The notes under the pieces were generated by a model. The model worked only from the letters and a program-made list of their open reading frames with translations, was not told the origin of the DNA and did no database searches. Position numbers and translations under genes: made by a program. A stretch of 64,000 bases of DNA, taken from NCBI RefSeq assembly GCF_053078305.1, contig NZ_CP166879.1; one strand, 5' to 3'. Shown one piece after another: positions 1 through 64,000 of the stretch. How positions within the stretch are numbered: position 1 is the stretch's first letter; each line of letters starts with the position of its first letter.

Positions 1-150
1 ACCCGTGGGGCCAATCAGTTTTACAGCGTCATGGAACGGCTGAAGATGCTCGATTCCCTGCAGGCAACACAGCTTCAGTCGGCCATTGTTAAAGCCATTT
101 ATGTCTATCATCTCCCCGTAGTTGTCCGCATCGTTCGCCAACTCCACTGA
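1..150 (+). CDS. B: phage portal protein (lambda gpB-like), upstream part; 5' partial at window edge and interrupted after codon at nt 96, then 18 foreign codons to a stop
   Basis: Frame 1 reads ...FYSVMERLKMLDSLQATQLQSAIVKA, continuous with MYAATIESELD at 11936; matches remembered lambda portal. Confidence 0.75.
   Translation, partial: TRGANQFYSVMERLKMLDSLQATQLQSAIVKAIYVYHLPVVVRIVRQLH
91..98. other. left junction core repeat AAAGCCAT (putative attL core; extended 12/13 match to nt 103)
   Basis: Identical 8-mer at 11930-11937 exactly where the portal reading frame is broken and resumed. Confidence 0.6.
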
Positions 151-227
151 AACCCTTGCTGCGGCTGGAATGTCGTTTTCCATACTTTTGATGACCGTTC
201 ATCACACTTCCAGGTTTTCGCGGTTTT

Positions 228-280
228 GTGTATTGCAATGTGTATTGCAAATTGGCGATCGGGATGGGTGTGTATTGCAA
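228..280 (+). repeat. three direct copies of GTGTATTGCAA upstream of int (putative arm-type recombinase binding sites)
   Basis: Copies at 228-238, 240-250, 270-280; two more copies at 11835-11857 near the right end. Confidence 0.55.
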
Positions 281-298
281 ATCTCTTGAGGGCTGTTA

Positions 299-1540
299 AT
301 GGCTATTGAAAACAAACTCAGTGACAAACTGTTAAAGAGTCTTGTCGGAAAACGGCAGGACAAACAAAAAACAATAGCGGATGGGCGCGGGTTGTCTGTG
401 CGTGTAAGCATGGTTGGGGGGATCAGCTTTGTTTTTTACTATCGTCTTGGTGGCAGGGAATCCCCTCCGGTATGGCTTACACTTGGGCGCTATCCTGATA
501 TGTCTCTTGCAACAGCCAGGCGCATGCGTGATCAGTGCCGTGAGTGGCTGGCTGAAAATCTGGACCCCCGCAGGCAAATAAAACTTGCCGCCGAAAAAAC
601 CATGCAACCAGTGACCGTAAGGGATGCGCTGTTTTACTGGTACGACAATCACGCCACAACAGCCAGAAAAGAGCATGAATATTTAATAAAACGATTTGAA
701 AAGCATATCTTCCCCTATATCGGTGATATGGCTATAGAACAGTGCAAATTACACACATGGCTTGCCGTCTTTGACAGGATCAAAAAAAATGCGCCTGTTA
801 TGTCTGGTGCAATTTTTCTTGATATCAAACAGGCGTTGCGTTTTTGTCGCGTCAGGCAATACATCGCGTGCGATCCCTTTGGCGATATTAACGTAAGTTA
901 TGTCGGGCGCTCATCCGGTATAAGGGATCGCGTTCTTAATATCAATGAAACAGCGGATGTATGGTCTTATGCTTACGGTAATAATTTGCTGACACTGTCA
1001 TCAATACATAACAGAAGAATAATGGTTATCTGCCTGGTGTTTGGTTGCCGTCAGCAGGAGGCGAGGTTATCCACATGGGACGAATGGGATTTAAAAAACT
1101 GGGTATGGACAGTCCCAAAAGAGCACAGCAAAAACAAGGAGGCCATAGTAAGGCCTGTTCCTGACGGCATAAAACAATGGCTCGTTAATCTTTACGCAGA
1201 AACAAAAAATCGCGGTTATGTTGTCGGTTGTGCTTTGCAAAGGGCGACAATAACAGGGGCTGCAAACAGAATATGCAGGCGTCTTGGTCATGATATTAAT
1301 GGCTTGTGGTGCATACATGATTTCAGGCGCACATTTTCCACTGCGCTTAATGATATGGGGGCGGATCCTTATATTGTCGAACTTCTTTTAGGTCATAAAG
1401 TGAAAGGGGTTGCCGGTGTTTACAATAAAAGCAGGCATATAAAGAAAAAACTTGAGGTGCTTAATATGTGGGTTAATTACCTTAATACGATAGCAGGATT
1501 TAACAACAACGTTATCGAGCTTAATAAAGAGGTGGTGTGA
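299..1540 (+). CDS. int: tyrosine-type site-specific integrase (P4-like family)
   Basis: 413 aa; N-terminal arm-binding-like region, C-terminal HDFRRT...LLGH...GVAGVY catalytic motifs; position at element end. Confidence 0.85.
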   Translation: MAIENKLSDKLLKSLVGKRQDKQKTIADGRGLSVRVSMVGGISFVFYYRLGGRESPPVWLTLGRYPDMSLATARRMRDQCREWLAENLDPRRQIKLAAEKTMQPVTVRDALFYWYDNHATTARKEHEYLIKRFEKHIFPYIGDMAIEQCKLHTWLAVFDRIKKNAPVMSGAIFLDIKQALRFCRVRQYIACDPFGDINVSYVGRSSGIRDRVLNINETADVWSYAYGNNLLTLSSIHNRRIMVICLVFGCRQQEARLSTWDEWDLKNWVWTVPKEHSKNKEAIVRPVPDGIKQWLVNLYAETKNRGYVVGCALQRATITGAANRICRRLGHDINGLWCIHDFRRTFSTALNDMGADPYIVELLLGHKVKGVAGVYNKSRHIKKKLEVLNMWVNYLNTIAGFNNNVIELNKEVV

Positions 1541-1541
1541 T

Positions 1542-1799
1542 ATGGCAATTTATTCTCTTGTTGATGAAAACGATTTGCGCACAATGAAGGACATTGATCG
1601 GTTCATTCGTGAAAAAGAGTGCATAGCACTTACCACGCTGGCAAACTCAACACGCTGGAAAATGGAGCAGGCAGGTAAATTCCCGCGACGTATCAAGATC
1701 GGTGAACGTGCGGCAGGGTATCGACTTTCAGAGGTTCAGGCATGGATCCGTGGTGAGTGGCATCCTGGATGGAAACCTGGAAAAACAAAACAGCAATAA
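1542..1799 (+). CDS. alpA: AlpA-family phage transcriptional regulator / excisionase-like HTH protein
   Basis: 85 aa, overlaps int stop, pattern typical of AlpA (CP4-57 regulatory protein) family. Confidence 0.7.
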   Translation: MAIYSLVDENDLRTMKDIDRFIREKECIALTTLANSTRWKMEQAGKFPRRIKIGERAAGYRLSEVQAWIRGEWHPGWKPGKTKQQ

Positions 1800-1853
1800 C
1801 CAGTAAATAACGCCCCTCATCAAGAGGGGTTTTTGTCTATAGGGTAAAACGCG

Positions 1854-2432
1854 ATGAATAAAAATATTGCCGTGACGGGCAAGGGGTACGCTCGTCCAGT
1901 GAAAAAATTCTGTGATATTCGTGATCTTGTCGTTCTGCGCTTTGATGGTGTGAGCGTTCGCGTGGTGTATGTGAACGGCGATCCGTGGTTTGTTGCCGTT
2001 GACGTGTGCGCTGCGCTGGAAATTGTTGATCACAAGGTTGCGTTACGCCGTCTCGATGATGATGAAAAGGGGGAGTGTTTAATACCCACCCCAGGTGGAA
2101 ATCAAACAATGCGAACGGTATGCGAGTCAGGGTTCTACAAACTAATCGCCAGAAGTCGGAAAGCTGTTACTCCTGGCACGTTCGCCCGTCGTTTCAGTAA
2201 CTGGGTATTCAGAAATGTGATACCAGGTATCAGAAAAACGGGGGCTTATGGTATCCCGTGGGGGGCATTACAGGATTTTTCCCGCCGTAAAGAGCAATAT
2301 CAAATAAGTGCCAGCGAGAAGGGGAGGGAGCTACAGGCATGTAAGCGCAAAAAACGTGAACTGGAGGAAGAAGAAAAAAGGCTGATACGTGAATATCAGC
2401 CTGAGTTTTACTTTGGTGAGCGTATTCAGTAA
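1854..2432 (+). CDS. Bro-N domain protein (phage antirepressor-like)
   Basis: 192 aa; N-terminal FDGVSVRVVYVNGDPWFVAVDVCAALEI resembles Bro-N/antirepressor domain. Confidence 0.55.
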   Translation: MNKNIAVTGKGYARPVKKFCDIRDLVVLRFDGVSVRVVYVNGDPWFVAVDVCAALEIVDHKVALRRLDDDEKGECLIPTPGGNQTMRTVCESGFYKLIARSRKAVTPGTFARRFSNWVFRNVIPGIRKTGAYGIPWGALQDFSRRKEQYQISASEKGRELQACKRKKRELEEEEKRLIREYQPEFYFGERIQ

Positions 2433-2770
2433 CCACACGCGGTGCTGATTATACGGTACATCGTGTTAACCGAGAAGCTACCCACCAGCAAGGCAAAATC
2501 TTCTGCTAAAAAATGACATATGGCCAGTCGTCCGGAAAGCATGAAATTTTACAAAAATGGAAAATGAAGATTTTTATTGTGCTGGTGGGTAAAAACAAAA
2601 AGCGCCCCGTTGCCGGAGCGCCCTTGTGAACAATTAACCTGCTGCGAAAAAATTGGATCAGTGCAGGGAAATTATATCAACTGTGTGAAGAAGCGCCACA
2701 ATTGCCAGTTTAGCTTTGCGGCGAACGCGTCAATAAAGAATATTCTTTCTTTAAATTCTGTTTGTGTATT

Positions 2771-2800
2771 TTTTCGTAGTTTTTCGTAGTTTTTCGTAAG
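2771..2800. repeat. tandem repeat TTTTTCGTAG x3
   Basis: Three perfect 10-bp units in the intergenic gap between convergent genes. Confidence 0.6.
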
Positions 2801-2895
2801 GAGAAAGAGCGGCGCGTATGCACCGCTAAGGAGTTTATTTTCATGACTTATGCAGCTTTCAATCTTAGCACCGCCGTAGCTGGTGGACAAGGCTA

Positions 2896-3123
2896 TCAGC
2901 CAGGCGGTCGGTTTTTAGTGGCTTTTAACCGCCGTGGGTATTTCTCGACAAAATCTTCAAGGGCAAATTTTTCTGGTGGCACTAAGCGCGGCGCTGGTGG
3001 TGGTATTTTTGTTCTGGTTAGTTCTTCCTCAAGTCTGGCGCAGGCTTCTAACTGCCTTTGCCGGATGATTTCATCATCTTGCGTTTGCGTGTCTTGTATT
3101 GGTGATAGTGTGTTGTTGGTCAT
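2896..3123 (-). CDS. hypothetical protein
   Basis: 75-aa ORF co-directional with RHH gene; preferred over overlapping low-complexity + strand ORF. Confidence 0.35.
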   Translation of the reverse strand: MTNNTLSPIQDTQTQDDEIIRQRQLEACARLEEELTRTKIPPPAPRLVPPEKFALEDFVEKYPRRLKATKNRPPG

Positions 3124-3180
3124 GATACTGCCCTGTAAAGCAATGCGCCGGAGTACCTCACGCCACGGCGCTGATAGTGA

Positions 3181-3486
3181 TTATTCTGATTCTTGGGTCT
3201 TGCGACGCTGGAGTTCTTCGCGTGCAACGGTGACAAGTTGCCCGATTTCTTCCGCTGCTTTGATGCCGATTTGTTCGACCTTAGCCAGAGCATCCAGTGA
3301 AGACACAAGGGGATTTTCTCCGCTGCCTTCTGCCTGGCGGCGGGCGATTTCACCGCGCATGGCGGTTACTATGAATCCGGCGTTGCTTTCACCGTCCAGT
3401 TTTACGGATTCCATGCCTTCAATAACATCATGCGGGATCCGAGCTGTCAGTGATTGTGATTTTGCGTTTTTTGAACCTGTAGCCAT
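3181..3486 (-). CDS. ribbon-helix-helix (CopG/Arc-like) DNA-binding protein, putative element repressor
   Basis: SLTARIPHDVIEGMESV beta-strand/helix pattern; ATG at 3486 with GAGAGGA RBS; divergent from rightward operon. Confidence 0.5.
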   Translation of the reverse strand: MATGSKNAKSQSLTARIPHDVIEGMESVKLDGESNAGFIVTAMRGEIARRQAEGSGENPLVSSLDALAKVEQIGIKAAEEIGQLVTVAREELQRRKTQESE

Positions 3487-3700
3487 CTGTAATCCTCTCA
3501 ATGAAAGTGTAAGACAATATACACATAAAAAGTCTTACATAAAAGCATTGACATGTAAGCCACCTATAAATAAAGTTACTTACACCTTGTTAATGCAAGG
3601 TGCAGAAACGACGAAACCCGGCAGTGCGCTAACACTAACCGGGCTTCTAACCACCAACGATAGAAAGCGTATCGAGGTAGCTATGAGAAATCATACCACA
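3487..3700. promoter_or_regulatory. divergent promoter/operator region with repeated TGTAAGACA / GTCTTACAT / ACATGTAAG motifs
   Basis: AT-rich intergenic region between leftward RHH gene and rightward operon, repeated half-sites. Confidence 0.45.
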
Positions 3701-4045
3701 CACCCGCAAGGGCGGGACTCGCACAACCTGAATAAATACATCTGGCGTTTTCTGGCCCGAAAAAACCAGTTGATCGCCAGTGTCGAAAATAGCTATGATT
3801 CCCGCGCACCTCATAAAACGGGTGCCGGGATTGGCGTCCTGGGCAAAACTGAAGCGCATAACACGCGCCCCGCGTGTTTTTTTGTGCCGCATAGTCACAC
3901 CTTATCAATGGTGGGCTGTACGGGGGCGGAGCAATCCGCGCCGGTTTCTTCAGTGTCCGGTTACGCCAACCCTGTACAGTCCGCCACCAGCGAAATTGGC
4001 GTTTCCGGTGGCGGTTATCTTAACCACACTGAGGAGGCTGCCAAC

Positions 4046-4237
4046 ATGGCTACTATCCCTACCCTTGTACATTCTCAAACCGCCTTTCTCTGGCGCTTTA
4101 TCATCTTTGGCGCGTCAGACCATCAAATCATCCACGTCACCGCCTGGACGGAACGCGAAGCGCGTAGCCGTTGCCCGTCCGGTTGTGTTGCTGTATTCGC
4201 CGCCCGTATTCGTCAGGAGGTGTGCCATGTGCAATAA
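4046..4237 (+). CDS. Icd-like small protein (P4 cell-division-inhibitor family), tentative
   Basis: 63 aa, GAGGAGG RBS at 4031-4037; resembles remembered Icd-like proteins of P4-type elements. Confidence 0.4.
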   Translation: MATIPTLVHSQTAFLWRFIIFGASDHQIIHVTAWTEREARSRCPSGCVAVFAARIRQEVCHVQ

Positions 4238-4484
4238 AACCACACCGGACGCAGCCGCCGCGCTCACTACACTGATGCACGCGCTGATTGATATTTCTGT
4301 TATTGCTGACAGGGCGCATAAGCACGCCACCAGTGAAACAGAATATGCCGGGGCTTTCGTTCCTCATTCGCTGGCGGTTATGCAACTTAGTGCTGATATG
4401 GCGCTGAATGAGGCCAAAGCTATCCTGATTTCTGATTGTGAAAATGGGGGGGGGTTATGCGTGATGATCGTTTTAATGCCCTGA
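4227..4484 (+). CDS. hypothetical protein
   Basis: ATG overlapping previous stop, CAGGAGG RBS; operon context. Confidence 0.45.
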   Translation: MCNKTTPDAAAALTTLMHALIDISVIADRAHKHATSETEYAGAFVPHSLAVMQLSADMALNEAKAILISDCENGGGLCVMIVLMP

Positions 4485-4678
4485 AACAGGAGTTTGATGG
4501 TGCGCCTGATGATGCAGGTGATGCGCTTTCGTCAATATCCGAACTGATAAGAGTGGCCTTTTTCTTACTTGGCACGAAAGAATATAAATCAACTGGAATA
4601 GACGTACTGAATATTACTGCTGATTATGCGGAATATATGGCAGAAGTGGATTTAAGAAAGATAACGGACAGGGGGTAA
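4457..4678 (+). CDS. hypothetical protein
   Basis: 73 aa, G-rich RBS upstream, overlaps previous gene end. Confidence 0.45.
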   Translation: MRDDRFNALKQEFDGAPDDAGDALSSISELIRVAFFLLGTKEYKSTGIDVLNITADYAEYMAEVDLRKITDRG

Positions 4679-4679
4679 T

Positions 4680-4913
4680 ATGCGTGATATTTACCACGAA
4701 ACAATAGACCGCGCATTTAGTGCCCTTGCTTACGCTGAAGGTATGTACGAAATATTGCAAATGTGTCTGGAAACATTTGGCGATAATGAGCGTGATGTAA
4801 AGAAGGCGCGGATTATTAAATCACTGATAACTCTCCTTGAACCTGTAATAACAGAGTTGCAGGAAATAGACTTATTGCACGACAGATATAACGAACAGCA
4901 CACCGGAGAATAA
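4680..4913 (+). CDS. hypothetical protein
   Basis: 77 aa, AGGGGG RBS, tightly packed operon. Confidence 0.45.
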   Translation: MRDIYHETIDRAFSALAYAEGMYEILQMCLETFGDNERDVKKARIIKSLITLLEPVITELQEIDLLHDRYNEQHTGE

Positions 4914-4918
4914 AAATA

Positions 4919-5218
4919 ATGAAACTTAAATATCCTGGCTTAACTGCCAGTGGCAACACTCACCCTAAATTTACGCGCGGTGATATTTACCGCGACCAGT
5001 ACGGCGGCACGGTAATGATTAAGGGCGTGGCGGGACGGTGCGTAACTTACCGCCGTGAAGGCTACGAATATGATTGCGTGATGCCTGTTTATCAGTTCCG
5101 GCGTGATTTTTCTCTGGTACAGACCGCGCCGCATAACGTGCCCACCAGCAACGCCAGGGCACGGGCAAACATCCAGAAGCTGAAAACCATGATTAACGGA
5201 TTCAGGGGTAAAAAATGA
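4919..5218 (+). CDS. hypothetical protein
   Basis: 99 aa, GGAG RBS, stop overlaps next start. Confidence 0.45.
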   Translation: MKLKYPGLTASGNTHPKFTRGDIYRDQYGGTVMIKGVAGRCVTYRREGYEYDCVMPVYQFRRDFSLVQTAPHNVPTSNARARANIQKLKTMINGFRGKK

Positions 5219-6624
5219 AACTGGCACCGAACGTAAAACGATTACCGAAAGATAAATACACCGAAGCGGTTATTTTTGCGGGTATTGATGCTCACTCATT
5301 CGCAGAGCATTACATCATTGCACAGGCCAAAAAAGCAGGCGATCCAGTCCCTCCCGTTTATCTGGGGCGTTATCAGTTAAGCGAACTGGATAACCTCCAG
5401 ATTGTTGATGATGGGCGATACAGGGCGACGGTGATACGCGCCGGAAATATTGAAGAGCCGCAGCTGTTAACCATCGCCACGAAACTGGCGAGCGCCGGAG
5501 TCCAGGAGGCGCGGCTACTTTCTGAAAATTTCGAATTGCTGGAGGAATGGAGCGACCAGCTTCCACGGCTTAGGGAGGCATGGGAACGCGGGGAAAGCCT
5601 GGTCATGAAAAAAATTCCCCAGCGAAAAACCACGCTACCGATGAGCGTTGGATCTACCGGATACGACACACAGCTTGATTACGTGGTAAAGGGGATTATT
5701 CCGGCATCGTCGCTTTGCAGCATATACGGGGCGAGCGGTTCCTATAAATCATTCCTTGCCGGATCGTGGGCGTGTCACGTTTCCACGGGCCGCCAGTGGG
5801 GAGGCCGCAGGGTGGCGCATGGCGCTGTTCTCTATGTGGTTGGTGAAGGCGGTATCGGCGTTCCGCGTCGTGTAAAAGCCTGGGAGGTTGTGCACGGTGA
5901 GCAGGTGAAAAATCTGTATCTGGTAAACCGTCCCATCTTTCCGGCTGTCCCGCTTGATGTTGATGAACTGGTTATTGCTGCCAGTCAGGTGGAGAGGGAA
6001 ACGGGTAAACCTGTTCGCATGATTATTCTGGACACGCTGGCGCGTTGCTTTGGCGGCAATGATGAAAATGACTCCCGCGACATGGGGGCATTTATCCGTG
6101 GTTGTGACGAGCTTAAACGGCGCACAGGGGCTACGGTGCTGGTGGTTCACCATTCCGGCAAGGATGAAACAAAGGGGGCGCGTGGTTCCAGTGCATTTCG
6201 TGCATCACTGGACGCTGAATACCGGATACGCAGGGAGGACGCAGGAAGCGAAGCGCTGGTTATCTCATGCACCAAAATGAAGGACGCGGAGGAACTCAAA
6301 GAGGCTGCCTATGATTTGCGGGTGGTGGAGCTTTTTACCGACGCTGACGGGGAGTTAATTACGTCGCTGGTGGTGGTGGATAAGCCGCGCCCTCCCGTTG
6401 AACTGGAGCGCATCGAGGAGGCAGGCAACAAGACGGAAAACCATACCGCGCTATGGGGGTGCATCCGTTCACGCACACAGAACGGCGACAAGTGCACGAT
6501 CCCGCTGTTACGTGACGATATGAAAAAGCTGGGGTATGACACAAAACACCTTAAACGATGGTTAGCCAAACTGGAAAAAGACGACGTGATCTACATTGAC
6601 GGTGATGATGTAGGACCACTGTAA
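5215..6624 (+). CDS. replication initiation protein, RecA-like ATPase (AAA_25/RepA-type) with C-terminal DNA-binding domain
   Basis: 469 aa; Walker A-like GASGSYKS, Walker B MIILD, LVVHHSGKD motif; iterons immediately downstream. Confidence 0.7.
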   Translation: MKLAPNVKRLPKDKYTEAVIFAGIDAHSFAEHYIIAQAKKAGDPVPPVYLGRYQLSELDNLQIVDDGRYRATVIRAGNIEEPQLLTIATKLASAGVQEARLLSENFELLEEWSDQLPRLREAWERGESLVMKKIPQRKTTLPMSVGSTGYDTQLDYVVKGIIPASSLCSIYGASGSYKSFLAGSWACHVSTGRQWGGRRVAHGAVLYVVGEGGIGVPRRVKAWEVVHGEQVKNLYLVNRPIFPAVPLDVDELVIAASQVERETGKPVRMIILDTLARCFGGNDENDSRDMGAFIRGCDELKRRTGATVLVVHHSGKDETKGARGSSAFRASLDAEYRIRREDAGSEALVISCTKMKDAEELKEAAYDLRVVELFTDADGELITSLVVVDKPRPPVELERIEEAGNKTENHTALWGCIRSRTQNGDKCTIPLLRDDMKKLGYDTKHLKRWLAKLEKDDVIYIDGDDVGPL

Positions 6625-6830
6625 AAAGTGGGCATTAAAAGTGGGAAAGGTGGGCGATTTAACGTAATTTTAACAAAATCACCCACTTTCCCACGTGTAT
6701 ATATCCCAAAAAGTGGGCACTAAAAAAATACCTATGAAACAAGATGATATAAATCCCAAACTTCCCACGTTGGACGAAGTGGGAAAACGTAAAAAGTGGG
6801 CGAAAAAAGTGGGTAGAGGTGGGCGAATGA
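6625..6830. repeat. iteron array, putative replication origin of the satellite
   Basis: About ten copies of AAGTGGG(C/A) / GGTGGGCGA in both orientations directly downstream of the rep gene. Confidence 0.7.
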
Positions 6831-7078
6831 CTCAAAAACACAGAGACAGAACAGAGCCAAAATATAAAGCGTTAGACATGACAGAGCACGCTTTAAAGGT
6901 GGCAATCAGGGTAATAGACCGCCACACGCGGGAAGGATACGCGAAGGAACATCCCGACCTGATAAGCGCATTCATGACCACAGCGGCGGCAAACTTTGCC
7001 ACGCTGACAGAACGGGAGATAGCCGAAGCGGAACAGGTAACAACCATCAACGTTAAAACCGGAGAGGTGGAATCATGA
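6827..7078 (+). CDS. hypothetical protein
   Basis: 83 aa from ATG at 6827 (upstream part of track ORF lies in the iterons). Confidence 0.45.
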   Translation: MTQKHRDRTEPKYKALDMTEHALKVAIRVIDRHTREGYAKEHPDLISAFMTTAAANFATLTEREIAEAEQVTTINVKTGEVES

Positions 7079-7485
7079 CAGCACAGATAGCCGCTTACGG
7101 GCGGCTGGTGGACGACCCGCAGGTAAAACAAACCAGCAAGGGCACACCGATGACGCTGGCGCGTATGGCGGTATCTCTGCCATGCAGCCAGGCACAGGAC
7201 GGGCAGGCTACGTTATGGCTATCAGTGATGGCATTTGGTAAGCAGGCCGACTTCCTGGCTAAACATCAAAAAGGCGATGTTGCCAGCGTATCCGGCACGA
7301 TGCAGGTAAGCCAGTGGACCAGACAGAACGGGGAAACGCGGCAGGGTTATCAGGTTATTGCAGACAGTGTAATCAGTGCCCGTGCTGCCCGTCCTGGCGG
7401 GAGCAGACGTACAACCACAGGCACACAGGGTAATCAGCCACCAGCGGGAGGCGATGACCCTTACGGTGACGGTATTCCGTTCTGA
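7075..7485 (+). CDS. ssb: single-stranded DNA-binding protein
   Basis: OB-fold pattern and acidic C-terminal tail DDPYGDGIPF typical of SSB. Confidence 0.75.
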   Translation: MTAQIAAYGRLVDDPQVKQTSKGTPMTLARMAVSLPCSQAQDGQATLWLSVMAFGKQADFLAKHQKGDVASVSGTMQVSQWTRQNGETRQGYQVIADSVISARAARPGGSRRTTTGTQGNQPPAGGDDPYGDGIPF

Positions 7486-7495
7486 GGGGGTGACG

Positions 7496-7768
7496 ATGGT
7501 ACATGACCGCATAGCGGAGGAACTCGAGGCAAAAGGCTTTTACCGGAGGGCGGCGGCGCGATGGGGTGAAGTTATGCAGCTGGTGGAGACAGACAAGGAA
7601 CGGCATCAGGTTACGATGCGACGGCTGGAATGTTCCAGGAAGGCACAGAGGCCACCGGAGCCGCCGGATAACTTCGGAGACCTGAAAAAAGCAGTAGATC
7701 GCACTTATGCCGAAATGGGTATGGATGGTGTAAGCGATGAAATATGGCGTAATTACCCAGACAGCTAA
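7496..7768 (+). CDS. PerC-family transcriptional regulator
   Basis: 90 aa; IAEELEAKGFYRRAAARW motif resembles PerC family. Confidence 0.5.
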   Translation: MVHDRIAEELEAKGFYRRAAARWGEVMQLVETDKERHQVTMRRLECSRKAQRPPEPPDNFGDLKKAVDRTYAEMGMDGVSDEIWRNYPDS

Positions 7769-7774
7769 TCAACA

Positions 7775-7796
7775 GCCGGAGAAATCCGGCTTTTTT
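7775..7796 (+). terminator. rho-independent terminator (GCCGGAGAAATCCGGC + T-run)
   Basis: Perfect hairpin then TTTTTT; identical hairpin recurs at 10049-10071. Confidence 0.65.
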
Positions 7797-8007
7797 GTAC
7801 CCAAAAAAAGCCCGATAAGTACAGGAGGCATCTTATCGGGCTTTTGCATATGAGGTTTTTTTGGTGCACTGACACACATGATCGGGGTAATCATTTCATA
7901 ATTTGCAACACAACTCAACATCATTGCACAAAATGCAATCCTGATTATAATCAGAGCTGGATGAACATCCAGTTCTGATTTTTTAAGTCAAAGAGGAATT
8001 TCTTACT

Positions 8008-8214
8008 ATGGCTGAAGAGAAAAAAGGCGGTGTTTCGGTGTACATAAGCCCCGAAATCGTGGAGGTGCTCAAGCAGCGCCACAAAAAAAACTATGAGGCT
8101 GGCGTAGCGGCTGGACTGGATCCGCTGATGACGCCGGAGCCGTCGATAGGTTCACTTGTGCGCTCTTATTTACTTGCGGCGCTTGGGATGCATAAAAATT
8201 ATGGTGGTGAATAA
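8008..8214 (+). CDS. hypothetical protein
   Basis: 68 aa, AAGAGG RBS, first gene of capsid operon. Confidence 0.45.
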   Translation: MAEEKKGGVSVYISPEIVEVLKQRHKKNYEAGVAAGLDPLMTPEPSIGSLVRSYLLAALGMHKNYGGE

Positions 8215-9269
8215 TGACAGTAAAAGCAATGGCACTTACAACTAACCAGCTTTTCGCGTACCTGAATCGCGGGGATATTGCAGAATTTAAATTCAGTCCG
8301 CTGTTTACCACGCTGTTTTTCCCGAACGTGGCGACCTTCAACACCCAGAACATCATGCTGGACACCCTGGACATTGAAGAGGTTACGATGTCAGCGTTCT
8401 GTTCGCCTATGGTGGGTAGTCAGGTCCAGCGCGATAAAGGGTACGAAACCAGCACGATTAAACCAGGCTACATGAAACCCAAACACGAAATCGATCCAAC
8501 AAAAACCATCATGCGCATGGCTGGAGAAGATCCGGCACAGCTTAACGACCCTACCTACCGCCGTATGCGCCTGATTACTGGCAACATGCGCCGCCAGATA
8601 AACGCCATTAAAGCGCGCGTGGAATGGCTGGCGGTGAATGCGATAACGACCGGAAAAAACATCATTGAGGGCGAAGGCATAGAACGCTATGAAATCGACT
8701 GGAAAATACCGGAAAACTGCATCATAGAGCAGGCCAAGGGTAAAAAATGGTCCGAGCATGATAAAGATATTTACGATCCAATCTATGACATCGAACTATA
8801 CGCAGATCAGGCAGGTTGCCCCGCCAACGTCATGATTATGGGCGCTGAGGTATGGCGCACGTTACGCAGCTTTAAAAAATTCCGCGAACTGTACGATCTT
8901 TCCCGTGGTTCAGAATCCGCCGCAGAACTGGCCTGTAAAAACCTGGGTGAAGTAGTGAGCTTTAAAGGCTATCTGGGCGATATTGCCCTTATCGTCTATT
9001 CCGGCAAATACACTGACAGCGACGGTACCGAAAAATATTTCCTTGAGCCTGATTTGCTGGTCCTGGGTAACACCAACAATAAAGGGCTGGTGGCCTATGG
9101 TGCGATTATGGATCAGGAAGCGGTAAGAACGGGCGCAACGCAAAACATGTTCTACCCGAAAAACTGGATTGAAGACGGCGATCCGGCGATTGAGTACGTT
9201 CAGACGCACAGCGCACCGCAGCCGGTACCGGCAGATATTCGCAAATTTGTTACCGTCAAAATTGCTTAA
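8214..9269 (+). CDS. major capsid protein, lambda gpE-like paralog encoded by the satellite
   Basis: 351 aa; clear similarity to helper E at 14646-15674 (PGYVKPKHE, EDPAQLNDP, VVSFKGY, VLGNT motifs). Confidence 0.85.
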   Translation: MTVKAMALTTNQLFAYLNRGDIAEFKFSPLFTTLFFPNVATFNTQNIMLDTLDIEEVTMSAFCSPMVGSQVQRDKGYETSTIKPGYMKPKHEIDPTKTIMRMAGEDPAQLNDPTYRRMRLITGNMRRQINAIKARVEWLAVNAITTGKNIIEGEGIERYEIDWKIPENCIIEQAKGKKWSEHDKDIYDPIYDIELYADQAGCPANVMIMGAEVWRTLRSFKKFRELYDLSRGSESAAELACKNLGEVVSFKGYLGDIALIVYSGKYTDSDGTEKYFLEPDLLVLGNTNNKGLVAYGAIMDQEAVRTGATQNMFYPKNWIEDGDPAIEYVQTHSAPQPVPADIRKFVTVKIA

Positions 9270-9280
9270 CGGGGGATTCT

Positions 9281-9616
9281 ATGGACACTCCATACATTGA
9301 GTTATTTGCAGGCAGTCAGCAGGTATCCACGACGCTGGTACATTTTGCCGCTGATGCTGGCGTTATTCAGGAATTTACCCCGCTGATGCTGGCGGACAAT
9401 GGCGAGTTTAAGCCGTGGGATGGTCAGGAATCTGGCAAGGCTGTTTATCTGACCTCGTACCCCGTGGACACGTCAAAGCAGAAATCAGCACAGTGTTACA
9501 AGACGGGGATATTTAATATCGCCGCCGTAAACTGGCCTGAGAGCGCCGACACTGACGCGAAAAAATGCGCCGCCTTTGCGGGTTCTGGCGTATCCGTTCA
9601 GCCGCTGGCGCGATAA
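9281..9616 (+). CDS. head decoration protein, lambda gpD-like paralog
   Basis: 111 aa; TPLMLA...WDGQ...YKSG/TGIF...WPES...AFAG pattern shared with helper D at 14241-14588. Confidence 0.75.
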   Translation: MDTPYIELFAGSQQVSTTLVHFAADAGVIQEFTPLMLADNGEFKPWDGQESGKAVYLTSYPVDTSKQKSAQCYKTGIFNIAAVNWPESADTDAKKCAAFAGSGVSVQPLAR

Positions 9617-9628
9617 GCAGGGGAAACG

Positions 9629-10042
9629 ATGGCAACGAATGAAAGCATCATGGCGCTACCGCTGGCGAGTAAATTTAAAGCAGAAGCGCGGGCAATGGCT
9701 GACAGAGGTTTATCAACCTACGAGGCCGTATATCAACTCAACAAACTGGAAGAGCAGGACAAGCCGCGCGCTGATGCGATTATGGCGCTTCATGAACATA
9801 ACGACTATCAGCCGCTGTTACGTGCAATGGCAAACGTGCCATGTATTAGCGTCGATAATGCTCGTGAAATCCTGAACATGACCATAGAGCAGGAGCGCCC
9901 AAAGGTTGCGCCGGAGCTTACCGCAGCCTTTGAAAACTTTATGGACATGCACAGCCCGAAAGCCGTATCACCCGGCATGGCATACGACGGCAGAAACCAG
10001 GGCGATGAAGGCGACGTCGATCGCATACTGAAAACCATCTGA
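9629..10042 (+). CDS. scaffold protein, Nu3-like (scaffold domain only, no protease domain)
   Basis: 137 aa; C-terminus AAFENFMDMHSPKAV...DEGDVD parallels helper C/Nu3 C-terminus ALFEHFMANHSPAAV...ADGDAD. Confidence 0.65.
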   Translation: MATNESIMALPLASKFKAEARAMADRGLSTYEAVYQLNKLEEQDKPRADAIMALHEHNDYQPLLRAMANVPCISVDNAREILNMTIEQERPKVAPELTAAFENFMDMHSPKAVSPGMAYDGRNQGDEGDVDRILKTI

Positions 10043-10048
10043 CATAAG

Positions 10049-10071
10049 GCCGGAGAAATCCGGCTTTTTTT
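10049..10071 (+). terminator. rho-independent terminator after capsid operon
   Basis: GCCGGAGAAATCCGGC hairpin followed by TTTTTTT. Confidence 0.65.
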
Positions 10072-10130
10072 ACGGGTCCTTTCCGGCATATGGACCCGTT
10101 ACGGGGCGGCGACCTCGCGGTTTTTCGCTA
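10072..10130 (+). other. cos site 1 (cosN GGGCGGCGACCT at 10104-10115 with cosQ-like and cosB-like flanks), rightward orientation
   Basis: Exact lambda 12-nt cohesive-end sequence and lambda-like flanks ACGGGTCCTTTCCGG...CGCGGTTTTTCGCTATTTATGA. Confidence 0.8.
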
Positions 10131-10248
10131 TTTATGAGCTTTTTTCGGGTGCTGGTGGTGGTTTTGTTGTTCGCTCTATCTCTATGAATAAAAAGGGAAA
10201 GATAAAACCAATACACCAACCTGAAACATTACTTAAGTGGGGATATTG

Positions 10249-10791
10249 ATGAAATCGCACCTGATGAACAAAAAAAACATGGCGCAAAGCTGCCGTGTAA
10301 GTGCGACAGCGTTCGACAAGTGGGGAGTGACTCCCGTTGAACGTAAAGGACGCGAGGCTTTTTACGATGTTGCCAGCGTGATAGACAATCGGGTAAGCAA
10401 TGCAATTAACCAGGTTACAAACGACAAAGGCGAGATTGATGATGATGAACTCTTACGAGTCAGGATCAGATTACTGACCGCCCAGGCTGAGGCGCAGGAA
10501 CTTAAAAACGAGCGCGATCGCGGTGACGTAATTGATACTGAGTTTTGCCTGTACGCGCTTTCAAAGCTGGCGAGTCAGATTTCTTCAATCATGGACAGTT
10601 TGCCGCTTACCATGCAAAGGCGCTTCCCGCAGATTACTCCCGCTATGCTGGATGGGCTTAAAAGGGAAGTGGTTAAAGCCTGTAATGCCAGTGCCACAGT
10701 TGCCGACAACCTCCCGAAGATACTGGCTGATTACCTGATGGAAACTACCGGAGACGTACCGGAGAAGTTGCTACAGAAGAAAGGCGAGTAA
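10249..10791 (+). CDS. terminase small subunit, lambda Nu1-like
   Basis: LTAQAEAQELKNERDRGDVIDTEFCLYALSKLASQISSIMDSLPLTMQRRFP parallels remembered lambda Nu1; start uncertain (10237/10249/10264). Confidence 0.75.
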   Translation: MKSHLMNKKNMAQSCRVSATAFDKWGVTPVERKGREAFYDVASVIDNRVSNAINQVTNDKGEIDDDELLRVRIRLLTAQAEAQELKNERDRGDVIDTEFCLYALSKLASQISSIMDSLPLTMQRRFPQITPAMLDGLKREVVKACNASATVADNLPKILADYLMETTGDVPEKLLQKKGE

Positions 10792-10962
10792 CAGACGCGC
10801 AATTATTGAACAAAAGTAAGGCCCGACATGAAATCACCCAAAAATGCCTTTTTCATGCGTTTGTATGTCTGACCTTTTACGGTTTCGATATTATAAAAAA
10901 CAAATAGTTACGCTCGAGAGGTACCGACACGCATTTTTCAGGAAAATTTTCATAAACAGATA

Positions 10963-11015
10963 AAAACCGCGAGGTCGCCGCCCCGTAACGGGCCATAATT
11001 CCAGGAAGGACCCGA
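10963..11015 (-). other. cos site 2 (cosN reverse complement at 10972-10983), inverted relative to cos site 1
   Basis: AGGTCGCCGCCC plus lambda-like flanks on the minus strand. Confidence 0.75.
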
Positions 11016-11047
11016 CGACACCAGGCTATCAGAACGATGAGGGCACA

Positions 11048-11329
11048 ATGACAGAAGCCGAACTACTGGGATTAATCCGCTACGTTACCGGAATCAGCCA
11101 GCAGCATGACGAACAGGCCACGCAGCCGGACAGCGTGACCGCTGAAAATTATGCGCGTGTTGTTGCTGAGGTGATGCGCCGTGATGGTATCCAGCTTAAT
11201 GATGCAGATATGCGCGACATACGGATCCGCGTTCTTGAAATGCTGGCCTACCGTCGCCGCGTGCAGACGTACAGGGAAAAAGCAAAAATAACGTACCAGT
11301 GGAAGAAGCCGGAGCGATTACGGCGGTAA
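11048..11329 (+). CDS. hypothetical protein
   Basis: 93-aa ORF, last gene before the right junction. Confidence 0.4.
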   Translation: MTEAELLGLIRYVTGISQQHDEQATQPDSVTAENYARVVAEVMRRDGIQLNDADMRDIRIRVLEMLAYRRRVQTYREKAKITYQWKKPERLRR

Positions 11330-11834
11330 CTTGCTGATATTCCCGATAACGCAAAATTGCGCTCTGTCCTAACCCGTTGATATTTTCGGGAACAGCCAAC
11401 GGCTGAGGCCGGAACAACGATTATCTTTCAGATAGTCAGAGCTACGAAATTTTCGTAGTTTAATTACTCGCCAGTTTATCGTTAACTCGTTGATATTTTC
11501 GGTAACCTCAATTTGAGGAGATCGGAAACATAACCCTTCACATTCTGAATGGTTATAATGACCACTCAGACCATCAAGGCAACCATAACGAACATCGTTA
11601 CGGTTGGAGCTTTTACCCCACTGGGGGGAAGGTGCACATCTGGATCATCATTACCGTGATCAAGGGTATGTAAAACCCACCAGCCTGATTAACTGTTAAC
11701 CGGAAAAAAGCCAGGTAGCCAATCTCGATATGGGGATCCCCATATCGACATTAACGCCCCCTAGAACTGCGCATATCTGCATATAAAAACATCCACCAGC
11801 TTTATGACGGATGCCGCTCATCTGATAAATAATC

Positions 11835-11857
11835 GTGTATTGCAATGTGTATTGCGA
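11835..11857 (+). repeat. two direct copies of GTGTATTGCAA/GTGTATTGCGA near right end (arm-type sites)
   Basis: Same motif as the triplet at 228-280. Confidence 0.55.
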
Positions 11858-11929
11858 CTCCTTTAAACGATAGGTTTGAGCATTCGTAATGTACTGTTTT
11901 TAAATTTTATTTTTTCCTGTCTTTTCATA

Positions 11930-11937
11930 AAAGCCAT
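11930..11937. other. right junction core repeat AAAGCCAT (putative attR core)
   Basis: Identical to 91-98; portal frame resumes here. Confidence 0.6.
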
Positions 11938-12709
11938 GTATGCAGCGACGATTGAAAGTGAACTTGATACCGAAAAGGCCTTTGAATATATCGCCGGTGC
12001 GCCGCAGGGGCAGAAGGATAATCCGCTTATTAATATTCTGGATAAGTTCTCCACCTGGTATGACACGAATATCGTGACGCTGGGCGGTGTCAAAATTCCG
12101 CACCTTTTCCCCGGTGATGATCTGAAACTTCAGACCGCGCAGGATTCAGACAATGGATTTTCGGCGCTTGAACAGGCGCTGCTGCGGTATATCGCCGCCG
12201 GTCTTGGCGTTTCCTACGAACAGTTGTCCCGTGATTACTCGAAGGTCAGTTATTCAAGTGCCCGCGCCTCCGCCAATGAGTCGTGGCGCTATTTTATGGG
12301 ACGACGAAAATTTATTGCAGCCCGGCTGGCCACGCAGATGTTTTCCTGCTGGCTGGAAGAGGCACTTCTTCGGGGGATTATCCGTCCGCCACGGGCACGT
12401 TTTGATTTTTATCAGGCGCGTTCAGCCTGGTCGCGGGCAGAGTGGATTGGCGCAGGAAGAATGGCCATTGACGGGCTCAAGGAGGTCCAGGAATCAGTGA
12501 TGCGCATTGAGGCCGGACTGAGCACGTATGAGAAAGAGCTGGCGCTGATGGGTGAGGATTATCAGGACATTTTCCGCCAGCAGGTCAGGGAATCCGCAGA
12601 GCGGGAAAAAGCCGGACTCTCACGTCCGGTGTGGATAGCGCAGGCGTATCAGCAGCAGATAGCAGAGAGCCGCAGGCCGGAAGAGGAGACAACACCACGT
12701 GAGACGTAA
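11930..12709 (+). CDS. B: phage portal protein (lambda gpB-like), downstream part resuming after the insertion
   Basis: KAMYAATIESELD...YIAAGLGVSYEQLSR...MAIDGLKEVQE resembles remembered lambda portal C-terminal half. Confidence 0.8.
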   Translation, partial: KAMYAATIESELDTEKAFEYIAGAPQGQKDNPLINILDKFSTWYDTNIVTLGGVKIPHLFPGDDLKLQTAQDSDNGFSALEQALLRYIAAGLGVSYEQLSRDYSKVSYSSARASANESWRYFMGRRKFIAARLATQMFSCWLEEALLRGIIRPPRARFDFYQARSAWSRAEWIGAGRMAIDGLKEVQESVMRIEAGLSTYEKELALMGEDYQDIFRQQVRESAEREKAGLSRPVWIAQAYQQQIAESRRPEEETTPRET

Positions 12710-14204
12710 TCTTTCACACATTATTGCCGCAGCATTCAATGAACCGCTGCTTCTGGAGCCCGCCTATGCGCGGGTTTTCTTTTGCGCGCTCGGGCGCGAG
12801 ATGGGGGCAGCAAGTCTTTCGTTACCACAACAGCAGGTACAGCTTGATGCTCCCGGGATGCTGGCTGAAACGGACGAGTACATGGCCGGAGGTAAACGAC
12901 CGGCCCGTGTTTACCGGGTGGTGAACGGTATTGCGGTACTGCCGGTGACCGGCACGCTGGTGCACCGGCTGGGTGGTATGCGGCCATTTTCCGGAATGAC
13001 AGGCTATGACGGCATTGTTGCCTGTCTTCAGCAGGCAATGGCGGACACCTCTGTCCGGGGCGTACTGCTGGATATTGACAGTCCGGGCGGGCAGGCCGCC
13101 GGTGCGTTTGACTGCGCTGACATGATTTACCGCCTCCGGCAGCAGAAGCCGGTCTGGGCACTGTGTAATGACACGGCCTGTTCTGCGGCCATGCTGCTGG
13201 CGTCGGCCTGCTCCCGACGGCTGGTTACCCAGACATCCCGTATCGGCTCCATTGGCGTGATGATGGGCCATGTCAGCTATGCCGGTCATCTGGCGCAGGC
13301 CGGAGTGGATATCACGCTGATTTATGCCGGGGCGCATAAGGTGGATGGCAATCAGTTTGAAGCGTTGCCGTCAGAGGTTCGCCAGGACATGCAGCAGCGG
13401 ATTGATGCGGCGCGCCGGATGTTTGCCGAAAAAGTGGCGATGTATACGGGGCTGTCTGTGGAAGCTGTCACGGGGACAGAGGCTGCCGTTTTTGAAGGTC
13501 AGTCCGGTATTGAAGCCGGGCTGGCGGATGAATTAATCAATGCGTCGGATGCCATCAGTGTGATGGCTGCGGCGTTGAACACACATGATACAGGAGGCAC
13601 TATGCCGCAATTAACTGCAACGGAAGCCGCCGCGCAGGAGAACCAGCGAGTGATGGGGATCCTGACGTGTCAGGAAGCGAAAGGACGTGAACAGCTTGCC
13701 ACGATGCTGGCAGGACAACAGGGCATGAGCGTTGAACAGGCCCGGGCGATTCTGGCCGCGGCGGCACCACAGCAGCCGGTGGCATCCGCGCAGAGTGAAG
13801 CCGATCGCATTATGGCGTGTGAAGAAGCTAAAGGTCGTGAACAACTGGCGGCAACGCTGGCGGCGATGCCGGATATGACGGTGGAAAAAGCCCGCCCGAT
13901 CCTGGCGGCTTCACCGCAGGTGGATGCCGGCCCCTCACTCCGTGATCAGATTATGGCTCTGGATGAGGCAAAAGGGGCTGAGGCGCAGGCTGAACAGCTG
14001 GCTGCCTGCCCGGGAATGACAGTGGAGAGCGCCCGGGCTGTGCTGGCTGCGGGATCAGGTAAGGCAGAACCGGTTTCTGCATCAACAACCGCCCTGTTTG
14101 AACATTTCATGGCGAACCATTCACCGGCAGCCGTGCAGGGTGGCGTGTCACAGACGTCGGCAGACGGTGATGCGGACGTGAAAATGCTCATGGCCATGCC
14201 ATGA
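12699..14204 (+). CDS. C: prohead protease (S49/ClpP-like, lambda gpC) with nested in-frame scaffold (Nu3) region
   Basis: 501 aa; peptidase region then three ~40-aa scaffold-like repeats and a C-terminus similar to the satellite Nu3-like protein. Confidence 0.8.
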   Translation: MRRNLSHIIAAAFNEPLLLEPAYARVFFCALGREMGAASLSLPQQQVQLDAPGMLAETDEYMAGGKRPARVYRVVNGIAVLPVTGTLVHRLGGMRPFSGMTGYDGIVACLQQAMADTSVRGVLLDIDSPGGQAAGAFDCADMIYRLRQQKPVWALCNDTACSAAMLLASACSRRLVTQTSRIGSIGVMMGHVSYAGHLAQAGVDITLIYAGAHKVDGNQFEALPSEVRQDMQQRIDAARRMFAEKVAMYTGLSVEAVTGTEAAVFEGQSGIEAGLADELINASDAISVMAAALNTHDTGGTMPQLTATEAAAQENQRVMGILTCQEAKGREQLATMLAGQQGMSVEQARAILAAAAPQQPVASAQSEADRIMACEEAKGREQLAATLAAMPDMTVEKARPILAASPQVDAGPSLRDQIMALDEAKGAEAQAEQLAACPGMTVESARAVLAAGSGKAEPVSASTTALFEHFMANHSPAAVQGGVSQTSADGDADVKMLMAMP

Positions 14205-14240
14205 AGTCAGTGCTGACCATCAATATGAGGTTTTTACAAT

Positions 14241-14588
14241 ATGGTAACGAAAACCATCACTGAACAACGTGCGGAAGTACGTATTTTTGCCGGTAATGAT
14301 CCGGCTCATACCGCCACAGGCAGCAGCGGGATTTCTCAGGCAACACCGGCACTGACGCCCCTGATGCTGGATGAAGCCAGCGGGAAACTGGTGGTCTGGG
14401 ACGGACAGAAAGCCGGTAATGCGGCTGGCATACTGGTACTGCCGCTTGAAGGCACAGAGACGGTGCTGACGTATTACAAGTCGGGGACCTTTGCGACGGA
14501 GGCAATCCGCTGGCCTGAAAGTGTGGATGAACACAAAAAGGCCAACGCCTTTGTCGGCACAGCCCTGAGTCACGCGGCGCTGCCGTAA
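14241..14588 (+). CDS. D: head decoration protein gpD
   Basis: 115 aa; close to remembered lambda D (DPAHTATG, TPLMLD, YKSGTF, WPE). Confidence 0.85.
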   Translation: MVTKTITEQRAEVRIFAGNDPAHTATGSSGISQATPALTPLMLDEASGKLVVWDGQKAGNAAGILVLPLEGTETVLTYYKSGTFATEAIRWPESVDEHKKANAFVGTALSHAALP

Positions 14589-14645
14589 CACGTTATCAGG
14601 CCACCGCGTTGGCCTGACTGATTTCTGAATGAAAGGAACTGATTT

Positions 14646-15674
14646 ATGGGATTGTTTACGACCCGCCAGTTACTCGGTTATACCGAACAAAAAGTGAAAT
14701 TTCGTGCGCTGTTTCTGGAGCTGTTTTTCCGCCGTACGGTGAATTTCCACACCGAAGAGGTGATGCTGGATAAAATTACCGGAAAAACGCCGGTGGCAGC
14801 CTATGTCTCCCCGGTTGTTGAAGGAAAAGTGCTGCGTCATCGTGGTGGTGAAACCCGCGTGTTGCGTCCGGGCTACGTCAAGCCGAAACACGAATTTAAT
14901 TACCAGCAGGCGGTGGAGCGCCTTCCCGGTGAAGATCCGGCGCAACTGAACGACCCGGCCTACCGTCGTCTGCGTATCATCACTGATAACCTCAAACAGG
15001 AAGAGCATGCCATTGTCCAGGTGGAGGAAATGCAGGCGGTGAATGCCGTGCTGTATGGCAAATACACCATGGAAGGGGAGCAGTTTGATACTGTCGAGGT
15101 GGATTTCGGGCGCTCTGAAGGAAATAACATTGAGCAGGCTGACGGTAAAAAATGGTCTGAGCAGGACCGTGATACGTTTGATCCGACGCATGATATTGAC
15201 CTCTACTGCGATCAGGCCAGCGGTCTTGTGAATATCGCCATTATGGACGGTACGGTCTGGCGTCTGCTGAATGGCTTTAAGTTGTTCCGCGAAAAACTGG
15301 ATGCCCGTCGCGGCTCAAATTCACAACTCGAAACAGCAGTGAAAGACCTGGGGTCGGTGGTGTCCTTCAAGGGGTATTACGGCGATCTGGCCATTGTGGT
15401 GGCGAAAACGTCTTATGTGGCAGAGGACGGTACCGAAAAACGTTATCTGCCGGAGGGCACGCTGGTCCTGGGAAATACGTCAGCGGAGGGCATCCGTTGC
15501 TATGGTGCCATTCAGGATGCGCAGGCGTTGTCCGAAGGTGTGGTGGCCTCTTCCCGTTATCCGAAACACTGGATGACCGTGGGCGATCCGGCCCGTGAAT
15601 TCACCATGACGCAGTCCGCGCCGCTGATGGTGCTGCCGGATCCGGATGAGTTTGTGGTGGTACAGGTGAAATAA
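14646..15674 (+). CDS. E: major capsid protein gpE
   Basis: 342 aa; high similarity to remembered lambda E. Confidence 0.9.
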   Translation: MGLFTTRQLLGYTEQKVKFRALFLELFFRRTVNFHTEEVMLDKITGKTPVAAYVSPVVEGKVLRHRGGETRVLRPGYVKPKHEFNYQQAVERLPGEDPAQLNDPAYRRLRIITDNLKQEEHAIVQVEEMQAVNAVLYGKYTMEGEQFDTVEVDFGRSEGNNIEQADGKKWSEQDRDTFDPTHDIDLYCDQASGLVNIAIMDGTVWRLLNGFKLFREKLDARRGSNSQLETAVKDLGSVVSFKGYYGDLAIVVAKTSYVAEDGTEKRYLPEGTLVLGNTSAEGIRCYGAIQDAQALSEGVVASSRYPKHWMTVGDPAREFTMTQSAPLMVLPDPDEFVVVQVK

Positions 15675-15725
15675 TCCGGGAGCGGGGGCGAAATGCCCCC
15701 GTGTCTTTTTTCACAGGGGGCTGAG

Positions 15726-16109
15726 ATGGCAACAAAAGAAGAAAATCTGAATCGTCTTCGTCAACTGGCTGGTCTGCTGGGGCGCGAGGCGGATATGTCG
15801 GGGAGTGCTGCGGATATTGCTCTGCGTGTGTCTGAGTGGGAAGAGGAGCTTGCAGCTTCCCGGGAGGGCATTATGCACTCTGATGAGAGCGGGTCTGATC
15901 AAAATGACACAGACGATGGTGAGCAGTTGAACAACACGGATTCTCCGGATGATGTTAAAGCCGTCCGGGTACGGAAGTGCCTGCAAGTGATGGGGTATTG
16001 CCCGGAGACAGGTCGTCCCGTTGAGCTGGCGTTACGGGGTATGCGTGTTCTGGTGCCATCATCACTGGCAACGGCCATGATACAGCACGGAACGGCTGAA
16101 TATGCGTGA
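15726..16109 (+). CDS. FI: DNA packaging protein FI
   Basis: Position and architecture match lambda FI; ATG at 15726 with AGGGGG RBS. Confidence 0.7.
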   Translation: MATKEENLNRLRQLAGLLGREADMSGSAADIALRVSEWEEELAASREGIMHSDESGSDQNDTDDGEQLNNTDSPDDVKAVRVRKCLQVMGYCPETGRPVELALRGMRVLVPSSLATAMIQHGTAEYA

Positions 16110-16455
16110 TTTTCAGAATGCCTTTGATGCTGCCCTCGCCGGGGTGGACAGTACGATCGTTGAAGTGATGGGGATCCGTGCGCAGTTCACCTCCGGTGCA
16201 CAGCGTGGCGGCGAAGTTCAGGGGGTTTTTGACGATCCGGAGTCGCTGGGTTTTGCCGGTGGCGGGGTCCGTATTGAAGGAAGCAGCCCGTCATTATTTG
16301 TGCGGACGGATACGGTGCGTGCTGTGCGGCGTGGTGACACGCTGACCATTAACGGCGAGATGTTCTGGGTGGATCGTGTTTCTCCGGATGACGGGGGCAG
16401 CTGTTATCTCTGGCTCAACCGTGGGCAACCACCCGCTGTTAACCGGCGACGATAA
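16102..16455 (+). CDS. FII: head-tail joining protein FII
   Basis: 117 aa; near-identical motifs to remembered lambda FII (GDTLTI...FWVDRVSPDDGGSC). Confidence 0.9.
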   Translation: MRDFQNAFDAALAGVDSTIVEVMGIRAQFTSGAQRGGEVQGVFDDPESLGFAGGGVRIEGSSPSLFVRTDTVRAVRRGDTLTINGEMFWVDRVSPDDGGSCYLWLNRGQPPAVNRRR

Positions 16456-16470
16456 ACGCAGGGTGAAATT

Positions 16471-16953
16471 ATGGCGATAAAAGGGCTTGATCAGGCGATT
16501 GATAATCTGAGCCGGGTTCGTAAAAACGCCATTCCTGCTGCTTCAGCAATGGCCATTAACCGCGTGGCCACAACGGCAATAAATCAGTCTGCGTCACAGG
16601 TTGCCCGTGAGACAAAGGTACGCCGGAAACTGGTAAAGGAAAGGGCCAGGCTGAAAAGGGCCACGGTAAAAAATCCGCAGGCCAGAATCAAAGTTAACCG
16701 GGGGGATTTGCCTGTAATCAGGCTGGGTAATGCGCGGGTTGTCCTGTCCCGACGCAGGCGACGTAAAAAGGGGCAGCGTTCATCCCTGAAAGGTGGCGGC
16801 AGTGTGCTTGTGGTGGGTAACCGTCGCATTCCCGGCGCGTTTATTCAGCAACTGAAAAATGGGCGGTGGCATGTCATGCAGCGTGTGGCCGGGAAAAACC
16901 GTTACCCCATTGATGTGGTAAAAATCCCGATGGCGGTGCCTGTAACCAGGTAA
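16471..16953 (+). pseudogene. Z: tail protein Z, upstream part truncated by Mu-like insertion (ends with 3 foreign codons)
   Basis: Matches remembered lambda Z to ...IPMAVP, then VTR-stop from inserted DNA; remainder found at 56278-56391. Confidence 0.8.
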
Positions 16954-17245
16954 ATCATTTGATACCGACAAGGGTTTTAGTGAAAGGAGGTGAAATCACC
17001 TGTAAGATACTGAAATAAAACAGGTGATCGATGATTCTGGAGGTTGTTTAGTTTTGATACTGATTAAATAAAATCCGGTATAAAATTAAGGTATCGGCAA
17101 CAAATTTGATACTGCACATACTGCTTATGGACGTTTTTAAAAGTACTTAAAATGTCTTTTATGCTAAAAAGTTTATATCAATATCGATCTGGTCACAAAT
17201 CAAGTTGAAAGTGCTCGCTAAGTGCATAGCCTGGGCTTCATGGGG

Positions 17246-17764
17246 TTACGCTTTGGCTTCTTTATGGGTTAAATTGAAATGATGCTCCTTGGTTTCATCT
17301 CCCTCGAAAATCTCTCTAACCTTTTGATCTGATAAATTATTAAGGCTCAATGCTGCCAGGCGTCGAATACCTGTTAAAGCGATCAACTCTTGATTCTCTT
17401 GATTGCAGAATTCCAGCAATTTTTCTACCCCTTTCCTTCTCAAGGTGTAAATAACTAATTCTTGCTCTTCTTGGCTCAAAGTGTCGATGAGTTCGAGCAA
17501 CTCGCTATTGCCACCGTTCTTTTGAGGGGGCTGGTGTTTTATTTCTGCACTACCTGTAATGATGGAAACAACATGTGCAGGTAAGTCGCTTAAACGGTAG
17601 GCAAATGCTCTCCCTCTGATACCAGGTGTAGTTACCGAACGTTTTTCCCATCCTTCATTTTTTGCTCGTTTATGAAGCCCAGCCAGAGATGAAGGAAGAC
17701 CTCCAACCCCCAACAAGTCACTGGCAAGGATCCATTCTTGGTCAAGGATCATATCAAACTCCAT
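17246..17764 (-). CDS. c: Mu-type repressor c
   Basis: 172 aa leftward gene at left end; N-terminal DNA-binding domain shared with transposase N-terminus (LPSSLAGLHK). Confidence 0.7.
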   Translation of the reverse strand: MEFDMILDQEWILASDLLGVGGLPSSLAGLHKRAKNEGWEKRSVTTPGIRGRAFAYRLSDLPAHVVSIITGSAEIKHQPPQKNGGNSELLELIDTLSQEEQELVIYTLRRKGVEKLLEFCNQENQELIALTGIRRLAALSLNNLSDQKVREIFEGDETKEHHFNLTHKEAKA

Positions 17765-17981
17765 TTGATATTAACTTTTGTTTATATCTTTTATGCGGTT
17801 TATTTCAAAAATAACTCAATAAAAAACAAATAGATACAGAGCAAATTTAAAAATTTGAAATTAACCAGTTGATATTTACTAAGTTAATATCTAACATATC
17901 AAACATACACTAGTGAGTAACTCAATAGAGTAGCACACATGAGTAATAAAGTTTGCCATAGAAAGTACACAGGGGGCCATT

Positions 17982-18227
17982 GTGAGTCTTATTGAAGATT
18001 GGTCTTCCGCCGATATAAAGGCAGCCTTAGAAAAACGCGATACCAATTTGTCACGTTTATCAAGGGAAAATAATTTGCAGCCTAGGACTTTGGGTAATGC
18101 TTTGCGAGTTCCCTACCCTAAAGGTGAAAAGATAATTGCTAGGGCTATAGGTGTAGAGCCACAGGTTATTTGGCCTACTAGATATGAACGACGTGCGCGG
18201 AGGAAATATGTGGGTTGCAATGACTGA
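17982..18227 (+). CDS. ner: Ner-like DNA-binding protein
   Basis: 81 aa; GTG start with AGGGGG RBS; resembles Ner/Nlp family. Confidence 0.7.
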   Translation: MSLIEDWSSADIKAALEKRDTNLSRLSRENNLQPRTLGNALRVPYPKGEKIIARAIGVEPQVIWPTRYERRARRKYVGCND

Positions 18228-20292
18228 ATTGATTTCATTCAGTGACCTACCTAGTTCTTTGGCAGGTCTGCACAAAAAAGCAAAGAGGGAAGCGTGGAAA
18301 ACGCGGCTAAAACCAGGGGTAAAAGGGAAAGTTTTAGAGTGTGAAATAGGAGCTTTGCCTTTAACTGTTCAGCAGGCAGTACGCGAACGCCATGCCCTGC
18401 AACTGATGACGCAAAAAGCCGATGAATCACCGGCTCCGGTGGTGACAAAGGCCAGACGCTCACCTGCCGTGGTTGATGCGGTGGAGGCATATCGCGGATC
18501 ACCCCAACTGATGGTCGAACGCCTCAATGCCCTGACTGAAAATCAGCGCCAGGTGGCTGATGCACGAATCGCGATCGTCAGCGAAGTTCTGAAAGTCGCG
18601 CAACAACCTGGTTTCAGCTGTGCGAAGGCTATCCGGTTTATCGTTGACAACCTGGCACGTTCGCAGTTGGACGAGCGCATTGTGGCAATGGTTGAGACGG
18701 CGAACGCCAAAAAGGGAAACAGCCGCGCGTTAAGTGAAATCACGCTGAAACGCTGGATTGCGGCCTTTAACAAGGCGCAGAACGCCGCTGAACGCCTGCT
18801 TTTACTGGCACCGGGTAAGCGCCAGGAAATAAAAGCCGAAGATATTAACTGGCTGCCCGAATTTCTGGCGCAGTATCGCCAGTCAAACGGCCGACCAATG
18901 ACCGAGGCTTACGAGGATTTTGTCGCTGAATGGCAGCACCGGCACGCCGATGAGCCTTATATGCTCGATATCATGCCGTCTTATGACACCATTCGCCGCG
19001 CAATGAAGAAACTGCCGGAAGTGGTGAAACAAAAAGGCCGGGTGACCGGCAGTGAATACCGCCAGCTTGAGGGATTCACGCGCCGCGACTGGTCAAAAAT
19101 GCCGGTGAATTATGTCTGGATTGGTGACGGTCACGGCATGAAGCTGAAATGCGCACACCCGGTTCACGGTCGGCCATTTGCACCGGAAGTGACCTTTGTT
19201 ATCGACGGTGGCACGCGCTTTGTGGTGGGCTGGAGCCTTGACCTGGCTGAAAATGTTTTCGCCGTAGCCGGTGCCATACAGCACGGCATTCGCCATCACG
19301 GCAAACCGTTTCTGTATTACTCGGATAACGGCTCCGGGGAAACCGCCGACATCCTGGATAAGGAGGTTGTGGGGATACTGCCGCGACTGGGGATTAATCA
19401 CCCGACCGGGATTGCCGGTAATCCGCAGGGACGAGGCATTATCGAACGGCTTAACCGCACATTACCGATGCGCATAGCCCGTAAATACCGCACCTATTTC
19501 GGGAAAGGTGCAGATCGCGAGACGTTACGCAAAACCAACCGCGATTTACGCTCGGCATTTACTGCCCTGCAACAGGGCAAACGGCTGAACGCCCGGCAGC
19601 AGTCAGCGATGCGTGATTTACCGTCCTGGTCTGAACTGATTGATGCCATTCGTGACGGTGTTGAGTGGTACAACAACCGGCCGCACGATGAATTACCGGT
19701 GAAGCCGAACGGCAAGCATTACAGCCCGGCGGAGTTCAGAAAAAAACGCCTGGCGGAAGAGGACACGGAAATTGAATGGCTGTCCGATGTTGAGCTGCGG
19801 GATATGTTCCGGCCGATGGTGGAACGCCCTGTAAGACGCTGTGAAATACGCTGGCTGAATAATATTTACTACGCGCCCGAGCTGCGTGACGAGCATGGTC
19901 GTAAGGTGCTTATCAGCTATGACATTCATGATGCCGAACGAATTACCGTACGTCGCCTGGATGGCAGCGTGATTTGCGAGGCGGTATGGGACGGTAATAA
20001 ACGCGAAGCCTTCCCGGTTAGCGCGGAATACTACAAACAGCAGCAACGCCTTAAAGGCATGCGTAAACGCGCAGAGGAAAAAATCCGTGATGCCGAGGAT
20101 GAGGTTGTCAACGTGCTGGAGCACAAGCCGCAGGAGCCCTGGCTGGAAAACATATACCGCCCTGTGGGTAATACGGTGACCGTTCAGCAACCGGTCGCTG
20201 ACGATGAACCTGATGAAGAATACGAGCGTAATTTCCAGCGGGGATTGCAGTTGCTGGAAGCGAAATTAAAAGAAAATGACCCGCTGGCCTGA
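18208..20292 (+). CDS. A: Mu-type DDE transposase A
   Basis: ~694 aa; position after ner, repressor-like N-terminal domain, large catalytic core. Confidence 0.8.
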   Translation: MWVAMTELISFSDLPSSLAGLHKKAKREAWKTRLKPGVKGKVLECEIGALPLTVQQAVRERHALQLMTQKADESPAPVVTKARRSPAVVDAVEAYRGSPQLMVERLNALTENQRQVADARIAIVSEVLKVAQQPGFSCAKAIRFIVDNLARSQLDERIVAMVETANAKKGNSRALSEITLKRWIAAFNKAQNAAERLLLLAPGKRQEIKAEDINWLPEFLAQYRQSNGRPMTEAYEDFVAEWQHRHADEPYMLDIMPSYDTIRRAMKKLPEVVKQKGRVTGSEYRQLEGFTRRDWSKMPVNYVWIGDGHGMKLKCAHPVHGRPFAPEVTFVIDGGTRFVVGWSLDLAENVFAVAGAIQHGIRHHGKPFLYYSDNGSGETADILDKEVVGILPRLGINHPTGIAGNPQGRGIIERLNRTLPMRIARKYRTYFGKGADRETLRKTNRDLRSAFTALQQGKRLNARQQSAMRDLPSWSELIDAIRDGVEWYNNRPHDELPVKPNGKHYSPAEFRKKRLAEEDTEIEWLSDVELRDMFRPMVERPVRRCEIRWLNNIYYAPELRDEHGRKVLISYDIHDAERITVRRLDGSVICEAVWDGNKREAFPVSAEYYKQQQRLKGMRKRAEEKIRDAEDEVVNVLEHKPQEPWLENIYRPVGNTVTVQQPVADDEPDEEYERNFQRGLQLLEAKLKENDPLA

Positions 20293-20363
20293 AATAAAAA
20301 AATAACCCGAGCGGCGACTCAGGTTATTTGATTAAACAAGGTATCAAATGAAAGGTTAATAAT

Positions 20364-21296
20364 ATGACTGATATTAACGATGTAATCAAGACCATTGATG
20401 AACTTATTGATGGCGGCGTACTGACGCAGTATGCCATCGCCAGAGAGGCGGGAATTTCCGACGGCACATTATCGGCTTTCCGTAAGGGAAAATATAAAGG
20501 CGATAACGCTGCTGTGGCTGCTTCCCTGCGTTCCTGGTATGAGAACTGGAATAAACAAAGCGCACTGCCGGAACCGCCGCAGTTTGTGGAAACGCAGACA
20601 GTCCAGGAGCTGCGCACACTGTTTCAGGCGGTTCGTCTGATGGGCTGTATTAACGTTATTGTGGGCGTACCGGGTGTGGGTAAAACGGCCACTGCCCGTA
20701 ATTACTGCCAGGAGCAACCAAACACCTGGATGATCACCCTGTCACCCGCGCACTCCAGCGTCACGGAGTGTCTGCTGGAGCTGGCCGATGCGCTGGGGAT
20801 TGATTACACCCGCGCGAACAAAGGGGCATTATCCCGCGCCATCCGCCGTCGCCTGATGGGAACGCGTGGACTGGTGATTGTGGATGAGGCGGATCATCTT
20901 GGTATTGACGGTCTGGAGCAACTCCGGGCAATTCAGGACGCCACGGGGATCGGGATGGTGCTTATTGGTAACCCGCGCGGATTGTTTAAAGGTGGACGCC
21001 GCGCCTTTGATGATTTATCGCGCCTGTTCAGCCGTCTTGCCCGTACAAAACAACTTCGCAAGGCCAAAAAGGCGGATGTGCTGGCCATTGCCAGTGCGTG
21101 GGGGATCAGTGGTGAGGCCGAGCTGGCCGTCATGCAGGCTATCGCTGAAAAGCCGGGAGCGTTACGCGTTCTGACACATACGCTTAACCAGGCGTGGCTC
21201 ACCGCCAGCGGTGAAGGCGCGGCGCTGACAGAAAAACATATTAATGCGGCCTTTAAAGAGGTTTATACCAACCCTGAATTACTCTCACAGGTGTGA
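20364..21296 (+). CDS. B: transposition ATPase B (AAA+)
   Basis: 310 aa; Walker A GVPGVGKT, Walker B VIVDEADHL. Confidence 0.8.
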   Translation: MTDINDVIKTIDELIDGGVLTQYAIAREAGISDGTLSAFRKGKYKGDNAAVAASLRSWYENWNKQSALPEPPQFVETQTVQELRTLFQAVRLMGCINVIVGVPGVGKTATARNYCQEQPNTWMITLSPAHSSVTECLLELADALGIDYTRANKGALSRAIRRRLMGTRGLVIVDEADHLGIDGLEQLRAIQDATGIGMVLIGNPRGLFKGGRRAFDDLSRLFSRLARTKQLRKAKKADVLAIASAWGISGEAELAVMQAIAEKPGALRVLTHTLNQAWLTASGEGAALTEKHINAAFKEVYTNPELLSQV

Positions 21297-21520
21297 TTAT
21301 GGCGGTATTTAATATTCCTGATATTTACGGACGCTTTTACCTGGTTAATTTCGATAACGTGAAGGTGATTTCACTGGCCGAAAATAAAGAATGTGGCGAT
21401 TTACTTTTTGAATTTAATGACCGCACACGAATGGTGATATCTGCCGGACTTGATCGCGAAGGTGCGACAGACGTTTACAGCGGAATATGCCGTTCTGTTG
21501 GTGCGAAACAAGTCAGCTAA
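21293..21520 (+). CDS. hypothetical protein (Mu-like early region)
   Basis: 75-aa ORF overlapping B stop. Confidence 0.4.
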   Translation: MIMAVFNIPDIYGRFYLVNFDNVKVISLAENKECGDLLFEFNDRTRMVISAGLDREGATDVYSGICRSVGAKQVS

Positions 21521-21787
21521 ATGAGGTGTTATATGAATATGCAATCCTGCGGTAACAAAATGAATTTATTCGACTCCCTGAACAGCGCGCGCCGTCTGAC
21601 CGAACTTGCCGGTGCGGTACTGGAACGCAGTAAGCGCTATCCGCAACGTTTTGCACTGAAAACCACGCCGCCGGTAGGCAACGTGCAGGGAACCGGTGAA
21701 ATTGAAATCACCATACAGACCAACGGCCTGCGCCGCCGTGTGAAGGCCACCCGCATCAGCGGCTGCACGGTTTACTGGGAGGTGTGA
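21521..21787 (+). CDS. hypothetical protein (Mu-like early region)
   Basis: 88-aa ORF. Confidence 0.4.
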   Translation: MRCYMNMQSCGNKMNLFDSLNSARRLTELAGAVLERSKRYPQRFALKTTPPVGNVQGTGEIEITIQTNGLRRRVKATRISGCTVYWEV

Positions 21788-21864
21788 GGTGAAAAAAAAA
21801 TCTCATTGCATGGGCGTGGTCGAGTGGTCTTATTGAGTTTGGTTACGTCCTGCCGGAAGGTGCA

Positions 21865-22071
21865 TTGCCGATAGTTGCCGGAAAGCCTGCCACGGTACGG
21901 CATGTGATTGAGGTTATGGCGCGTCATGGACGTGATGAACAGGAGCAGTTACTGGTTCCGGGGATACCGGAAGCGGTGACGGAGGAAGAAGCCTTTAATG
22001 CCATGATTCGGTTCTGCCGTGAGGTCAGACGCCGGGTCAGTTATCCAAACAGAACGAGGACCAGAGGATGA
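21865..22071 (+). CDS. hypothetical protein
   Basis: 68-aa ORF. Confidence 0.35.
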   Translation: MPIVAGKPATVRHVIEVMARHGRDEQEQLLVPGIPEAVTEEEAFNAMIRFCREVRRRVSYPNRTRTRG

Positions 22072-22340
22072 GTAAAGTCGTACGCATTATTTTCGAATAC
22101 AAGGAGCACGTTATCCATAAAAACGCGGATGGAACAGTGCGCATGGGGATAAGTCTGGACATACGTTCAACCGGGATAAAGCAGAAAGGTGATGGACCTG
22201 CCATGATTTTTGGGGTGGTTATGCTCGCGGAAAGCAGAGACTTTGCTGAACTTGTGGCAATGAAAGCCAGTGCGCTCATGAAAGATATGAGCATGCGTTC
22301 CGGGGTTATTAAAGGTAATGAATTTAATCAGCAGGGGTAA
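22068..22340 (+). CDS. hypothetical protein, paralog pair member 1
   Basis: 90 aa; MSKVVRIIFEYK similar to next gene MSKVRVIFEFK. Confidence 0.45.
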   Translation: MSKVVRIIFEYKEHVIHKNADGTVRMGISLDIRSTGIKQKGDGPAMIFGVVMLAESRDFAELVAMKASALMKDMSMRSGVIKGNEFNQQG

Positions 22341-22344
22341 TTCC

Positions 22345-22638
22345 ATGAGCAAAGTACGCGTTATTTTTGAATTTAAGCATGTTTCGCATGACGAAAAACC
22401 GGCAGGCAATGACTGTGTTGAAGTGCATGAAAAGATTGGTGTGGATGTAAAAACAGAACGTGATACGAATAACAGGCCGACGTCACTCTGTGACGTTTAT
22501 GTAAGTATTCTCCAGTATCACAGTCCTGAAATTATTCAGTTTCTCTCAGCGGAATTTCAGGCATCTGTACAGGCTTTTGGGGCGGATGCCATCATTAAAC
22601 GCCACCGCGTGCATAAAGCATCAGGCACACTGCAATAA
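22345..22638 (+). CDS. hypothetical protein, paralog pair member 2
   Basis: ATG at 22345 with GGGG RBS; similar N-terminus to previous gene. Confidence 0.45.
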   Translation: MSKVRVIFEFKHVSHDEKPAGNDCVEVHEKIGVDVKTERDTNNRPTSLCDVYVSILQYHSPEIIQFLSAEFQASVQAFGADAIIKRHRVHKASGTLQ

Positions 22639-22649
22639 GGAAAAACAAA

Positions 22650-23180
22650 ATGGCAAAACGCGTTACAAAATTAAAGGCCGCAGCAGAGGCGGCACCGCAG
22701 ACCCGTGAAGAGGTCAGCCGCGATATCCGCACCCTGGGCGATATTCAGCGAGAGGCGCTGCGCCTGGAAACAGCGATGAATGATGAAGTGGCAGAAATCA
22801 CCGCCCGTTATACGCCGCAGATTGAAAACCTTAAAAAAGAAATCAAAGTGCTTTTTAAGGGGATTCAGGACTGGTGCAAAACCAACCGTGATGAGCTGAC
22901 GAACGGCGGCAAAACCAAAACTGCCAATCTGACCACCGGAACAGTGTCATGGCGGCTGGGAAATCCATCATGCAGCGTCAGCCGTGATGTGGAAGGTGTG
23001 ATTGAAATGCTGCGCCGTATGGGGCTTGAGCGATTCATCCGCACGAAAGAGGAAGTGAACAAGGAAGCGGTCCTGGCGGAGCCGGATGCAGTGAAAGGCA
23101 TTGCCGGTATTAAGGTGAATAAAGGCGCTGAAAGTTTTTATGTCGAGCCTTTTGAACAGGACGCCGGACTGAATAAATAA
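22650..23180 (+). CDS. gam: host-nuclease inhibitor Gam (Mu-type)
   Basis: 176 aa; DIQREALRLETAMNDEVAEIT...ANLTTGTVSWR...RFIRTKEEVNKEA matches remembered Mu Gam. Confidence 0.8.
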   Translation: MAKRVTKLKAAAEAAPQTREEVSRDIRTLGDIQREALRLETAMNDEVAEITARYTPQIENLKKEIKVLFKGIQDWCKTNRDELTNGGKTKTANLTTGTVSWRLGNPSCSVSRDVEGVIEMLRRMGLERFIRTKEEVNKEAVLAEPDAVKGIAGIKVNKGAESFYVEPFEQDAGLNK

Positions 23181-23277
23181 CACCGCATTAAATCTTTAAA
23201 TATCACATCGTTTTAAGTATGGCGCTCGCGTCAGGGGACTGTCTGCGCCTGTAAACTGAAAATAAGGAACAGGATAT

Positions 23278-23820
23278 ATGGCATATTTTTATTTCAAATT
23301 AGACCGTGTGCAGACAAATAAATATTTCACCAAATATCAACAGACTGTTTTACCGCTACGCAACAGTATTCTTCGGGCATTACTGAAAAATACAGGCGCT
23401 GCCGGATTGCGCTTAAAGCCGTTTGCCATGGACGTAATCAGTGAGTTTTATTTTTCTGGTACTCTGCCTGCGGGCTGGCGTAAGCGCGATGATGTGGCTT
23501 TTATCGGGGACGGACCGTGCTTTATTGCCAGACCTGATGAGTCATGCCCTGAAGGACCGGCGATTGCCGCAATGATTGAAGCCGCTGAACGCGAGTTAAG
23601 AAAGCGTCCTGATTTCCTTGTCTGGCTCTGTGAAAAGCTGGGGGTAATGAGAATCCCCTCCATGTTTAACATGGACTCCTGGTGGACCCCGTCGCTCTCC
23701 CGTGATGCCCTGTGCGTGGTGTTTAAAGTAGGCGCTTATGGCAGGGAAATAAAAGGGGGTATTCCTGAAGAATGCCAGGAGATTAAACATTCTGAATATG
23801 TGGCGCTGACGGAGGAATAA
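23278..23820 (+). CDS. hypothetical protein
   Basis: 180-aa ORF. Confidence 0.45.
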   Translation: MAYFYFKLDRVQTNKYFTKYQQTVLPLRNSILRALLKNTGAAGLRLKPFAMDVISEFYFSGTLPAGWRKRDDVAFIGDGPCFIARPDESCPEGPAIAAMIEAAERELRKRPDFLVWLCEKLGVMRIPSMFNMDSWWTPSLSRDALCVVFKVGAYGREIKGGIPEECQEIKHSEYVALTEE

Positions 23821-23823
23821 TTC

Positions 23824-24357
23824 ATGATTGATGCAAAAGTGCTTGAAGGGGTTAAAAACTGGCTGAGTATTTACGGGCGTCTGACCTGCGGAGTTCTGGC
23901 TGAAAAAATGAATATGCCGCCATCCTCGATGGTTTATTTTCTGCGTGATGCGGTTGATGCCGGGGTGCTGACGGAATGTAACGGTTTTTATGATATTCCG
24001 CGTCCCCGCCCGGTGCAGCCGGTTCGTCGCAAATGCAGCCAGGAGTCTGCGGCTGATGATGTTCAGTGGTGCAGCTTCAGAAAATCCCTGCCGTGGATTG
24101 AGGGGCATGATATTCCGTCGATGGCGTGGGAATTTGCTCAGGGCATACTGACCTGTGAAACCGTTTATGTGGTGGCTGAAGTTGATGAGCAGGCCATGAA
24201 AGAAGGCGTGCCCCAGTTTGTGATGGCGTATATCGACATACGCCTGGGTGTCATTATCTGCGGTTTAAGCGGCTGGAATATCACCTCGCGCGTTCTGCGT
24301 TACCTGATTGTTGACCGGACGGCCGCGCCTGCCGGGATATCTGCGGAGGTGGCGTAA
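23824..24357 (+). CDS. hypothetical protein
   Basis: 177-aa ORF. Confidence 0.45.
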   Translation: MIDAKVLEGVKNWLSIYGRLTCGVLAEKMNMPPSSMVYFLRDAVDAGVLTECNGFYDIPRPRPVQPVRRKCSQESAADDVQWCSFRKSLPWIEGHDIPSMAWEFAQGILTCETVYVVAEVDEQAMKEGVPQFVMAYIDIRLGVIICGLSGWNITSRVLRYLIVDRTAAPAGISAEVA

Positions 24358-24872
24358 TGTTCTTTAAAACATCAAACCCTTCCGCGCTGGCCGCGTGGCA
24401 AAAATATCAGCAGGACTGCCAGAAAGTTAAGGATGAGGCAAAACGCCTTGAGGCCGTGCTGAATGTTGCGTGCCGGTCGGTATTTGTATCCGGTATCAGT
24501 GGCTTTTGTTTTAAAGGGCTGCGCTTTATGGATGACAAATATCCTTTTCATCGCGACTTATGGCGAAAACCGACTGCGTCGAATGGCTGGAGCTGCACAC
24601 CGCGCACATCACGTATTCCCAAAGCCCTGCGCGTTGCCTCTGACGAACTTAACAGTCTGTGGCGTGAATATTCGCCCGTCACGTATGCCAGAACCGATGC
24701 ACTGTTGTTCTGGCTGGGTATTGATTTCTCGGCAATCATGTTTGGCCCTGTGAAGTGGTTCTGCGTTGACGATGTGATTTACCTTGAGTGCGGCGTAAAA
24801 CCCGCAAATCAGAAAATGACCGAAATTCTGTCTGATGAGTTTTATGCTGCTGAAAAGCGAGTCAGGGGGTGA
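24357..24872 (+). CDS. hypothetical protein
   Basis: 171-aa ORF. Confidence 0.45.
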   Translation: MFFKTSNPSALAAWQKYQQDCQKVKDEAKRLEAVLNVACRSVFVSGISGFCFKGLRFMDDKYPFHRDLWRKPTASNGWSCTPRTSRIPKALRVASDELNSLWREYSPVTYARTDALLFWLGIDFSAIMFGPVKWFCVDDVIYLECGVKPANQKMTEILSDEFYAAEKRVRG

Positions 24873-24875
24873 TGT

Positions 24876-25427
24876 ATGATGATTTTACAACCCATGGGGC
24901 GAAAAGGTCAGGCACCTGCTCATGTCCGTGCGTGGACACCTGAAGAAGATGCGCTGCTGATTGCGCTTTATCCATCCACCCCGGTTAAGGATATTGCTGT
25001 CAGGGTAAAAAGAAGTTTCTGGGGTGTACATAACCGGATTGTTTTATTACGCGGTACTTACCCGGAGTTGCTCAAATGCAAACGTCCAAGATTTAAACAT
25101 GATGAAGATAAATTTATCCGAAAAAATGCCAGAACGATGACCGGTAAGCAAATAGGAGAATATCTGGGGCGAGACCGGGATTCTGTCCACAATCGGGCGC
25201 GATATATTGGCGTAAGCATGAAAAAATACGGAGAATTGCTGCCCTTCACCCGTATACCTGACGATGATGTTCATCTTATTCGTGAATTACGGGATGCTGA
25301 ATCACCACGACGTCTTACCTTCCGGGAAATAGGCGAGAAATTTGAATTATCCGAGAGTACGGTGAATTTTATTTATCACCATCGCCGGACTGCCGAGGAC
25401 GCTGTATTACGGGAGTTAACGCCATGA
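24876..25427 (+). CDS. hypothetical DNA-binding protein (HTH-like segments)
   Basis: 183 aa with two HTH-like stretches. Confidence 0.4.
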   Translation: MMILQPMGRKGQAPAHVRAWTPEEDALLIALYPSTPVKDIAVRVKRSFWGVHNRIVLLRGTYPELLKCKRPRFKHDEDKFIRKNARTMTGKQIGEYLGRDRDSVHNRARYIGVSMKKYGELLPFTRIPDDDVHLIRELRDAESPRRLTFREIGEKFELSESTVNFIYHHRRTAEDAVLRELTP

Positions 25428-25609
25428 TAAAGAGACTTGTATTTTTCGCAATTTTCGTTCCGGTGTTGGGGGTTGGTTTTATATTTGCGATTACAGGAAA
25501 CCTGTCCATGATGCCAGATATTTGGTTCTTTATCAGGATGTCGCTCTTCCTGTTTATTATGAATCTTCTTATCGACATATATATCCGTATTACTGGAAAA
25601 CATAAATGA
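25424..25609 (+). CDS. small hydrophobic membrane protein
   Basis: 61 aa, strongly hydrophobic. Confidence 0.35.
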   Translation: MIKRLVFFAIFVPVLGVGFIFAITGNLSMMPDIWFFIRMSLFLFIMNLLIDIYIRITGKHK

Positions 25610-25980
25610 GAAAAATCACGTCCTTGTCAGAGTTACAGGAGATGAATATGAGTATTGAATTAAGATCGTCTTATGAGTATCGCAAATTTCTTATCGCCGG
25701 AGGCATGAAACCGGAAGATGTGGAAAAAATCGTTTCTTTTATGGATAAGGAATGTGACAAGCGGGATGTGTCAGAAATTATTATGGATGACATGATTCTG
25801 GATTCAGTCGTGGCGTTAAGTCCGTTATGGATTGTGCATTCTCTTGCGGAAATTGCCAAAGGCACCGATAAACAGGCAGCTGTTGCTGCCCTTCAGACGC
25901 TTAATGAAATGCGTATATCTCCACGCCCGACATTAATACAGATGATTTTGTCCAGTATGGAGGATAAAGCAAATGAATAG
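25606..25980 (+). CDS. hypothetical protein
   Basis: 124-aa ORF. Confidence 0.4.
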   Translation: MRKITSLSELQEMNMSIELRSSYEYRKFLIAGGMKPEDVEKIVSFMDKECDKRDVSEIIMDDMILDSVVALSPLWIVHSLAEIAKGTDKQAAVAALQTLNEMRISPRPTLIQMILSSMEDKANE

Positions 25981-26170
25981 TCTACCCGCTGGATGGGCGC
26001 GCCCTCTGATGGCTAAGAAGCATCATTTTTTTAAAACTGGCGATAATATCAGTATATGTAGGCGGTGGTTATATCTGGCTCATAATCGCGAGCCGGATAC
26101 ATTTGAAAGCCCTGATGACTGTGCCGAATGTCGCAGAAGACTGAATAAGGAGAAAGATAATGGACAGTAG
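25973..26170 (+). CDS. hypothetical Cys-rich small protein
   Basis: 65 aa with CxxC-like pairs. Confidence 0.35.
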   Translation: MNSLPAGWARPLMAKKHHFFKTGDNISICRRWLYLAHNREPDTFESPDDCAECRRRLNKEKDNGQ

Positions 26171-26456
26171 TTCGCAGTTGTTCTGGTGTTTATATATCAC
26201 ATCGTTTTTCGGTGCATTCGTCATTACACGATGGCTGTGCCGGAAAGTTATCAGTATTTTTCATAAAAAATACCTGATTGGGCTGGCGGCGACTTCTCTG
26301 ATTAATGCACTTGCCAGATATCATAAGGGGGAATACTACTCAAGAATAAAAACTGATGATGGTTTTAATATTTTTGTGATTCCTCCGGAGTATCGGGTTC
26401 AGCTCGATCGGGAAAGTAATATCTATCATATCAGCAGGAGTGTTGATACAGCATGA
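26160..26456 (+). CDS. hypothetical membrane protein
   Basis: 98 aa, N-terminal hydrophobic segment. Confidence 0.4.
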   Translation: MDSSSQLFWCLYITSFFGAFVITRWLCRKVISIFHKKYLIGLAATSLINALARYHKGEYYSRIKTDDGFNIFVIPPEYRVQLDRESNIYHISRSVDTA

Positions 26457-26962
26457 GAGGGAAACTGATATCCGCTATTCATGTGGCAAAGCGCGAGCTT
26501 GCCCTGGATGATGAGACCTACACATTCGTACTACTGGCAGCCACCGGCAAAACCAGTTGCCGGGATATGTCACCGGATGAGTTATCCCGCGTGCTGGATG
26601 TTTTCAAAAAACGCGGTTTTAAAGTGCGTCAGAAACCGGTTAACCGGGCCTTAAAACCGGGTACGGTGACCGCCAAAATTCGCGCCATCTGGAAAGTGAT
26701 GCACTGGCAGGGCTTTATCTCTGATGGTGCGGAAACCGCTCTTAACCGCTGGGTGAAATCGCAGACGGCCGCGCAGAACGGCGGCGAAGGTGTGGCAAAC
26801 TGGCAGTGGCTGGAGCAACACCCCGCCCTGGCCTCAGATGTGCTGGAGCGTCTCAAGCGATGGCACCGCCGCAAAATGCTGGCCGCGATGGGAATGCCCG
26901 AACGCACGCTGATGGGGTATGACGCCGTTTGCAGGCAGTATGAAAAATCACTTCCCCGTTAA
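26453..26962 (+). CDS. gemA: GemA / gp16-family regulatory protein
   Basis: 169 aa; position before mor and pattern typical of Mu gp16. Confidence 0.6.
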   Translation: MRGKLISAIHVAKRELALDDETYTFVLLAATGKTSCRDMSPDELSRVLDVFKKRGFKVRQKPVNRALKPGTVTAKIRAIWKVMHWQGFISDGAETALNRWVKSQTAAQNGGEGVANWQWLEQHPALASDVLERLKRWHRRKMLAAMGMPERTLMGYDAVCRQYEKSLPR

Positions 26963-27031
26963 CCCCAAATCCCGCCACAACGCGGGATTTTTATTTTAAA
27001 CTTACCGGGAACGCGAGAACCGGAGGCTGAT

Positions 27032-27457
27032 ATGGCAGAAACTCAGATGAGCATGTTTGGTGGTGACAGTGAGCAACTGCACGCCCTTATCGACCGCCTT
27101 GATGACATCCCTGATGATGTTCTCAAAAAGAACTGGCCGCGTACCCTGTCTGAACTGGTTGAAGTCACCGGCGCAGAACTTCAGCGTCAGGGGATTGAGC
27201 CGGTACTGGCCGGTAAACTGGCACGCAAGGTGGCTGCGGCTCAGGCCGCCTATATGGGCGGACGGGGTTATTACCTGCCGGTCGGGGAATCTCTCTTTGC
27301 CGAGCTGCGAAACAATGAGATATTTTCGCGCTGGGACCGGGGCGAGAAAATTGAATCCCTTCGCCGCCATTACCGGATGTCAGAAACCCAGATTTATACC
27401 GTCATACGTGAACAGCGCCGTCTGCATCTGGCAAGAACACAACCGCCACTTTTCTGA
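27032..27457 (+). CDS. mor: Mor/C-family transcriptional activator
   Basis: 141 aa; C-terminal HTH and placement before lysis genes. Confidence 0.65.
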   Translation: MAETQMSMFGGDSEQLHALIDRLDDIPDDVLKKNWPRTLSELVEVTGAELQRQGIEPVLAGKLARKVAAAQAAYMGGRGYYLPVGESLFAELRNNEIFSRWDRGEKIESLRRHYRMSETQIYTVIREQRRLHLARTQPPLF

Positions 27458-27528
27458 TATTCCGCAAAGCCTGCCGCCTTTCCTTCACCGTTACGCTGAC
27501 TCAGAGAACATCATGAGACAGCGTAACA

Positions 27529-28029
27529 ATGCCAAAACTCCCCGCACCACTGCGTAAAAAGCTGATTGCCCTTGTTCTGGCCGGTGCCGGGACGTTCACG
27601 ATTGCCACGCATTACACCGGTTACTGGGAAGGGAAAGAAAACTCCACGTATATCGATCCCACCGGTACACCCACCATCTGTTACGGCCATACCGGCCCGG
27701 ATGTGAAACCGGGTATGACCCTGACGGATGAAGAATGCCTGGAACTACTGGAAAAGGACATGAAATGGGCCTTTGCGGCCATTGATCGGCGTGTTCAGGT
27801 GCCGCTTACCCGTGGTCAGACGGTGGCGCTGGCTTCGTGGATCTTCTGGGCCGGTGAAACGAACTTTCGCAACTCCACGCTTCTGCGCCTGATCAATGCC
27901 GGGCAGATGCCCGCGTCCTGTAAGCAGTATATCCGCTGGATTTATTCAAAGGGGGTGAAGCTCCCCGGCCTTGAGGCCCGCCGTTCGGCGGATGAATGGT
28001 TATGTCGCTACGATTTGCCGAAAGTCTGA
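27529..28029 (+). CDS. lys: endolysin, lysozyme family with N-terminal signal-anchor (SAR-type)
   Basis: EGKENSTYIDPTGTPTICYGHT catalytic E...D...T motif; hydrophobic N-terminus. Confidence 0.75.
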   Translation: MPKLPAPLRKKLIALVLAGAGTFTIATHYTGYWEGKENSTYIDPTGTPTICYGHTGPDVKPGMTLTDEECLELLEKDMKWAFAAIDRRVQVPLTRGQTVALASWIFWAGETNFRNSTLLRLINAGQMPASCKQYIRWIYSKGVKLPGLEARRSADEWLCRYDLPKV

Positions 28030-28102
28030 ACCGCTTCTGGCGACCGATCATGATAGCGCTGCTGTGTGCGGTACTGCTGTTACGGGGTGTCCTGTGGCTG
28101 CG

Positions 28103-28492
28103 GTGAATAATGCCTTACCGGCCCTGATTGCCGGGGCGTGCATGGCGGCGCTGGGGATTATCGCTGTACTGGTTGCCGCGATATGGGGAATGCACCAGAA
28201 GACGCAGCGCCTTGAAGACAATAATCAGGTGCTTGTGCGTGAGCGGGATGAGGCGCGTCAGGTGCTGGCAAATCAGCAGCACACCCTGCAACTCATTTCA
28301 CAAATCAGTGAGGCGGCCACGAATGAAAAACAACAGAACATTCAGCACAGCGAGGGGCAGCAGAGCGTTGTCCGCCGGTCGCTGGCAGCAGTGCCTGCGG
28401 CCTCTGCCCCTGTTCCTGATGATGTGGCTGATCGGGTGCGCCGGGCCGTCTGTGAAATACGTGCCTGTGAAGCCGGTGCCGATCCCCGCTGA
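28103..28492 (+). CDS. i-spanin (Rz-like)
   Basis: N-terminal TM helix then coiled-coil region; start uncertain (GTG 28103 chosen). Confidence 0.5.
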   Translation: MNNALPALIAGACMAALGIIAVLVAAIWGMHQKTQRLEDNNQVLVRERDEARQVLANQQHTLQLISQISEAATNEKQQNIQHSEGQQSVVRRSLAAVPAASAPVPDDVADRVRRAVCEIRACEAGADPR

Positions 28493-28694
28493 ATGGCTGG
28501 CTGACTGCCTGGTCCCTCCTGCGCCGGAGCCGTTCACGTTTGGGGCATCGGTCACTTACAACCTGCAACTGCTGGCGGTGATCAAGAACTGCAACGTGGA
28601 CAAGGCCAGTATTCGTCGTCTGGAGGCGCGGCGACAACATGAATTTACTGATATGGCCGGAACGCCTGCTGTTCCGGCAGGAAAGACGAAGTAA
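28323..28694 (+). CDS. o-spanin lipoprotein (Rz1-like), overlapping i-spanin in another frame
   Basis: Lipobox LIGCAG after signal peptide, Pro-rich, ATG at 28323. Confidence 0.55.
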   Translation: MKNNRTFSTARGSRALSAGRWQQCLRPLPLFLMMWLIGCAGPSVKYVPVKPVPIPAEWLADCLVPPAPEPFTFGASVTYNLQLLAVIKNCNVDKASIRRLEARRQHEFTDMAGTPAVPAGKTK

Positions 28695-28704
28695 GGAAAA
28701 AGGT

Positions 28705-28932
28705 ATGGATGATTCAGATCGTGCTCAGGCTGTGATGGAGCGGGGATCAGAACGCGCCCTTTGTAACCGGCTGACACGTAAGCGCCGGGCAGTGGATGCT
28801 CCGGGCAGACGTGTCTGCGCAGACTGTGGCGGAGAGATCCCCGCCGCACGTCTTGTTGCTGTGCCGGATGCCATCCGTTGTGTGAACTGCCAGAACATCA
28901 TGGAGGCCCGTCATGTGGGTCAGCATCGTTAA
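28705..28932 (+). CDS. TraR/DksA-family C4 zinc-finger protein
   Basis: CADCGGEIPAARL...CVNCQ motif. Confidence 0.6.
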   Translation: MDDSDRAQAVMERGSERALCNRLTRKRRAVDAPGRRVCADCGGEIPAARLVAVPDAIRCVNCQNIMEARHVGQHR

Positions 28933-29221
28933 AGATTATGTTGTGCCGATCCTTTCGGCGACGGCAACCGCTGGCGGGATATTCATGGCGCTGATGCGCA
29001 AAACGTTTGTCCCCCGCGAGGCCTTTGAAAAACTCTCCGACCGCGTTGAGAAGGTGGAAACCCGCCTGTCGTCACTGCCGACAGAAGCCGAGGTCAACCG
29101 TCTGAATGTGGAAATCGTGACCCTGCGGGGTGAACTGAAAACCACGAACGCCACGCTCCGCTCTGTCTCCTATCAGAACGAACTGCTGCTGGAGCAGGCT
29201 GTAAGGAAAAAAACGCAATGA
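28913..29221 (+). CDS. hypothetical protein with TM segment and coiled coil
   Basis: 102 aa; Mu gp25-like position. Confidence 0.4.
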   Translation: MWVSIVKDYVVPILSATATAGGIFMALMRKTFVPREAFEKLSDRVEKVETRLSSLPTEAEVNRLNVEIVTLRGELKTTNATLRSVSYQNELLLEQAVRKKTQ

Positions 29222-29508
29222 GTGATTTCATTACTGAAGATCAGCGTCTGGTCATTCTGCGGTCGCTGGCAGATTACAACGGTGAACTGGGTGAATCCGT
29301 GCTCCAGGACTGTCTGGATGATTACGGCCACCGCGTGTCCCGCGACACCGTTCACACCCACATAGCCTGGCTTGCCGAGCAGGGACTGGTGCGCAAACGC
29401 GTTCTGATTAACGGTTATTTCATCGCGGAACTGACCGGTCGTGGGCAGGATGTGGCGGAAGGCCGGGCCTGCGTTCCGGGTGTGAAGAAACCACGCGCAA
29501 GGGGGTAA
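29218..29508 (+). CDS. hypothetical protein
   Basis: 96-aa ORF, operon context. Confidence 0.4.
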   Translation: MSDFITEDQRLVILRSLADYNGELGESVLQDCLDDYGHRVSRDTVHTHIAWLAEQGLVRKRVLINGYFIAELTGRGQDVAEGRACVPGVKKPRARG

Positions 29509-29510
29509 CG

Positions 29511-30092
29511 ATGGACAAGCCGACGCGTGGTCGTGTACGCAAGGTGGATTTGCTCCCCGACAGCATCCGTAAGCCGCTGCTGGAAATGCTGCGTGAAAAA
29601 CGTCTGACGCAGGTCCAGATCCGCGAGGAAATCAACCGTCTGATCCGTGAGGCGGGCCTGCCGGAAGAGCAGCAGCTTTCACCGGCGGCCATCAGCCGGG
29701 AAGCCTCCCGTAATGAGCTGATTGCCCGTAACCTGCGTGATTTACGCGAGCAGACAAAAGCCATGATGGCCGAACTGGGGGACAAGCCAACCGGTGAAAC
29801 CACAGCGCTGATTCTGGAAATGTCCCGCGCCCTGATGTACCGCCGCCTGCGTGCCGCGACCGAATCTCTGAACAGCGACAGCGACGTGGATATGCGCCTC
29901 ATCAAAGACATCCTCCTGTCAGCACAGCGTGCGGAAAGTGCCGCCGAGCGCAGCATTAAGCGTGAAAAAGAAATCCGGGCCGCATTTGCTGAAGAGATGG
30001 CAAACGCGGTCACCGACGAGCTGCGCGGCGTGGATGGCATGAGCGAGCAGATAGAATTTCGTATCAGGCAGATGCTGCTGGGTAAAGCGTAG
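29511..30092 (+). CDS. Mu gp27-like protein (putative small terminase subunit)
   Basis: 193 aa immediately upstream of large terminase. Confidence 0.55.
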   Translation: MDKPTRGRVRKVDLLPDSIRKPLLEMLREKRLTQVQIREEINRLIREAGLPEEQQLSPAAISREASRNELIARNLRDLREQTKAMMAELGDKPTGETTALILEMSRALMYRRLRAATESLNSDSDVDMRLIKDILLSAQRAESAAERSIKREKEIRAAFAEEMANAVTDELRGVDGMSEQIEFRIRQMLLGKA

Positions 30093-30102
30093 GAGGTGAA
30101 TC

Positions 30103-30351
30103 ATGGCAACAGATAACCGCTCACTGATGATCTGTGCCCATCAGAAGGCATTCAGTCTTGCAACACAGTTACCTCCTGAAACCATAAAAGTGTGTCGTGA
30201 GTTGACTGAACTCTGCATTGCCGGGGAAATCTCCCTGAAACAACTGCATTCGCTGCTGGCAGAGGCTGTCACTGATGAATTGAGCAGCGTGGACGTGATG
30301 ACTGAAGAGCTTGAGTCCCGAATCAGGGGCATTCTGACAGGTAAAGCATGA
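30103..30351 (+). CDS. hypothetical protein, paralog of gp27 C-terminal region
   Basis: AVTDELSSVDVMTEELESRIRGILTGKA parallels gp27 end AVTDELRGVDGMSEQIEFRIRQMLLGKA. Confidence 0.4.
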   Translation: MATDNRSLMICAHQKAFSLATQLPPETIKVCRELTELCIAGEISLKQLHSLLAEAVTDELSSVDVMTEELESRIRGILTGKA

Positions 30352-32015
30352 TGAGCAAAGCCAAAGAAACGTCTCCTTCACTGATGCAAATGACGCCTCC
30401 CCGCAAAATTGATCTGGCCGGTGAAAAAGCCCTGCTGGGCGTGGATGTGCCGGACAGCCTTGATTTACCCGGTGATATGCCGGTGTTTCTGGATTATCAG
30501 GCCCGCTGGTTTGAGGATGAAAGTCAGGTCTGCATCGCGGAAAAATCCCGACGCACCGGGCTGACCTGGGCGGAAGCCGGGCGTAACGTCATTACCGCCG
30601 CAAAGCCTAAGCGTCGTGGTGGCCGTAATGTGTTTTATGTGGGGTCAAAGCAGGAGATGGCGCTGGAATATATTTCTGCCTGCGCCCTGTTCTCCCGTGC
30701 CTTTAACCAGCTGGCAGATGCTGATGTGTATGAGCAGACCTTCTGGGATCGGAATAAAAAAGAAGAAATTCTGACCTACATGATCCGCTTTCCGAACAGT
30801 GGATTCAAAATTCAGGCACTGTCTTCCCGTCCGTCAAACCTGCGCGGCCTTCAGGGGGATGTGGTGATTGATGAAGCCGCGTTCCACGAGTCACTGGATG
30901 AGCTTCTCAAGGCGGCAATGGCGCTCACCATGTGGGGCGCGCGCGTGCGTATTATCTCCACGCATAACGGCGTCGATAATCTGTTTAATCAGTACATTCA
31001 GGAAGCCCGCGAGGGGCGCAAGGATTACAGCGTCCACCGCATAACCCTGGATGATGCCATTGCGGACGGGCTGTACCGTCGTATCTGTTATGTCACCGGC
31101 CGCGAATGGTCACCGGAAAGCGAGCAGAAGTGGCGTGATGATCTCTACAAAAACGCCCCGACCCGTGAGGATGCCGACGAGGAATACGGCTGTATCCCGA
31201 AAAAATCCGGCGGTGCCTATATTCCTCACGCGCTTATTGAAATGGCGATGCTCCGCGACATCCCGATTCTGACGTTTGAAGCCCCGGACGACTTCATCAG
31301 CCGTGCCGCATGGCTGCGTGAATCGGAGGTTTTAACCTGGTGTGAAGAACATTTAAAACCGCTTTTAGAGGCGTTAAATCCCCGTTCCCGCTTCAGCTTC
31401 GGGGAAGACTTTGCCCGCACCGGTGACCTCTCCTGCTTTGTGCTGCTGGAAATCACTGAATCCCTGGCAAAACGCGAGGTGTTTCGCGTGGAGCTGCGCA
31501 ACCTGCCGTATGCCCAGCAGGAGCAGGTGATGATGTACATCCTGACCCGCGTTCCGGCGCTGGTCGGTGCGGCGTTCGACGCCACCGGTAACGGCGGCTA
31601 TCTGGCCGAAGCCGCGCTGCTGGCCTTTGGCCCGGACATCATCGACTGCGTGATGTTATCGCCGAAGTGGTACGGCGAGTGGATGCCAAAACTGAAGGCC
31701 GAGTTTGAGGATCAGAATATCCTCGTCGCCCGCCATCAGACCACGCTTGATGATTTGCGCCATGTGAAGGTGGTGAACGGTATCCCGCAAATCGACAAGG
31801 GGCGTACGAAGGACCAGAACGCAACGGCTGTGAACGCCCGCCGCCATGGCGATTTTGCCGTGGCGCTCTGTATGGCAAACCGGGCGTCGTACATGGAGGG
31901 CTTCATCCTGGATGAATCAGCCTGTCAGGCGCTGCCGGAGCGGTCGCGGGCCATGGAGGGCGGTTATCGTGATGACGATGAGGCATATCATGAATTTGAT
32001 CGGGGGTGCTGGTAG
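30348..32015 (+). CDS. terminase large subunit (Mu gp28-like)
   Basis: 555 aa; ATPase region then nuclease region, position before portal. Confidence 0.8.
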   Translation: MMSKAKETSPSLMQMTPPRKIDLAGEKALLGVDVPDSLDLPGDMPVFLDYQARWFEDESQVCIAEKSRRTGLTWAEAGRNVITAAKPKRRGGRNVFYVGSKQEMALEYISACALFSRAFNQLADADVYEQTFWDRNKKEEILTYMIRFPNSGFKIQALSSRPSNLRGLQGDVVIDEAAFHESLDELLKAAMALTMWGARVRIISTHNGVDNLFNQYIQEAREGRKDYSVHRITLDDAIADGLYRRICYVTGREWSPESEQKWRDDLYKNAPTREDADEEYGCIPKKSGGAYIPHALIEMAMLRDIPILTFEAPDDFISRAAWLRESEVLTWCEEHLKPLLEALNPRSRFSFGEDFARTGDLSCFVLLEITESLAKREVFRVELRNLPYAQQEQVMMYILTRVPALVGAAFDATGNGGYLAEAALLAFGPDIIDCVMLSPKWYGEWMPKLKAEFEDQNILVARHQTTLDDLRHVKVVNGIPQIDKGRTKDQNATAVNARRHGDFAVALCMANRASYMEGFILDESACQALPERSRAMEGGYRDDDEAYHEFDRGCW

Positions 32016-33604
32016 TGGGACGTATAATTGATCTTGACGGAAAACCTTTCTCCTTTGACCCGGAGATGCAGAGTGCCGCGCTGGATATTCCGCAGATTGC
32101 CAGCCGTTATATTGAACATCCGGCCTCGGGTATCACCCCGAACCGGGCGGCGCAGTGCCTTCGCGGGGCTGAACGTGGCGATCTGATTGCCCAGTCCGAT
32201 CTGGCCGCTGACATTGAAGAAAAGGATACCCACCTTTTTGCAGAGCTGGGCAAGCGACGTCTTGCCATTCAGGGGGTGCCATGGAGTATTGAGCCGCCAC
32301 CGAACGCCAGCGCGAATGAGAAAAAGGACGCGGAAATGCTCGACGAATATCTGCATTCCGCCGACTGGTTTGATGCCATGCTGTTTGATGCCACCGATGC
32401 CATCCTGAAGGGCTATTCCTGCATGGAGATTGAGCACGGGATGCTCGGTAAAATGCACATCATCCGCGCCATCCGCTGGCGTGACAGCGGGCATTTCTGC
32501 CTTAACCCGGATGATTTGAGCGAACTGCGGCTGCGTGACGGCAGCCATGCCGGGGTGGCGTTTCAGCCCTTTGGCTGGATAGTGCATCAGTCGCGTTCAC
32601 GCACTGGCTACGGTGGTGCGACGGGGCTTGTCAGAACGCTTATCTGGCCGTTCATTTTCAAAAACTATTCCGTGCGCGATCTGGCTGAATTTCTGGAGGT
32701 GTACGGCCTGCCGATGAAGGTCGGGAAATACCCGTCCGGGGCAACACCGGAGCAGAAAAGCGCCCTGATGCGGGCGGTGATGGATATCGGGCGACGTACA
32801 GGCGGGATCATCCCTGCCGGGATGTCGCTGGAGTTTCAGGCAGCCGCGAACGGTCAGGCCGATCCGTTTGAAACCATGATTTCGTGGGGGGAGCGTTCCA
32901 TCTCCAAAGCTATCCTCGGCGGCACGCTGACCACGGAAGCCGGAGACAAGGGCGCGCGTTCGCTGGGTGAAGTGCATAACGAGGTGCGCCGGGAAATCAG
33001 GGATTCTGATTTACGTCAGCTGGCCGCCACGCTGAACCGCGATCTGGTGTATCCGCTGTATGCCCTGAACACCGCCCACGCCATTGATATCCGTCGCCTG
33101 CCGCGTATCTGTTTCCAGACCAAAGAGCCGGGGGATATCACCAAAATCACCAGTGCGGTGATGCAGCTCAGTACGGGGATGGATATTCCAGATCCCTGGG
33201 TACGGGAGCAGACCGGTATTCCACAGCCAGCCCCCGGTGAAGCCATCTTCCGTGTCCGGCAGAGCAGTAATGAACCCGCGCAGATCAACAGGGAAACACC
33301 GCCGGAAAAACAGGAAAAGACAGAGCAGACGGCGCTGTCAGCCCGAGTGCCGGAAGCGAAAAGCAGCCCCCGTGATGAACTGGACGACATGGGGGATGCG
33401 GTGCCTGCCCGCCGGTTACAGGAGGCCATCGACCCGCTACTGGAGCCGGTCATTGATGCCATCAGAACGCGGGGGCTGGCGGATGCGCTGGCAGACCTGC
33501 CTGCCCTTTACCGTGAAATGGATGATTCCCGCCTGATGACGCTGCTCAGTGATGCCATGTTTGCTGCGGAAATGAAGGGGATGCTGGATGGCTCAGGGGA
33601 TTGA
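32006..33604 (+). CDS. portal protein (Mu gp29-like)
   Basis: 532 aa after TerL. Confidence 0.75.
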   Translation: MLVVGRIIDLDGKPFSFDPEMQSAALDIPQIASRYIEHPASGITPNRAAQCLRGAERGDLIAQSDLAADIEEKDTHLFAELGKRRLAIQGVPWSIEPPPNASANEKKDAEMLDEYLHSADWFDAMLFDATDAILKGYSCMEIEHGMLGKMHIIRAIRWRDSGHFCLNPDDLSELRLRDGSHAGVAFQPFGWIVHQSRSRTGYGGATGLVRTLIWPFIFKNYSVRDLAEFLEVYGLPMKVGKYPSGATPEQKSALMRAVMDIGRRTGGIIPAGMSLEFQAAANGQADPFETMISWGERSISKAILGGTLTTEAGDKGARSLGEVHNEVRREIRDSDLRQLAATLNRDLVYPLYALNTAHAIDIRRLPRICFQTKEPGDITKITSAVMQLSTGMDIPDPWVREQTGIPQPAPGEAIFRVRQSSNEPAQINRETPPEKQEKTEQTALSARVPEAKSSPRDELDDMGDAVPARRLQEAIDPLLEPVIDAIRTRGLADALADLPALYREMDDSRLMTLLSDAMFAAEMKGMLDGSGD

Positions 33605-34913
33605 TTTAGGTTATGCCGCCACGCTTCCCTCAAAAGAGGCGGTGGCATACTTCCGCGCCAAAGGGGCGCATATCAGCTGGAACTGGTTCGAAACAGACGC
33701 GGATGTTCATGCCCGTTCATTCACGGCGGCAAAAGTGGCACGCCTGGACGTACTGACCACACTACAGGCGGAAGTGCAGCGTGCTGTTGATGAGGGGATT
33801 TCACAGAAAGCATTTATCCGCACACTGACACCCCGCCTGCAAAAGCTGGGATGGTGGGGAAAGCAGATTGTGGTGGACAGTGCCGGTAACGCGGAAGAAG
33901 TGCAGCTGGGCAGCCCCCGCCGTCTGGCGCTGATTTACAACGTGAACACCCGCGTGGCTTACAATGCCGGGCGTTACACGCAGATGATGAACAACACGGA
34001 CACGCATCCGTTCTGGCAGTATGTAGCGGTGATGGACAGCCGCACCCGCCCGGCGCATTCCGCCCTTAACGGGCTGGTATTCCGCTATGACGATCCGTTC
34101 TGGAATACACACTACCCACCCAATGGCTGGAACTGCCGCTGCCGTGTCCGGCCATTGTCTCAGGCCCGTCTGGATGCAATGGGGTTATCCGTTTCATCCG
34201 GTCAGGATCATCTTTCCACCCGCAATGTTGAGGCTGGCGTGGATAAGCAGACCGGAGAAGTCAGAGAAATGCCGGTGACCACATATTCAGATGGCACCAG
34301 AACCATGACACCGGATGTGGGCTGGTCATATAACCCCGGTTCGGCGGCGTTCGGCACAGACCAGGCGCTGATCCGCAAGCTGATCGAAGTGAAAAGCCCG
34401 GCGTTACGGGAAATGGTGGTTCAGGAGATGAACAACAGCCCGGAGCGGCAGCTGGCGTTCCGCATCTGGGCAAAAAACATCATGAAAACCCGGCGAGGCG
34501 GTAACGATATCCGCACGCTGGGCTTTATGACCGAAAGTATTGCGCAGGCGGTGGAAAGCCGGACGGGAACGCCACCGGCCCGCCTGCTGGCGATGAGCGG
34601 TAAAAATGTGCTCCATGCGGACAGCGTGAAACATCAGAATGACGGTATCGCCCTGACGCCGGAGGATTTCGCGCAGCTTCCCGCCATGCTGGCTTCCCCC
34701 GATGCCGTGCTGTGGGATCATGTCCATCAGAACCTGCTTTACATCACTGAAACCCGTGACGGAACGGCAAAGATTGCCGTCAATGCGCCTTATGGTGTGA
34801 AGCGCCAGCCGGATAAGCTGGATGTGGTAATTAATGCTTACCGGGTAAATAAATTTGATATTGAAAAAGCAATAGAGGGCGGAAAGCTGGAACTACTGGA
34901 AGGTAAATTGTAA
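33588..34913 (+). CDS. head morphogenesis protein, Mu F-like
   Basis: 441 aa; NGWNCRCRV motif typical of F-like minor head proteins. Confidence 0.7.
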   Translation: MAQGIDLGYAATLPSKEAVAYFRAKGAHISWNWFETDADVHARSFTAAKVARLDVLTTLQAEVQRAVDEGISQKAFIRTLTPRLQKLGWWGKQIVVDSAGNAEEVQLGSPRRLALIYNVNTRVAYNAGRYTQMMNNTDTHPFWQYVAVMDSRTRPAHSALNGLVFRYDDPFWNTHYPPNGWNCRCRVRPLSQARLDAMGLSVSSGQDHLSTRNVEAGVDKQTGEVREMPVTTYSDGTRTMTPDVGWSYNPGSAAFGTDQALIRKLIEVKSPALREMVVQEMNNSPERQLAFRIWAKNIMKTRRGGNDIRTLGFMTESIAQAVESRTGTPPARLLAMSGKNVLHADSVKHQNDGIALTPEDFAQLPAMLASPDAVLWDHVHQNLLYITETRDGTAKIAVNAPYGVKRQPDKLDVVINAYRVNKFDIEKAIEGGKLELLEGKL

Positions 34914-35031
34914 GCCGGTGACGGGGGTCGAACCCGCATAAACATATGACCCCTGAGGGTTTATGCCGCTTTACCAGTTAAGAGTACACCGGCCTGTATT
35001 TATTTTAATCAGATAGTTTTAAGGAGGCAAC

Positions 35032-35505
35032 ATGTCATCCATCGATGCAGCCGTGGTGGTGGACGTTGCGCGTCTCCAGCGGGTCTTTGCCCGGCTTCAG
35101 TTTGTGGGTGGTGGAAAAGACCTGGCCCGCAGTGTGGCGGCGAGTCTTCTGTCATCGTCAGAAATGGCGTTTGAACAGGAAAAAGAGCCGGACGGCGAAC
35201 GCTGGCATGACTGGTCAGATCCTTACCGCAAGTGGCGTACCCGTAAGGGATACATGCCCGGCAAAATCCTGACGCTGAACGGCGATCTGGCCCGACGCCT
35301 GACCACGGATTATGGCGACACCTGGGCGCTGATTGGATCAAATGAGCCTTATGCGGCCATTCATCAGTGGGGTGGCCTGCCCGGTATGCCACCGGGACCG
35401 GCGGCCATTGGTGCACGTCCGTATATGGGCTTTGATCAGGTGGCAGAGCAGGAGATCATGGACGAAATCAGAAAACGCTTTAAAAAGGCCACAGAAACGC
35501 CTTAA
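35032..35505 (+). CDS. virion morphogenesis protein (Mu G-like)
   Basis: 157 aa, position between F and protease. Confidence 0.6.
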   Translation: MSSIDAAVVVDVARLQRVFARLQFVGGGKDLARSVAASLLSSSEMAFEQEKEPDGERWHDWSDPYRKWRTRKGYMPGKILTLNGDLARRLTTDYGDTWALIGSNEPYAAIHQWGGLPGMPPGPAAIGARPYMGFDQVAEQEIMDEIRKRFKKATETP

Positions 35506-35681
35506 TTGTTTAAGGTATGCAAATGCATTACCTTACCCCCTTCAGGCGCGTGTCGTGATTTTCTAACCTGTATTTAACGGGCTTTAAAATCTGCGTGAAG
35601 CGCCTTTGTATTTTTCCCCTGGAAGCACTTCCTGAAATCCCGCAAAACCCGCCCTGAAAATTCCCGGCTTATGCTGCCGGA

Positions 35682-36806
35682 ATGAAGACGAAAAACACGC
35701 CCAAACTTGCTTATGCCATTCTGAATGCCATCAGCCTGTCCGCAGACGGGGACGGTGACTGGTGTCAGATCATGCCAGCCGGTCGGGTAAAGGCCCGTGA
35801 CGGTCGCCCGGAAAAACCGGCTGAAGGCTGGCTGATTAACCGTGCGACCGTTGAGCGCATGGTATCCCGGGTTGTGGCGCTCAATCAGCCGGTAAAAATT
35901 GACTACAACCACCAGACCCTGATTAAGGGGCATCAGGCACCGGCTGCCGGTTTTGTGATGGCCTCACCGGAGAATTTTCGCTTCAGTGAAGAGCGTGGCT
36001 TCGAGGTGCGCCCGAAGTGGAATCCTCCGGCCCTTGAACATCTGCGTAATAACGAATTCCCCTGGTTTTCACCGGTGATTGGCTATGACGAGAGCACCGG
36101 CGAACCTGTCGAACTTCGGATGCTGGCTATTACCGGTGACCCCGGTCTGACCGGCATGAATCCTGTCGCCGCGCTGTCGGCGGATGACCTTTATAACGCC
36201 TTAAACCCTCCTTTAAAGGATACCTCCATGAATGAGCAATTACGCCAGTTGCTGACGGCGCTCGGTCTGACCGTGGCTGACGGTGACGAATTTACGCCGG
36301 AGCTGGGCACGGCAGCGCTGTCTGCCCTCACCGGGATCAAAACCCGTGCGGATGCACACGACAACCTGAAAACACAGGTTGCCAGCCTGTCGGCAGAGCT
36401 GGAAACCGCAAAAGGCACACCGGCTGGCGGCAGTATTGATCTGACGAAATACGTGCCTGTTGAAACGTATAACGCCCTGCGTACCGAATACGTTGCGCTG
36501 TCGGCGCAGCACGGCAGCACCACGCTGGAGCAGGTGCTGGACAAGGCTGAATCCGAAGGGCGCATCTTCAAAAGCGAACGCGGCTATCTGGAACAACTGG
36601 GCGGGCAGATTGGCGTGGCGGCACTTTCTGCACAGCTTGACGCCCGCCAGCCGGTTGCGGCCCTGACCGGCCTTCAGACCGACACCGTGACCGTGCCGGA
36701 TAAAAAGACTGCCACCGCTGTGCTGTCGGCTGAAGATATCGCGGCCGCCAAACTGCTGGGTAAAACCGAAGCCGAGTTCCTGAAAATGAAAGAGGAAATG
36801 CAATAA
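35682..36806 (+). CDS. head protease/scaffold (Mu I/Z-like)
   Basis: 374 aa directly upstream of major head gene. Confidence 0.7.
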   Translation: MKTKNTPKLAYAILNAISLSADGDGDWCQIMPAGRVKARDGRPEKPAEGWLINRATVERMVSRVVALNQPVKIDYNHQTLIKGHQAPAAGFVMASPENFRFSEERGFEVRPKWNPPALEHLRNNEFPWFSPVIGYDESTGEPVELRMLAITGDPGLTGMNPVAALSADDLYNALNPPLKDTSMNEQLRQLLTALGLTVADGDEFTPELGTAALSALTGIKTRADAHDNLKTQVASLSAELETAKGTPAGGSIDLTKYVPVETYNALRTEYVALSAQHGSTTLEQVLDKAESEGRIFKSERGYLEQLGGQIGVAALSAQLDARQPVAALTGLQTDTVTVPDKKTATAVLSAEDIAAAKLLGKTEAEFLKMKEEMQ

Positions 36807-37753
36807 TGCCTACCCCGATTACACCGGCGATGATCACCGCCCTGATGACGGGCTACCGTTCTGATTTTCAGGCCGGGATGTCCATGGCCCCGTCGCAGTA
36901 CAAAAAAATTGCGATGACCGTGCCCTCCACATCGAAATCCAACACCTACGGCTGGCTGGGGCATGCGCCTCATTTTCGTGAGTGGATTGGTTCTCGTGTG
37001 ATCCAGAAAATGAAAGCGCACGGTTATTCCATTGTAAACAAGACCTGGGAAGATACCGTCCCTGTTAATCGTGATGATTTTGAGGACGATAATCTCGGTA
37101 TTTACTCGCCTTTATTTCAGGAGCTTGGTCGTGCCGCTGCTGTTCAGCCGGATGAGCTTGTATTTGCTGCTCTGCGTGATGGTCTGAAAAGTGCGTGTTA
37201 CGACGGTCAGAACTTCTTTGATACCGAACACCCCGTCTACCCAAATGTGGATGGTACCGGTGATGTGGCGCTGGTCAGCAACATGTTTGTGGCAAAAACC
37301 GGCTCTGTCGGTGCACAGGCAGATTACAGCGGACCGGCCTGGTATCTGCTCGACTGCTCCCGTGCAATAAAACCCATCATCTATCAGAGCCGCCGCAAGG
37401 TTGAACTGGTTGCACAGACAAAAATTGATGAAGGTCGCGCATTCACTGATAACGAGTTTGTGTTCGGTGCATCCGTTCGTCACAACGTGGGCTACGGCTT
37501 CTGGCAGATGGCCTACATGATGCAGTCACCGCTGACGCTGGATGCGCTGTGGCATGGCTGGTCCGCCATGCGTGAGTTTACCGCTGACGGTGGCCGCAAA
37601 CTCGGCATCAAACCCACCCATATTGTTGTCCCCACCTCGCTGGAAAAACAGGCGGTGCAGCTGCTGGAGCGTGAACTGTTCGCAGACGGAAACGCAACCG
37701 TCTCTAACGAGATGAAGGGCAAGCTGGAGCTGGTTGTCGCGGATTATCTGTAA
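36806..37753 (+). CDS. major head subunit (Mu T-like)
   Basis: 315 aa; position and pattern. Confidence 0.75.
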   Translation: MPTPITPAMITALMTGYRSDFQAGMSMAPSQYKKIAMTVPSTSKSNTYGWLGHAPHFREWIGSRVIQKMKAHGYSIVNKTWEDTVPVNRDDFEDDNLGIYSPLFQELGRAAAVQPDELVFAALRDGLKSACYDGQNFFDTEHPVYPNVDGTGDVALVSNMFVAKTGSVGAQADYSGPAWYLLDCSRAIKPIIYQSRRKVELVAQTKIDEGRAFTDNEFVFGASVRHNVGYGFWQMAYMMQSPLTLDALWHGWSAMREFTADGGRKLGIKPTHIVVPTSLEKQAVQLLERELFADGNATVSNEMKGKLELVVADYL

Positions 37754-37796
37754 ATGGTGAGCCGGGCTTACGGCCCGGCCCCTGCGGAGGGCAAAT

Positions 37797-38228
37797 ATGA
37801 ATGAACATCACACTGTGGCAGCAACAGATGATTCAGGTCTTCAGATCAGTGGTGACAATTCTGTCACGGTGCTGGCAGAAGTGCGTTGCAGTCGTTCGGC
37901 GTTTCGTCGTGCGGGGTTCCTGTTCACGCGTGGACGTCAGCAGGTTGAGGTCACCCCGGAGCAGCTTGCCCGACTGGAGGCGGAGCCATGCCTCACTGTG
38001 CGAATACTACAGACGTCTGCTGATGATGCGGGGAGCGTGGCGGGTGTGGTTCATGCAGTGGCCTGTACAGATTTAGCCGAAGCCGAAGCCGAAGCCGAAG
38101 CCGAAGCCGAAGCCGAAGCCGAAGCCGAAGCCGAAGCCGAAGCCGAAGCCGAAGCCGAAGCCGGACAGGATGCTCCCCGGAAAAAGACCGGTAACAAAGC
38201 GAAACAGGCGAAAAAGGCCCGCGCATGA
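37797..38228 (+). CDS. hypothetical protein with (Ala-Glu)14 repeat and basic C-terminus
   Basis: 143 aa; in-frame hexanucleotide repeat. Confidence 0.5.
   Translation: MNEHHTVAATDDSGLQISGDNSVTVLAEVRCSRSAFRRAGFLFTRGRQQVEVTPEQLARLEAEPCLTVRILQTSADDAGSVAGVVHAVACTDLAEAEAEAEAEAEAEAEAEAEAEAEAEAEAGQDAPRKKTGNKAKQAKKARA
38076..38159. repeat. perfect tandem hexanucleotide repeat (GCCGAA)14
   Basis: 14 uninterrupted units plus one imperfect unit, in frame within ORF 37797-38228. Confidence 0.9.
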
Positions 38229-38644
38229 ATTACGCCACTGAAACCGATATGCGGGCGCGTTACCGCGAGGATTTGCTCAGGCCGTTACTGGCTGTGCCCC
38301 GTTCGGATGAGCCGGACACGCGCAAGCTGAACCGGGCGCTGACAGATGCGTCAGCCCTTATCGACAGCTATCTGTCCGCCCGTTACACGCTGCCGCTGGA
38401 GGTTATTCCGGCCGTTCTTGTTCAGCACTGTTGCGCGATTGCCTTTTATTACCTGTGCGATCAGCGAGCCTCCGATCAGGCGCGTGACCGTTACCGTGAA
38501 GCGCTGGCCTGGCTGAAAGATGTCATGAACGGCAATGTGCCGGTCGGTGTGGATACGAACGGTGCGGCCCCTGAATCCGGGGATTTACCACAGGTTCTGT
38601 CTGATGCAGCGGTATTCGGGCGCAACCAGAAGGGCTTCATATGA
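38225..38644 (+). CDS. Mu gp36-like head completion protein
   Basis: 139 aa, synteny. Confidence 0.55.
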   Translation: MNYATETDMRARYREDLLRPLLAVPRSDEPDTRKLNRALTDASALIDSYLSARYTLPLEVIPAVLVQHCCAIAFYYLCDQRASDQARDRYREALAWLKDVMNGNVPVGVDTNGAAPESGDLPQVLSDAAVFGRNQKGFI

Positions 38645-39201
38645 TTACGGAAACCGAACAGGCATACATCGCCCGTATCCGTGAGTATTTCGGGAATGAA
38701 CTGGTGTCTGTTGACACGCATCCCGGCGACTGGAGCGACAGCGTACTGCGCACCATGCTGATTAACGCCCCGGCGATCTACGTTGCCTGGCTGGGTGCCG
38801 GTGAAGGCCGTACCCGTGGTCGTCTGGTCAGTCACTGGGTGTTCTACGTCATCGGCGACATGCTCAACGGGCGTGAGGCCAGCCGTCCCGGACTGTATCA
38901 GATTGTGGCCCGGCTGATTGCCGTGCTTAACGGCTTCAGAACAGAAAAAACCTCACCGCTTTACTTTGAAAAGGCGGTCAACGGTTACACCGAAACCCAG
39001 GCGGACAGTGGTGCGGTGATGTATGCGCTTTATTTCTCCTGCGAGGAAATGATCGCGCCACTGACGGATATCAGCTCGCTGGACGACTTCCTGCGTCATT
39101 ACGAAACCTTTGTGGAGCCGCCCGGTACGCCGCCGTTTGAGGCACATATTGATTTGCCGGGGAACACGACAACGGCGGTCGAACCGCCGGAGGAACTGTA
39201 A
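38641..39201 (+). CDS. Mu gp37-like protein
   Basis: 186 aa, synteny. Confidence 0.55.
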   Translation: MITETEQAYIARIREYFGNELVSVDTHPGDWSDSVLRTMLINAPAIYVAWLGAGEGRTRGRLVSHWVFYVIGDMLNGREASRPGLYQIVARLIAVLNGFRTEKTSPLYFEKAVNGYTETQADSGAVMYALYFSCEEMIAPLTDISSLDDFLRHYETFVEPPGTPPFEAHIDLPGNTTTAVEPPEEL

Positions 39202-39447
39202 ATGAAAACCATCTTTATCAAACCCGCGCCGGGACGCCTGATTCGTGATCCCGACACAATGCGCCCGCTGGCACAGGAGGGGGAGGAAAAGCCCTTCACG
39301 CCGTTCTGGTGTCGGCGTCTTGATGACGGCGATGTCATTCAGGCTGAAAAAGCCGCTGAAGAGGCTCCGGCTGTATCTGCGGATGCAACGACTGCGACAG
39401 AAAAACCGGTCGCCCAACCGGCATCCGATAAGGAGAAACCGCAATGA
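39202..39447 (+). CDS. hypothetical protein
   Basis: 81-aa ORF upstream of sheath. Confidence 0.4.
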   Translation: MKTIFIKPAPGRLIRDPDTMRPLAQEGEEKPFTPFWCRRLDDGDVIQAEKAAEEAPAVSADATTATEKPVAQPASDKEKPQ

Positions 39448-40946
39448 TTAATTTTGACGGGATCGGTAATGACCGCCGTATACCGCTGATTGAGGTTGAG
39501 TTTAATAACTCCATGGCTGTCACCGGCACCCCGGCACAGCGTCAGTGTGTACTGCTGTTTGGTCAGGCGAGAATGAAAGAGAATGCCGTGGACGGTACCG
39601 GTGTTCTGGATGTTCCGGTCAGGATCACCCGTGCGTCTCAGGCAACAGAACTCTGGGGGCGCGGCTCCATGATTGCCCTGATGGTGGCGGAATTTATCGC
39701 CATCAATCCTGATGCTGAACTGTATGCCATTGCTCAGGGGAATGGCACCGGACAGGCAACGGCTGCGGCCATGAATCTGACCGGAACGGTCACCCGTGAC
39801 GGGATTGTTTATGCCTGCGTGGGGGGGCGGCGTTATACACTCCCGGCACCAAAAGGTAAGAAAGGCAAAGAACTGACCGACGAGCTGGCCGCGCTGATCA
39901 ATGCCGATCCTGACGCGCCCTTCACGGCCTCCTCTGGTGCAGGAAGTGGTGATAATGGCGCAGGTCTGAAAGGGTCTCTGGGGATCACCGCCCGCTTTAC
40001 CGGTGAATGCTCCGTGCATGATGTGCGCCTGAACTATCACGACGGGGAAGCAACCCCGGAAGGAATACAGGTCGCTATAGCCTATCCGAAACAAAAAGCG
40101 GCTAACCCGGATATCACCCGAAGCGTGGCGGGTATGGGCGATCGCCAGTACAACTATGTCGTCATGCCCTATAAGGATGATGCAAACCTGAAAATCATCA
40201 GTGATGAGCTTCTGAAACGCTGGGGACCGGCCAAAATGTCTGACGGCGTGCTGTGGCTGGCACATACCGGCACGTTTGGTGAGGTGCAGGCATTCGGGGC
40301 AAAACGCAATGATTTTCTGGCGACCTGCACATCCATTCCCAAAGCCCCTGAACCGGATTACCTCTGGGCCGCGGCGGTCTGCGCCACCTGTGCACCCTCT
40401 CTGGGAGCAGATCCTGCGCGTCCGCTTCAGACGCTGGCGCTTCCGTCACGCATGGCCCCGGCTCCGGCCGATCGTCTGACGCGTGAAGAGCGTAACAGTC
40501 TGCTGTGGGGAGGGATTGCCTCGGTCAGTGTGGCTGCCGGTGATGTGGTTCAGATCGAACGTCAGGTGACCATGTATCGCCAGAACGTGTACGGCGAAAG
40601 TGATCCCAGCTATCTGGATGTGGAAACCATCTACACCCTCTCCTGGCTGCGTTATTCCCTGCGTACTTTTATCACACAACGTTTTCCGCGCCATAAACTG
40701 GCTGATGACGGGACGCCCGTTCGTGCCGGTCAGAATATCGTGACGCCGGAGATCATGAAGCTTCAGTTAATTTCGCTGGGTGAAGAGTGGGTGGAACTCG
40801 GGCTGGTCGAAAATCTGGACACCTTTAAAAAGAATCTGCTTGTGGAGCGTAATGCGTCAGATCGAAACCGTCTTGACGTGTTATGCACGCCGGATCTGGT
40901 TAACCAGTTCCGCTTCCTGGCAGCACAGATCCGTTTCATTTTGTGA
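39444..40946 (+). CDS. contractile tail sheath protein (Mu L-like)
   Basis: 500 aa, followed by tube gene. Confidence 0.8.
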   Translation: MINFDGIGNDRRIPLIEVEFNNSMAVTGTPAQRQCVLLFGQARMKENAVDGTGVLDVPVRITRASQATELWGRGSMIALMVAEFIAINPDAELYAIAQGNGTGQATAAAMNLTGTVTRDGIVYACVGGRRYTLPAPKGKKGKELTDELAALINADPDAPFTASSGAGSGDNGAGLKGSLGITARFTGECSVHDVRLNYHDGEATPEGIQVAIAYPKQKAANPDITRSVAGMGDRQYNYVVMPYKDDANLKIISDELLKRWGPAKMSDGVLWLAHTGTFGEVQAFGAKRNDFLATCTSIPKAPEPDYLWAAAVCATCAPSLGADPARPLQTLALPSRMAPAPADRLTREERNSLLWGGIASVSVAAGDVVQIERQVTMYRQNVYGESDPSYLDVETIYTLSWLRYSLRTFITQRFPRHKLADDGTPVRAGQNIVTPEIMKLQLISLGEEWVELGLVENLDTFKKNLLVERNASDRNRLDVLCTPDLVNQFRFLAAQIRFIL

Positions 40947-40954
40947 GGTAACGC

Positions 40955-41320
40955 ATGAGCGGAAAACAGTATCAGGGCACGGCCACTATCCGTGTGAACG
41001 GTCAGGAATACGAGACGCTTGAGGGGGCTACATTTTCTCCGTCAGGTTTTGAACGTGAAGTGGTGAAAGGCGCGAAAGTCTATGGTTACCGCCAGAAACC
41101 ACGTGAAGCGACGCTGGACTGCAAATTTCCGGCAGGCGGAGAAGGCTCACCAGCCGCTGATGAAATCAACAACTGGACTGCGGTCACCATCGAGTTTGTG
41201 GCGGATACCGGCGAAGTCCACATGATGACGAAGGCCTGGAGCAGTGAACCGGCCTCGCTTGACGGTGGCGGGGAGATCTCCGTGAAGTTCGCCAGCGCCT
41301 CCAGTACCCGTGTTCAGTGA
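40955..41320 (+). CDS. tail tube protein (Mu M-like)
   Basis: 121 aa. Confidence 0.75.
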   Translation: MSGKQYQGTATIRVNGQEYETLEGATFSPSGFEREVVKGAKVYGYRQKPREATLDCKFPAGGEGSPAADEINNWTAVTIEFVADTGEVHMMTKAWSSEPASLDGGGEISVKFASASSTRVQ

Positions 41321-41811
41321 TCAGGAAAAATAAAATGACCACACGTAAGAAAAAAACGGCAGTTTCCGATGCCGCCGTGATGGAGGCAATCCGGGAAGCA
41401 CTTGAGGGGGCTGATCCACGCACTGCCGGGCTGACAGAGCAACTGGCAAAGGGATATGTGGATCTGCTTGATGGTCTGCCGTTTGGTGAGACCCGTGAAT
41501 ATCGTGTCACGTTCCGGGAACTGACTGCGAAAGACAGTATTGACGCAGAAGCAGAAGCCGAGCGCGTGGTGGAGACAAACAATGGCCCGATGCTGATAGC
41601 GTCTCCGTCGTTACGCGGTGTTGCACTGCTGCGCCGTCAGATTGCCGCAGTGGGAGACATTGAGGGTCCGTTGTCACCCCGTCAGATTGGGCGGTTAAGC
41701 GAGCGCGATCTCTCCCGCCTGATGGCAGCGGTCAGCCTGCTGGATACCGCGCTTGCCGGAAAGCTGGCTGCTGACCGGGGGCGATCAGGCGCAGTGTCGG
41801 GATCAGATTGA
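41317..41811 (+). CDS. tail assembly chaperone
   Basis: 164 aa before tape measure; overlapping alternative-frame ORF 41753-41935. Confidence 0.55.
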   Translation: MIRKNKMTTRKKKTAVSDAAVMEAIREALEGADPRTAGLTEQLAKGYVDLLDGLPFGETREYRVTFRELTAKDSIDAEAEAERVVETNNGPMLIASPSLRGVALLRRQIAAVGDIEGPLSPRQIGRLSERDLSRLMAAVSLLDTALAGKLAADRGRSGAVSGSD

Positions 41812-41937
41812 AGAAGCGGCAATTATCCTGGGGATGGTGACAAAAAGCGGCCCGGAATGGGCGCTTAACCTCCCCCTGTCGCAACTTTACCGGCACTGCC
41901 GACAGACAGAAAAAATCATCAGAACGAAGCAGTAAGT

Positions 41938-44013
41938 ATGGCCCGAAATCTCAGAGCATCTCTGATAGTTGATTTGCTCGGCAATATCTCAGCCAAATCC
42001 CGCCAGTGGTCTCAGGAGCTGGGGGCATTCTCACGCTCCGGCCAGGCGGGGCTGGGTGGTCTGGGAAATGCTGCCCGCCGTGCCGGGCAGGAAACAGATG
42101 TACTCGGAAGCAGGATGCAGCGCACGCTGGCCGGGGTGCGGGGCAGTATCCGCCATGTCACTTCTGATTTTGACCGTCTTCAGGGCAGTATTACCGGCAC
42201 CATCGGGCGGATCAGCAATCTTTACGGAATGCTGGCCGGTGGTGCTGCTGTATATGGCTTTAACCGGGGATTTATTCGCCCGGCAGCGGAGATGGAAACC
42301 TATATGATTCGCCTGAACTCCCTTTACAAAGGGGATCGGGCGAAAACGGATGATGTCCGCAGGTGGGCAATACAGAATGCGAAGGAAACCACCTGGGGGC
42401 TGGCTGGCGTCATGCAGGAATATACGTCCAGTCTGGGCTTTGGTATGAGTGACAGGGAGGCCCGAAATTTTGTCACCATGCTTCAGGATCAGGGTGCCGT
42501 GGGCGGCTGGTCACTGTCCGATGCACAGGGGGCATCCCTGCAACTGAAACAGATGTATGCAAGAGGCAGTATTCAGGCGGCGGATGCAAATATTCTTGCC
42601 ACCTACGGCATTAATGCCTACCGCGTGCTGGCTGATCGTCTGGGTGTGGACCAGAAAGTGGTCAGAAAACTTGGTGAAAAAGGGCTGCTTGGGCCGGACA
42701 GTATTCGCCTGTTATTTCAGACGCTGGCGGAACAGGCCAGGGGAGCACAAAAGGACGCAATGAATTCCTGGAGTGGCCTGACGGCCATGATGGGTGACGT
42801 CTGGGACCAGTTTGCCCGGGATGTGATGGACAGTGGGCCATTTGAAAAACTGAAGGGTAATCTCAGGGGATTTCTTTCATGGGTTGACAGTGCCAAATCT
42901 GATGGCAGTTACCATTCCCTGGCGGAAAGCACGGCATCAGCCATGAACCAGGGCTTTGAGTATGCCCGTGATGCAGTGACAGGGTTTTATCAGGCGATCA
43001 GAAAGGTACGCGACACGCTTCAGGCTCTGCGGGATGCGGGCTATGGTGATGCGCTGGATCGCATTGGTCAGGGGGCACAGACTGCCGCGAAATACCTGCT
43101 GTACATGTATCTCGCCACCCGTGCCCTGAAAATGGCGCGGGCTGTCGGAACGGGGATTATACGTCCGGGTGCTGCATTGCTGGGATACGGATTATCAGCG
43201 GCGGCCTTCCTGACTTCACCTTTCCGGCGCTCTCCTCCGGCCGGAACACCACCAGGCACATCTCAGGGACGAGGGCAACGTTTTATGAACTTTCTTACCG
43301 GGGTAAATCCGGCAGCCGTTCAGCCAGTGCTTGTAACAAACTGGCCCGCAGGAGGACTGTCCGGCACCGGCGCGACCGATACATCCTCAGGCGGACGTCA
43401 GGGACGGGGCCGCAGGAAACGCGGACCGGGGCGCGGAAGACCGGTCACGCCTCCCCTGCCACCGTCCCCTGTACCACCGTCGCCCTCTTCTGGTGGGTCA
43501 GGGTTCTGGGGGCGCATGATGGGGCGCGCCGGTGGGTTGCTTTCGTCTGCCGGTAACCGCATGGGACTGGGGCGTTTCTCCGGCTTTTTCCGCAGTGCCG
43601 GTGGACTGGCTGGACGGCTGGGTGGCGGTGCCCTGTGGGCTGGCGCGATGGCAGCCCCGGTTCTGCTGGATGGCAGCGCCAGTATCACAGACAAGGGAGA
43701 AGCGGTCGGCTCTCTTGCAGGCAGTATTGCCGGTGGTGCGCTGGGGGCGGCAGCCGGACCTGTGGGGATTGCCATTGGTTCTACGGTGGGCAGCTATCTC
43801 GGTAACTATCTGGGGGGGTGGCTGACTGAAGCCTGGCAGAAATTACGGGGCAGTGATAATGAAAGCAGTGGACAGGCGGTACAAAAAGCCTCTGCCCGTG
43901 TGGAGCTGGTTGCCCCGGAAGGGTGGCAGGCTCGCAGTATTGATATTGATGACACGTCCGGTCACGGACTGGATGTGAATGTCTGGAACGGAGGGAATTA
44001 TGGCCTCTGGTGA
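41938..44013 (+). CDS. tail tape measure protein
   Basis: 691 aa, Gly-rich C-terminal segments. Confidence 0.75.
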   Translation: MARNLRASLIVDLLGNISAKSRQWSQELGAFSRSGQAGLGGLGNAARRAGQETDVLGSRMQRTLAGVRGSIRHVTSDFDRLQGSITGTIGRISNLYGMLAGGAAVYGFNRGFIRPAAEMETYMIRLNSLYKGDRAKTDDVRRWAIQNAKETTWGLAGVMQEYTSSLGFGMSDREARNFVTMLQDQGAVGGWSLSDAQGASLQLKQMYARGSIQAADANILATYGINAYRVLADRLGVDQKVVRKLGEKGLLGPDSIRLLFQTLAEQARGAQKDAMNSWSGLTAMMGDVWDQFARDVMDSGPFEKLKGNLRGFLSWVDSAKSDGSYHSLAESTASAMNQGFEYARDAVTGFYQAIRKVRDTLQALRDAGYGDALDRIGQGAQTAAKYLLYMYLATRALKMARAVGTGIIRPGAALLGYGLSAAAFLTSPFRRSPPAGTPPGTSQGRGQRFMNFLTGVNPAAVQPVLVTNWPAGGLSGTGATDTSSGGRQGRGRRKRGPGRGRPVTPPLPPSPVPPSPSSGGSGFWGRMMGRAGGLLSSAGNRMGLGRFSGFFRSAGGLAGRLGGGALWAGAMAAPVLLDGSASITDKGEAVGSLAGSIAGGALGAAAGPVGIAIGSTVGSYLGNYLGGWLTEAWQKLRGSDNESSGQAVQKASARVELVAPEGWQARSIDIDDTSGHGLDVNVWNGGNYGLW

Positions 44014-45349
44014 CGGTCGTGGTGCGTTCCGTGGTGTGCCGTTCCTCGTCTGGCGTGAGCAGCGCGAACGTGGCGGGCGAAACATTGTCCGTCGGGAATA
44101 TCCGTTACGGGAAACCGGTGGAGCAGACGATCTGGGACCTAAACTGGCTGAATTTACGTTCAGTGTACTTGTGATGGGGGATGATGTTCAGACGCAGCGA
44201 AATCGTCTGCGTGATGCCCTTCGTGCTCCCGGTGCCGGGGAGCTGCTTCACCCGGATTACGGCACGTTAAATGTGCTGATAAACAGCTTTGAAAGTCGTT
44301 ATAACGCCGCTGAACAGGGCGTGGTTGAGTTCACCATTAATGTCACGCCGGTAAGTGATGATACCGCACCTGCTGTCACACAGGACACGGCCGCCATTCT
44401 GGAGCAGAAGAGTACCACCGCGCTCGGGCAGGTTTTTGAAACCCTGGAAGCGGGCTGGACGGTGATTTCTGACGGAATGCACGATGTCCAGGCAATGACC
44501 GAAACCATCAGCGATAAGGTGTCCGCCCTGGAAAATGCCGTTTCCGGCATGGGGATTGTGCAGGATATCAGTGCCTTTACTGCCACGTTCACGGCGCTGA
44601 AAGGGAATGCCACGGCATTACTGACAGCACCTTCCCGCATGGCCTCATCTTTTGCGGGGCTTTTCAGTGCCCTGATCACCCTGCCATCGCTGCCGTCACT
44701 GTCTTCAGGAGGCCTGAATACCCGGCCCGGTGGCAGTATCGGCCGGACGACATCCGCCGTCTATCAGGGAATGCCGCAACTGTACAGGACATTATCTTCC
44801 CTGCGTTACGTGCTGGATGAGCAGGATAATCCGCAGACTCTCATCGGTCTGACACCGGCAGCACAAAAGAATATTCGTCTGATACGGGCGGTAATGCAGA
44901 GTGCTGCCGTGGTGGCCCAGGCACAGACCGTGGGAAAACTGCTGGATCAGGTTCTCAGTCAGGAAACCCTGCCGGATAGTGACGCAGCCCACCGTACCTG
45001 GCCTGTCTGGCTGGAAAGTTCAGTCGATCTTCAGCGCATTAACCGTGACTTAAGCGAAGCGCTCGAACGGCAGGTGATGACACTGTCCGGGCAGGGGTAT
45101 ACCGCCACGGCGCTGACGCTTCGTGATGCCAGACTGGCACTGACAGAGGATCTGAATACACGGGGAGTTCAGCTACCCGGTGCAACAGTAGTGACTGTAC
45201 GTACCACCGAGCCTGCACTGGTGACCCTGTACCGTGCCACCGGGAACAGTACCGGCTGGCAACGTTTTGTGCGCCGTAACGGTATTGTTGATCCGCTGTT
45301 CATTCCCGGAGGCCATTCAGTGGAGGTGATTAGTGAGCAGCAGGGTTGA
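43979..45349 (+). CDS. DNA circularization protein N-like
   Basis: 456 aa, synteny after tape measure. Confidence 0.65.
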   Translation: MSGTEGIMASGDGRGAFRGVPFLVWREQRERGGRNIVRREYPLRETGGADDLGPKLAEFTFSVLVMGDDVQTQRNRLRDALRAPGAGELLHPDYGTLNVLINSFESRYNAAEQGVVEFTINVTPVSDDTAPAVTQDTAAILEQKSTTALGQVFETLEAGWTVISDGMHDVQAMTETISDKVSALENAVSGMGIVQDISAFTATFTALKGNATALLTAPSRMASSFAGLFSALITLPSLPSLSSGGLNTRPGGSIGRTTSAVYQGMPQLYRTLSSLRYVLDEQDNPQTLIGLTPAAQKNIRLIRAVMQSAAVVAQAQTVGKLLDQVLSQETLPDSDAAHRTWPVWLESSVDLQRINRDLSEALERQVMTLSGQGYTATALTLRDARLALTEDLNTRGVQLPGATVVTVRTTEPALVTLYRATGNSTGWQRFVRRNGIVDPLFIPGGHSVEVISEQQG

Positions 45350-46466
45350 ACTGTATCTGGGCGGTGAGATTTTTTCCGGCTGGCTGACGGTGAGTGTTCG
45401 TCGCTCTCTTGAACATCTGGCGGGCTCCTTTGAACTGGGGGTAATGATGCCCGGTGTACGCCTTCCGTCATCCGTCCGTGCCGGTCAGTCTCTGGAATTG
45501 CGCATTGACGGTCAGCCTGTGATCACCGGCTGGCTGGATCAGGTCCGGCAGCGCATCAGCGCCACGCGTTTTCAGATCACGCTCAGCGGACGGGATAAAA
45601 CCGGTGACCTGGTGGACTGTTCAGCCATTCATCCGGGCAGCCAGTGGAGGAACCGTACGCTGGAGCACATTGCTTCAGATTTGTGTGCTCCGTTCGGGGT
45701 CACGGTGCGCTGGCAGGTAAATGATGCAACGGCAGCCCGGCCCTTTTCCACCTTCACACTGGAAAACTCAGAAACCGTGGCAGATGCGCTGACACGGGCC
45801 GCGAGACACAGAGGCGTCCTGGTAACCAGTAATGCCGCCGGTGAACTGGTTTTCACTCAGGCCGGCAGTCAGCGTGGCGACACGCTGACGCTGGGCGAAA
45901 ATCTGCTGGATTTGGATCACAACGTGGATCACCGTCTGCGCCACAGTGAATACCGTGTACGGGGGCACGGGCGTGGTGGTGGTCATGCCGGGGATGCACT
46001 GACAGCCGGAACGCTGGCCGCACCCGTTGGTACGGTGACAGACAGTGCCATCCACCGTTACAGACCGAAAATTGTGCTGGCGGATCATGCTGTTGATGCA
46101 GACGGTGCACGCCAGAGGGCTGTCCGGGAAATGCGCCGGGCGGTTGCCCGCTCTGTGCGCCTGACAGCCACCGTGCGGCACTGGTTTCGGGAGAACGGCC
46201 AGTTGTGGGATATCAACCTGCTGACGGCTGTCACGGCTCCCCGCACCGGAGTGGAAGAGCGTGATCTTCTTGTCTGTCAGGTGGAGTTTTCGCTGGATGC
46301 AAATCACGGCGAAACCACCCGTCTGATTCTGGCACCCCGTGACGGCTTTATTGTTCCGGCAGAGCCGGACAGCCGGGGAAACAGCGGAAGCGGAAATGCG
46401 GGTGATGTGGACGCCTTCGTGCGGGCACAGATGAAAAAACAGGGGATTAAATTCAATGATGAATGA
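45333..46466 (+). CDS. baseplate protein (Mu P-like)
   Basis: 377 aa. Confidence 0.65.
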   Translation: MSSRVELYLGGEIFSGWLTVSVRRSLEHLAGSFELGVMMPGVRLPSSVRAGQSLELRIDGQPVITGWLDQVRQRISATRFQITLSGRDKTGDLVDCSAIHPGSQWRNRTLEHIASDLCAPFGVTVRWQVNDATAARPFSTFTLENSETVADALTRAARHRGVLVTSNAAGELVFTQAGSQRGDTLTLGENLLDLDHNVDHRLRHSEYRVRGHGRGGGHAGDALTAGTLAAPVGTVTDSAIHRYRPKIVLADHAVDADGARQRAVREMRRAVARSVRLTATVRHWFRENGQLWDINLLTAVTAPRTGVEERDLLVCQVEFSLDANHGETTRLILAPRDGFIVPAEPDSRGNSGSGNAGDVDAFVRAQMKKQGIKFNDE

Positions 46467-47070
46467 CGAAGTCATCAGCCGCCTTCTGGCCCCCGTGATG
46501 CGGGGTGTTCGTCTGCTGTTCGGGCGTGGTGTACTGACCGGCACAACGGACACGCTGAAAATCCAGAATGTGCAAATCACCGGTATGGATGGTGAAACCT
46601 TTGATGACGTTGAGCGCCCCCAGCAGTACGGGCAAATCAGCGTCCCCCTGCCTGGTGCGGAAGTTTTTCTGGCCTGTGCTGGTGGACAACGGGATCAGGC
46701 CGTGGTGCTTGTGGTGGAAGACCGCCGCAGTCGCCCGACCGGACTTACCGCCGGAGATACCGGCGTGTATCACCATGAGGGGCACCGTATACGTCTGACA
46801 AAGAACGGCCGGATCATTGTGACCTGTAAGACGCTGGAGATTTACGCCGATGAAGGAGTTCAGGTGGATACACCGGAGGCTCACTTTACCGGTAATGTCA
46901 CAGTGGATAAGAACCTGCATGTCAAAGGCAATGTGTCCATTGACGGCACCGGAAGATCACAGGGGACGTTCACGATGTCCGAAGCGGTTATTGCCGGGAT
47001 CACCTATTCAGGTCATGTGCATCACGATAACGGTGAAGGCAGCAAAACGGGAGGACCAGAGAATGGCTGA
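46456..47070 (+). CDS. baseplate assembly protein V / spike (Mu gp45-like)
   Basis: 204 aa. Confidence 0.65.
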   Translation: MMNDEVISRLLAPVMRGVRLLFGRGVLTGTTDTLKIQNVQITGMDGETFDDVERPQQYGQISVPLPGAEVFLACAGGQRDQAVVLVVEDRRSRPTGLTAGDTGVYHHEGHRIRLTKNGRIIVTCKTLEIYADEGVQVDTPEAHFTGNVTVDKNLHVKGNVSIDGTGRSQGTFTMSEAVIAGITYSGHVHHDNGEGSKTGGPENG

Positions 47071-47500
47071 TATTGCTGTCGTCTGGGATCAGGGTTGTGG
47101 TTCCCTGCAACTGAACGGCGCAGATCTTCTGACGGATAACAGCCTGCTGACTGCGGTCATTATTTCACTGTTTACGGACAGGCGGGCGCTGGATTCCGAT
47201 GAAATCCCTGACGGCACCCGTGACCGTCGGGGATGGTGGGGAGACAGTTTCCGGGAGCGCCCCATTGGCTCCCGTCTCTGGCTGTTAAGCCGTGAAAAGA
47301 CGCTGTCCTCCGTGGTCAGCCGTGCACAGGCCTATGCTGATGAAGCGCTGGCGTGGCTGCATAAAAGCGGTGCTGCCACATCCGTGGTATGTCATGCCAT
47401 GCGTGTGGGGCATGATCGCCTTTCGCTTTCCGTGAAAATCACCCTGCCGGACGGAAGCAGACATCCGATGATTTTTTATGCTGATATGAAGGGGGAATGA
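47063..47500 (+). CDS. Mu gp46-like baseplate protein
   Basis: ATG at 47063 overlapping previous stop. Confidence 0.55.
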   Translation: MADIAVVWDQGCGSLQLNGADLLTDNSLLTAVIISLFTDRRALDSDEIPDGTRDRRGWWGDSFRERPIGSRLWLLSREKTLSSVVSRAQAYADEALAWLHKSGAATSVVCHAMRVGHDRLSLSVKITLPDGSRHPMIFYADMKGE

Positions 47501-48582
47501 TGCCTTATCAGCCCTTACCACTGGCGCAACTGATCACACAGACACAACAGGATATCAGCCAGCGCCTGCCCGGTTCGCAGCCGGGCGTGAATGAAACCAC
47601 CCTGAATGCCATTGCGTATGCACTGGCGGGTCTGTCAGCACAGGAGCATGAACATCTGGCCTGGATCTCCCGGCAGATAATTCCGACAGAAGCTGATGAA
47701 GCCGAACTCCTGAAACACTGCGCATTCTGGGGTGTCATCCGTAAACCGGCTTCCCGCGCTGACGGACCGGTACAACTGATGCTGACCACGGATGCAGGGA
47801 TCACGGAAGGCGTACTCCTTCAGCGAAGCGATGGTGTTGTGTACCGCATCACCGGCTCTGCGACCGGAAAAGCCGGAACACTGAATGTTAATGTGGAGGC
47901 GGAAAGTGCGGGGCGCGCTGGAAATACCCCGACCGGAACCCGCCTGTCCTTTATCACGCCACAGGCGGGCATCAACCAGACAGCCACGGTCACCGGCACG
48001 GGACTCACCGGTGGTGCGGATGTGGAAACGGTGCCGGAGTTGCTGTCCAGGCTGGTATTCCGGGTACAGAACCCGCCATCAGGGGGAACACAGTATGATT
48101 TTGAACGCTGGGCACGGGAAGTACCGGGCGTGACGCGGGCATGGTGTAAGCCTGAATGGCCTGAGGCGGGTAGTGTTGGTGTGACTTTTGTTCAGGATAA
48201 TAACCCTGACATTTTCCCCGGAGAAGGTGATGTGAAGCGGGTGGCGGATTATATCCGCAGTCATGATGATCCGGCGACGGGCCAGCCCGTTGGTCAGCCA
48301 CTTGGGCCGACAATCAGCGTGTTTAAGCTGACCAATAAGTCGGTGGCGTTTGAGATCAGGATTGTACCCAAAACGCCGGAAAATCAGGCTGCCGTAAAAC
48401 AGGCATTAACGGACCTGCTTTATAACGAATCGCGGCCGGGTGGACTTGTATTGCCTTCATCATTCTGGCGGGCTGTTGCAGGGGTGAAAGGACTGGAGGA
48501 TTTTGAAGTTCGCAGTCCGCTGAAGTCCGTGATGGCCGGAGATACAGAGTTGCTGACCGTGGGGGAAATCACATGGCTGTAA
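47497..48582 (+). CDS. baseplate J-like protein (Mu gp47-like)
   Basis: 361 aa. Confidence 0.65.
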   Translation: MMPYQPLPLAQLITQTQQDISQRLPGSQPGVNETTLNAIAYALAGLSAQEHEHLAWISRQIIPTEADEAELLKHCAFWGVIRKPASRADGPVQLMLTTDAGITEGVLLQRSDGVVYRITGSATGKAGTLNVNVEAESAGRAGNTPTGTRLSFITPQAGINQTATVTGTGLTGGADVETVPELLSRLVFRVQNPPSGGTQYDFERWAREVPGVTRAWCKPEWPEAGSVGVTFVQDNNPDIFPGEGDVKRVADYIRSHDDPATGQPVGQPLGPTISVFKLTNKSVAFEIRIVPKTPENQAAVKQALTDLLYNESRPGGLVLPSSFWRAVAGVKGLEDFEVRSPLKSVMAGDTELLTVGEITWL

Positions 48583-49130
48583 CCCTGACCCCGCATCAGC
48601 GCGCCCTGTTGCAGTTGCTGCCTGACGGGCTGGCATGGGATAAGCGGCCGTCATCCGTTCTTGCAGCTTTGTGCCTGGGCCTCAGTCATTCCACGGAGCG
48701 TGTTTCCTGGACCGGTAACCAGATGCTGGCAGAACGTTTTCCTGATTCATCCCGTCTGCTGCTGGAAGACTGGGAGCGTTATCTGGGGTTGCCGGAATGT
48801 GATATGACCGGCGCAACCATTCAGGAACGTCAGCGTTATGCCGGGAATAAATACCGGATGAAACCCTCTCTTAACCGTGAATTTTATATCCGGTTTGCGG
48901 CTGAGTTTGGTTATGAAATAGATATCCAGCCATCACCGGAATCACAATGGATCAGTATTGTGACAGTGAAGACGGCGGTGGGATACCGTCACATGAATGT
49001 ACTGGACGATATTCTTACACCACTGCGAATTTATGATGCAAGTGCGCTGGAGTGCATTTTAAACCGTTATAAGCCAGCCTGGCAGACGTTTTTATATCTG
49101 TACGAAAACAGTCATGAGGAGACGGAGTAA
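48573..49130 (+). CDS. tail protein (Mu gp48-like)
   Basis: 185 aa. Confidence 0.55.
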   Translation: MAVTLTPHQRALLQLLPDGLAWDKRPSSVLAALCLGLSHSTERVSWTGNQMLAERFPDSSRLLLEDWERYLGLPECDMTGATIQERQRYAGNKYRMKPSLNREFYIRFAAEFGYEIDIQPSPESQWISIVTVKTAVGYRHMNVLDDILTPLRIYDASALECILNRYKPAWQTFLYLYENSHEETE

Positions 49131-50017
49131 TGTATTTTGTCGACAACAATTCAGGTGTGACCGATATGCCACCACTGGCCCCCTCTCAGGGTACGCAGGT
49201 TAAATGGTTTACTGAAGGTGACGGACGCAAAGGGATCAGCCATATCGGTCAGGACTGGCTGAACATCGTGCAGGCAGAGCTGCTTGCCATTCTGACAGAA
49301 GGAAAGGTTCAGCCGGATAAGGCAAAACTGAACCAGCTGGTGACAGCCATTAAGGCAATCATTGCAGCAAACGCATACAGCCGGAAAAACAACCTTAAGG
49401 AGATTGCGGATGCAGGTGCAGAAGCACAGGCTGCTGCCCGCCGTCATCTGGGGCTGGGAGGATTATCAGGAAAAGACAGTCTGGCTGCTGCTGATGTGGG
49501 AGCACTGGAGAAATCCCGGAATTTTGACGATGTACCGGATAAACCGACGGCCCGCCTGAATCTTGATGTTTACAGTAAGGGAGAAGGCGATGAGCGTTAT
49601 CTGCGCAGGGACCAGAATGGCGCGGATATCCCGGACAAAGGAACCTTTATCGATAACCTCGGTTTACGGGAAACGGTAAATAAGGCTGCTGATGCCCTGC
49701 CATCGGGTGGAACCGCCGTGGCAGCGAATAAACTCGCCACCCCAGTAAATATTAATGGCGTTCCTTTCGACGGAACGCAGGATATCAATATTACATCGGG
49801 GATGACGCAGTCTGTGGCTGACTCACGTTATGTTCAAAGCATTCGAAGAGGTTCAAGGTCAACGATTGGAATGCAATATAATATTTTTGAAGTTCCTGAC
49901 GGATGCGTACTTACAGGGCTTGATGTCGCTGGTGATGGTAATGCAACGGTAACCGCATATTATCGCCCTGTTCAGTTTCTGATAAATGGTTCGTGGAAAA
50001 CAGCTTCCAGCGCATAA
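49130..50017 (+). CDS. tail fibre protein S (constant part plus variable part Sv in current orientation)
   Basis: 295 aa; C-terminal third lies inside the invertible segment. Confidence 0.75.
   Translation: MYFVDNNSGVTDMPPLAPSQGTQVKWFTEGDGRKGISHIGQDWLNIVQAELLAILTEGKVQPDKAKLNQLVTAIKAIIAANAYSRKNNLKEIADAGAEAQAAARRHLGLGGLSGKDSLAAADVGALEKSRNFDDVPDKPTARLNLDVYSKGEGDERYLRRDQNGADIPDKGTFIDNLGLRETVNKAADALPSGGTAVAANKLATPVNINGVPFDGTQDINITSGMTQSVADSRYVQSIRRGSRSTIGMQYNIFEVPDGCVLTGLDVAGDGNATVTAYYRPVQFLINGSWKTASSA
49655..49788. repeat. left inverted repeat of invertible tail-fibre segment (134 bp)
   Basis: Reverse-complement identical to 50906-51039 by manual comparison. Confidence 0.8.
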
Positions 50018-50096
50018 AAGTGCAGTAGTTCAAAAAACAGATTATCTGAATAAATATATGATGATTTTGTCTTTTCAACAAAAACAAGGTGAAATA

Positions 50097-50618
50097 ATGG
50101 AGCTTATTAACGTAAAACGATATTACCCGGAACACAAACCCTATGGTGAGGATGTTCAGTATTTCCAGAGTGAGGACGGAAGGGATTTTTATGAATCTCT
50201 CCCGCTTTTCACAAAGAAATACAAACTCTGTATTTCGCCTGTAACGGGTATTATCTGCTCTGTTGCTGAAGATGTCTCTGCTTTATATCCGGCAGGTTTT
50301 ACTGTTGTTGAAGTGGACGAACTGCCGGAAGGTGTGGATATTGACGGTAACTGGCAGTTTTCTGATGGCCTGATATCAAAGGTGCCGGTAAACTGGAAGA
50401 CGGTTGCTGAAAAGCGCCGCTCATCGCTGCTCCAGGAAGCCAACGAAACTGTGGATGACTGGAAAACGGAATTAAAACTGGACATGATTAGCGATGAAAA
50501 TAAATTACAGCTGACGCGCTGGATGGCGTATATCCGACAGCTTAAAGAAATGCACTTTAATGATATTGCCAGTGAGGGGCATTACCAGGCGATTCCCTGG
50601 CCGGAAAAACCGGAATAA
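50097..50618 (+). CDS. tail fibre assembly protein (U-like)
   Basis: 174 aa from ATG at 50097; inside invertible segment. Confidence 0.7.
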   Translation: MELINVKRYYPEHKPYGEDVQYFQSEDGRDFYESLPLFTKKYKLCISPVTGIICSVAEDVSALYPAGFTVVEVDELPEGVDIDGNWQFSDGLISKVPVNWKTVAEKRRSSLLQEANETVDDWKTELKLDMISDENKLQLTRWMAYIRQLKEMHFNDIASEGHYQAIPWPEKPE

Positions 50619-50652
50619 TTCAGAGGGTGCATTCAGCACCCTTTTCTGTGGT

Positions 50653-50976
50653 TTACACTGAACTTACCGTTCTCCAGGCATTATTAATATAAATCTGAAC
50701 CGGGCGATAATAGACCCCACCGATATTGTCCGCAGACCGGGAGCCGGTTTCCTGCACGTTAATACCGGAAAGCATACAACCGGAAGGTGCGCTGTAATTC
50801 CATGACATTTCATTGCCTCCGGGTGAATGATAGCTCTGTGCTCCAAGCTGAACATTCTGTACATACCGGCCATCTGCGGTTGACTGCGTCATTCCTGACG
50901 TGATGTTGATATCCTGCGTTCCGTCGAAAGGAACGCCATTAATATTTACTGGGGTGGCGAGTTTATTCGCTGCCAC
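50653..50976 (-). CDS. alternative tail-fibre C-terminal cassette (Sv'), promoterless in current orientation
   Basis: Minus-strand ORF homologous to S C-terminus (ANKLATPVNINGVPFDGTQDINITSGMTQS...). Confidence 0.7.
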   Translation of the reverse strand: MAANKLATPVNINGVPFDGTQDINITSGMTQSTADGRYVQNVQLGAQSYHSPGGNEMSWNYSAPSGCMLSGINVQETGSRSADNIGGVYYRPVQIYINNAWRTVSSV

Positions 50977-51039
50977 GGCGGTTCCACCCGATGGCAGGGC
51001 ATCAGCAGCCTTATTTACCGTTTCCCGTAAACCGAGGTT
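50906..51039. repeat. right inverted repeat of invertible segment (134 bp)
   Basis: Partner of 49655-49788. Confidence 0.8.
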
Positions 51040-51101
51040 TCAGGGATGTCGTATATCTGCTTTAAAAGGCATTTTCACCTCTTTTTAAGGAAGGTAAATA
51101 C

Positions 51102-51662
51102 ATGCTGATTGGCTATATACGCGTATCAACAAATGACCAGAACACAGGTTTACAAAGAAATGCGCTGGAATGTGCAGGATGTAAGCTGATTTTTGAAGAT
51201 AAAATGAGCGGAAAAACAACGCAGCGGCCGGGACTGAAGCGGGCACTGAAGAAACTAAAACCCGGTGACACGCTGATGGTCTGGAAACTGGACAGGCTGG
51301 GGCGCAGTATGCGCCACCTTGTTGCGCTGACAGATGAATTACAGCAACAGGGGATAAATTTTCGTAGTCTTACTGACAACATTGATACGTCAACCCCCAT
51401 GGGGCGCTTCTTTTTTCACATAATGGGTGCGCTGGCAGAAATGGAGCGTGAATTGATTGTCGAACGGACACGGGCTGGTCTTGCAGCTGCCCGTGAAAGG
51501 GGACGAACCGGTGGCAGACCCCGTCGTCTCACGCAGGAACAATACGAGCAGGTCGGGCGTTTACTGGCCGGGGGTGTCAGCCGAAGACAGGTGGCACTTA
51601 TTTTTGATATCGGCCTTTCAACCCTTTATCGTTATTATCCTGCAAGCATTTCGGAAAAATAA
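51102..51662 (+). CDS. gin: serine recombinase, Gin/Hin/Pin-family DNA invertase
   Basis: MLIGYIRVSTNDQ catalytic N-terminus, C-terminal HTH; adjacent to inverted repeats. Confidence 0.9.
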   Translation: MLIGYIRVSTNDQNTGLQRNALECAGCKLIFEDKMSGKTTQRPGLKRALKKLKPGDTLMVWKLDRLGRSMRHLVALTDELQQQGINFRSLTDNIDTSTPMGRFFFHIMGALAEMERELIVERTRAGLAAARERGRTGGRPRRLTQEQYEQVGRLLAGGVSRRQVALIFDIGLSTLYRYYPASISEK

Positions 51663-51752
51663 GACGCTCCCTTTGTTGGGCCTTTACTGAATTAACGCAA
51701 AATGGCGTTTATCGGTCTGTGGATATGATAATTCTGTTTATTCAGGAACAGG

Positions 51753-53810
51753 ATGAATATTATGACGTCCAAATGGGTTCAACTATCATCAATGCCCGGA
51801 AACTTTACCGTTAAAGTTTCCGGTGGTACAGCGGCATTTCTTGAGGCTCCTTTTCCTCCGGCTGAAACGAAAGGAGGAATGACATTTGCTGACTGTCTCA
51901 TCAGTTTTAATACACAGGATTGCCTGTGGGTAAGGCCAGTATCCGGTGATCCGAACGTGGAAATTACCGGAGCGGGTATTGGTGCTGTCATTCCGTTAAG
52001 TGCTGATGTTGCCGGTACTACTGAACCGTCAGACTGGGATAATGCTGAAACACATACCCGTCCGGCAGGAAATGAAACGGCTTCCAGCTCCCCTTCCTGG
52101 TATTACGTGATTGTTATAGCCGGTCAGTCCAATGCTTCATCTTATGGTGAAGGGTTGCCCCTGCCGGATTCTTATGATCGTCCTGATCCACGTATTATGC
52201 AGCTGGCACGCAGGAATACACAAACCCCCGGAGGTATTCCCTGCAAATACAATGAAATCATTCCAGCAGATCACTGCCTTCATGATGTTCAGAATATGAG
52301 TCTGCTGAACCATCCAAAAGCAGACCTGAAAAAAGGGCAGTATGGTTGTGTGGGTCAGGGACTTCATATTGCGAAAAAAGTATTACCGGTGATTCCTGCT
52401 GATGCCGGGATTTTACTGGTTCCCTGTGCCCGTGGCGGCTCTGCTTTTACAACCGGCGCAGTTGGCTCATTCGATCCGGCAAGTGGTGCAGCCGAGGCGT
52501 CACTACGCTGGGGAGTGGATACCCCACTGTATCAGGATCTTGTCAGTCGAACGAAAGCGGCACTTGAGGCGAATCCAAAGAATGTGCTGTTATCTGTCGT
52601 ATGGATTCAGGGGGAAGGAGACCTTAAAGCGACCCCGGCCCAGCATGGTGCCCAGTTTACTGCGATGGTGAAAAAATTCCGTGCGGATCTTGGTGCTTTC
52701 TCCGGTCAGTGTATTGGTGGTTCATCAGACAGTGTGCCGTGGTTATGTGGTGACACAACCTATGACTGGAAAGAGAAGAACCCGGCGGCATATGAAACCA
52801 TTTATAGCGGATATAAAAACCGGGCTTCCGAGAACATTCACTTTGTTCCACTGATGCACGATGAGTTCGGTAATAAAACCGCGACCAACCTGCCGGAGCA
52901 CGACCCGGATATCGCTTCTGCCGGGTATTATGGTGCGGAATCACGGGGAGATGGCAACTGGACAACAGCATCCAGGGCAACCCATTTTAGCTCCTGGGCG
53001 CGCCGTTTTCTGGTCTCAGATCGTTTTGCATCAGCAATTCTTAAATATGCAGGTCTGACCTCTGCATTTATTGCCGGTGTGGCCCCTGATGGTGAAGCCC
53101 TGCCTCAGCCCGCGCCGGGTGGAAAACCGGAAGCTCCGACAGGTAGTCAGCCAGGAAGCAGTGAGTCCCCCCAGCCGACATCCCCGTCACTCCGTACGCT
53201 GCTTTCACTTAAAGCATCAGCAGGGGAAGCCCCGGCTCAGGGATGGAAAATTACAGATGGTACAATCCAGCTGACGGACGAAGGTAAAGCGCTGACCGTA
53301 TCCAAACAAAGCGGAAAAACCTGGTCACTTACCCATGCGACCAGTGCTGCCGGAGAGCTGTTGCAGCATGGTGGTCAGTTGACCTGTAAATTCCGTCTGT
53401 CAGGTGAAGTAAAAGAAGGCCAGTTTGCTCTGGGTATTTACCTCCACACCGATACGGTCCCGGAAGGTGTAACCATGAGTGGTACAGGCACACCGTTCCT
53501 GATGGCGTATTATCTCCAGACAACAGGCGGCCAGTTAAATCTGATGCACCATAAAACAGGGGGGAATACGAAACTGGGATCATTTGGAGCCTACAATAAC
53601 CAGTGGCATACACTTGTCCTGAAGTTTACGGCGGGAAGTGCCCAGGTAACGCCTGTGCTGGATGGCACTCCGGGCCAGGCATTCCAGATGGTGAAAGATG
53701 CACTTTCCCCTGCCAAAGATACGCTGACACTGACAGATGTCACCAAAGGGGCAACTTATGGCGTGTCTTTTGAGAGCGTTGTCCTTGAGGTTAATACCCC
53801 TGCGGCATAA
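51753..53810 (+). CDS. NanS-p-like sialate O-acetylesterase (SASA-type esterase with lectin-like C-terminal domain), tentative
   Basis: 685 aa; GQSNASSYGEG esterase motif; cargo position between gin and com/mom. Confidence 0.5.
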   Translation: MNIMTSKWVQLSSMPGNFTVKVSGGTAAFLEAPFPPAETKGGMTFADCLISFNTQDCLWVRPVSGDPNVEITGAGIGAVIPLSADVAGTTEPSDWDNAETHTRPAGNETASSSPSWYYVIVIAGQSNASSYGEGLPLPDSYDRPDPRIMQLARRNTQTPGGIPCKYNEIIPADHCLHDVQNMSLLNHPKADLKKGQYGCVGQGLHIAKKVLPVIPADAGILLVPCARGGSAFTTGAVGSFDPASGAAEASLRWGVDTPLYQDLVSRTKAALEANPKNVLLSVVWIQGEGDLKATPAQHGAQFTAMVKKFRADLGAFSGQCIGGSSDSVPWLCGDTTYDWKEKNPAAYETIYSGYKNRASENIHFVPLMHDEFGNKTATNLPEHDPDIASAGYYGAESRGDGNWTTASRATHFSSWARRFLVSDRFASAILKYAGLTSAFIAGVAPDGEALPQPAPGGKPEAPTGSQPGSSESPQPTSPSLRTLLSLKASAGEAPAQGWKITDGTIQLTDEGKALTVSKQSGKTWSLTHATSAAGELLQHGGQLTCKFRLSGEVKEGQFALGIYLHTDTVPEGVTMSGTGTPFLMAYYLQTTGGQLNLMHHKTGGNTKLGSFGAYNNQWHTLVLKFTAGSAQVTPVLDGTPGQAFQMVKDALSPAKDTLTLTDVTKGATYGVSFESVVLEVNTPAA

Positions 53811-54082
53811 TCGTGACGGCCGGGAATTTATCCGGCTGTAACATCAGTTAATAAGAGTGAGGCTTATATGACATATATAAACGTCTGCCTGCTGTATTTC
53901 TGCACGGTGGTTTGTTGTCTGTTGCTTGTCAGCGGTGGTTATAAAATTATTCGCAATTATTTTCGAAATAAAATTGATGCAGCTGCCGAGGAAAAGATAA
54001 AAAGCGGTGCTGTAATGCCGCAGCCGAAAGACTCCGGTCAGATTTAATTTTTTGTGAACCAGAAAAGGAAAGGAGAATATTC

Positions 54083-54328
54083 ATGCCAGAGATTAAAGGC
54101 ACGGTTACTGAAGAGCTTGTCAAACAGGCACTTTATTCTGAAGAAGTGAACCGCGTGCTGAAGGCGCAGGTTCGCAAGGATTTTGAGGCACAAATCGACG
54201 CATATGTTGATGAAGTGCTGGCCCGAATGGTTGGCCATTCTCCGGCTGAAAACAGCACGGAGAATGAGCCTCAGCCCGTAGAGCAACCAGAGCCGGTTCA
54301 GCCCGGAACTGACAGTGCCATGATGTAA
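54083..54328 (+). CDS. hypothetical protein
   Basis: 81 aa, AAGGAG RBS. Confidence 0.4.
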   Translation: MPEIKGTVTEELVKQALYSEEVNRVLKAQVRKDFEAQIDAYVDEVLARMVGHSPAENSTENEPQPVEQPEPVQPGTDSAMM

Positions 54329-54402
54329 CAATACAAACCGACAGCTTCTCCTGTCGGTTTGATTTTCATGGGCGATGTATATACCAGTCAGAGGAAATAA
54401 TC

Positions 54403-54603
54403 ATGGACAAGAACAAAAAGCAGCCCGATACCAAAGGTCTGGAAATATTAAGCGCAGAAATTATCAATGCGCTACGTTCAGGACTTGATGAAAATACATT
54501 ACAGGATCGAAACTTCACCACTGCAATGTGGATAGCGATGCAGATCCTGTGTACCCCAAGATGCGCTATTTTTGCGGTTCGTGAGGGTCAGTTGACTCGC
54601 TGA
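54403..54603 (+). CDS. hypothetical protein
   Basis: 66-aa ORF; competing antisense ORF 54566-54796. Confidence 0.3.
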   Translation: MDKNKKQPDTKGLEILSAEIINALRSGLDENTLQDRNFTTAMWIAMQILCTPRCAIFAVREGQLTR

Positions 54604-55258
54604 TTGCCCGAATTACATCAGAAAAGCACGCGTTCCATAATTGCATAGCTGATGAATCACCAGCTGTATGAAAAGAGGTAAAGACACAACTGGTGGATGT
54701 CATTGCTGCAATTGTGATATCAGCTGCAATTCGCGCAGCCTGTAACTTTTGGTCGGTGGTCAGTTTATCCATTTTCTCCTGCCTGAACAGATGCATCTCT
54801 GCTTTACAGGAGGCCGGGGAATATCATAGGATACACCACGAGCTCAGAGTGAAGCATTGATGCAGTTTTTTACAGATTGACCCAGAATAGTTCGCGCTAT
54901 CTGAGTCGCCATTTATGTAGTCCCGAAGTAAAGCATTGATGCAAACTTGTCTAAATCGGCCCAGCATAGTTCCAGCTATGCTGGGTTTCCCTTTTATGTA
55001 GTATCCTGTTGATTTGAAACATACTACATATACGCGCGATCCTACCTTCACTGGATAAAAAGTCAATAAAATGATCATTTTATGATCGTTTTCACCACCT
55101 AACTCTTCGTTTTCTTTAAGTAAATAATCACCGCCCTGAATCATTGTTGATGACTTTTCAATCTATTTGTTGTATCAATTAAACAAATCGAATCGATCGT
55201 TTTTGTCGATCGATTGCATGAGAAAGGCATCAACAACAAAGCAGGAGGTTATGCGGCC

Positions 55259-55459
55259 ATGTATCGAAACATACGGTGCCGACACTGCAATAAGCTACTG
55301 GCACGGGCCAGTTTCAGTTATCTGGAAGTAAAATGTCCGCGCTGTAAAACCCTCAATCAAATCACATCTCCGAGCGCCACAGAGCACCCCACATACACAA
55401 GGAAATCCTGTCGTGGGGAACAGAAAGCAAGTCACATCCCGTATCATCAGCACGCCTGA
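55259..55459 (+). CDS. com: Com zinc-finger translational activator of mom
   Basis: CRHCNKLL...CPRCK zinc finger; overlaps start of mom. Confidence 0.75.
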
Positions 55460-56150
55460 ACTTATTCGCTATAACGACAATATCGTTGGTTATGGTTCCC
55501 GTGAGTTGCGGGTTGAGACAATAAGTTGCTGGCTGGCCAGACTGGTTATCGTCAATAAACATTACAGCCACCGTTTCGTAAATAACTCCTACCTTCATCT
55601 GGGCATATTTTCAGAACGGGAACTTGTTGGCGTAATGCAATGGGGTTACGCCCTTAACCCAAACAGTGGTGCACGCGTCGTAACGGGTACGCAGAACCGA
55701 GAATATATGGAGCTGAACCGGCTATGGATGCATGACTGTATGCCGAGAAACTCCGAATCAAGGGCAATCAGTTACGCGCTCAAGCTAATCAGGCAGCTTT
55801 ATCCGCAGGTACAGTGGGTTCAGTCGTTTGCAGATGAGCGTTGTGGCTGTCTTGGTGTCGTGTATCAGGCAAGCAATTTTGATTATGTAGGCAGCCATGA
55901 AACAATATTCTATGAACTTGATGGCGAGTGGTATCACGAGATTTGCAGGAATGCCATTAAACGAGGCGGACAACGAGGTGAACATCTGAGGGCTAATATC
56001 GACAGAGCCAGTGTGCATAAGTTCCGACAGTTTCGTTACATCCGGTTTCTGAACAAGAGGGCCAGAAAACGCCTCAACACAAAGCTATTCAAAGTCCAGC
56101 CTTACCCAAAACCACAAACAGTTAAAACTGGTTTGAAAGAGAGTGAATGA
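55413..56150 (+). CDS. mom: DNA modification protein Mom
   Basis: 245 aa at extreme right end after com, as in Mu. Confidence 0.7.
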
Positions 56151-56277
56151 GCGCTTAAAAACTCATTCTAAAACTCAAAAGAAAAGCGCCGATTTAGTAT
56201 CAAATAAGTTGCGTATCGGCGTTTTTCAGCGGTATCAAATGAAATGCAAATCGGTATCAAAAAAATCGCCGCGCTAT

Positions 56278-56391
56278 ATGCCGCTGACCACAGCATTTAA
56301 ACAGAATATTGAACGTATCCGGCGTGAACGCCTGCCAGAAGAACTGGCATATGCGCTGAAACAACAACTGAGGATTGCGATAAAACGATGA
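56278..56391 (+). pseudogene. Z: tail protein Z, downstream part resuming after Mu-like insertion
   Basis: [36 protein letters not shown] matches remembered lambda Z C-terminus. Confidence 0.8.
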
Positions 56392-56783
56392 AACATACTG
56401 ATATCCGTGCAGCCGTACTGGATGCACTGGAGAAGCATGACACCGGGGCGACGCTGTTTGATGGTCGCCCCGCTGTTTTTGAGGAGGCGGATTTTCCGGC
56501 GGTCGCGGTTTATCTGACGGATGCAGAGTATACCGGTGAAGAGCTGGATGCTGATACCTGGCGGGCCACACTGCATATTGAGGTGTTTTTACCGGCACAG
56601 GTACCGGATTCAGAGCTTGATCAGTGGATGGAAAGCCGGATTTACCCGGCGATGGCGGCGATCCCTGCACTGGCAGGCATGATTACCACGATGGTTACGC
56701 AGGGCTATGAGTATCGTCGTGATGACGATATGGCATTGTGGAGCTCTGCAGATCTGACTTATTCCATTACATACGAGATGTGA
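56388..56783 (+). CDS. U: tail terminator protein U
   Basis: 131 aa; near-identical to remembered lambda U. Confidence 0.9.
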
Positions 56784-56790
56784 GGATGAT

Positions 56791-57540
56791 ATGGCAACAC
56801 CAAATCCCCTGGCGCCGGTAAAAGGTTCCGGCACCACGCTCTGGGTTTACACCGGTAAGGGCGATGCTTATGCAAACCCGCTGTCAGATGATGAGTGGAC
56901 GCGTCTGGCAAAAATAAAGGATCTGACCCCCGGCGAGATGACGGCGGAATCCTACGACGATAACTATCTGGATGATGAGGATGCTGACTGGGTATCCACC
57001 GGGCAGGGGCAGAAATCTGCCGGTGACACCAGTTTTACGCTGGCCTGGAAGCCCGGCGAGAAAGGGCAGCGTGATTTGATTGCCTGGTTTGACAGCAGTG
57101 AGACCCGGGCCTACAAAATCCGCTTCCCGAACGGTACGGTGGATGTGTTCCGTGGCTGGGTGAGCGCCATTGGTAAAGCGGTGACTGCCAAAGAAGTGAT
57201 TACCCGTACGGTAAAAATCACCAATATTGGTCGTCCGTCGCTGGCGGAGGATCGGGGAGAAATCACACCGGTCACCGGTATTACCGTGACGCCACTAACG
57301 GGGAATGTGGCAAAAGGTCAGAGCACCACCCTGACTGTGGCCGTTCAGCCGGAAGGCGCAACGGATAAAACATTCCGCGCAACGTCGGCAAATCAGAATT
57401 TCGCCACCATTACCGTGAAAGGGAACACGATCACCGTGAAAGGTGTTGCGGCAGGTAAAGCGCAGATCCCTGTTGTCACCGGCAACGGTGAGTTTGCGGC
57501 GGTGGCGGAGATCACCGTTACGGATGGCGCTGCGGGCTGA
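56791..57540 (+). CDS. V: major tail protein V
   Basis: 249 aa with C-terminal Ig-like domain; matches remembered lambda V. Confidence 0.9.
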
Positions 57541-57556
57541 GGGGAGGAGATCAAGC

Positions 57557-57979
57557 ATGTTCCTGAAAACAGAACAATTTGAATATAACGGTGTGTCCGT
57601 CACGCTGTCGGAACTGTCCGCGCTGCAGCGGTTTGATTATATAAAGTTTGTTTCAGACGCAGCACAACAGGAGACAACGGAGCATGATGCCGTGCACATT
57701 AACCAGCGATATCTGGAAACGGCATCCCTGCTTGTGGCGATGTCGCTATGGCATTCCCATTCCCTCAAAGGCACTCTGGCCTCTCCGGAGACAGAGATGC
57801 AGCAGATCCGCCGTGAAGTGATGCTGGGATGGCCTGCTGATGCACTGAATCAGGCAACGAACCGGGTGCTTTATCTTTCAGGTATGCTGGATAACCGGCA
57901 CGATGCCGATCCTGAACAAACCGGGAAAGCAGAAGCGACTGAGCCGGTAACATCAAAAAAGCATTCGAAGGCGAGCTGA
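57557..57979 (+). CDS. G: tail assembly chaperone G
   Basis: 140 aa; MFLKTEQFEYNGVSVTLSELSALQR matches remembered lambda G. Confidence 0.85.
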   Translation: MFLKTEQFEYNGVSVTLSELSALQRFDYIKFVSDAAQQETTEHDAVHINQRYLETASLLVAMSLWHSHSLKGTLASPETEMQQIRREVMLGWPADALNQATNRVLYLSGMLDNRHDADPEQTGKAEATEPVTSKKHSKAS

Positions 57980-58419
57980 ACTTTGTCCTGAAACTGGCGC
58001 GTGAGATGGGGAGAGCCGACTGGCGCGCCATGCTTGCCGGGATGACATCCACCGAATATGCCGACTGGCGACGTTTTTACTGCACGCATTATTTTCAGGA
58101 TACCCAACTGGACGCTCATTTTTCCGGGCTGATGTACGCCGTACTCAGCCTGTTTTTTGGCGATCCGGATATGCATCCGGCGGATTTCAGTCTGCTTGCT
58201 CCAGCGTGTGAGGAAGAGCAGACGGAGATGCCGGACGAGGAAGAAATGCTGATGCAGAAAGCGACAGGAGTTGCCGGAGGCGTCCGGTTCGGAGGGGACG
58301 GGGGACGCGATATTTCACCTTCTGCGGATGTGGTGGATGTCAGCGAGGATGATGTTGCATTAATGATGGCTTCAGCGGGGATTTCCGGAGGTGTGAGATA
58401 TGTCCCAGCCAGCGGGTGA
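57557..58419 (+). CDS. T: tail assembly protein G-T fusion made by -1 programmed frameshift (slippery A AAA AAG at 57955-57961)
   Basis: -1 frame opens at 57943 and runs to 58419; heptamer near end of G. Confidence 0.65.
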
Positions 58420-61012
58420 TCTGGTTATTGATTTGAGTCTGGATGCGGCCCGGTTTGATGAACAGATGGCCCGGGTACGCCGTCATTTTTCCAGTCTGGA
58501 GGCGGATGCCAGAAAAACCGCCAGTACTGTTGAACAGGGGCTGAGCCGACAGGCGCTGGCTGCACAAAAAGCCGGGATATCAGTCGGACAGTATAAGGCT
58601 GCCATGCGCACACTGCCCGCACAGTTCACGGATATTGTCACTCAGCTTGCCGGTGGTCAGAATCCCTTCCTTATCATGCTGCAGCAGGGGGGGCAGATCA
58701 GCGATTCATTCGGTGGACCGCTCAGCCTGCTTACCCTGCTGAAGGAGGAACTTCTCGGGATCAGGGATGCCTCTGAATCATCAGAGGATTCGCTGTCAGA
58801 TACGGCAAATGCTCTGGCTGAAAATGCCCGGAATGCCGGTGAACTGGGACGATTTATGTCGGTGGCCCGTGTGGCGGCAGGTGGCGGGGTTGCCGTACTG
58901 GCCGCGCTTGCTGCTGCCGCCTGGCAGGCAGAGCAGGCTGACCGGGCCTTATTGCGTTCACTGACCCTGACCGGAGGGGCGGCTGCCACCACAACGGCCG
59001 AATTGTGGAAAATGGCCGGGGTGATCAGCGATGAAGCCGGTGGTGGTATCAGACAGGCGGCAGAAAATCTGGCCCGTCTGGCAGAAAGCGGGAAATATAC
59101 CGCCGGGCAGCTACGGATCATGGGGGAAACCTCTCAGAGATGGCTGCAGACGGTGGGGGACGATGCCGGGAAGGTGGAAAAAGCCTTTGAAGGGATTGCA
59201 GCAGATCCGGTGAAGGCGCTGGCCTCCCTGAATCAGCAGTATAACTTCCTGAGCGTTTCCCAGTTACGCCATATTGATGAGCTTGAGCGCACGAAAGGTA
59301 AACAGGCTGCGGTGACGGAGGCGATGTCCCTGTTTGCGGATGTTATGAATGCACGTCTGGAGCAACTTGATAAAGCGGCCACGCCGGTGGAAAAAATCTG
59401 GGACGATGTTAAAACCTGGACTTCTGACGCATGGGCATGGATAGGTGATCATACACTGGGGGCACTCAGTCTGATCACTGACGTGGTGGCAGGAACCGTT
59501 GAACAGGTGAAGCTGCTGCTTGTGCAGGGGGATCTGGCGCTGGCTGAATTTATTCAGTCAGCCTGGGAAACGACAAAGAATGTGCCCGGCGTTGGTGCGT
59601 TGTTTGGTGAACTGGCAGAAGAGAACCGCGTATTTATTGAGAAAACAAAACGCGATGAACTGGCGCTGAGAAAATCCATTGCGGAACGGGATGCGCGTAT
59701 ACGCCAGGGGGAAATGGGGTACATCAACCGTTCGCGTGCAACAGGCGTCAGCAAAGGTCCGGGGCAGCAGGAAGCCGTCAGCCGTCTGGCTGAAGAGCTG
59801 ACAGGTAAAAAGCATACATCACCGAAAACGCGCTCTGCCGGGGAGAGGGAAGAGGAGCAGGCAAGAGAGGCTCTGCTTGCCCTTGAAGCTGAACTCAGGA
59901 CGCTGGAAAAACACAGCGGTGCGAATGAGAAAATCAGCCGGCAACGCCGTGATTTATGGAAGGCGGAAAGTCAGTATGCGGTCCTGAAAGAGGCTGCCAC
60001 GAAACGACAGTTATCCGGGCAGGAAAAATCCCTGCTGGCCCATGAGAAAGAGACGCTGGAGTACAAACGCCAGCTGGCTGAGCTGGGCGACAAGGTTGAA
60101 TACCAGAAACGCCTGAATGAGCTGGCACAGCAGGCGGCACGGTTTGAAGAGCAGCAGAGCGCGAAGCAGGCCGCCATCAGCGCAAAAGCCCGTGGTCTCA
60201 CTGACCGTCAGGCGCAGCGGGAGTCTGAAGCGCAGCGTCTTCGTGACGTGTATGGCGATAATCCGCAGGCGCTGGCACAGGTCACCGGGGCACTGAAACA
60301 GACATGGGCGGATGAAGACATGCTGCGCGGTGACTGGCTGGCCGGGCTGAAGTCCGGCTGGGGCGAGTGGGCAGAAAGTGCGACGGACAGTTTTTCGCAG
60401 GTTAAAAGTGCTGCCACGCAGACCTTTGACGGTATTGCGCAGAATATGGCGGCGATGCTGACCGGTGCAGAGGCAGACTGGCGGGGATTCACCCGTTCGG
60501 TGCTGTCCATGATGACAGAAATCCTGCTTAAACAGGCCATGGTGGGAATTGTCGGGCGTATCGGCAGTGCCATTGGTGGTGCTTTCGGTGGTGGTGCATC
60601 TGCTTCCTCGGGGACGGCCATTGAGGCTGCGGCGGCGAACTTCCATTTCGCGACCGGAGGATTTACGGGGACGGGCGGCAAATATGAGCCTGCGGGGATA
60701 GTTCACCGCGGGGAGTTTGTTTTCACGAAAGAGGCAACCAGCCGGATAGGTGTGGGGAATCTTTACCGTCTGATGCGCGGGTATGCGGAAGGTGGTTATG
60801 TGGGTGCTGCCGGAAGTCCGGCGCAGATGCGGCGGGCGGAAGGTATTAATTTTAATCAGAACAATCACGTGGTGATTCAGAACGACGGTATCAACGGACA
60901 GGCGGGGCCGCAGCTGATGAAGGCGGTGTATGACATGGCCCGTAAGGGGGCGCAGGATGAACTCCGGCTGCAGTTACGTGATGGCGGTATGTTATCAGGG
61001 AGCGGGCGATGA
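58400..61012 (+). CDS. H: tail tape measure protein H
   Basis: 870 aa; extensive similarity to remembered lambda H. Confidence 0.9.
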   Translation: MSQPAGDLVIDLSLDAARFDEQMARVRRHFSSLEADARKTASTVEQGLSRQALAAQKAGISVGQYKAAMRTLPAQFTDIVTQLAGGQNPFLIMLQQGGQISDSFGGPLSLLTLLKEELLGIRDASESSEDSLSDTANALAENARNAGELGRFMSVARVAAGGGVAVLAALAAAAWQAEQADRALLRSLTLTGGAAATTTAELWKMAGVISDEAGGGIRQAAENLARLAESGKYTAGQLRIMGETSQRWLQTVGDDAGKVEKAFEGIAADPVKALASLNQQYNFLSVSQLRHIDELERTKGKQAAVTEAMSLFADVMNARLEQLDKAATPVEKIWDDVKTWTSDAWAWIGDHTLGALSLITDVVAGTVEQVKLLLVQGDLALAEFIQSAWETTKNVPGVGALFGELAEENRVFIEKTKRDELALRKSIAERDARIRQGEMGYINRSRATGVSKGPGQQEAVSRLAEELTGKKHTSPKTRSAGEREEEQAREALLALEAELRTLEKHSGANEKISRQRRDLWKAESQYAVLKEAATKRQLSGQEKSLLAHEKETLEYKRQLAELGDKVEYQKRLNELAQQAARFEEQQSAKQAAISAKARGLTDRQAQRESEAQRLRDVYGDNPQALAQVTGALKQTWADEDMLRGDWLAGLKSGWGEWAESATDSFSQVKSAATQTFDGIAQNMAAMLTGAEADWRGFTRSVLSMMTEILLKQAMVGIVGRIGSAIGGAFGGGASASSGTAIEAAAANFHFATGGFTGTGGKYEPAGIVHRGEFVFTKEATSRIGVGNLYRLMRGYAEGGYVGAAGSPAQMRRAEGINFNQNNHVVIQNDGINGQAGPQLMKAVYDMARKGAQDELRLQLRDGGMLSGSGR

Positions 61013-61338
61013 AAACCTTTCGCTGGAAAGTGAAGCCGGATATGGAGGTGAACTCGCAGCCGTCGGTGCGTGAAGTGCGTTTTGGTGACGGGTACTCACA
61101 GCGTATGGCGGCAGGGCTGAATGCTGACCTGAAAACATACCGGGTGATGCTTTCCGTGACCCGGGAGGAGGCCCGGCATCTGGAAGCGTTCCTGGCAGAG
61201 CACGGGGGCTGGAAGGCATTTTTGTGGAAGCCACCCTATGCATACCGGCAGATAAAGGTGACCTGTGCCGGGTGGTCTGCGCGGGTCGGGATGCTGCGCG
61301 TTGAGTTCAGCGCGGAGTTTAAGCAGGTGGTGAACTGA
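61009..61338 (+). CDS. M: minor tail protein M
   Basis: 109 aa, lambda M-like. Confidence 0.9.
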   Translation: MKTFRWKVKPDMEVNSQPSVREVRFGDGYSQRMAAGLNADLKTYRVMLSVTREEARHLEAFLAEHGGWKAFLWKPPYAYRQIKVTCAGWSARVGMLRVEFSAEFKQVVN

Positions 61339-62036
61339 TGCAGGATATTCACGAAGAAACTCTTAACGAGTCGGTTAAGTCAGAGCAGTCACCGCGGGTG
61401 GTGCTCTGGGAAATCGACCTGACGGCGCAGGGCGGTGAGCGGTATTTTTTCTGCAATGAGCTGAATGAAAAAGGGGAGCCGGTGACCTGGCAGGGGCGTG
61501 AATATCAGGCGTACCCGATTGAGGGCAGCGGCTTTGAGATGAACGGAAAGGGCAGCAGTGCCCGCCCGTCGCTGACAGTGTCCAATCTTTTTGGGCTGGT
61601 CACCGGGATGGCGGAGGATTTGCAGAGCCTGGTGGGTGCCACGGTGGTCCGCCGCCGGGTGTATGCGCGTTTTCTGGATGCGGTGAATTTTGTGGCAGGC
61701 AATCCGGAGGCAGACCCTGAGCAGGAGCTGATGGACCGGTGGGTGGTGGAGCAGATGTCAGCGCTGACGGCCATGACGGCCTCGTTTGTGCTGGCGACAC
61801 CGACGGAGACGGACGGTGCGCTGTTTCCCGGTCGCATCATGCTGGCGAACACCTGTATGTGGGATTACCGGGGCGATGAATGCGGGTATAACGGTCCGGC
61901 AGTGGCGGATGAGTTCGACAACCCCACCACGGATATCCGGAAGGACAGATGCAGTAAATGCATGCGCGGGTGTGAGATGCGCGGCATGGTGGCTAATTTC
62001 GGCGGTTTCCTTTCCATTAATAAACTTTCGCAGTAA
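61338..62036 (+). CDS. L: minor tail protein L
   Basis: 232 aa, lambda L-like. Confidence 0.9.
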   Translation: MQDIHEETLNESVKSEQSPRVVLWEIDLTAQGGERYFFCNELNEKGEPVTWQGREYQAYPIEGSGFEMNGKGSSARPSLTVSNLFGLVTGMAEDLQSLVGATVVRRRVYARFLDAVNFVAGNPEADPEQELMDRWVVEQMSALTAMTASFVLATPTETDGALFPGRIMLANTCMWDYRGDECGYNGPAVADEFDNPTTDIRKDRCSKCMRGCEMRGMVANFGGFLSINKLSQ

Positions 62037-62044
62037 ATCCCGTT

Positions 62045-62790
62045 TTATGACACAGACTGAATCAGCGATTCTGGCGCATGCCCGGCGGTGTGCGCCAGCG
62101 GAGTCGTGCGGCTTCGTGATAAGCACCCCGGAGGGCGAACGGTACCAGCCCTGCGTGAATATCTCCGCAGAGCCGGAGGCGTATTTTCGTATTGCACCGG
62201 AAGACTGGCTGCGGGCAGATATGCAGGGGGAGATTGTGGCGCTGGTCCACAGTCATCCCGGTGGTCTGCCCTGGCTGAGCGAGGCGGACCGGCGGCTGCA
62301 GATAAAGAGTGCCCTGCCCTGGTGGCTGGTCTGCCGGGGCGACATTCACCGGTTCCGCTGTGTGCCGCACCTGACCGGACGGCGCTTTGAACACGGTGTG
62401 ACGGACTGTTACAGCCTGTTCCGGGATGCATACCATCTGGCGGGGATAACGCTGCCGGATTTTGTGCGTGAGGATGACTGGTGGCGCAACGGCCAGAACC
62501 TGTACCTGGACAACCTGGCGGACAACGGCTTTTACCGGGTGTCTCCGTCCTGTGCACAGGCGGGCGATATCCTGCTGTGCTGCTTTGGTTCATCGGTGCC
62601 GAATCATGCCGCCATTTACTGTGGCAACGGTGAACTGCTTCACCATATACCTGAACAACTGAGTAAACGGGAGAGGTATTCTGAAAAATGGCAACGACGA
62701 ACGCATTCTGTCTGGCGTCACCGCCACTGGTCCGTATCTGCCTTCACGGGGATTTACAACGATTTGGTCGCCGCATCAGCCTGTATGTGA
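62045..62790 (+). CDS. K: tail assembly protein K
   Basis: 248 aa; ATG at 62045; synteny between L and I. Confidence 0.8.
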
Positions 62791-63368
62791 ACACGGCAGC
62801 GGAGGCCATACGTGCCCTGTCACTGCAGGTGCCGGGATTCCGCGGTCAGATGAACGAAGGCTGGTACCGGATACGTATTGCCGGTGAGGATACCGCGCCG
62901 GAGGCGGTGTATGCCCGTCTTCACGAACAACTGGGTGAGGGAGCGGTCATCCACATTGTACCGCGACTGGCCGGAGCCGGGGGAAATGGTGTTTTTCAGG
63001 TGGTGCTGGGGGCAGCAGCCATCGTGGGCTCTTTCTTCACAGCCGGTGCAACGATGGCGTTGTGGGGCGCAGCCCTGAGTGCCGGAGGGCTGACTGCCAC
63101 CACGATGCTGTTCTCACTGGGTGCCAGCATGATACTGGGTGGTGTGGCTCAGATGCTGGCCCCGAAGGCAAAGACGCCGGAGTACAAAAGTACGGATAAC
63201 GGTAAACAGAACACGTATTTTTCGTCACTGGACAACATGATTGCCCAGGGTAACCCGATGCCGGTACCTTACGGTGAAATGCTGGTTGGTTCACGACGGA
63301 TATCCCAGGACATTAGCACCCGTGATGAGGGCGGAGACGGGAAAGTGGTGGTTATCGGACGGGGATAA
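62688..63368 (+). CDS. I: tail assembly protein I
   Basis: 226 aa; ICLHGDLQRFGRRI...GNGVFQVVLGAAAI matches remembered lambda I; overlaps K. Confidence 0.85.
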   Translation: MATTNAFCLASPPLVRICLHGDLQRFGRRISLYVNTAAEAIRALSLQVPGFRGQMNEGWYRIRIAGEDTAPEAVYARLHEQLGEGAVIHIVPRLAGAGGNGVFQVVLGAAAIVGSFFTAGATMALWGAALSAGGLTATTMLFSLGASMILGGVAQMLAPKAKTPEYKSTDNGKQNTYFSSLDNMIAQGNPMPVPYGEMLVGSRRISQDISTRDEGGDGKVVVIGRG

Positions 63369-63608
63369 AAATAAAAAAATCCCGCAGAGTTAGTGGAGCT
63401 GCGGGAAATAACGATGAAGATTAATGTTATGGAGTTATTTTTTTGGGCAGAAAAACAGTAACGCAGCGTCATTATAGCGGCTACAGGCAATTGCCGGAAA
63501 TGTGAAGAATTTCAGAAATTTTATTCCGTCATGACACAGGCACCCTCCGGGGTGCCTGTTGTTTTTGGGCATAAACAGATTCAGACATCAGACAGGAGAG
63601 GGGGACAG

Positions 63609-64000
63609 AGTGGGTAAAGGGGGCGGCAAGGGGCACACACCGCGTGAGGCGAAGGACAATCTCAAATCCACGCAGATGATGAGCGTGATTGATGCCATTG
63701 GTGAGGGACCGGTGGAAGGTCCGGTGAAGGGACTGCAGAGTATTCTGGTGAACAAAACCCCGCTGACGGACACGGACGGTAATCCCGTGATACACGGTGT
63801 GACCGCCGTCTGGCGCGCCGGGGAGCAGGAGCAGACACCGCCGGAAGGCTTTGAGTCCTCCGGGGCAGAAACCGCACTGGGCGTGGAGGTGACGAAGGCA
63901 AAGCCGGTGACGCGCACCATCACGTCAGCGAACATTGACCGTCTGCGGGTCACCTTCGGGGTGCAGTCACTGGTGGAGACCACCTCAAAGGGTGACCGTA
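63609..64000 (+). CDS. J: tail tip/host specificity protein J, 5' part (runs off window)
   Basis: GTG start; KGHTPREAKDNLKSTQ...GEQEQTPPEGFESSG matches remembered lambda J N-terminus. Confidence 0.85.

What the first reader, a model, noticed from the sequence alone, without database searches (positions are those of the whole stretch)
22068..22638. Tandem paralogous small genes in the Mu-like early region
Two adjacent ~90-aa ORFs share an N-terminal motif (MSKVVRIIFEYK / MSKVRVIFEFK) and then diverge, suggesting a duplicated, diversifying early gene of the kind often involved in host takeover or anti-defence.
Basis: seen in the sequence. Interest (0 to 1): 0.3.

Follow-up and report, generated by a model that had tools for sequence, protein, structure and literature searches.

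The report
Diverged duplicate genes in Mu-like prophage
Two small neighbouring early genes of a Mu-like prophage in E. coli are real and are probably very old, heavily diverged copies of one gene of unknown function that sits alone next to the gam gene in related phages; this is ordinary phage accessory-gene evolution, and nothing tested here points to a function.

Summary
ORF1 (22068-22340, 90 aa) and ORF2 (22345-22638, 97 aa) lie 4 nt apart, just upstream of gam, in the early operon of a Mu-like prophage. They share 12 of 17 N-terminal residues (BLASTP E 1e-3) and nothing else detectable pairwise.

Profiles extend the match. ORF1 family against an enlarged ORF2 family gives hhalign probability 88-93% over about 75 columns. 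The ORF2-family HMM scores ORF1 at 18 bits. With the N-terminal motif removed, the same register still beats 200/200 column shuffles, but only 154/160 block shuffles.

Fifteen related loci in Salmonella, Citrobacter and unnamed sources carry one ORF2-type gene in this slot. One E. coli prophage has ORF1's leader joined directly to ORF2. A tandem duplication in the E. coli lineage, with ORF1 the fast-diverging copy, is therefore the best reading.

Both genes are under purifying selection (dN/dS 0.29 and 0.37). They vary more than their neighbours, and their alleles assort independently.

ORF2 models confidently as a long beta-hairpin plus two helices. It has no informative fold or family match. 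Function is unknown, and the anti-defence idea is untested. Interest is low to moderate.

The parts
22068..22340 (+). ORF1, 90 aa (WP_000049430.1 type; PHROG phrog_4107, unknown function). The more diverged copy, found only in E. coli-type Mu-like prophages.
   Evidence: E 2.1e-61; dN/dS 0.29. The AF2 model is weak (pLDDT 58) but predicts a beta-hairpin at 3-18/24-38 followed by a helix at 57-73.
22345..22638 (+). ORF2, 97 aa (WP_000049305.1 type; PHROG phrog_2230, unknown function). It belongs to the family that is present as a single gene upstream of gam or DUF3164 in the related loci examined (named sources: Salmonella, Citrobacter).
   Evidence: E 1.7e-39; dN/dS 0.37. AF2 pLDDT 83: hairpin 4-21/24-39 plus helices 48-58 and 60-77.
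22080..22103 (+). 5' copy of the 24-nt direct repeat, which encodes the shared N-terminal strand (VRIIFEYK).
   Evidence: family D1, 83% identity, spacing 274 nt
22354..22377 (+). 3' copy of the 24-nt direct repeat (VRVIFEFK).
21789..22071 (+). Upstream early gene (93-aa WP_000739863.1 family, phrog_1518). Its stop overlaps the ORF1 start (ATGA). In this window its 5' end is frameshifted by an A9 tract (21792-21800), against A8 in 22 of 24 relatives.
   Evidence: The same ATGA junction links this gene to the single-copy homologue in L043, L045 and L049.
22650..23180 (+). gam (host-nuclease inhibitor Gam, PF07352), the constant downstream neighbour of ORF2.

Best explanation
ORF1 and ORF2 are two expressed, co-transcribed genes of the long early (Pe) operon of a Mu-like prophage. 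They are strongly diverged tandem paralogues of one small gene of about 97 codons. In related Mu-like prophages that gene stands alone, between the kil/'up' genes and gam (or DUF3164).

The duplication happened in the E. coli 'MSKV' lineage. ORF2 kept the family sequence and the junction to gam. ORF1 kept the upstream junction (ATGA overlap) and diverged much faster. What remains recognisable is the first beta-strand, and more weakly the rest of a beta-hairpin plus helix scaffold.

The protein is a small, soluble, non-enzymatic alpha/beta module: a long hairpin with two helices packed on one face.

Inferred, not shown: it works as a binding protein, probably pairing through the hairpin edge, and modulates a host or phage factor early in the lytic cycle. 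The two copies would then give two specificities. Both genes are dispensable accessory genes, since natural prophages exist with ORF1 absent or with the two fused.
For: Shown:
- Real genes under purifying selection, annotated in RefSeq, and always adjacent in the same order in 40 viral contigs. About 222 complete E. coli genomes carry most of the two-gene stretch.
- No + strand promoter-like or terminator-like sites and no Rfam hit in the region, consistent with one operon.
- Homology evidence: BLASTP N-terminus E 1e-3; hhalign ORF1 family against enlarged ORF2 family E 3e-7 to 3e-6, probability 88-93%, 74-75 aligned columns, colinear; HMM of the ORF2 family scores ORF1 at 18.2 bits; ORF1 against ORF2b allele 23% over 86 aa, E 1.5e-4, and against P0065 30% over 56 aa.
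- With the N-terminal motif trimmed, the same register is recovered with score 20.3. Column shuffles give 10.3 +/- 2.0, and 0 of 200 reach the observed score.
- Single-copy state in 15 'MSNK' lineage loci.
- E. coli CI5 has ORF1's leader joined directly to an ORF2b-type gene.
- The upstream junction of ORF1 is homologous to that of the single-copy gene.
- Predicted secondary structure agrees on the N-terminal hairpin and a later helix.
- Accessory status: CI5 lacks ORF1, and L052 carries an in-frame ORF1::ORF2 fusion.
Against: - Beyond about 35 residues the similarity is weak. Pairwise tests are not significant without the N-terminus.
- The conservative block-shuffle control reached the trimmed score in 6 of 160 trials.
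- The ORF1 model is of low confidence (pLDDT 58). It predicts a strand at 45-53 where ORF2 has a helix.
- CI5 could be a secondary deletion between the 5' repeats rather than an ancestral state.
- ORF1 could have come from another phage rather than from an in-situ duplication.
- ORF1 and ORF2 alleles assort independently, which argues against a tightly co-evolving heterodimer.
Confidence: 0.62

Rival explanations
1. Same family, but not an in-situ duplication. ORF1 would be a xenologue brought in by recombination from a more distant Mu-like phage and inserted between the upstream gene and ORF2, using the conserved 5' sequence as the crossover point.
For: - ORF1 is more distant from ORF2 (about 18-23% identity) than ORF2 is from the Salmonella/Citrobacter genes (25-30%).
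- The middle of ORF1 (SLDIRSTGIK..GP) resembles the distant single-copy members (SVRVRSQGLS..GP) more than it resembles ORF2.
- The early region is visibly mosaic: alleles of ORF1, ORF2 and the upstream gene assort independently.
Against: - No free-standing ORF1-type gene was found anywhere. All 41 + 73 database hits and 40 viral loci are E. coli-type and paired with ORF2.
- The N-terminus of ORF1 (MSKVVRIIFEYK) is closest to the local ORF2 (MSKVRVIFEFK), not to the MSNKAQVIFTFE type.
Confidence: 0.2
2. The genes are unrelated. Only the first 12 codons or so are shared, either because a short 5' segment was copied by gene conversion or illegitimate recombination, or because of a common constraint on translation initiation.
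For: - Pairwise similarity is confined to 17 residues.
- PHROGs places the two in separate families.
- The block-shuffle control is only marginal, 6 of 160.
Against: - The profile alignment runs colinearly over 74-75 columns.
- The trimmed profiles still align in the same register and beat all 200 column shuffles.
- ORF1 gives near full-length BLASTP hits to the ORF2b allele.
- Both are predicted to start with the same long beta-hairpin.
- The motif is the most conserved part of the whole family, at the protein level and with different codons, in Salmonella and Citrobacter.
Confidence: 0.13
3. One or both ORFs are non-coding chance reading frames.
For: None beyond their small size and lack of annotation.
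Against: - dN/dS is 0.29 and 0.37.
- Lengths are conserved across dozens of alleles.
- Ribosome-binding motifs precede both starts.
- ORF2 gives a confident AF2 model.
- PHROG families match at E 1e-39 to 1e-61.
Confidence: 0.01

Closest known systems
PHROG families phrog_4107 (ORF1) and phrog_2230 (ORF2), 'unknown function'
   Same: Full-length, highly significant matches (E 2.1e-61 and 1.7e-39). These are the families the two genes belong to.
   Different: PHROGs treats them as two unrelated families. Here they are linked by profile-profile comparison and by gene position. Neither family has any described function.
Phage Mu gene 7 (E6, Mu_7, 87 aa; phrog_10252), a semi-essential early-region gene of unknown function
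   Same: It lies in the same part of the early operon (between kil and gam), has a similar size, and starts MAKVIIEIKN. It gives a weak, nearly full-length hit to phrog_2230 (E 0.009) and a colinear but non-significant hhalign match to the combined family (P 0.009).
   Different: There is no significant similarity by BLASTP, HMM or hhalign. In Mu the gene is not adjacent to gam, and Mu has no tandem pair. Relationship unproven.
Tandem duplicated and diverged small accessory genes of phages (general phenomenon; established knowledge, not tested here)
   Same: Small, non-essential early genes that vary between otherwise near-identical prophages, show presence/absence and fusion variants, and exchange alleles by recombination.
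   Different: No target, toxicity or counter-defence activity is known for this pair, and no similarity to any described anti-defence or defence-associated family was found.

Membership tests
PHROG phrog_4107 (ORF1) | Full-length match to the family HMM | tested here: met
   E 2.1e-61, residues 1-90 on profile positions 1-90 of 90
PHROG phrog_2230 (ORF2) | Full-length match to the family HMM | tested here: met
   E 1.7e-39, residues 3-97 on profile positions 1-88 of 89
One superfamily containing ORF1 and ORF2 (proposed here) | Significant, colinear profile-profile similarity over most of the length | tested here: met
   hhalign probability 88-93%, E 3e-7 to 3e-6, 74-75 columns. The ORF2-family HMM scores ORF1 at 18.2 bits.
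One superfamily containing ORF1 and ORF2 (proposed here) | Similarity persists when the shared N-terminal motif is removed | tested here: inconclusive
   Score 20.3 in the same register. 0 of 200 column shuffles reach it, but 6 of 160 block shuffles do. Pairwise tests are not significant.
One superfamily containing ORF1 and ORF2 (proposed here) | Same three-dimensional fold | tested here: inconclusive
   ORF2 is modelled confidently (pLDDT 83: hairpin plus two helices). The ORF1 model is poor (pLDDT 58). It has the same hairpin and a C-terminal helix but a strand where ORF2 has its first helix. The two models were not superposed: the report returns only secondary structure and confidence, the scripting data folder held only FASTA files, and the ORF1 model is too poor for a meaningful comparison.
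Phage Mu gp7 / E6 family (phrog_10252) | Significant sequence or profile similarity to Mu gp7 | tested here: not met
   Neither ORF hits phrog_10252. hhalign and HMM against Mu gp7 are not significant. The only link is Mu gp7 against phrog_2230 at E 0.009.
Curated protein families and defence-system components (Pfam, NCBIfam, PADLOC, PDB sequences) | Match to any curated family model or solved structure | tested here: not met
   Only circumstantial: early-operon position next to gam, accessory distribution and elevated variability. A Gam-like protein in another phage was reported to have anti-defence activity (bioRxiv 10.1101/2024.04.14.589459), but that says nothing direct about these genes.

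The most novel reading that the evidence does not exclude
The ORF2-type gene next to the gam/DUF3164 slot is a previously unrecognised family of small counter-defence or host-modulating proteins of enterobacterial Mu-like phages. Under this reading, the duplicated and fast-evolving ORF1, together with the two ORF2 allele classes, are specificity variants selected by different host targets.
Probability: 0.15. Interest if true: 0.5.

Novelty: new member of a known kind. Interest (0 to 1): 0.22.

Why it matters
The functions of the semi-essential early region of Mu-type phages are still largely unknown (PMC3820752). This work shows that two 'hypothetical' PHROG families are one family. It also shows that the family has a fixed place next to gam/DUF3164 and was duplicated in one lineage. 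That gives a small, well-defined target of two genes with natural knock-out and fusion variants for testing what these early genes do. Otherwise the finding is an ordinary example of duplication and divergence among phage accessory genes. It is common in STEC genomes (about 4% of complete E. coli genomes) but has no demonstrated phenotype.

Tried and rejected
1. Mu gp7/E6 as the prototype. It looked promising by eye and from a weak PHROG hit. BLASTP, HMM and hhalign with a three-sequence gp7 alignment were all non-significant, so it is kept only as a lead.
3. Pfam, NCBIfam, PADLOC and PDB sequence searches found nothing.
4. The exhaustive HMM search of 1.8 billion representatives with the ORF2 profile found only 11 proteins, all of the same small family. 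The family is narrow.
5. tblastn of ORF1, ORF2 and P0070 against GenBank phages found only two Stx phages that carry an inserted Mu-like phage. In plasmids there were only two E. coli records.
6. A DNA-mimic or DNA-binding role based on charge was rejected. The pI ranges from 4.9 to 9.5 across the family, so charge is not conserved.
7. Internal promoters, terminators or RNA elements as an explanation for the repeat were rejected. None lies on the + strand and there is no Rfam hit.
8. Co-variation of ORF1 and ORF2 alleles, as a hint of a heterodimer, was not seen. Alleles assort independently.
9. The genome-contig scan with the full alignment failed because no stretch was conserved enough. With the subset alignment it returned only a Citrobacter braakii locus and a spurious short hit.

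Full report
**Setting.** The window carries a complete Mu-like prophage. Its repressor lies at 17246-17764 on the minus strand, followed by MuA at 18184-20292 and MuB at 20364-21296, and it ends with Mom at 55413-56150. The prophage sits inside a lambdoid prophage: integrase, Ash, helicase, capsid E and S49 protease genes lie to the left, and lambda-type tape measure and JAB/NlpC tail genes to the right. The same arrangement is annotated in two Stx-converting phages, whose 'inserted Mu-like phage' is 91-97% identical to this region.

The finding lies in the early operon. The gene order is MuB, a 75-aa gene (phrog_3375), a Kil-type gene (phrog_2679), a 93-aa gene (phrog_1518; called 'up' here), ORF1, ORF2, Gam (PF07352, E 1.5e-41), a 180-aa gene and a Gp11_C gene.

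**The observation.**
- ORF1 (22068-22340, 90 aa) and ORF2 (22345-22638, 97 aa) are 4 nt apart.
- BLASTP aligns only the N-termini, with 12/17 identical residues and E 0.001.
- At DNA level this is a 24-nt direct repeat, 83% identical and spaced 274 nt apart. It contains synonymous differences, so it is not a recent copy.
- Shuffle tests give z of about 4.3-4.9 for the whole proteins and no significant signal once the first 15-17 residues are removed.

**Are they real genes?** Yes.
- RefSeq annotates both as hypothetical proteins (WP_000049430.1 and WP_000049305.1).
- The two-gene stretch matches 231 records (230 of 5426 complete E. coli genomes). In 223 records the match covers at least 80% of it.
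- In 40 viral contigs the order ORF1-ORF2-gam and the spacing are invariant.
- Across these loci dN/dS is 0.29 for ORF1 and 0.37 for ORF2, against 0.09-0.10 for MuB and Gam. Mean dN is 0.07 and 0.13, against 0.010-0.030 for every other gene measured except the 75-aa gene after MuB, which has 0.080.
- The two genes are therefore constrained but clearly more variable than most of their neighbours.
- ORF2 has two allele classes only about 58% identical. ORF1 and ORF2 alleles assort independently (counts 16/13/5/2 in the two-by-two table).
- There are no promoter-like or terminator-like sites on the + strand and no Rfam match, so the genes belong to the long early transcript.

**Are they paralogues?**
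- The word-indexed searches found only E. coli proteins for each ORF.
- An exhaustive HMM search with the ORF2 profile found a handful of 93-98 aa relatives at 25-30% identity, starting MSNKAQVIFTFE. The sources that name them give Salmonella enterica, and a genome scan found one in Citrobacter braakii.
- With these added, hhalign of the ORF1 family against the ORF2 family gives probability 88-93%, E 3e-7 to 3e-6, colinear over 74-75 columns.
- An HMM of the ORF2 family scores ORF1 at 18.2 bits. Mu gp7, run as a control, scores 0.9 bits.
- ORF1 aligns to the second ORF2 allele at 23% identity over 86 residues (E 1.5e-4), and to P0065 at 30% over 56 residues.
- With the shared motif trimmed from both profiles, hhalign finds the same register with score 20.3. 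Column-shuffled profiles give 10.3 +/- 2.0 with a maximum of 17.3, so 0 of 200 reach the observed score. The reversed profile gives 8.3.
- A conservative block shuffle, which leaves local segments intact, reaches 20.3 in 6 of 160 trials.
- Homology of the N-terminal third or so is therefore solid. Homology of the rest is probable but not proven.

**Comparative anatomy.**
- Fifteen loci of the MSNK lineage have a single gene of this family (L043-L049, L056-L063). It sits directly after 'up' (ATGA overlap) or after Kil, and directly before Gam or, more often, a DUF3164 gene.
- In the window ORF1 holds exactly that upstream junction, and the DNA is alignable. ORF2 holds the downstream junction to gam.
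- E. coli CI5 has ORF1's leader sequence joined directly to an ORF2b-type gene, with no ORF1. This is either the ancestral single-copy state or a one-unit deletion between the 5' repeats.
- One genome carries an in-frame ORF1(1-49)::ORF2(80-97) fusion at an 'FG' microhomology.
- The most divergent ORF1 found (P0080, 87 aa) is also followed by ORF2 and gam.
- No ORF1-type gene was found on its own.
- The simplest history is a tandem duplication in the E. coli lineage with asymmetric divergence. Acquisition of ORF1 from another phage cannot be excluded.

**Structure and function.**
- AlphaFold2 models ORF2 with confidence (pLDDT 83, pTM 0.67): a long beta-hairpin at 4-21/24-39 followed by helices at 48-58 and 60-77.
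- The ORF1 model is poor (pLDDT 58). It shows the same hairpin (3-18/24-38) and a helix at 57-73, but a strand at 45-53.
- There is no Pfam, NCBIfam, PADLOC or PDB sequence match.
- The proteins are hydrophilic and have no long hydrophobic stretch, so they are most likely soluble and cytoplasmic. Their pI varies from 4.9 to 9.5 across the family, which argues against a conserved DNA-mimic or DNA-binding surface.
- The most likely role is inference only: a small binding module acting on a host or phage factor early in lytic growth. It is dispensable and variable, as the literature describes for the largely uncharacterised semi-essential region of Mu (PMC3820752).
- A link to phage Mu gene 7 (E6) was examined and not supported.

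**Verdict.**
- The paralogy reading is supported at profile and synteny level, with confidence about 0.8 for common ancestry of some kind and about 0.6 for in-situ duplication with full-length homology.
- 'Diversifying' holds only in the sense of elevated variability and allele shuffling.
- The anti-defence idea remains untested.
- This is an ordinary case of duplication and divergence of a phage accessory gene. Its modest value is that it unites two PHROG 'unknown' families and points to a compact experimental target.

Noticed in passing
window 21789-21801: The 93-aa early gene upstream of ORF1 (WP_000739863.1 family, phrog_1518) is frameshifted at its fourth codon in this window. A homopolymer of 9 A replaces the 8 A found in 22 of 24 related loci. 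Only L042, an indel-rich contig, shares A9. This could be a sequencing error, a real inactivation or slippage-prone phase variation.
   Followed up: partly
window 299-17000 and 56300-64000: The Mu-like prophage (about 17.2-56.2 kb, repressor to Mom) is nested inside a lambdoid prophage. Integrase, Ash, AAA_25 helicase, two capsid-E genes and an S49 protease lie to the left. A lambda-type tape measure and a JAB/NlpC tail gene lie to the right. It therefore appears to split the lambdoid phage between its head and tail genes, as annotated in Stx phages LC727881 and LC727895.
   Followed up: partly
L053 (E. coli CI5, NZ_CP011018.1) 2380-2800: A closely related Mu-like prophage has the leader of ORF1 joined directly to an ORF2b-type gene and lacks both ORF1 and the upstream 93-aa gene. 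This is a natural single-copy variant, either ancestral or a one-unit deletion between the 5' repeats.
   Followed up: yes
L052 3001-3204 (protein P0036): An in-frame fusion of ORF1 residues 1-49 to ORF2 residues 80-97, joined at a shared 'FG' dipeptide, lies directly upstream of gam. It is a natural deletion that leaves a 67-aa chimera.
   Followed up: partly
L012-type loci (e.g. L012 4923-5270); proteins P0001 and P0013: In prophages where the upstream 93-aa gene is mostly deleted, ORF1 has a GTG start. An in-frame 26-codon extension runs from an ATG that overlaps the kil stop, giving a possible 116-aa form of ORF1. The same extension is in frame with ORF2 in CI5.
   Followed up: no
L005, L013, L019, L022, L023, L033, L038, L040 (ORF2 position): ORF2 exists in two allele classes only about 58% identical in protein sequence. 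They differ mainly after residue 10 and in the C-terminal third, and they combine freely with the ORF1 allele classes. The recombination breakpoints appear to lie near the conserved 5' motif.
   Followed up: partly
L043, L044, L049, L056-L061, L063 (downstream of the single-copy gene): In the single-copy (MSNK-type) relatives a 212-aa DUF3164 protein occupies the position that Gam holds in the window. L045-L048 and L062 have Gam there. The two look like alternative cassettes in the same slot.
   Followed up: no

What the first reader, a model, noticed from the sequence alone, without database searches (positions are those of the whole stretch)
29511..30351. Partial tandem duplication of the gp27-like C-terminal domain as a separate small ORF
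The 82-aa ORF at 30103-30351 ends with a sequence closely parallel to the C-terminus of the preceding gp27-like protein, both directly upstream of the large terminase. A free-standing copy of the presumed TerL-interacting tail could modulate packaging.
Basis: seen in the sequence. Interest (0 to 1): 0.35.

Follow-up and report, generated by a model that had tools for sequence, protein, structure and literature searches.

The report
Chimeric small ORF carrying terminase tail
[quoted passage not shown] This is real but fairly ordinary phage mosaicism, not a new packaging regulator.

Summary
gp27 residues 163-193 and ORF82 residues 52-82 share 19 of 31 residues (E 4e-10), with copies exactly 259 bp apart. 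It is not a simple tandem duplication, because only 96 of the 259 bp are similar.

ORF82 residues 1-51 belong to a family of small ORFs that sit right after gp27 in other Mu-like prophages (hhalign 91%, E 1e-6). None of those carries the tail. The tail is the most conserved part of gp27 from E. coli Mu to Pseudomonas phages.

ORF82's copy resembles the consensus tail of the common short allele (gp27 directly coupled to terL) more than its own gp27's tail. So ORF82 is most likely a recombinant fusion inside a variable cassette at the terminase junction. That junction is a known accessory-gene slot (Tab/anti-Tab in JBD26).

ORF82 occurs in 24 of 229 E. coli genomes carrying this region. It is an orphan (phrog_30922, unknown function) and evolves under weak constraint (pN/pS 0.37-0.9, against 0.01 for gp27). 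It has lost near-invariant tail residues.

The most likely role is a dispensable late-operon passenger whose reading frame relays ribosomes into terL. Binding to TerL is untested.

The parts
29511..30092 (+). gp27-like small terminase gene (193 aa)
   Evidence: PF11985 E 3e-33 over the full length. phrog_426 'terminase small subunit' E 9e-55. 57% identical to Mu gp27. AF2 model has pLDDT 81: a three-helix N-terminal domain, three long helices, a loop at 172-178 and a terminal helix at 179-192. pN/pS is about 0.01 among 10 loci.
29997..30092 (+). Tail copy 1: gp27 residues 162-193 plus the stop (…MANAVTDELRGVDGMSEQIEFRIRQMLLGKA*)
   Evidence: This is the most conserved segment of the family. 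Nearly invariant positions are E170, G173, D175, G176, S178, E179, E182, I185, L189, L190, G191 and A193 in 33 diverse gp27 proteins. This allele's last 13 residues (IEFRIRQMLLGKA) deviate from the family consensus LE.RIRGILLGKA.
30091..30102 (+). Shine-Dalgarno AGGAGGTG overlapping the gp27 TAG stop, then a 4-nt spacer (AATC) to the ORF82 ATG
   Evidence: Read directly from the sequence. It is conserved in L-type and L008-type loci; the start codon is ATG or GTG. No sigma-70-like promoter was found in 28500-31000, so the ORF sits inside the late operon.
30103..30255 (+). ORF82 N-module (residues 1-51), a member of the 'family A' slot ORFs
   Evidence: hhalign of the ORF82 family against family A gives probability 91%, E 1e-6, aligning ORF82 3-51 to family A 5-53. 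Family-A ORFs hit phrog_30922 at positions 5-48 (E 2.6e-14 to 7e-3). There are no other homologues among 1.84 billion representative proteins. pN/pS is 0.54 overall and 0.92 for codons 17-51.
30256..30351 (+). Tail copy 2: ORF82 residues 52-82 plus the stop (LAEAVTDELSSVDVMTEELESRIRGILTGKA*)
   Evidence: 19/31 identical to copy 1, E 4e-10. 22/31 (71%) identical to the short-allele gp27 tail and 70% to the tail of Vibrio phage ZX4290. 75/96 nt identical to the short-allele tail against 63/96 to its own gp27 tail. pN/pS is 0.37, with 8 amino-acid-variable codons against 1 in copy 1.
30348..32015 (+). Large terminase gene (555 aa). Its ATG overlaps the ORF82 stop (ATGA).
   Evidence: phrog_2 'terminase large subunit' E 8e-43. 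73% identical to Mu gp28. An ATGA or TGATG overlap with the upstream ORF is present in all 10 L-type loci and in the short allele.
30396..30446 (+). Conserved TerL N-terminal motif PPRKIDLAGEKALLGVD (residues 17-33). It follows a hypervariable leader (residues 1-16).
   Evidence: The motif is present in all loci whose gp27 has the …LLGKA tail. It is absent in the three loci whose gp27 has the alternative …LLGIA tail. The leader varies in length and sequence among close relatives.
30033..30407 (+). Variable cassette (L allele), exchanged by recombination between otherwise near-identical prophages
   Evidence: The gp27 gene from its start through tail nt 36 differs at 1 base from the short-allele prophage of E. 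coli 97-3250. Similarity drops from tail nt 37 and returns at about TerL nt 57. At least three alleles exist: short, L (ORF82) and L008-type (ORF67 plus a 120-bp gap).

Best explanation
[quoted passage not shown] That junction is a recurrent slot for small accessory genes.

Its first 51 codons come from a 'family A' slot gene that normally follows gp27. Its last 31 codons, together with the first ~17 codons of terL, come from a gp27-terL junction of the common short type. That explains why a second gp27 tail sits directly in front of terL.

Shown: the two-part homology, the allele structure, the rarity of the ORF and its weak constraint.

Inferred: ORF82 is translated from its own strong Shine-Dalgarno site. 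Its stop overlaps the terL start, so it takes over the job gp27 has in the short allele, which is delivering terminating ribosomes to the terL start codon. The reading frame is therefore kept open while the amino-acid sequence drifts. The tail copy may still bind TerL weakly, but it is not under the constraint that the real small-terminase tail experiences.
For: - Two-part homology: residues 52-82 match the gp27 tail (E 4e-10). Residues 3-51 match family-A slot ORFs (91%, E 1e-6).
- Single origin: of 80 loci with this TerL type, 63 have one tail copy and 13 have two. All 13 are the E. coli L type.
- Mosaic structure: the gp27 gene is essentially identical up to tail nt 36 between the window and a short-allele prophage. 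The short-allele tail then matches ORF82's tail better than gp27_L's (49/60 against 42/60 nt). The terL 5' ends are homologous but diverged.
- A possible parent allele exists. L008 has the same gp27 tail, the same junction and the same N-module, but with its own C-terminus and no second tail.
- The junction is an insertion hot spot. About 60 loci have a gap of -4 to +5 bp and about 35 have inserts of 30-630 bp. In JBD26 the same slot holds anti-Tab and Tab (PMC10884400).
- Constraint is weak: pN/pS is 0.37 for the ORF82 tail and 0.54-0.92 for the N-module, against 0.01 for gp27 in the same 10 loci.
- The ORF is rare: 24 of 229 E. coli genomes with this region carry it.
- Coupling signals are conserved: the SD AGGAGGTG before ORF82 and the ATGA/TGATG overlap with terL.
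Against: - The ORF is intact in all 24 complete genomes and all 10 distinct alleles examined, and its pN/pS is below 1. Some protein-level selection is therefore not excluded. Even so, no stop codon in at least 51 substitutions is expected about 15% of the time by chance.
- Translational coupling is not obligatory for terL. L008- and L060-type alleles have 32-120 bp gaps before terL.
- The direction of events is not settled. The short allele could instead be a deletion product of recombination between the two tail copies of an L-like ancestor, since the 259-bp indel equals the repeat period.
- No expression or binding data exist.
Confidence: 0.55

Rival explanations
1. Free-standing tail as a packaging modulator. 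ORF82 uses its gp27-like tail to bind the TerL N-terminal region. It competes with, or substitutes for, the small terminase tail and so tunes terminase assembly or pac cleavage.
For: - The copied segment is the most conserved part of gp27.
- The tail type co-occurs with the TerL N-terminal PRKIDL…LGVD motif.
- In lambda and P22 the small terminase C-terminus binds TerL, and in P22 the site lies in the first 23 TerL residues (PMC9611059).
- ORF82 keeps the hydrophobic face of the terminal helix (L70, I74, I77, L78) and the …GKA end.
- The tail's pN/pS of 0.37 is below 1.
- It is made immediately before TerL in the same operon.
Against: - Near-invariant residues are replaced: G176 to V, L190 to T, R172/G173 to S.
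- Eight of 31 tail codons vary in amino acid among close alleles, against one in gp27's tail.
- About 90% of sister prophages lack the ORF, and the L008 allele works with the gp27_L tail alone.
- It has a single origin with no recurrence among the 80 loci classified.
- The AF2 fusion model was uninformative (pLDDT 46).
Confidence: 0.17
2. Antidote-type accessory gene, analogous to anti-Tab. The family-A module neutralises a defence protein encoded on the minus strand of the same slot in related prophages. ORF82 would be an orphan antidote that still protects the induced phage from such proteins, and the tail is incidental.
For: - In JBD26 the gene immediately after the small terminase on the plus strand is anti-Tab, and Tab lies on the minus strand before terL.
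- Family-A ORFs occupy that same position in several lineages.
- Minus-strand ORFs lie next to terL in L053/L054 (135-162 aa) and L008 (39 aa, possibly a remnant). A separate minus-strand family lies there in L049, L056 and L057.
Against: - There is no sequence similarity to anti-Tab or Tab (E > 0.1), and they belong to different PHROGs (13614 and 14530 against 30922).
- There is no minus-strand partner or promoter in the window.
- Family A occurs without any minus-strand ORF in L037, L059 and L052.
- pN/pS for N-module codons 17-51 is 0.92, and the C-terminal third of the family-A protein has been replaced.
- There are no PADLOC hits below E 0.03.
Confidence: 0.15
3. In-place partial tandem duplication of the 3' end of gp27, after which the upstream part of the second copy diverged beyond recognition.
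For: The two tails are direct repeats 259 bp apart, and the indel separating the long and short alleles is exactly one repeat period.
Against: - The 163 bp upstream of copy 2 show only background identity to gp27 at the repeat offset. They are instead homologous to an independent ORF family.
- Copy 2 is closer to another allele's tail than to its neighbour's.
- Synonymous divergence between the copies is high.
Confidence: 0.05

Closest known systems
anti-Tab / Tab locus of Pseudomonas Mu-like phage JBD26 (Patel et al. 2024, PMC10884400)
   Same: [quoted passage not shown] A small plus-strand ORF immediately follows the small terminase in the late operon. The genes are dispensable and patchily distributed among close relatives.
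   Different: No sequence similarity and different PHROGs. The window has no minus-strand partner gene or promoter. ORF82 is separated from gp27 by 10 nt with its own SD rather than a 1-bp overlap. anti-Tab has no terminase-derived tail.
C-terminal TerL-binding regions of small terminases (lambda gpNu1, P22 gp3; review PMC9611059)
   Same: A short C-terminal element follows an N-terminal DNA-binding domain and helical oligomerisation region (AF2 model). It is extremely conserved and is paired with a conserved motif at the extreme N-terminus of TerL.
   Different: Binding has not been shown for Mu gp27 or for ORF82. There is no sequence or fold match to solved small terminases. In those systems the tail has not been described as a separate polypeptide (my own knowledge; not searched).
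Phage morons and mosaic junction ORFs (general concept; my own knowledge)
   Same: A small ORF with its own ribosome-binding site inserted between two conserved late genes. It is present or absent among near-identical phages, is bounded by recombination joints, and is weakly constrained.
   Different: Classic morons carry their own promoter and terminator and are expressed from the prophage. ORF82 has neither and is fused to a fragment of a neighbouring essential gene.
phrog_30922 and NCBI 'hypothetical protein' entries such as WP_238932565 and WP_073527718
   Same: ORF82 is a full-length member (E 3e-47), 77-93% identical to the E. coli entries.
   Different: These catalogue entries carry no function. 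I found no record of the chimeric make-up; no literature search for the family was run.

Membership tests
Phage_Mu_Gp27 / small terminase (PF11985, phrog_426) | Full-length match to the about 175-position profile (N-terminal DNA-binding helices, long helices, tail) | tested here: not met
   gp27 (29511-30092) meets it. ORF82 has no Pfam hit at E <= 0.1 and shares only the last 31 residues. ORF82 is therefore not a small terminase.
phrog_30922 (unknown function) | Full-length profile match | tested here: met
   E 3e-47 over positions 2-82 of 82.
Family-A slot ORFs (defined here: small plus-strand ORFs directly after gp27 in L008, L037, L049, L052, L053, L054, L056, L059) | Homology of the N-terminal ~50 residues (motif L..SAH..AF..A…CR…I..G) | tested here: met
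   hhalign probability 91%, E 1e-6, ORF82 3-51 to family A 5-53. HMM hits of family-A members to phrog_30922 positions 5-48.
Family-A slot ORFs | Family-specific C-terminus, with no gp27-like tail | tested here: not met
   ORF82 alone ends in the gp27 tail. The others end differently. ORF82 is therefore a chimeric derivative.
anti-Tab (JBD26 gp30, phrog_13614) | Sequence homology to anti-Tab | tested here: not met
   BLASTP of anti-Tab and Tab against the slot ORFs of the related loci (ORF82 itself was not in that subject set) gave E > 0.1. anti-Tab falls in phrog_13614, whereas ORF82 matched only phrog_30922 at E <= 0.1.
anti-Tab (JBD26 gp30, phrog_13614) | Plus-strand gene immediately after the small terminase in the late operon | tested here: met
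   ORF82 starts 10 nt after the gp27 stop, on the same strand, with no promoter.
anti-Tab (JBD26 gp30, phrog_13614) | Accompanied by a minus-strand defence gene (tab) with its own promoter before terL | tested here: not met
   ORF82 abuts terL. The only minus-strand ORFs lie antisense inside ORF82, and there is no promoter-like site.
anti-Tab (JBD26 gp30, phrog_13614) | Binds and neutralises Tab | not testable with these tools
   Needs two-hybrid and plaque assays.
Tandem duplication | Similarity across the whole repeat unit (259 bp) | tested here: not met
   Only 96 nt are similar (63/96). The remaining 163 nt are at background identity.
TerL-binding C-terminal tail of small terminases | Physical binding to the large terminase | tested here: inconclusive
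   The AF2 model of TerL(1-306)-linker-ORF82 with a paired alignment had pLDDT 46 and was unusable. Only indirect support exists: conservation and co-occurrence with the TerL N-terminal motif.

The most novel reading that the evidence does not exclude
ORF82 is a functional, free-standing mimic of the small-terminase docking tail, joined to a small helical module. Made just before TerL, it would occupy the TerL N-terminal docking site. That could tune terminase assembly, or shield TerL from competitors such as satellites or host factors that exploit the same site. This would be a packaging regulator created by exon-shuffling-like recombination.
Probability: 0.12. Interest if true: 0.6.

Novelty: new variant of a known kind. 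Interest (0 to 1): 0.3.

Why it matters
The finding gives a clean, datable example of how phage mosaic recombination creates a new ORF by fusing an accessory gene to a fragment of an essential neighbour.

It also marks the 31-residue gp27 tail and the TerL N-terminal PRKIDL…LGVD motif as the likely small-large terminase interface in Mu-like phages, which has not been mapped experimentally.

And it shows that the terminase junction of enterobacterial Mu-like prophages is an accessory-gene slot laid out like the Tab/anti-Tab locus of Pseudomonas phages. That makes it a reasonable place to look for new assembly-targeting defence and antidote pairs.

If ORF82 did bind TerL it would be a natural tool for probing that interface. 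As it stands, the ORF itself looks dispensable.

Tried and rejected
- Simple tandem duplication: rejected, because there is no similarity beyond the 96-nt tail at the 259-bp offset.
- Distant homologues of ORF82: a word-indexed search found 9 clusters, all E. coli. An exhaustive profile search of 1.84 billion representatives found 4, all family members or fragments.
- Pfam and PADLOC gave nothing useful for ORF82 or the slot ORFs.
- AF2 docking by fusion (TerL 1-306, a 30-residue linker, ORF82; 31 paired rows): pLDDT 46, discarded.
- Foldseek of the gp27 model against the PDB: no match with E <= 0.001. A sequence search of the PDB also found none.
- Similarity of the slot ORFs to JBD26 anti-Tab and Tab: none.
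- Promoter scan of 28500-31000: none found. The terminator-like hits are inside coding sequence and I did not treat them as meaningful.
- ORF maintenance as evidence of function: no stop in at least 51 substitutions has a chance probability of about 0.15, so this is not decisive.
- A search for the canonical Mu left-end sequence failed. The prophage ends were instead mapped against an uninterrupted lambdoid prophage.

Full report
**What is there**

The window carries a 39.3-kb Mu-like prophage (about 16,941-56,278) inserted into a tail gene of a lambdoid E. coli prophage. In its late operon the order is:
- a DksA/TraR-type gene, a DUF2730 gene and a winged-helix gene;
- gp27 at 29511-30092;
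- an 82-codon ORF at 30103-30351;
- the large terminase at 30348-32015;
- the portal gene from 32006.

gp27 is a full-length PF11985 / phrog_426 'terminase small subunit' protein, 57% identical to Mu gp27. The large terminase is 73% identical to Mu gp28.

gp27 residues 163-193 and ORF82 residues 52-82 align without gaps at 19/31 identities, E 4e-10. At the DNA level 63/96 bases match at an offset of exactly 259 bp. Of the 20 conserved codon positions (19 amino-acid codons plus the stop), 11 differ synonymously. The profile of the ORF82 family (phrog_30922) independently finds gp27 162-193 at E 6e-8.

**It is not a simple tandem duplication**

Upstream of the tail, the 259-bp offset gives only background identity. 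ORF82 residues 3-51 instead align with a family of small plus-strand ORFs that I call family A. These sit immediately after gp27 in other Mu-like prophages (L008, L037, L049, L052, L053, L054, L056, L059).

The support for that homology:
- hhalign probability 91%, E 1e-6;
- family-A members hit phrog_30922 at positions 5-48 (E 2.6e-14 to 7e-3).

None of the family-A ORFs has the gp27 tail. Among 80 loci with this TerL type, 63 have one tail copy and 13 have two. All 13 are the E. coli ORF82 type. Outside this narrow lineage ORF82 has no homologues: 9 clusters among 5.8 billion proteins, and 4 hits among 1.84 billion representatives.

**What the tail is**

In an alignment of 33 gp27 proteins sharing 25-97% identity, the nearly invariant positions are concentrated in the last 24 residues. 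The motif (D/E)ELRG.DGMSE.LE.RI(R/K)..LLGKA is almost unchanged from E. coli Mu to Vibrio and Pseudomonas phages whose gp27 is otherwise only about 30% identical.

An AF2 model of gp27 (pLDDT 81) shows:
- a three-helix N-terminal domain;
- three long helices;
- a loop at 172-178 (RGVDGMS);
- a terminal helix at 179-192.

Loci with this tail have a conserved PRKIDL…LGVD motif at the TerL N-terminus. Three loci with a different tail (…LLGIA) lack it. In lambda and P22 the small-terminase C-terminus binds TerL, and in P22 the site is in the first 23 TerL residues (PMC9611059). Calling the tail the TerL-docking element is therefore a reasonable inference, not a demonstration. My attempt to dock it with a fused AF2 model failed (pLDDT 46).

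**Allele structure**

The region occurs in 229 of 5,426 complete E. coli genomes. Only 24 carry the ORF82 N-module. The rows I inspected among the rest are a short allele in which gp27 overlaps terL directly (TGATG), 259 bp shorter.

Comparing the window with the short-allele prophage of strain 97-3250:
- The gp27 gene is identical from its start through tail nt 36, apart from 1 base.
- From tail nt 37 on, the short-allele tail matches ORF82's tail better (49/60) than the window's own gp27 tail (42/60).
- The first ~57 nt of terL are homologous but diverged. Identity returns to 100% at the PRKIDL codons.

The short-allele tail (…SEQLESRIKGILLGKA) is the family consensus. The window's gp27 tail (…SEQIEFRIRQMLLGKA) deviates from it.

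A third allele (L008 type) has the same gp27 tail, the same stop/SD/ATG junction and a homologous N-module. But its ORF (67 aa) ends differently. It is followed by 120 bp containing a short minus-strand ORF, and then by a terL with yet another leader.

The simplest history is an illegitimate, in-frame joint between an L008-like allele (gp27, family-A ORF, terL) and a short-type allele (gp27 tail, terL). The reverse direction is not excluded: the short allele could arise by recombination between the two tail copies.

**The slot**

Across the 93 loci where gp27 and terL could both be located, the gp27-terL distance is -4 to +5 bp in about 60. About 35 carry inserts of 30-630 bp. The inserts hold recurrent small families:
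- family A, on the plus strand;
- family B, on the plus strand (phrog_21398);
- a minus-strand family C next to terL (phrog_25148);
- a 135-162-aa minus-strand ORF in L053 and L054.

This layout mirrors JBD26. There, anti-Tab follows the small terminase on the plus strand, and Tab, a tail-assembly blocker with its own promoter, lies on the minus strand before terL (PMC10884400). There is no sequence similarity to Tab or anti-Tab. The window itself has no minus-strand partner and no promoter.

**Selection**

Figures for the same 10 L-type loci:

| Segment | Synonymous-only variable codons | Amino-acid-variable codons | pN/pS |
|---|---|---|---|
| gp27 tail | 13 | 1 | 0.01 |
| ORF82 tail | 3 | 8 | 0.37 |
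| ORF82 N-module (codons 2-51) | 5 | 18 | 0.54 |
| ORF82 N-module, codons 17-51 only | not tabulated | not tabulated | 0.92 |

Pairwise dN/dS for whole genes agrees: gp27 0-0.05, TerL 0.06-0.11, ORF82 0.4-1.05. ORF82 replaces near-invariant tail residues: G176 to V, L190 to T, R172/G173 to S.

The ORF is nevertheless open and 82 codons long in all alleles examined. It has a conserved SD, and an ATGA or TGATG overlap with terL. No stop codon in at least 51 substitutions would occur by chance about 15% of the time, so openness alone is weak evidence of function.

**Interpretation**

What it is (high confidence): a recombination-made chimera of a slot accessory ORF and a gp27 tail, sitting inside a variable cassette.

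How it works (moderate confidence): a dispensable late-operon passenger. Its translated frame hands ribosomes to the terL start, as gp27 does in the short allele.

Rivals:
- an orphan antidote of the anti-Tab kind;
- a true tandem duplication, which is largely refuted.

None of the functional readings can be settled without binding and genetic tests.

**Novelty**

The protein family is already catalogued without function (phrog_30922; NCBI hypothetical proteins). I did not find its chimeric origin or the tail paralogy described in the papers I consulted. The phenomenon is ordinary phage mosaicism at a slot already known in Pseudomonas Mu-like phages. Interest is modest.

Noticed in passing
window 16,941-56,278 (flanks 12,936-16,940 and 56,279-62,300): The Mu-like prophage (39.3 kb; MuA at 18184-20292, Mom at 55413-56150) is inserted inside a tail gene of a lambdoid prophage. 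An uninterrupted copy in E. coli Z1323MEC0001 (L100) matches both flanks with a 4-bp overlap, consistent with a transposition target duplication.
   Followed up: partly
L049, L052, L053, L054, L056, L057, L008 (slot between gp27 and terL): The terminase junction of enterobacterial Mu-like prophages holds recurrent small gene families. These are plus-strand families A and B (phrog_21398), a minus-strand family C next to terL (phrog_25148), and a 135-162-aa minus-strand ORF. The layout matches anti-Tab/Tab of JBD26 but without sequence similarity, so they are candidate defence and antidote pairs.
   Followed up: partly
L008 3990-4324 (also L009-L011; L035 and L060 have the same terL leader without the ORF): This is a third allele of the junction. 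ORF67 has the ORF82-like N-module but no gp27 tail. It is followed by a 120-bp gap with a 39-aa minus-strand ORF, and a different TerL leader (MSKRTGEEK…).
   Followed up: partly
L037 2286-2483 and other family-A ORFs: Family-A ORFs weakly match positions 917-974 of phrog_220, a 1338-position 'minor head protein and DNA pilot' (MuF-type) profile (E 2.5e-5 to 0.05). The meaning is unknown.
   Followed up: no
window 30348-30398 and TerL homologues P0012-P0131: The 7-30 TerL residues before the conserved PPRKIDL motif vary greatly in length and sequence, even among proteins that are 81-97% identical elsewhere.
   Followed up: no
window 299-9269 and 14646-15674: Upstream of the lambdoid head genes lie an integrase (299-1540), an Ash-family protein (2843-4237) and an AAA_25 protein (5215-6624). 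There is also a second major-capsid-E gene (8214-9269) besides the one at 14646-15674. This could be a second element or a satellite next to the lambdoid prophage.
   Followed up: no
window 29420-30040, minus strand: A 206-aa antisense ORF overlaps gp27. It is also open in L008. It is Ser/Arg-rich, most likely a by-product of the codon composition of gp27 rather than a gene.
   Followed up: no
L029 about 2247; L035 about 2033: Two IMG/VR contigs have gp27 interrupted by a stop codon. This is either a pseudogene or a sequencing error.
   Followed up: no

Follow-up and report, generated by a model that had tools for sequence, protein, structure and literature searches.

A tRNA-like small RNA gene with an exchangeable hairpin arm between genes F and G of a Mu-like Escherichia coli prophage

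Introduction

Between two head genes of a Mu-like prophage in Escherichia coli lies a minus-strand sequence whose ends resemble those of a tRNA and whose middle does not. Is it a tRNA, the remains of one, or an RNA of another kind? The initial annotation of the window (the whole 64-kb stretch of DNA analysed here) had left three options side by side: a degenerate tRNA, an att-like remnant or a structured RNA element. Annotation pipelines have already flagged the locus, though without interpreting it, and our literature search found no description of this RNA in full text; it belongs to a conserved and so far undescribed RNA family. As set out below, we are highly confident that the element is a genuine non-coding RNA gene encoding a tRNA mimic that does not decode, whereas what this RNA does can be proposed with considerably less assurance.

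Results and discussion

A cassette inserted between two late genes

Identity of the window to E. coli O157:H7 strain Z1835 (record NZ_CP062700) is 99.9%, and in that record RefSeq/PGAP labels the same bases ‘tRNA-OTHER’. The element is held by a 39-kb Mu-like prophage of the Sp18 type (~16.6–56 kb of the window), which sits nested inside another prophage and codes for a Mu-type transposase and an AAA+ ATPase, without an integrase. On one side lies gene F (33588..34913, plus strand), encoding a minor head/head morphogenesis protein of 441 aa with 60% identity to Mu gp30, and on the other gene G (35032..35505, plus strand), encoding a virion morphogenesis protein of 157 aa. The site is near the genome centre and inside the late operon, the RNA is antisense to the late genes, and the stop codon of F abuts the 3′ end of the RNA gene.

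Compared with the corresponding junctions of Mu and of the relative L060, the window has ~107 extra bases between F and G. In Mu the two genes overlap by 4 nt, in L060 the stop codon of F falls within the TAAGGAGG of G, and the element is absent from both as well as from D108 and SfMu. The inserted cassette (34914..35019), consisting of the RNA gene, a leader and a −10 region, extends from the F stop codon to the TAAGGAGGCAA ribosome-binding region of G, and TAAGGAGGCAA itself is kept in the window at 35020–35030, directly after the ~107 inserted bases. Since the F–G junctions of Mu and L060 lack the insert, the element is an accessory insertion (moron), which is also the outcome of the comparison with related Mu-like phages that the initial annotation had proposed.

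Anatomy of the RNA

The RNA body comprises 81 nt on the minus strand (34913..34993), including a discriminator U at 34913, and is matched by the Rfam tRNA model RF00005 as well as by a family model built here (R1). Read from 34993 to 34913, it is GCCGGUG-UAC-UCUU-AACUGGUA-AAGC-G-GCAUA-[15 nt]-UAUGU-UUAU-GCGGG-UUCGACC-CCCGU-CACCGGC-U. The 7-bp acceptor-like stem noticed at first sight stands, the 5′ strand GCCGGUG (34987..34993) pairing perfectly with CACCGGC (34914..34920), as read from the sequence and borne out by covariation. The same is true of the T arm, GCGGG/UUCGACC/CCCGU (34921..34937), evident both in the sequence and in the cmscan alignment, and of the observation that no CCA is encoded at the 3′ end. 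The initial annotation had further reported that neither a D arm nor an anticodon arm forms. A 15-nt insert does take the place of the 7-nt anticodon loop, but the statement on the D arm was wrong: the cmscan alignment places a D arm, UCUU/AACUGGUA/AAGC, at 34968..34983, with the GG of the G18–G19 motif in its loop, and this arm covaries across relatives. A connector U8-A9-C (34986–34984) precedes it, unusual in having 3 nt instead of 2.

Where a tRNA would have its anticodon arm, minimum-free-energy folds give a variable arm (34941..34967) in which GGCAUA pairs with UAUGUU, followed by an internal loop, an ACCC/GGGU helix and the tetraloop UCAG. Rfam scores this arm as a 5-bp stem with a 15-nt loop; the 7-nt anticodon loop is absent. 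A 7-bp middle stem proposed earlier (GCAUAAA/UUUAUGC) has to be given up, both because the minimum-free-energy fold contains a different stem and because the 3′ segment, UUAUG or GUAUG, is kept as the variable loop even where a class has no 5′ partner for it.

In the predicted transcript, the terminal helix is 2 bp longer than the acceptor stem (34912..34995, minus strand), through the pairs G(−1, 34994):U(34913) and A(−2, 34995):U(34912). Across 26 distinct variants, all copies at the F–G junction extend the helix by 2 or 4 bp, and copies in islands and elsewhere by 0–7 bp; leader and trailer partners beyond the acceptor stem covary in the F–G copies. Such leader–trailer pairing is unlike tRNA precursors. 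The −1:73 pair is G-C, G-U, U-A or A-U depending on the variant, with G-C in most F–G copies and G-U in the window. The discriminator U (34913), complementary to the last base of the F stop codon, is replaced by C or A in some relatives. Pair 3:70 of the window RNA is C-G, so that there is no G3-U70, and a long variable arm is lacking as well.

RF00005 aligns to the element end to end (model positions 1–71) with 31.4 bits (E = 1e-4), against a gathering score of 29; this match came from a search of 501 nt and was not listed in a whole-window run with Rfam's fast filters. Neither a tRNA nor a tmRNA was predicted by ARAGORN, be it in the window or at related loci, a silence that is consistent with the missing anticodon loop. 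The check by tRNA and RNA family models suggested in the initial annotation thus came out positive for Infernal with Rfam and negative for ARAGORN. R1, which was used together with a degenerate pattern in the search for relatives, scores the element at 95.3 bits. This was the sole R1 match in the 64-kb window, and each phage contains exactly one copy.

Arm classes and the loss of decoding

In the relatives, the position of the anticodon arm is occupied by a single hairpin of 17–37 nt with loops of 3–18 nt, often capped by tetraloops of the UUCG, UCCG or GUAA type; one distant relative of only 61 nt (L107) has almost no arm. Among the close relatives, found in Mu-like phages of Enterobacterales, three arm classes recur. 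Class I, to which the window belongs, reads GGCAU-A-ACCC-loop-GGGU-CA-AUGUU, and its tetraloop alone varies (UCAG, UCAA, UCCG, UUCG or UAAC). Class II is CGGUGCC-hairpin-GAUCAUG with UCCG or UUCG loops. Class III consists of GGCA, a long hairpin and GGGAUGUU, with stems that are unrelated between members and loops of 6–18 nt. No member contains a canonical anticodon loop, and neither U33 nor a purine at position 37 is conserved. With its anticodon arm replaced by an exchangeable plain hairpin, the RNA cannot read a codon.

This anatomy effectively refutes the idea of a working tRNA that decodes or suppresses through an expanded anticodon loop, a reading to which we attach next to no probability. 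The Rfam tRNA score above threshold and the PGAP name tRNA-Tyr for one unit of an integrative island (see below) would speak for it, but the arm is not built like an anticodon arm: the 15-nt insert folds into a 4-bp helix and a tetraloop, that tetraloop varies freely, the loops of relatives range from 3 to 18 nt, and the connector has 3 nt. The loop of the island unit called tRNA-Tyr has 6 nt, and its label is probably wrong.

A further candidate reading, an RNA anti-CRISPR that mimics a solitary CRISPR repeat, was rejected. When 26 arms were aligned locally with the type I-E and I-F repeats of E. coli, the best matches reached 12/14 and 11/12, with p ~0.003–0.02 before correction for 78 tests and no significance after it. 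The class I match lies mostly in the conserved scaffold and lacks the repeat hairpin.

Conservation and covariation of the tRNA fold

Relatives were recovered from 229 E. coli genomes, viral contigs, metagenomes, Citrobacter braakii and Edwardsiella anguillarum. The E. coli genomes with the locus were found among 5,426 complete genomes searched and leave it unannotated or call it ‘tRNA-OTHER’; a looser pattern run against species representatives matched only in C. braakii and E. anguillarum. In a MAFFT alignment of 13 variants made without structural input, with the acceptor, D, lower-arm and T helices scored, 95.5% of cells are standard pairs and six pairs change on both sides, an outcome matched by none of 500 shuffles. 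An alignment of 30 distinct sequences, which leans towards structure as it was fitted to the covariance model, has 93.8% of cells paired, compared with 37–57% for slid controls, and compensatory changes in 13 of the 19 scaffold pairs. By helix, two-sided changes among the relatives affect five of seven acceptor pairs (98.6% of cells paired) and three of four pairs of the D stem; in the T stem (98.7% of cells paired) two pairs are compensatory (CG to UA; GC to AU or CG).

The thermodynamic stability of the minus strand is unremarkable (z = −1.7 to −2.0). The evidence beyond chance is comparative, namely the covariance-model match and the covariation, and not folding energy. The tRNA L-shape with its acceptor stem, D arm, T arm and core nucleotides is maintained by compensatory evolution. 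Of the three options of the initial annotation, it is the structured RNA element that finds support. Constraint is strongest on the top half of the tRNA and on its core, while for the arm a hairpin shape suffices. Conservation of the top half and core rather than the arm points to recognition by tRNA-binding machinery.

Could the functional strand be the other one? The insert might act as a structured spacer of the late mRNA, with a part in its processing or stability, or as a site at the DNA level. The plus strand folds stably too (−31.1 kcal/mol, z = −2.6), and the position inside the late operon near the genome centre would suit such a role. However, each G-U pair of the minus strand turns into a C-A mismatch when the plus strand is read, and the G-U pairs, the D-loop GG and the T-loop GUUCGA, which are tRNA signals, fit the minus strand only. 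The insert contains no plus-strand terminator, and related units in islands stand in no late operon at all. We therefore consider a plus-strand function highly improbable.

The same grade applies to a decaying tRNA pseudogene or att-site remnant without present function. An aberrant anticodon arm, the missing CCA and the negative ARAGORN result are what such a remnant might leave, and some prophage copies do have T-loop mutations (GGUUCAA, GGUUCGC); those copies may be decaying. Against degeneration, however, stand the pairing of 94–96% of cells and the covariation in 13 of 19 pairs, the conserved predicted promoter, the retention of the same site across deep divergence, and an RNA that is better conserved than the flanking genes (95% identity where the flanks have 69%). 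Nor does the element look like an attachment site derived from a tRNA, which was tried as a candidate and rejected. It forms a complete cloverleaf and not just a 3′ part, resembles host tRNAs in no more than a generic T arm and occurs as a single copy in the window, and the prophage encodes a Mu-type transposase and no integrase. Transposition is how Mu-like phages insert, and they are not known to integrate at tRNA genes. A comparison with genuine tRNAs in phage and plasmid collections returned generic T-arm matches only.

Predicted promoter and transcript ends

A consensus scan places a sigma-70-like promoter on the minus strand (TTGCCT-17-TAAAAT, 35030–35002), with 9 of 12 positions matching the consensus. 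Its −10 hexamer TAAAAT (35002..35007) is kept in all close variants despite differing neighbouring bases. The −35 hexamer TTGCCT (35025..35030) is the reverse complement of AGGCAA in the ribosome-binding region of G, and the TAAGGAGGCAA motif that holds this complement also occurs in L060, a relative without the element. Judged by spacing, transcription would start at ~34995/34994, that is, 1–2 nt before the acceptor stem in the window, and for several classes this predicted position falls on the base pair with which the extended helix opens. We found no terminator after the RNA gene and none on the plus strand within the insert, so the 3′ end is predicted to come from processing. Together, the covarying fold, the lack of an anticodon loop and the predicted promoter place the putative transcript among the non-decoding tRNA mimics, a class defined by function and not by sequence.

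A mobile unit at a fixed site

The same antisense position between F and G is occupied in phages whose F proteins are only 45–47% identical to that of the window and hence more distant from it than Mu itself. The RNA does not follow these backbones. One phage with flanks 69% identical to the window carries a 95% identical RNA of class I, internal loops included, whereas another phage that is 97.5% identical to the window carries class III and an RNA only 74% identical to the window's, its divergent patch being confined to 34657–35149. Arm class is thus uncoupled from the phage backbone, and the cassette moves between backbones as a unit that includes the arm. Its exchange takes the last ~20 codons of F along. 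Co-evolution of the arm with the C-terminal tail of F was nevertheless rejected, as the arms of L014 and L025 differ although the tail is the same, which leaves linkage only.

A different setting was found in E. coli STEC17-183, where an 8.4-kb integrative island (NZ_CP075652 2238440–2246870) is inserted in mdtP. Its genes are, in order, an integrase, an HTH regulator, Ash, an Icd-like protein, a RepA helicase, SSB, PerC and a Mor/C-like activator 47% identical to that of the phage, followed by iteron-like repeats and then by an array of tRNA-like units. Thirteen E. coli genomes hold most of the segment from Mor to the array. There are two or three tandem units per island, and the three in STEC17-183 represent classes I, III and II. 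One of the island's units (unit A) scores 19.8 bits against the Rfam tRNA model. The units are 86–90% identical to phage units, and the spacers between them retain phage trailer sequence, which indicates that they were captured from Mu-like phages. A k-mer comparison of the promoter region of the island array with the phage gave no informative shared motif. Outside the islands, distant relatives adjoin a DUF2971 gene (L097, L099) or a tRNA-Glu gene (L107). That units of this kind occur in an island carrying a Mor-like gene hints that Mu-like phages may have satellites; to our knowledge, such satellites have not been described so far.

The fidelity to one junction invites an antisense regulator, an RNA that would pair with the F–G late mRNA (in cis where the phage makes it, in trans where the island does) and alter processing or expression of F or G, with the arm classes as specificity types. 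Several observations fit: the element is always antisense at the F–G junction even in deeply diverged phages, its promoter overlaps the ribosome-binding region of G, the last ~20 F codons travel with the RNA, and the closely similar island units represent all three arm classes and keep phage trailer sequence in their spacers. The selection that can be read from the alignments, however, acts on tRNA tertiary motifs and pairing and not on complementarity. The D and T loops are buried in a tRNA fold, and the sole exposed loop is often a 4-nt tetraloop, poorly suited to initiate a kissing interaction. The RNA also stops ~38 nt short of the start codon of G. We found no trans target of at least 12 nt in the phage itself, and a search for targets of the variable arm in cognate prophages yielded 9–11-nt matches only, which is the level of chance. 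Relatives outside the F–G context exist (the island, L097/L099 and L107), and Mu does without the element. On balance we regard antisense regulation as unlikely, though it deserves to be kept in mind.

Somewhat less likely still is that the tRNA part serves processing and stability only and forms a scaffold that displays a class-specific hairpin to a phage, satellite or host protein. The high identity of the class I RNA within diverged flanks, including the internal loops of the arm, speaks for this reading, the island carries one unit per class, and the architecture mirrors the engineered tRNA scaffold for foreign hairpins. On the other hand, class III hairpins are unrelated in sequence, L107 is almost armless, and the C-terminal tail of F does not track the arm (L014 vs L025).

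A possible role as a decoy

Our best explanation overall, which we put forward at somewhat less than even confidence, is a self-contained ~107-bp cassette encoding a non-decoding tRNA-mimic small RNA with a decoy role. Placed after the F stop codon and ahead of the ribosome-binding site of G, the cassette would produce a small RNA opposite the late genes. A constitutive sigma-70 promoter would start transcription at the foot of the extended helix, 1–4 nt ahead of the acceptor stem; if the promoter is constitutive, as its sequence suggests, lysogens would produce the RNA without relying on the late operon. The tRNA fold would stabilise the RNA and, in what is the weakest step of the scheme, let it bind proteins that recognise the elbow and the acceptor end of tRNAs, so that a factor directed at tRNAs would meet a decoy or competitor. 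The most plausible target would be a tRNA-cleaving or tRNA-modifying effector belonging to the immunity of the host or of a rival element, and the capped arm without an anticodon would make the RNA uncleavable and useless for translation. There is precedent for tRNA-directed immunity being countered by phage tRNA gene dosage, in the case of Septu and tRNA-Tyr (PMC13096335). Taken by itself, the mechanism of a decoy or competitor for a tRNA-binding factor is a tentative proposal that we would call possible rather than probable.

Against such a role speaks the very abundant tRNA pool that the RNA would be up against. As the discriminator varies and CCA is not encoded, the acceptor end is not obviously tuned to one enzyme. 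The near-exclusive association with the F–G junction, moreover, is unlike that of a general anti-defence RNA and suggests a function specific to Mu-like phages; it is this fidelity that keeps the antisense and hairpin-display alternatives alive.

The intact acceptor/T minihelix and elbow could also indicate a chargeable tRNA-like molecule, which would be processed, receive CCA, be aminoacylated and then be used outside translation or perturb a synthetase. Histidine would be the candidate amino acid, given that G-1:C73 is the major identity element of HisRS in E. coli and that the −1:73 positions are paired in every F–G copy, mostly as G-C. This reading is very unlikely: the pair is G-U in the window and U-A or A-U in other members, CCA is not encoded, and the pairing runs on to −2:74 and beyond, which would bury the 3′ end. 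Neither a G3-U70 pair nor a long variable arm is present.

The decoy proposal can be extended to an entire class of previously unrecognised RNA effectors in the conflicts between Mu-like phages, satellite-like islands and host immunity, in which the tRNA body would hijack the cellular handling of tRNAs, the arm would set the specificity, and the island, with a unit of every class, would have a master set for countering or exploiting whichever type of helper it meets. This is speculative, and we think it unlikely as it stands. Were the RNA indeed a decoy for tRNA-directed immunity or a determinant between helper and satellite, it would represent a new type of RNA-based weapon in the conflict of phages and hosts. 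Independently of its role, the element gives a model group of phages a well-supported RNA family that Rfam could take up, provides a natural example of the design ‘tRNA scaffold plus inserted hairpin’, and corrects the annotation ‘tRNA-Tyr’ in an island and ‘tRNA-OTHER’ in Mu-like prophages, which are common in pathogenic E. coli.

Comparison with known systems

With canonical phage tRNAs (RF00005) the window RNA shares the 7-bp acceptor stem, the D arm with GG and the T arm with GUUCGA, and many phage tRNAs likewise lack an encoded CCA. It differs from them in its exchangeable hairpin arm, the 3-nt connector, the leader–trailer pairing, and its antisense position inside a late operon under its own predicted promoter. 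Closer in kind are tRNA-shaped RNAs, encoded by viruses or hosts, that are not used in translation, such as the vtRNAs/TMERs of MHV68, mascRNA and the stable RNAs C and D of T4, all of which owe their processing and stability to tRNA enzymes. Like these, the window RNA is tRNA-shaped, non-decoding and, as predicted, a separate small RNA; but eukaryotes are the setting of the vtRNAs/TMERs and mascRNA, and RNAs C and D come from a tRNA cluster in another phage lineage, whereas the window RNA belongs to a Mu-like phage. Its own features are the cassette-like arm occurring in classes, the fixed antisense position in the late operon and the tandem capture by an island. We know of no class-forming cassette arm or fixed antisense position among head genes for any of the vtRNAs, mascRNA or the T4 RNAs.

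The tRNA-like domain of tmRNA also combines the top half of a tRNA with other RNA in place of the anticodon arm. The window RNA, unlike tmRNA, has a complete D arm and only 81 nt, without a tag reading frame or G3-U70. A tmRNA identity was rejected on the negative ARAGORN tmRNA search, the C-G pair at 3:70 and the lack of a reading frame. In principle, the design is the same as that of the engineered tRNA scaffold with which Ponchon and Dardel reportedly expressed foreign RNA hairpins. There, too, the anticodon arm is replaced by an arbitrary hairpin; that scaffold is man-made, and the window RNA would be its counterpart in nature.

The location of the cassette recalls another kind of moron. 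In Pseudomonas, anti-CRISPR morons of Mu-like phages adjoin gene G, and this locus resembles the window cassette in being a small, separately promoted mosaic insertion in a transposable phage that is swapped without regard to the backbone. It codes for proteins co-oriented with the late genes, however, whereas the window cassette codes for an antisense RNA, and by this analogy the cassette may be suspected of an anti-defence role.

Finally, the C4/CI RNAs of P1, P7 and P4 (RF01695) are likewise small RNAs of prophages and satellites with a terminal helix, and they are processed by RNase P. C4 acts via exposed loops that pair with a target, whereas for the window RNA no such target was found in the phage. 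A C4/CI identity was rejected, as RF01695 gave no match in 34700–35200 at E values up to 10. The island with tandem units also encodes Icd-like proteins. Elsewhere in the window, at 3904–3991, there is a genuine C4 RNA, which served as the positive control of this search and scored 77.6 bits.

Tandem tRNA-like units in an integrative island

An 8.4-kb integrative island interrupts mdtP in E. coli STEC17-183 (NZ_CP075652.1, 2238440-2246870; L003/L066) and encodes an integrase, an HTH protein, Ash, an Icd-like protein, DUF4222, a RepA helicase, SSB, PerC and a Mor/C-like activator. These genes are followed by six iteron-like GTGAAA(T) repeats and by two to three tRNA-like units in tandem, whose number and composition differ among the island copies (L071, L072, L082, L090). 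The island is a candidate satellite of Mu-like phages. Its unit C (L003, 5778-5859, minus strand) was labeled tRNA-Tyr by PGAP and carries a 6-nt loop, UGUACA, which caps a 5-bp stem inside a longer arm. This loop resembles the CUGUA in the anticodon loop of tRNA-Tyr; despite that likeness, the unit is probably a mis-annotated tRNA mimic.

Possibly degenerate or duplicated copies, and relatives in other contexts

Two divergent units also occur on a metagenome contig of 1116 nt (L088), at 122-194 and 756-830 on the minus strand, at a spacing of ~630 nt. Behind both units comes a reading frame of 15–20 codons (MNNYFTIEHNSAAVM, MTNSFIVEHNSSAV and so on), and these short frames are similar to a truncated N terminus of G, as at locus L104. 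The double arrangement may represent a degenerate or duplicated F-G junction.

Some E. coli prophage copies of class II, one of the types of variable hairpin replacing the anticodon arm, had substitutions in the T-loop (L006, L030, L041), namely GGUUCAACC and GGUUCGCCC, the latter abolishing A58. The PGAP call tRNA-OTHER has disappeared from these substituted copies, which may be decaying within fixed prophages.

Relatives were found in settings other than Mu-like head genes, too. One of only 61 nt, nearly devoid of the middle arm, adjoins tRNA-Glu and a cytosine methylase gene (L107, 1283-1343, minus strand), and another lies next to a DUF2971 protein (L097, 2294-2367, plus strand).

Genomic context in the window

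Compared with the 97.5% identical prophage of E. coli O91:H21, the Mu-like prophage of the window shows differences that are clustered in a few short patches. One of them (34657-35149) has the tRNA-like cassette at its centre; the remaining patches fall into head-gene and neighbouring regions (30257-30456, 33257-33356, 36950-37549 and 38050-38149). The Mu-like prophage (~16600-56000) is itself nested in another prophage. In the 99.9% identical RefSeq record, further tail and head genes, forming a second set, flank it, and a head closure/completion gene is interrupted, with pieces at both sides.

Elsewhere in the window, an isrK RNA (3806-3882, 66 bits) is located immediately 5′ of a C4 antisense RNA (3904-3991, 77.6 bits), both on the plus strand. 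The pair looks like an immunity-type antisense RNA module of another prophage or satellite.

What the first reader, a model, noticed from the sequence alone, without database searches (positions are those of the whole stretch)
38076..38165. Perfect (GCCGAA)14 microsatellite encoding an (Ala-Glu)14 linker in a head-region protein
Fourteen uninterrupted hexamer units inside an ORF between the major head gene and head completion genes. Such repeats are prone to slipped-strand changes that would alter linker length in frame, giving a built-in length-variable acidic spacer. It could also be an assembly collapse hotspot.
Basis: seen in the sequence. Interest (0 to 1): 0.45.

Follow-up and report, generated by a model that had tools for sequence, protein, structure and literature searches.

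The report
Hypervariable Ala-Glu repeat in Mu-like prophage
A perfect 14-copy six-base repeat sits in a small head-module gene of a Mu-like E. coli prophage; related strains carry from 1 to 20 copies, so it is an ordinary fast-mutating in-frame tandem repeat that lengthens a floppy acidic stretch of a protein of unknown role.

Summary
(GCCGAA)14 lies at 38076-38159, followed by a degenerate unit GCCGGA. It encodes (Ala-Glu)14 in a 143-aa ORF (37797-38228, + strand). This ORF is the homologue of phage Mu gp35 / Haemophilus HI1506 (Pfam FluMu_N). It lies between the major head gene gpT and the head-tail adaptor gp36 of an Sp18-like Mu-like prophage.

The locus is present in 227 of 5426 complete E. 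coli genomes. Copy number runs through every value from 1 to 17, plus 20; 13 alleles were read directly and the rest inferred from match length. Two cattle isolates are identical over 4.8 kb except for one repeat unit. Long arrays are pure, the frame is always kept, and draft assemblies often break inside the array.

AlphaFold predicts the tract to be disordered. It sits where relatives carry a variable low-complexity linker. This lineage, however, lacks the family's C-terminal three-helix domain, so the tract joins the conserved N-domain to a 22-residue basic tail.

Best reading: a slipped-strand VNTR tolerated in a disordered spacer. Nothing shows that the length is adaptive, and the protein's function is unknown. 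It is a new member of a known kind, of low to moderate interest.

The parts
38076..38159 (+). Perfect hexanucleotide array (GCCGAA)14 encoding (Ala-Glu)14, residues 94-121
38160..38165 (+). Degenerate 15th unit GCCGGA (Ala-Gly). Together with one GCCGAA it makes up the minimal n=1 allele and is the likely seed of the array.
   Evidence: (L009 n=1 allele: TTA GCC GAA GCC GGA)
37797..38228 (+). CDS of the Mu gp35 / HI1506-family protein (143 aa). Its stop codon overlaps the gp36 start (ATGA).
37869..38015 (+). Conserved folded N-domain (residues 25-73, beta-beta-alpha-beta). The Pfam FluMu_N match covers residues 36-72.
   Evidence: 37.1 bits against a cut-off of 25.8; pLDDT 87-96; 2OUT, probability 0.98
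38166..38225 (+). Basic C-terminal tail QDAPRKKTGNKAKQAKKARA, which stands in place of the family's three-helix C-domain
   Evidence: pLDDT below 50
38199..38218 (+). Second small in-frame repeat (GCGAAAAAG, 2.2 copies) in the tail. A 9-bp length difference (KAKQAKKARA versus KAEQARA or KAKQARA) separates strains.
37786..37791 (+). Shine-Dalgarno-like GGAGGG, 5 nt upstream of the ATG
   Evidence: read directly
36806..37753 (+). Upstream neighbour: Mu-like major head subunit gpT
38225..38644 (+). Downstream neighbour: Mu gp36-family head-tail adaptor
16941..56279 (+). Extent of the Sp18-like Mu-like prophage that carries the locus, defined by BLAST against Sakai Sp18. The target-site duplication was not resolved.

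Best explanation
The feature is a coding hexanucleotide VNTR (variable-number tandem repeat) in the gp35-family gene of an Sp18-like transposable Mu-like prophage of E. coli. Replication slippage (slipped-strand mispairing) on the pure GCCGAA array adds or removes whole units. Because the unit is 6 bp, the reading frame is always kept. The only product change is the length of an Ala-Glu tract, which adds one negative charge per unit. The tract lies in an intrinsically disordered segment between the conserved FluMu_N domain and a short Lys/Arg-rich tail. This is the position where the wider family has a low-complexity linker of variable length, so length changes are tolerated and accumulate. 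What is shown: the array, its frame, its extreme polymorphism, a single-unit difference between otherwise identical loci, the predicted disorder, and family membership through the N-domain. What is inferred: slippage as the mechanism, and near-neutrality of length. What is unknown: the role of the protein. By position, and by the DNA-binding-like modules attached to the N-domain in relatives, it is probably a head-module or connector accessory factor that contacts nucleic acid.
For: The array is pure and in frame. The locus is present in 227 of 5426 complete E. coli genomes. Sequence-verified alleles have 1, 2, 7, 8, 9, 10, 13, 14, 16, 17 and 20 units, all pure when long. Match lengths in 101 genomes give every n from 1 to 17, plus 20, with a mode of 8, on both C-tail haplotypes. 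Strains 113 and 121 differ by one 6-bp gap and no mismatches over 4842 bp. Interrupted or derived arrays (AG, AV, AK, AT units) exist in the protein collection, as expected in a microsatellite life cycle. The window's exact 143-aa allele is absent from about 15 billion proteins. AlphaFold gives pLDDT 87-96 for residues 25-73, and pLDDT below 50 with no secondary structure for residues 79-135. Relatives have linkers of very different length and composition after the same N-domain. Gene order gpT - FluMu_N protein - gp36 is conserved in distant Mu-like phages. Sp18, with 8 units, is judged intact in PMC2669165. The same phage type occurs at up to 4 places per genome and inserted in Stx phages, so carriers appear to be active phages. 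Six-bp VNTRs of O157 mutate by whole units at 4e-5 to 2e-3 per generation, faster above about 13 units (PMC3777172).
Against: No mutation rate was measured at this locus. Single-strand DNA folding gives no slippage-stabilising hairpin; both strands fold less well than shuffles (z = +3.7 and +4.8), so nothing special promotes slippage beyond repeat purity. Neutrality is not proven: the allele distribution is unimodal around 8 units, which could reflect either mutation bias or weak selection. Most copy numbers are inferred from match length rather than read base by base. One record (831 bp) does not fit the length formula.
Confidence: 0.8

Rival explanations
1. Adaptive tunable spacer. The length and charge of the Ala-Glu tract set how far the basic tail reaches, or how strongly it binds DNA. 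Rapid slippage would then give the phage population heritable, reversible functional diversity.
For: Each unit adds one negative charge. The calculated net charge of the part after the N-domain goes from +6 (n=1) to -7 (n=14) and -13 (n=20), and the protein's pI falls from 8.6 to 4.5. An acidic tract beside a Lys/Arg tail could act as an intramolecular competitor. Relatives attach DNA-binding-like modules to the same N-domain: HhH (PF14520, E=1e-8), a basic tail after a coiled coil (P0097), and a three-helix domain. The allele distribution has a mode at 8 rather than being flat.
Against: Apparently intact prophages carry anything from 1 to 20 units. Arrays are pure at the DNA level with no synonymous variation, which points to mutation rather than protein-level selection. 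The 20 residues just before the repeat evolve fast (dN 0.21 against dS 0.065). No phenotype is known for Mu gp35, which was not resolved in the Mu virion (PMC11915804).
Confidence: 0.12
2. Symptom of gene decay. In this lineage gp35 has lost its C-terminal domain and is drifting, and the repeat expands because the gene no longer matters.
For: The family's C-terminal three-helix domain (present in Mu, Edwardsiella and others) is missing. dN/dS of the N-terminal 93 codons is 0.58-0.75 between diverged alleles, against 0.10 for gpT. Frameshifted variants are present in the collection (P0038, P0066).
Against: The ORF is intact and annotated as a CDS under every listed complete-genome match. The folded core (residues 25-73) has dN/dS of about 0.35 and still matches Pfam and Mu gp35. 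The ribosome-binding site and the ATGA overlap with gp36 are kept. Other family members also consist of the N-domain plus a short tail (P0097, P0103), so a short form is a normal variant of the family.
Confidence: 0.12
3. Assembly artefact. The 14-unit array, or its length, was produced by mis-assembly.
For: Short-read contigs commonly end inside this repeat (three contigs end at the last base of the truncated gene; many 'partial' proteins). The exact allele is not seen elsewhere.
Against: The same pure array, at the same site and in the same frame, occurs in more than 200 complete genomes with 1-20 units. Eighty-four bases is shorter than ordinary reads. Flanks and frame are intact.
Confidence: 0.03
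4. Phase-variable contingency locus that switches the gene on and off.
For: It is a simple-sequence repeat inside a coding region of a mobile element.
Against: The unit is 6 bp, so no length change can shift the frame. All verified alleles remain in frame.
Confidence: 0.01

Closest known systems
Phage Mu gp35 / Haemophilus FluMu gp35 (HI1506, PDB 2OUT), Pfam FluMu_N PF17891
   Same: The N-domain is homologous: Pfam 37.1 bits, 2OUT E=1e-4, Foldseek probability 0.98, and tblastn to Mu gene 35 at 51% over 41 aa, E=8e-5. The gene position between gpT and gp36 is the same. A non-globular segment follows the N-domain.
   Different: Mu gp35 and most relatives continue into a three-helix C-domain of about 45 residues (motif FTxxGxPKV...LG..vT...DAAl). 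The window protein instead has (AE)14 and a 22-residue basic tail. No tandem repeat is present in Mu gene 35.
Six-bp coding VNTRs of E. coli O157 used for MLVA typing (Vhec and O157-n loci)
   Same: Short unit, whole-unit gains and losses, many alleles, differences between close isolates, and slipped-strand mispairing as the accepted mechanism (PMC3777172).
   Different: This locus sits on a transposable prophage that is present in only about 4% of complete genomes and sometimes in several copies. I found no mention of it in the MLVA papers I could search. Most of the primary MLVA papers are not in the held library, so I cannot say it was never catalogued.
Phage lambda gpFI (DNA-packaging chaperone)
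Bacillus subtilis YqbF (PDB 2HJQ), skin/PBSX-like prophage protein
   Different: The scores are weak, there is no sequence similarity, it has no repeat, and its function is equally unknown.

Membership tests
Mu gp35 / HI1506 family (Pfam FluMu_N) | FluMu_N domain above Pfam's gathering score | tested here: met
   37.1 bits against a cut-off of 25.8, residues 36-72. 2OUT E=1e-4. Mu gene 35 tblastn E=8e-5.
Mu gp35 / HI1506 family (Pfam FluMu_N) | Gene lies between the Mu-type major head gene (gpT) and the gp36 adaptor gene | tested here: met
   The same order is seen in distant metagenomic Mu-like phages.
Mu gp35 / HI1506 family (Pfam FluMu_N) | Two-domain architecture: N-domain, linker, three-helix C-domain | tested here: not met
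   Only 22 residues follow the repeat, and gp36 starts at 38225. The C-domain motif is present in Mu, P0084, P0090, P0093, P0096, P0098, P0099 and P0102 but absent here. The protein is therefore filed as an N-domain-only variant of the family.
Bacterial VNTR / coding microsatellite | Head-to-tail copies of a short unit, far beyond chance | tested here: met
   14 perfect units, TRF score 178.
Bacterial VNTR / coding microsatellite | Copy number differs between strains at the same locus | tested here: met
   1-20 units.
Bacterial VNTR / coding microsatellite | Whole-unit change between otherwise identical sequences (recent stepwise mutation) | tested here: met
   Strain 113 (14 units) against strain 121 (13 units): 4842 bp, 0 mismatches, one 6-bp gap.
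Bacterial VNTR / coding microsatellite | Elevated mutation rate per generation | not testable with these tools
   This needs passage experiments or read-level data. Rates for comparable O157 loci are given in PMC3777172.
Phase-variable contingency locus | Repeat unit not a multiple of 3, so length changes switch the frame | tested here: not met
   The unit is 6 bp and all alleles are in frame.
Lambda gpFI-like packaging chaperone | Sequence or profile homology to gpFI | tested here: not met
Lambda gpFI-like packaging chaperone | Gene directly after the major capsid gene and before the head-tail joining gene | tested here: met
Lambda gpFI-like packaging chaperone | Not a virion component; stimulates terminase-prohead interaction | not testable with these tools
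   Mu gp35 was not resolved in the Mu virion map (PMC11915804). That fits such a role but does not decide it.

The most novel reading that the evidence does not exclude
The Ala-Glu tract could be a rapidly mutable polyanionic spacer that works as a rheostat on a head-module accessory protein. By changing reach and net charge next to the Lys/Arg tail, it would tune, or auto-inhibit, DNA contact of a gpFI-like packaging or head-completion factor. Slippage during replicative transposition would then give each burst a mixture of variants.
Probability: 0.07. Interest if true: 0.6.

Novelty: new member of a known kind. Interest (0 to 1): 0.25.

Why it matters
In practice, this is a highly polymorphic marker (at least 18 length alleles) on a transposable prophage of Shiga-toxin-producing E. 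coli. It could help trace that phage. It also breaks short-read assemblies, so gene calls there are often truncated. Biologically, the natural series of 1-20 Ala-Glu units is a ready-made linker-length series for testing what the conserved but uncharacterised Mu gp35 family does. It also shows that this lineage functions, or at least persists and transposes, without the family's C-terminal domain. None of this is surprising to a specialist, because in-frame 6-bp VNTRs are common in E. coli O157 genomes.

Tried and rejected
1. Hairpin-assisted slippage. Single-strand DNA folds of both strands are weaker than shuffled controls, so this was rejected.
2. Homology to lambda gpFI. hhalign probability is 0.13%. 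The hexapeptide AGQDTP, shared between the n=1 allele and the gpFI linker, has only 13/18 identical bases. I treat it as coincidence.
4. Literature on HI1506. There were no hits in the held library, and the papers cited in the Mu record (PMID 29767456, 17400915) are not held. The statement that HI1506 has an unstructured linker of about 30 residues and two domains with basic patches rests on my memory of that paper.
5. Whether the locus is an established MLVA marker. Searches found nothing, which is inconclusive.
6. A wider view of the family. The profile search of the 5.8-billion collection returned mostly short or partial proteins and added little. NCBIfam has no model. PHROGs lists the family as unknown function.
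7. SuMu virion proteomics paper. It makes no mention of gp35.
8. Target-site duplication of the prophage. It could not be resolved cleanly from the junctions.
9. Copy number in different prophage copies within one genome. The search tool lists only the best place per record, so this was not done.

Full report
OBSERVATION

The window reads GCCGAA fourteen times without interruption at 38076-38159, followed by GCCGGA. Tandem Repeats Finder gives period 6, 14.8 copies, 100% matches and score 178. The next best array in the 64-kb window scores 59. No other array of a unit longer than 3 bp reaches four copies. The repeat is in frame in the + strand ORF 37797-38228 (143 aa) and encodes (Ala-Glu)14 at residues 94-121. 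The ORF has a GGAGGG ribosome-binding site 5 nt upstream, and its stop codon overlaps the start of the next gene (ATGA). The 77-aa ORF on the opposite strand (RLRLRL...) is just the mirror image of the repeat.

WHAT THE GENE IS

The neighbours are unambiguous Mu-type morphogenesis genes:
- virion morphogenesis protein, 35032-35505
- gpI protease/scaffold, 35682-36806
- gpT major head subunit, 36806-37753 (E=1e-117)
- gp36 adaptor, 38225-38644
- gp37 terminator, 38641-39201
- DUF2635, 39202-39447
- tail sheath, 39444-40946

The repeat-bearing protein matches Pfam FluMu_N (37.1 bits, cut-off 25.8). It also matches the NMR structure of Haemophilus HI1506, the FluMu gp35 protein (2OUT, E=1e-4). 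tblastn finds gene 35 of phage Mu itself (51% over 41 residues, E=8e-5). The current Mu record calls that gene a 'head-to-tail connector complex protein'. PHROGs lists the family as unknown function.

The whole element is an Sp18-like Mu-like prophage. BLAST against Sakai Sp18 aligns window 16941-56279 at about 97%, apart from the immunity end and a few cassettes. The orthologue in Sakai is ECs_4975.

COMPARISON ACROSS RELATIVES

Megablast of 37600-38450 finds the locus in 227 of 5426 complete E. coli genomes. There are 263 places, up to four per genome, and most are STEC. It also finds the locus in two Stx-phage records in which a Mu-like phage is inserted.

Thirteen alleles were read base by base:

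| Source | Units |
|---|---|
| window | 14 |
| LC727881 | 7 |
| LC727895 | 10 |
| Sakai | 8 |
| FHI_NMBU_11 | 9 |
| F1 E4 | 20 |
| FORC_028 | 16 |
| strain 113 | 14 |
| strain 121 | 13 |
| strain 110 | 1 |
| CFSAN027343 | 2 |
| JNEC-KY176 | 17 |
| FORC_029 (diverged allele) | 2 (AEAETV) |

Every array of 7 or more units is pure GCCGAA.

A second in-frame length difference of 9 bp in the C-terminal tail (KAKQAKKARA versus KAEQARA) explains the remaining length classes. The formula length = 851 - 6(14-n) - 9s reproduces all eleven full-length fetched alleles. Applied to 101 distinct genomes listed, it gives every n from 1 to 17, plus 20, with a mode of 8, on both tail haplotypes. One record (831 bp) does not fit. 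These inferred values count hexamer units and may include variant units.

Strains 113 and 121 are cattle isolates with nearly identical chromosomes. They are identical over 4842 bp except for one 6-bp gap in the array, which is the signature of a recent single-unit step. The protein collection also holds interrupted or derived arrays (AGAGAEAE, AEVEVEAE, AEAEAEAK, AEAEAEAEAGAGAGAG, AGAGAGAG). The window's exact allele is not among about 15 billion proteins.

ASSEMBLY BEHAVIOUR

Many database entries are 'partial' proteins that stop inside the AE run. For one of them, three independent contigs end exactly at the last base of the truncated gene. The repeat is therefore a contig-breaking site in short-read assemblies. 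The array itself is real, because it recurs in complete genomes. Whether this window has exactly 14 units cannot be checked without reads.

PROTEIN CONTEXT

An AlphaFold model built on a 17-sequence alignment gives a confident beta-beta-alpha-beta N-domain (residues 25-73, pLDDT 87-96). It gives no structure and pLDDT below 50 for residues 79-135, which covers the whole Ala-Glu tract and most of the tail.

An exhaustive HMMER search of 1.8 billion representatives found only 21 relatives at E<=1e-3. The small ones share the N-domain, then a low-complexity stretch rich in A, P, E, D, G and S that varies greatly in length. Most of them then have a C-domain of about 45 residues with the motif FTxxGxPKV...LG..vT...DAAl, as do Mu gp35 and an Edwardsiella homologue.

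The Sp18-like proteins lack that C-domain. After the repeat come 22 residues, AGQDAPRKKTGNKAKQAKKARA, and then gp36 starts. Other short forms exist: P0097 has a coiled coil plus a basic tail, and P0103 is the N-domain alone. P0104 carries a helix-hairpin-helix module plus two FluMu_N copies. In these distant phages the gene still sits between gpT and gp36. The N-domain is therefore the constant module, and the appended parts all look like nucleic-acid-binding pieces. That last point is an inference.

Each Ala-Glu unit adds one negative charge. The calculated pI falls from 8.6 (n=1) to 4.7 (n=14) and 4.5 (n=20).

CONSTRAINT

Between the window and the diverged FORC_029 allele, dN/dS is about 0.35 in the folded core. 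It is about 0.75 over the first 93 codons, and dN exceeds dS in the 20 residues before the repeat. For gpT, dN/dS is 0.10. The counts are small. The picture is a conserved small domain followed by a weakly constrained tail.

MECHANISM

I commit to slipped-strand mispairing on a pure hexamer array as the source of variation (inferred, about 0.95), and to the length changes being tolerated in a disordered spacer rather than selected (about 0.65-0.8).

Support for this reading:
- The arrays are pure.
- A complete allele series occurs on two haplotypes.
- One single-unit step separates two sister isolates.
- The frame is always preserved.
- The segment is predicted to be disordered and is variable across the family.
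- Carriers with very different n look intact and mobile. Sp18 is judged intact in PMC2669165, some genomes hold several copies, and the phage is found inserted into Stx phages.

Measured rates for comparable 6-bp VNTRs of O157 are 4e-5 to 2e-3 per generation, by whole units, and higher for alleles above about 13 units (PMC3777172). No hairpin explains the instability.

The likely seed is the n=1 form TTA GCC GAA GCC GGA, in which two adjacent hexamers already match at 5 of 6 bases.

FUNCTION OF THE PROTEIN

This is not established. Mu gp35 was listed as 'probably structural', possibly connector-related, but could not be resolved in the 3.3-3.8 A Mu virion maps, and the Mu capsid shows no cement protein (PMC11915804).

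Fold searches return only 2OUT (Foldseek probability 0.98) and weak matches:

gpFI is an attractive analogue. It has the same gene position, and it is a small protein with modules joined by an acidic flexible linker. There is no sequence relation (hhalign probability 0.13%), so I offer it only as 'may work like', not as membership.

RIVAL READINGS

- Adaptive tunable spacer: 0.12
- Symptom of gene decay after loss of the C-domain: 0.12
- Assembly artefact: 0.03
- Phase variation: excluded by the 6-bp unit

VERDICT

It is an ordinary kind of object, an in-frame hexanucleotide VNTR, in a new place: the spacer of the uncharacterised Mu gp35 family on a transposable STEC prophage. Novelty: new member of a known kind. 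Interest: about 0.25.

Noticed in passing
window 38199-38218: A second small in-frame tandem repeat (GCGAAAAAG, 2.2 copies) lies in the basic tail of the same protein. Strains carry either KAKQAKKARA or a form 9 bp shorter (KAEQARA or KAKQARA). The gene therefore has two independent length-variable sites.
   Followed up: partly
window 36806-37753 (gpT): The major head gene differs from Sakai Sp18 gpT at 117 of 948 bases (27 aa), concentrated in nt 120-720. gp36 differs at 2 bases and the gp35 N-region at 3. This is a mosaic, recombinant segment inside the capsid gene.
   Followed up: partly
window 1-16940 and 56280-64000: Both flanks of the Mu-like prophage are themselves prophage DNA (integrase, primase, terminase, portal, S49 peptidase and capsid on the left; tape measure, portal and S49 peptidase on the right). 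The Mu-like phage therefore appears to be inserted within or next to another prophage, as in the Stx-phage records LC727881 and LC727895.
   Followed up: partly
window 49655-51039: This tail-fibre segment is inverted relative to Sakai Sp18 (97% identity on the opposite strand). It lies next to the homologue of the Sp18 DNA invertase, so it is an invertible host-range segment caught in the other orientation.
   Followed up: no
window 17029-18369, and about 52865-54068 and 54358-54923: The left (immunity/repressor) end just inside the conserved 88-bp terminus, and cassettes near the right end, have no BLAST match to Sp18. These are different immunity and accessory modules in an otherwise 97%-identical phage.
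   Followed up: no
window 37761-37779: A G+C-rich hairpin (GCCGGGC TTACG GCCCGGC) without a T-run lies between gpT and the gp35-family gene. It is at the position where the Mu record annotates a predicted terminator. The simple terminator scan did not call it.
   Followed up: no
L009 (n=1 allele) and lambda FI, L017:1503-1898: The hexapeptide AGQDTP is shared by the linker of lambda gpFI and the n=1 allele of this protein. Both genes follow the capsid gene. The DNA is only 13/18 identical and the profiles do not match, so this is probably coincidence.
   Followed up: partly
proteins P0038 and P0066: These are frameshifted versions of the gene. In P0066 the repeat is read as KPKPKP and the frame is later restored. 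They are either sequencing errors or rare out-of-frame alleles caused by indels outside the hexamer register.
   Followed up: no
proteins P0091 (1815 aa), P0092, P0100 (1026 aa), P0101, P0104: Large proteins carry 2 to 9 tandem FluMu_N domains, and one has an N-terminal helix-hairpin-helix module. P0104 still sits between gpT and gp36 in a Mu-like phage. The small N-domain is a reusable module whose binding partner is unknown.
   Followed up: partly
window 4446-4454 and 21792-21800: Homopolymer runs G9 and A9 are the longest in the window. I did not examine them for coding context or frameshift potential.
   Followed up: no
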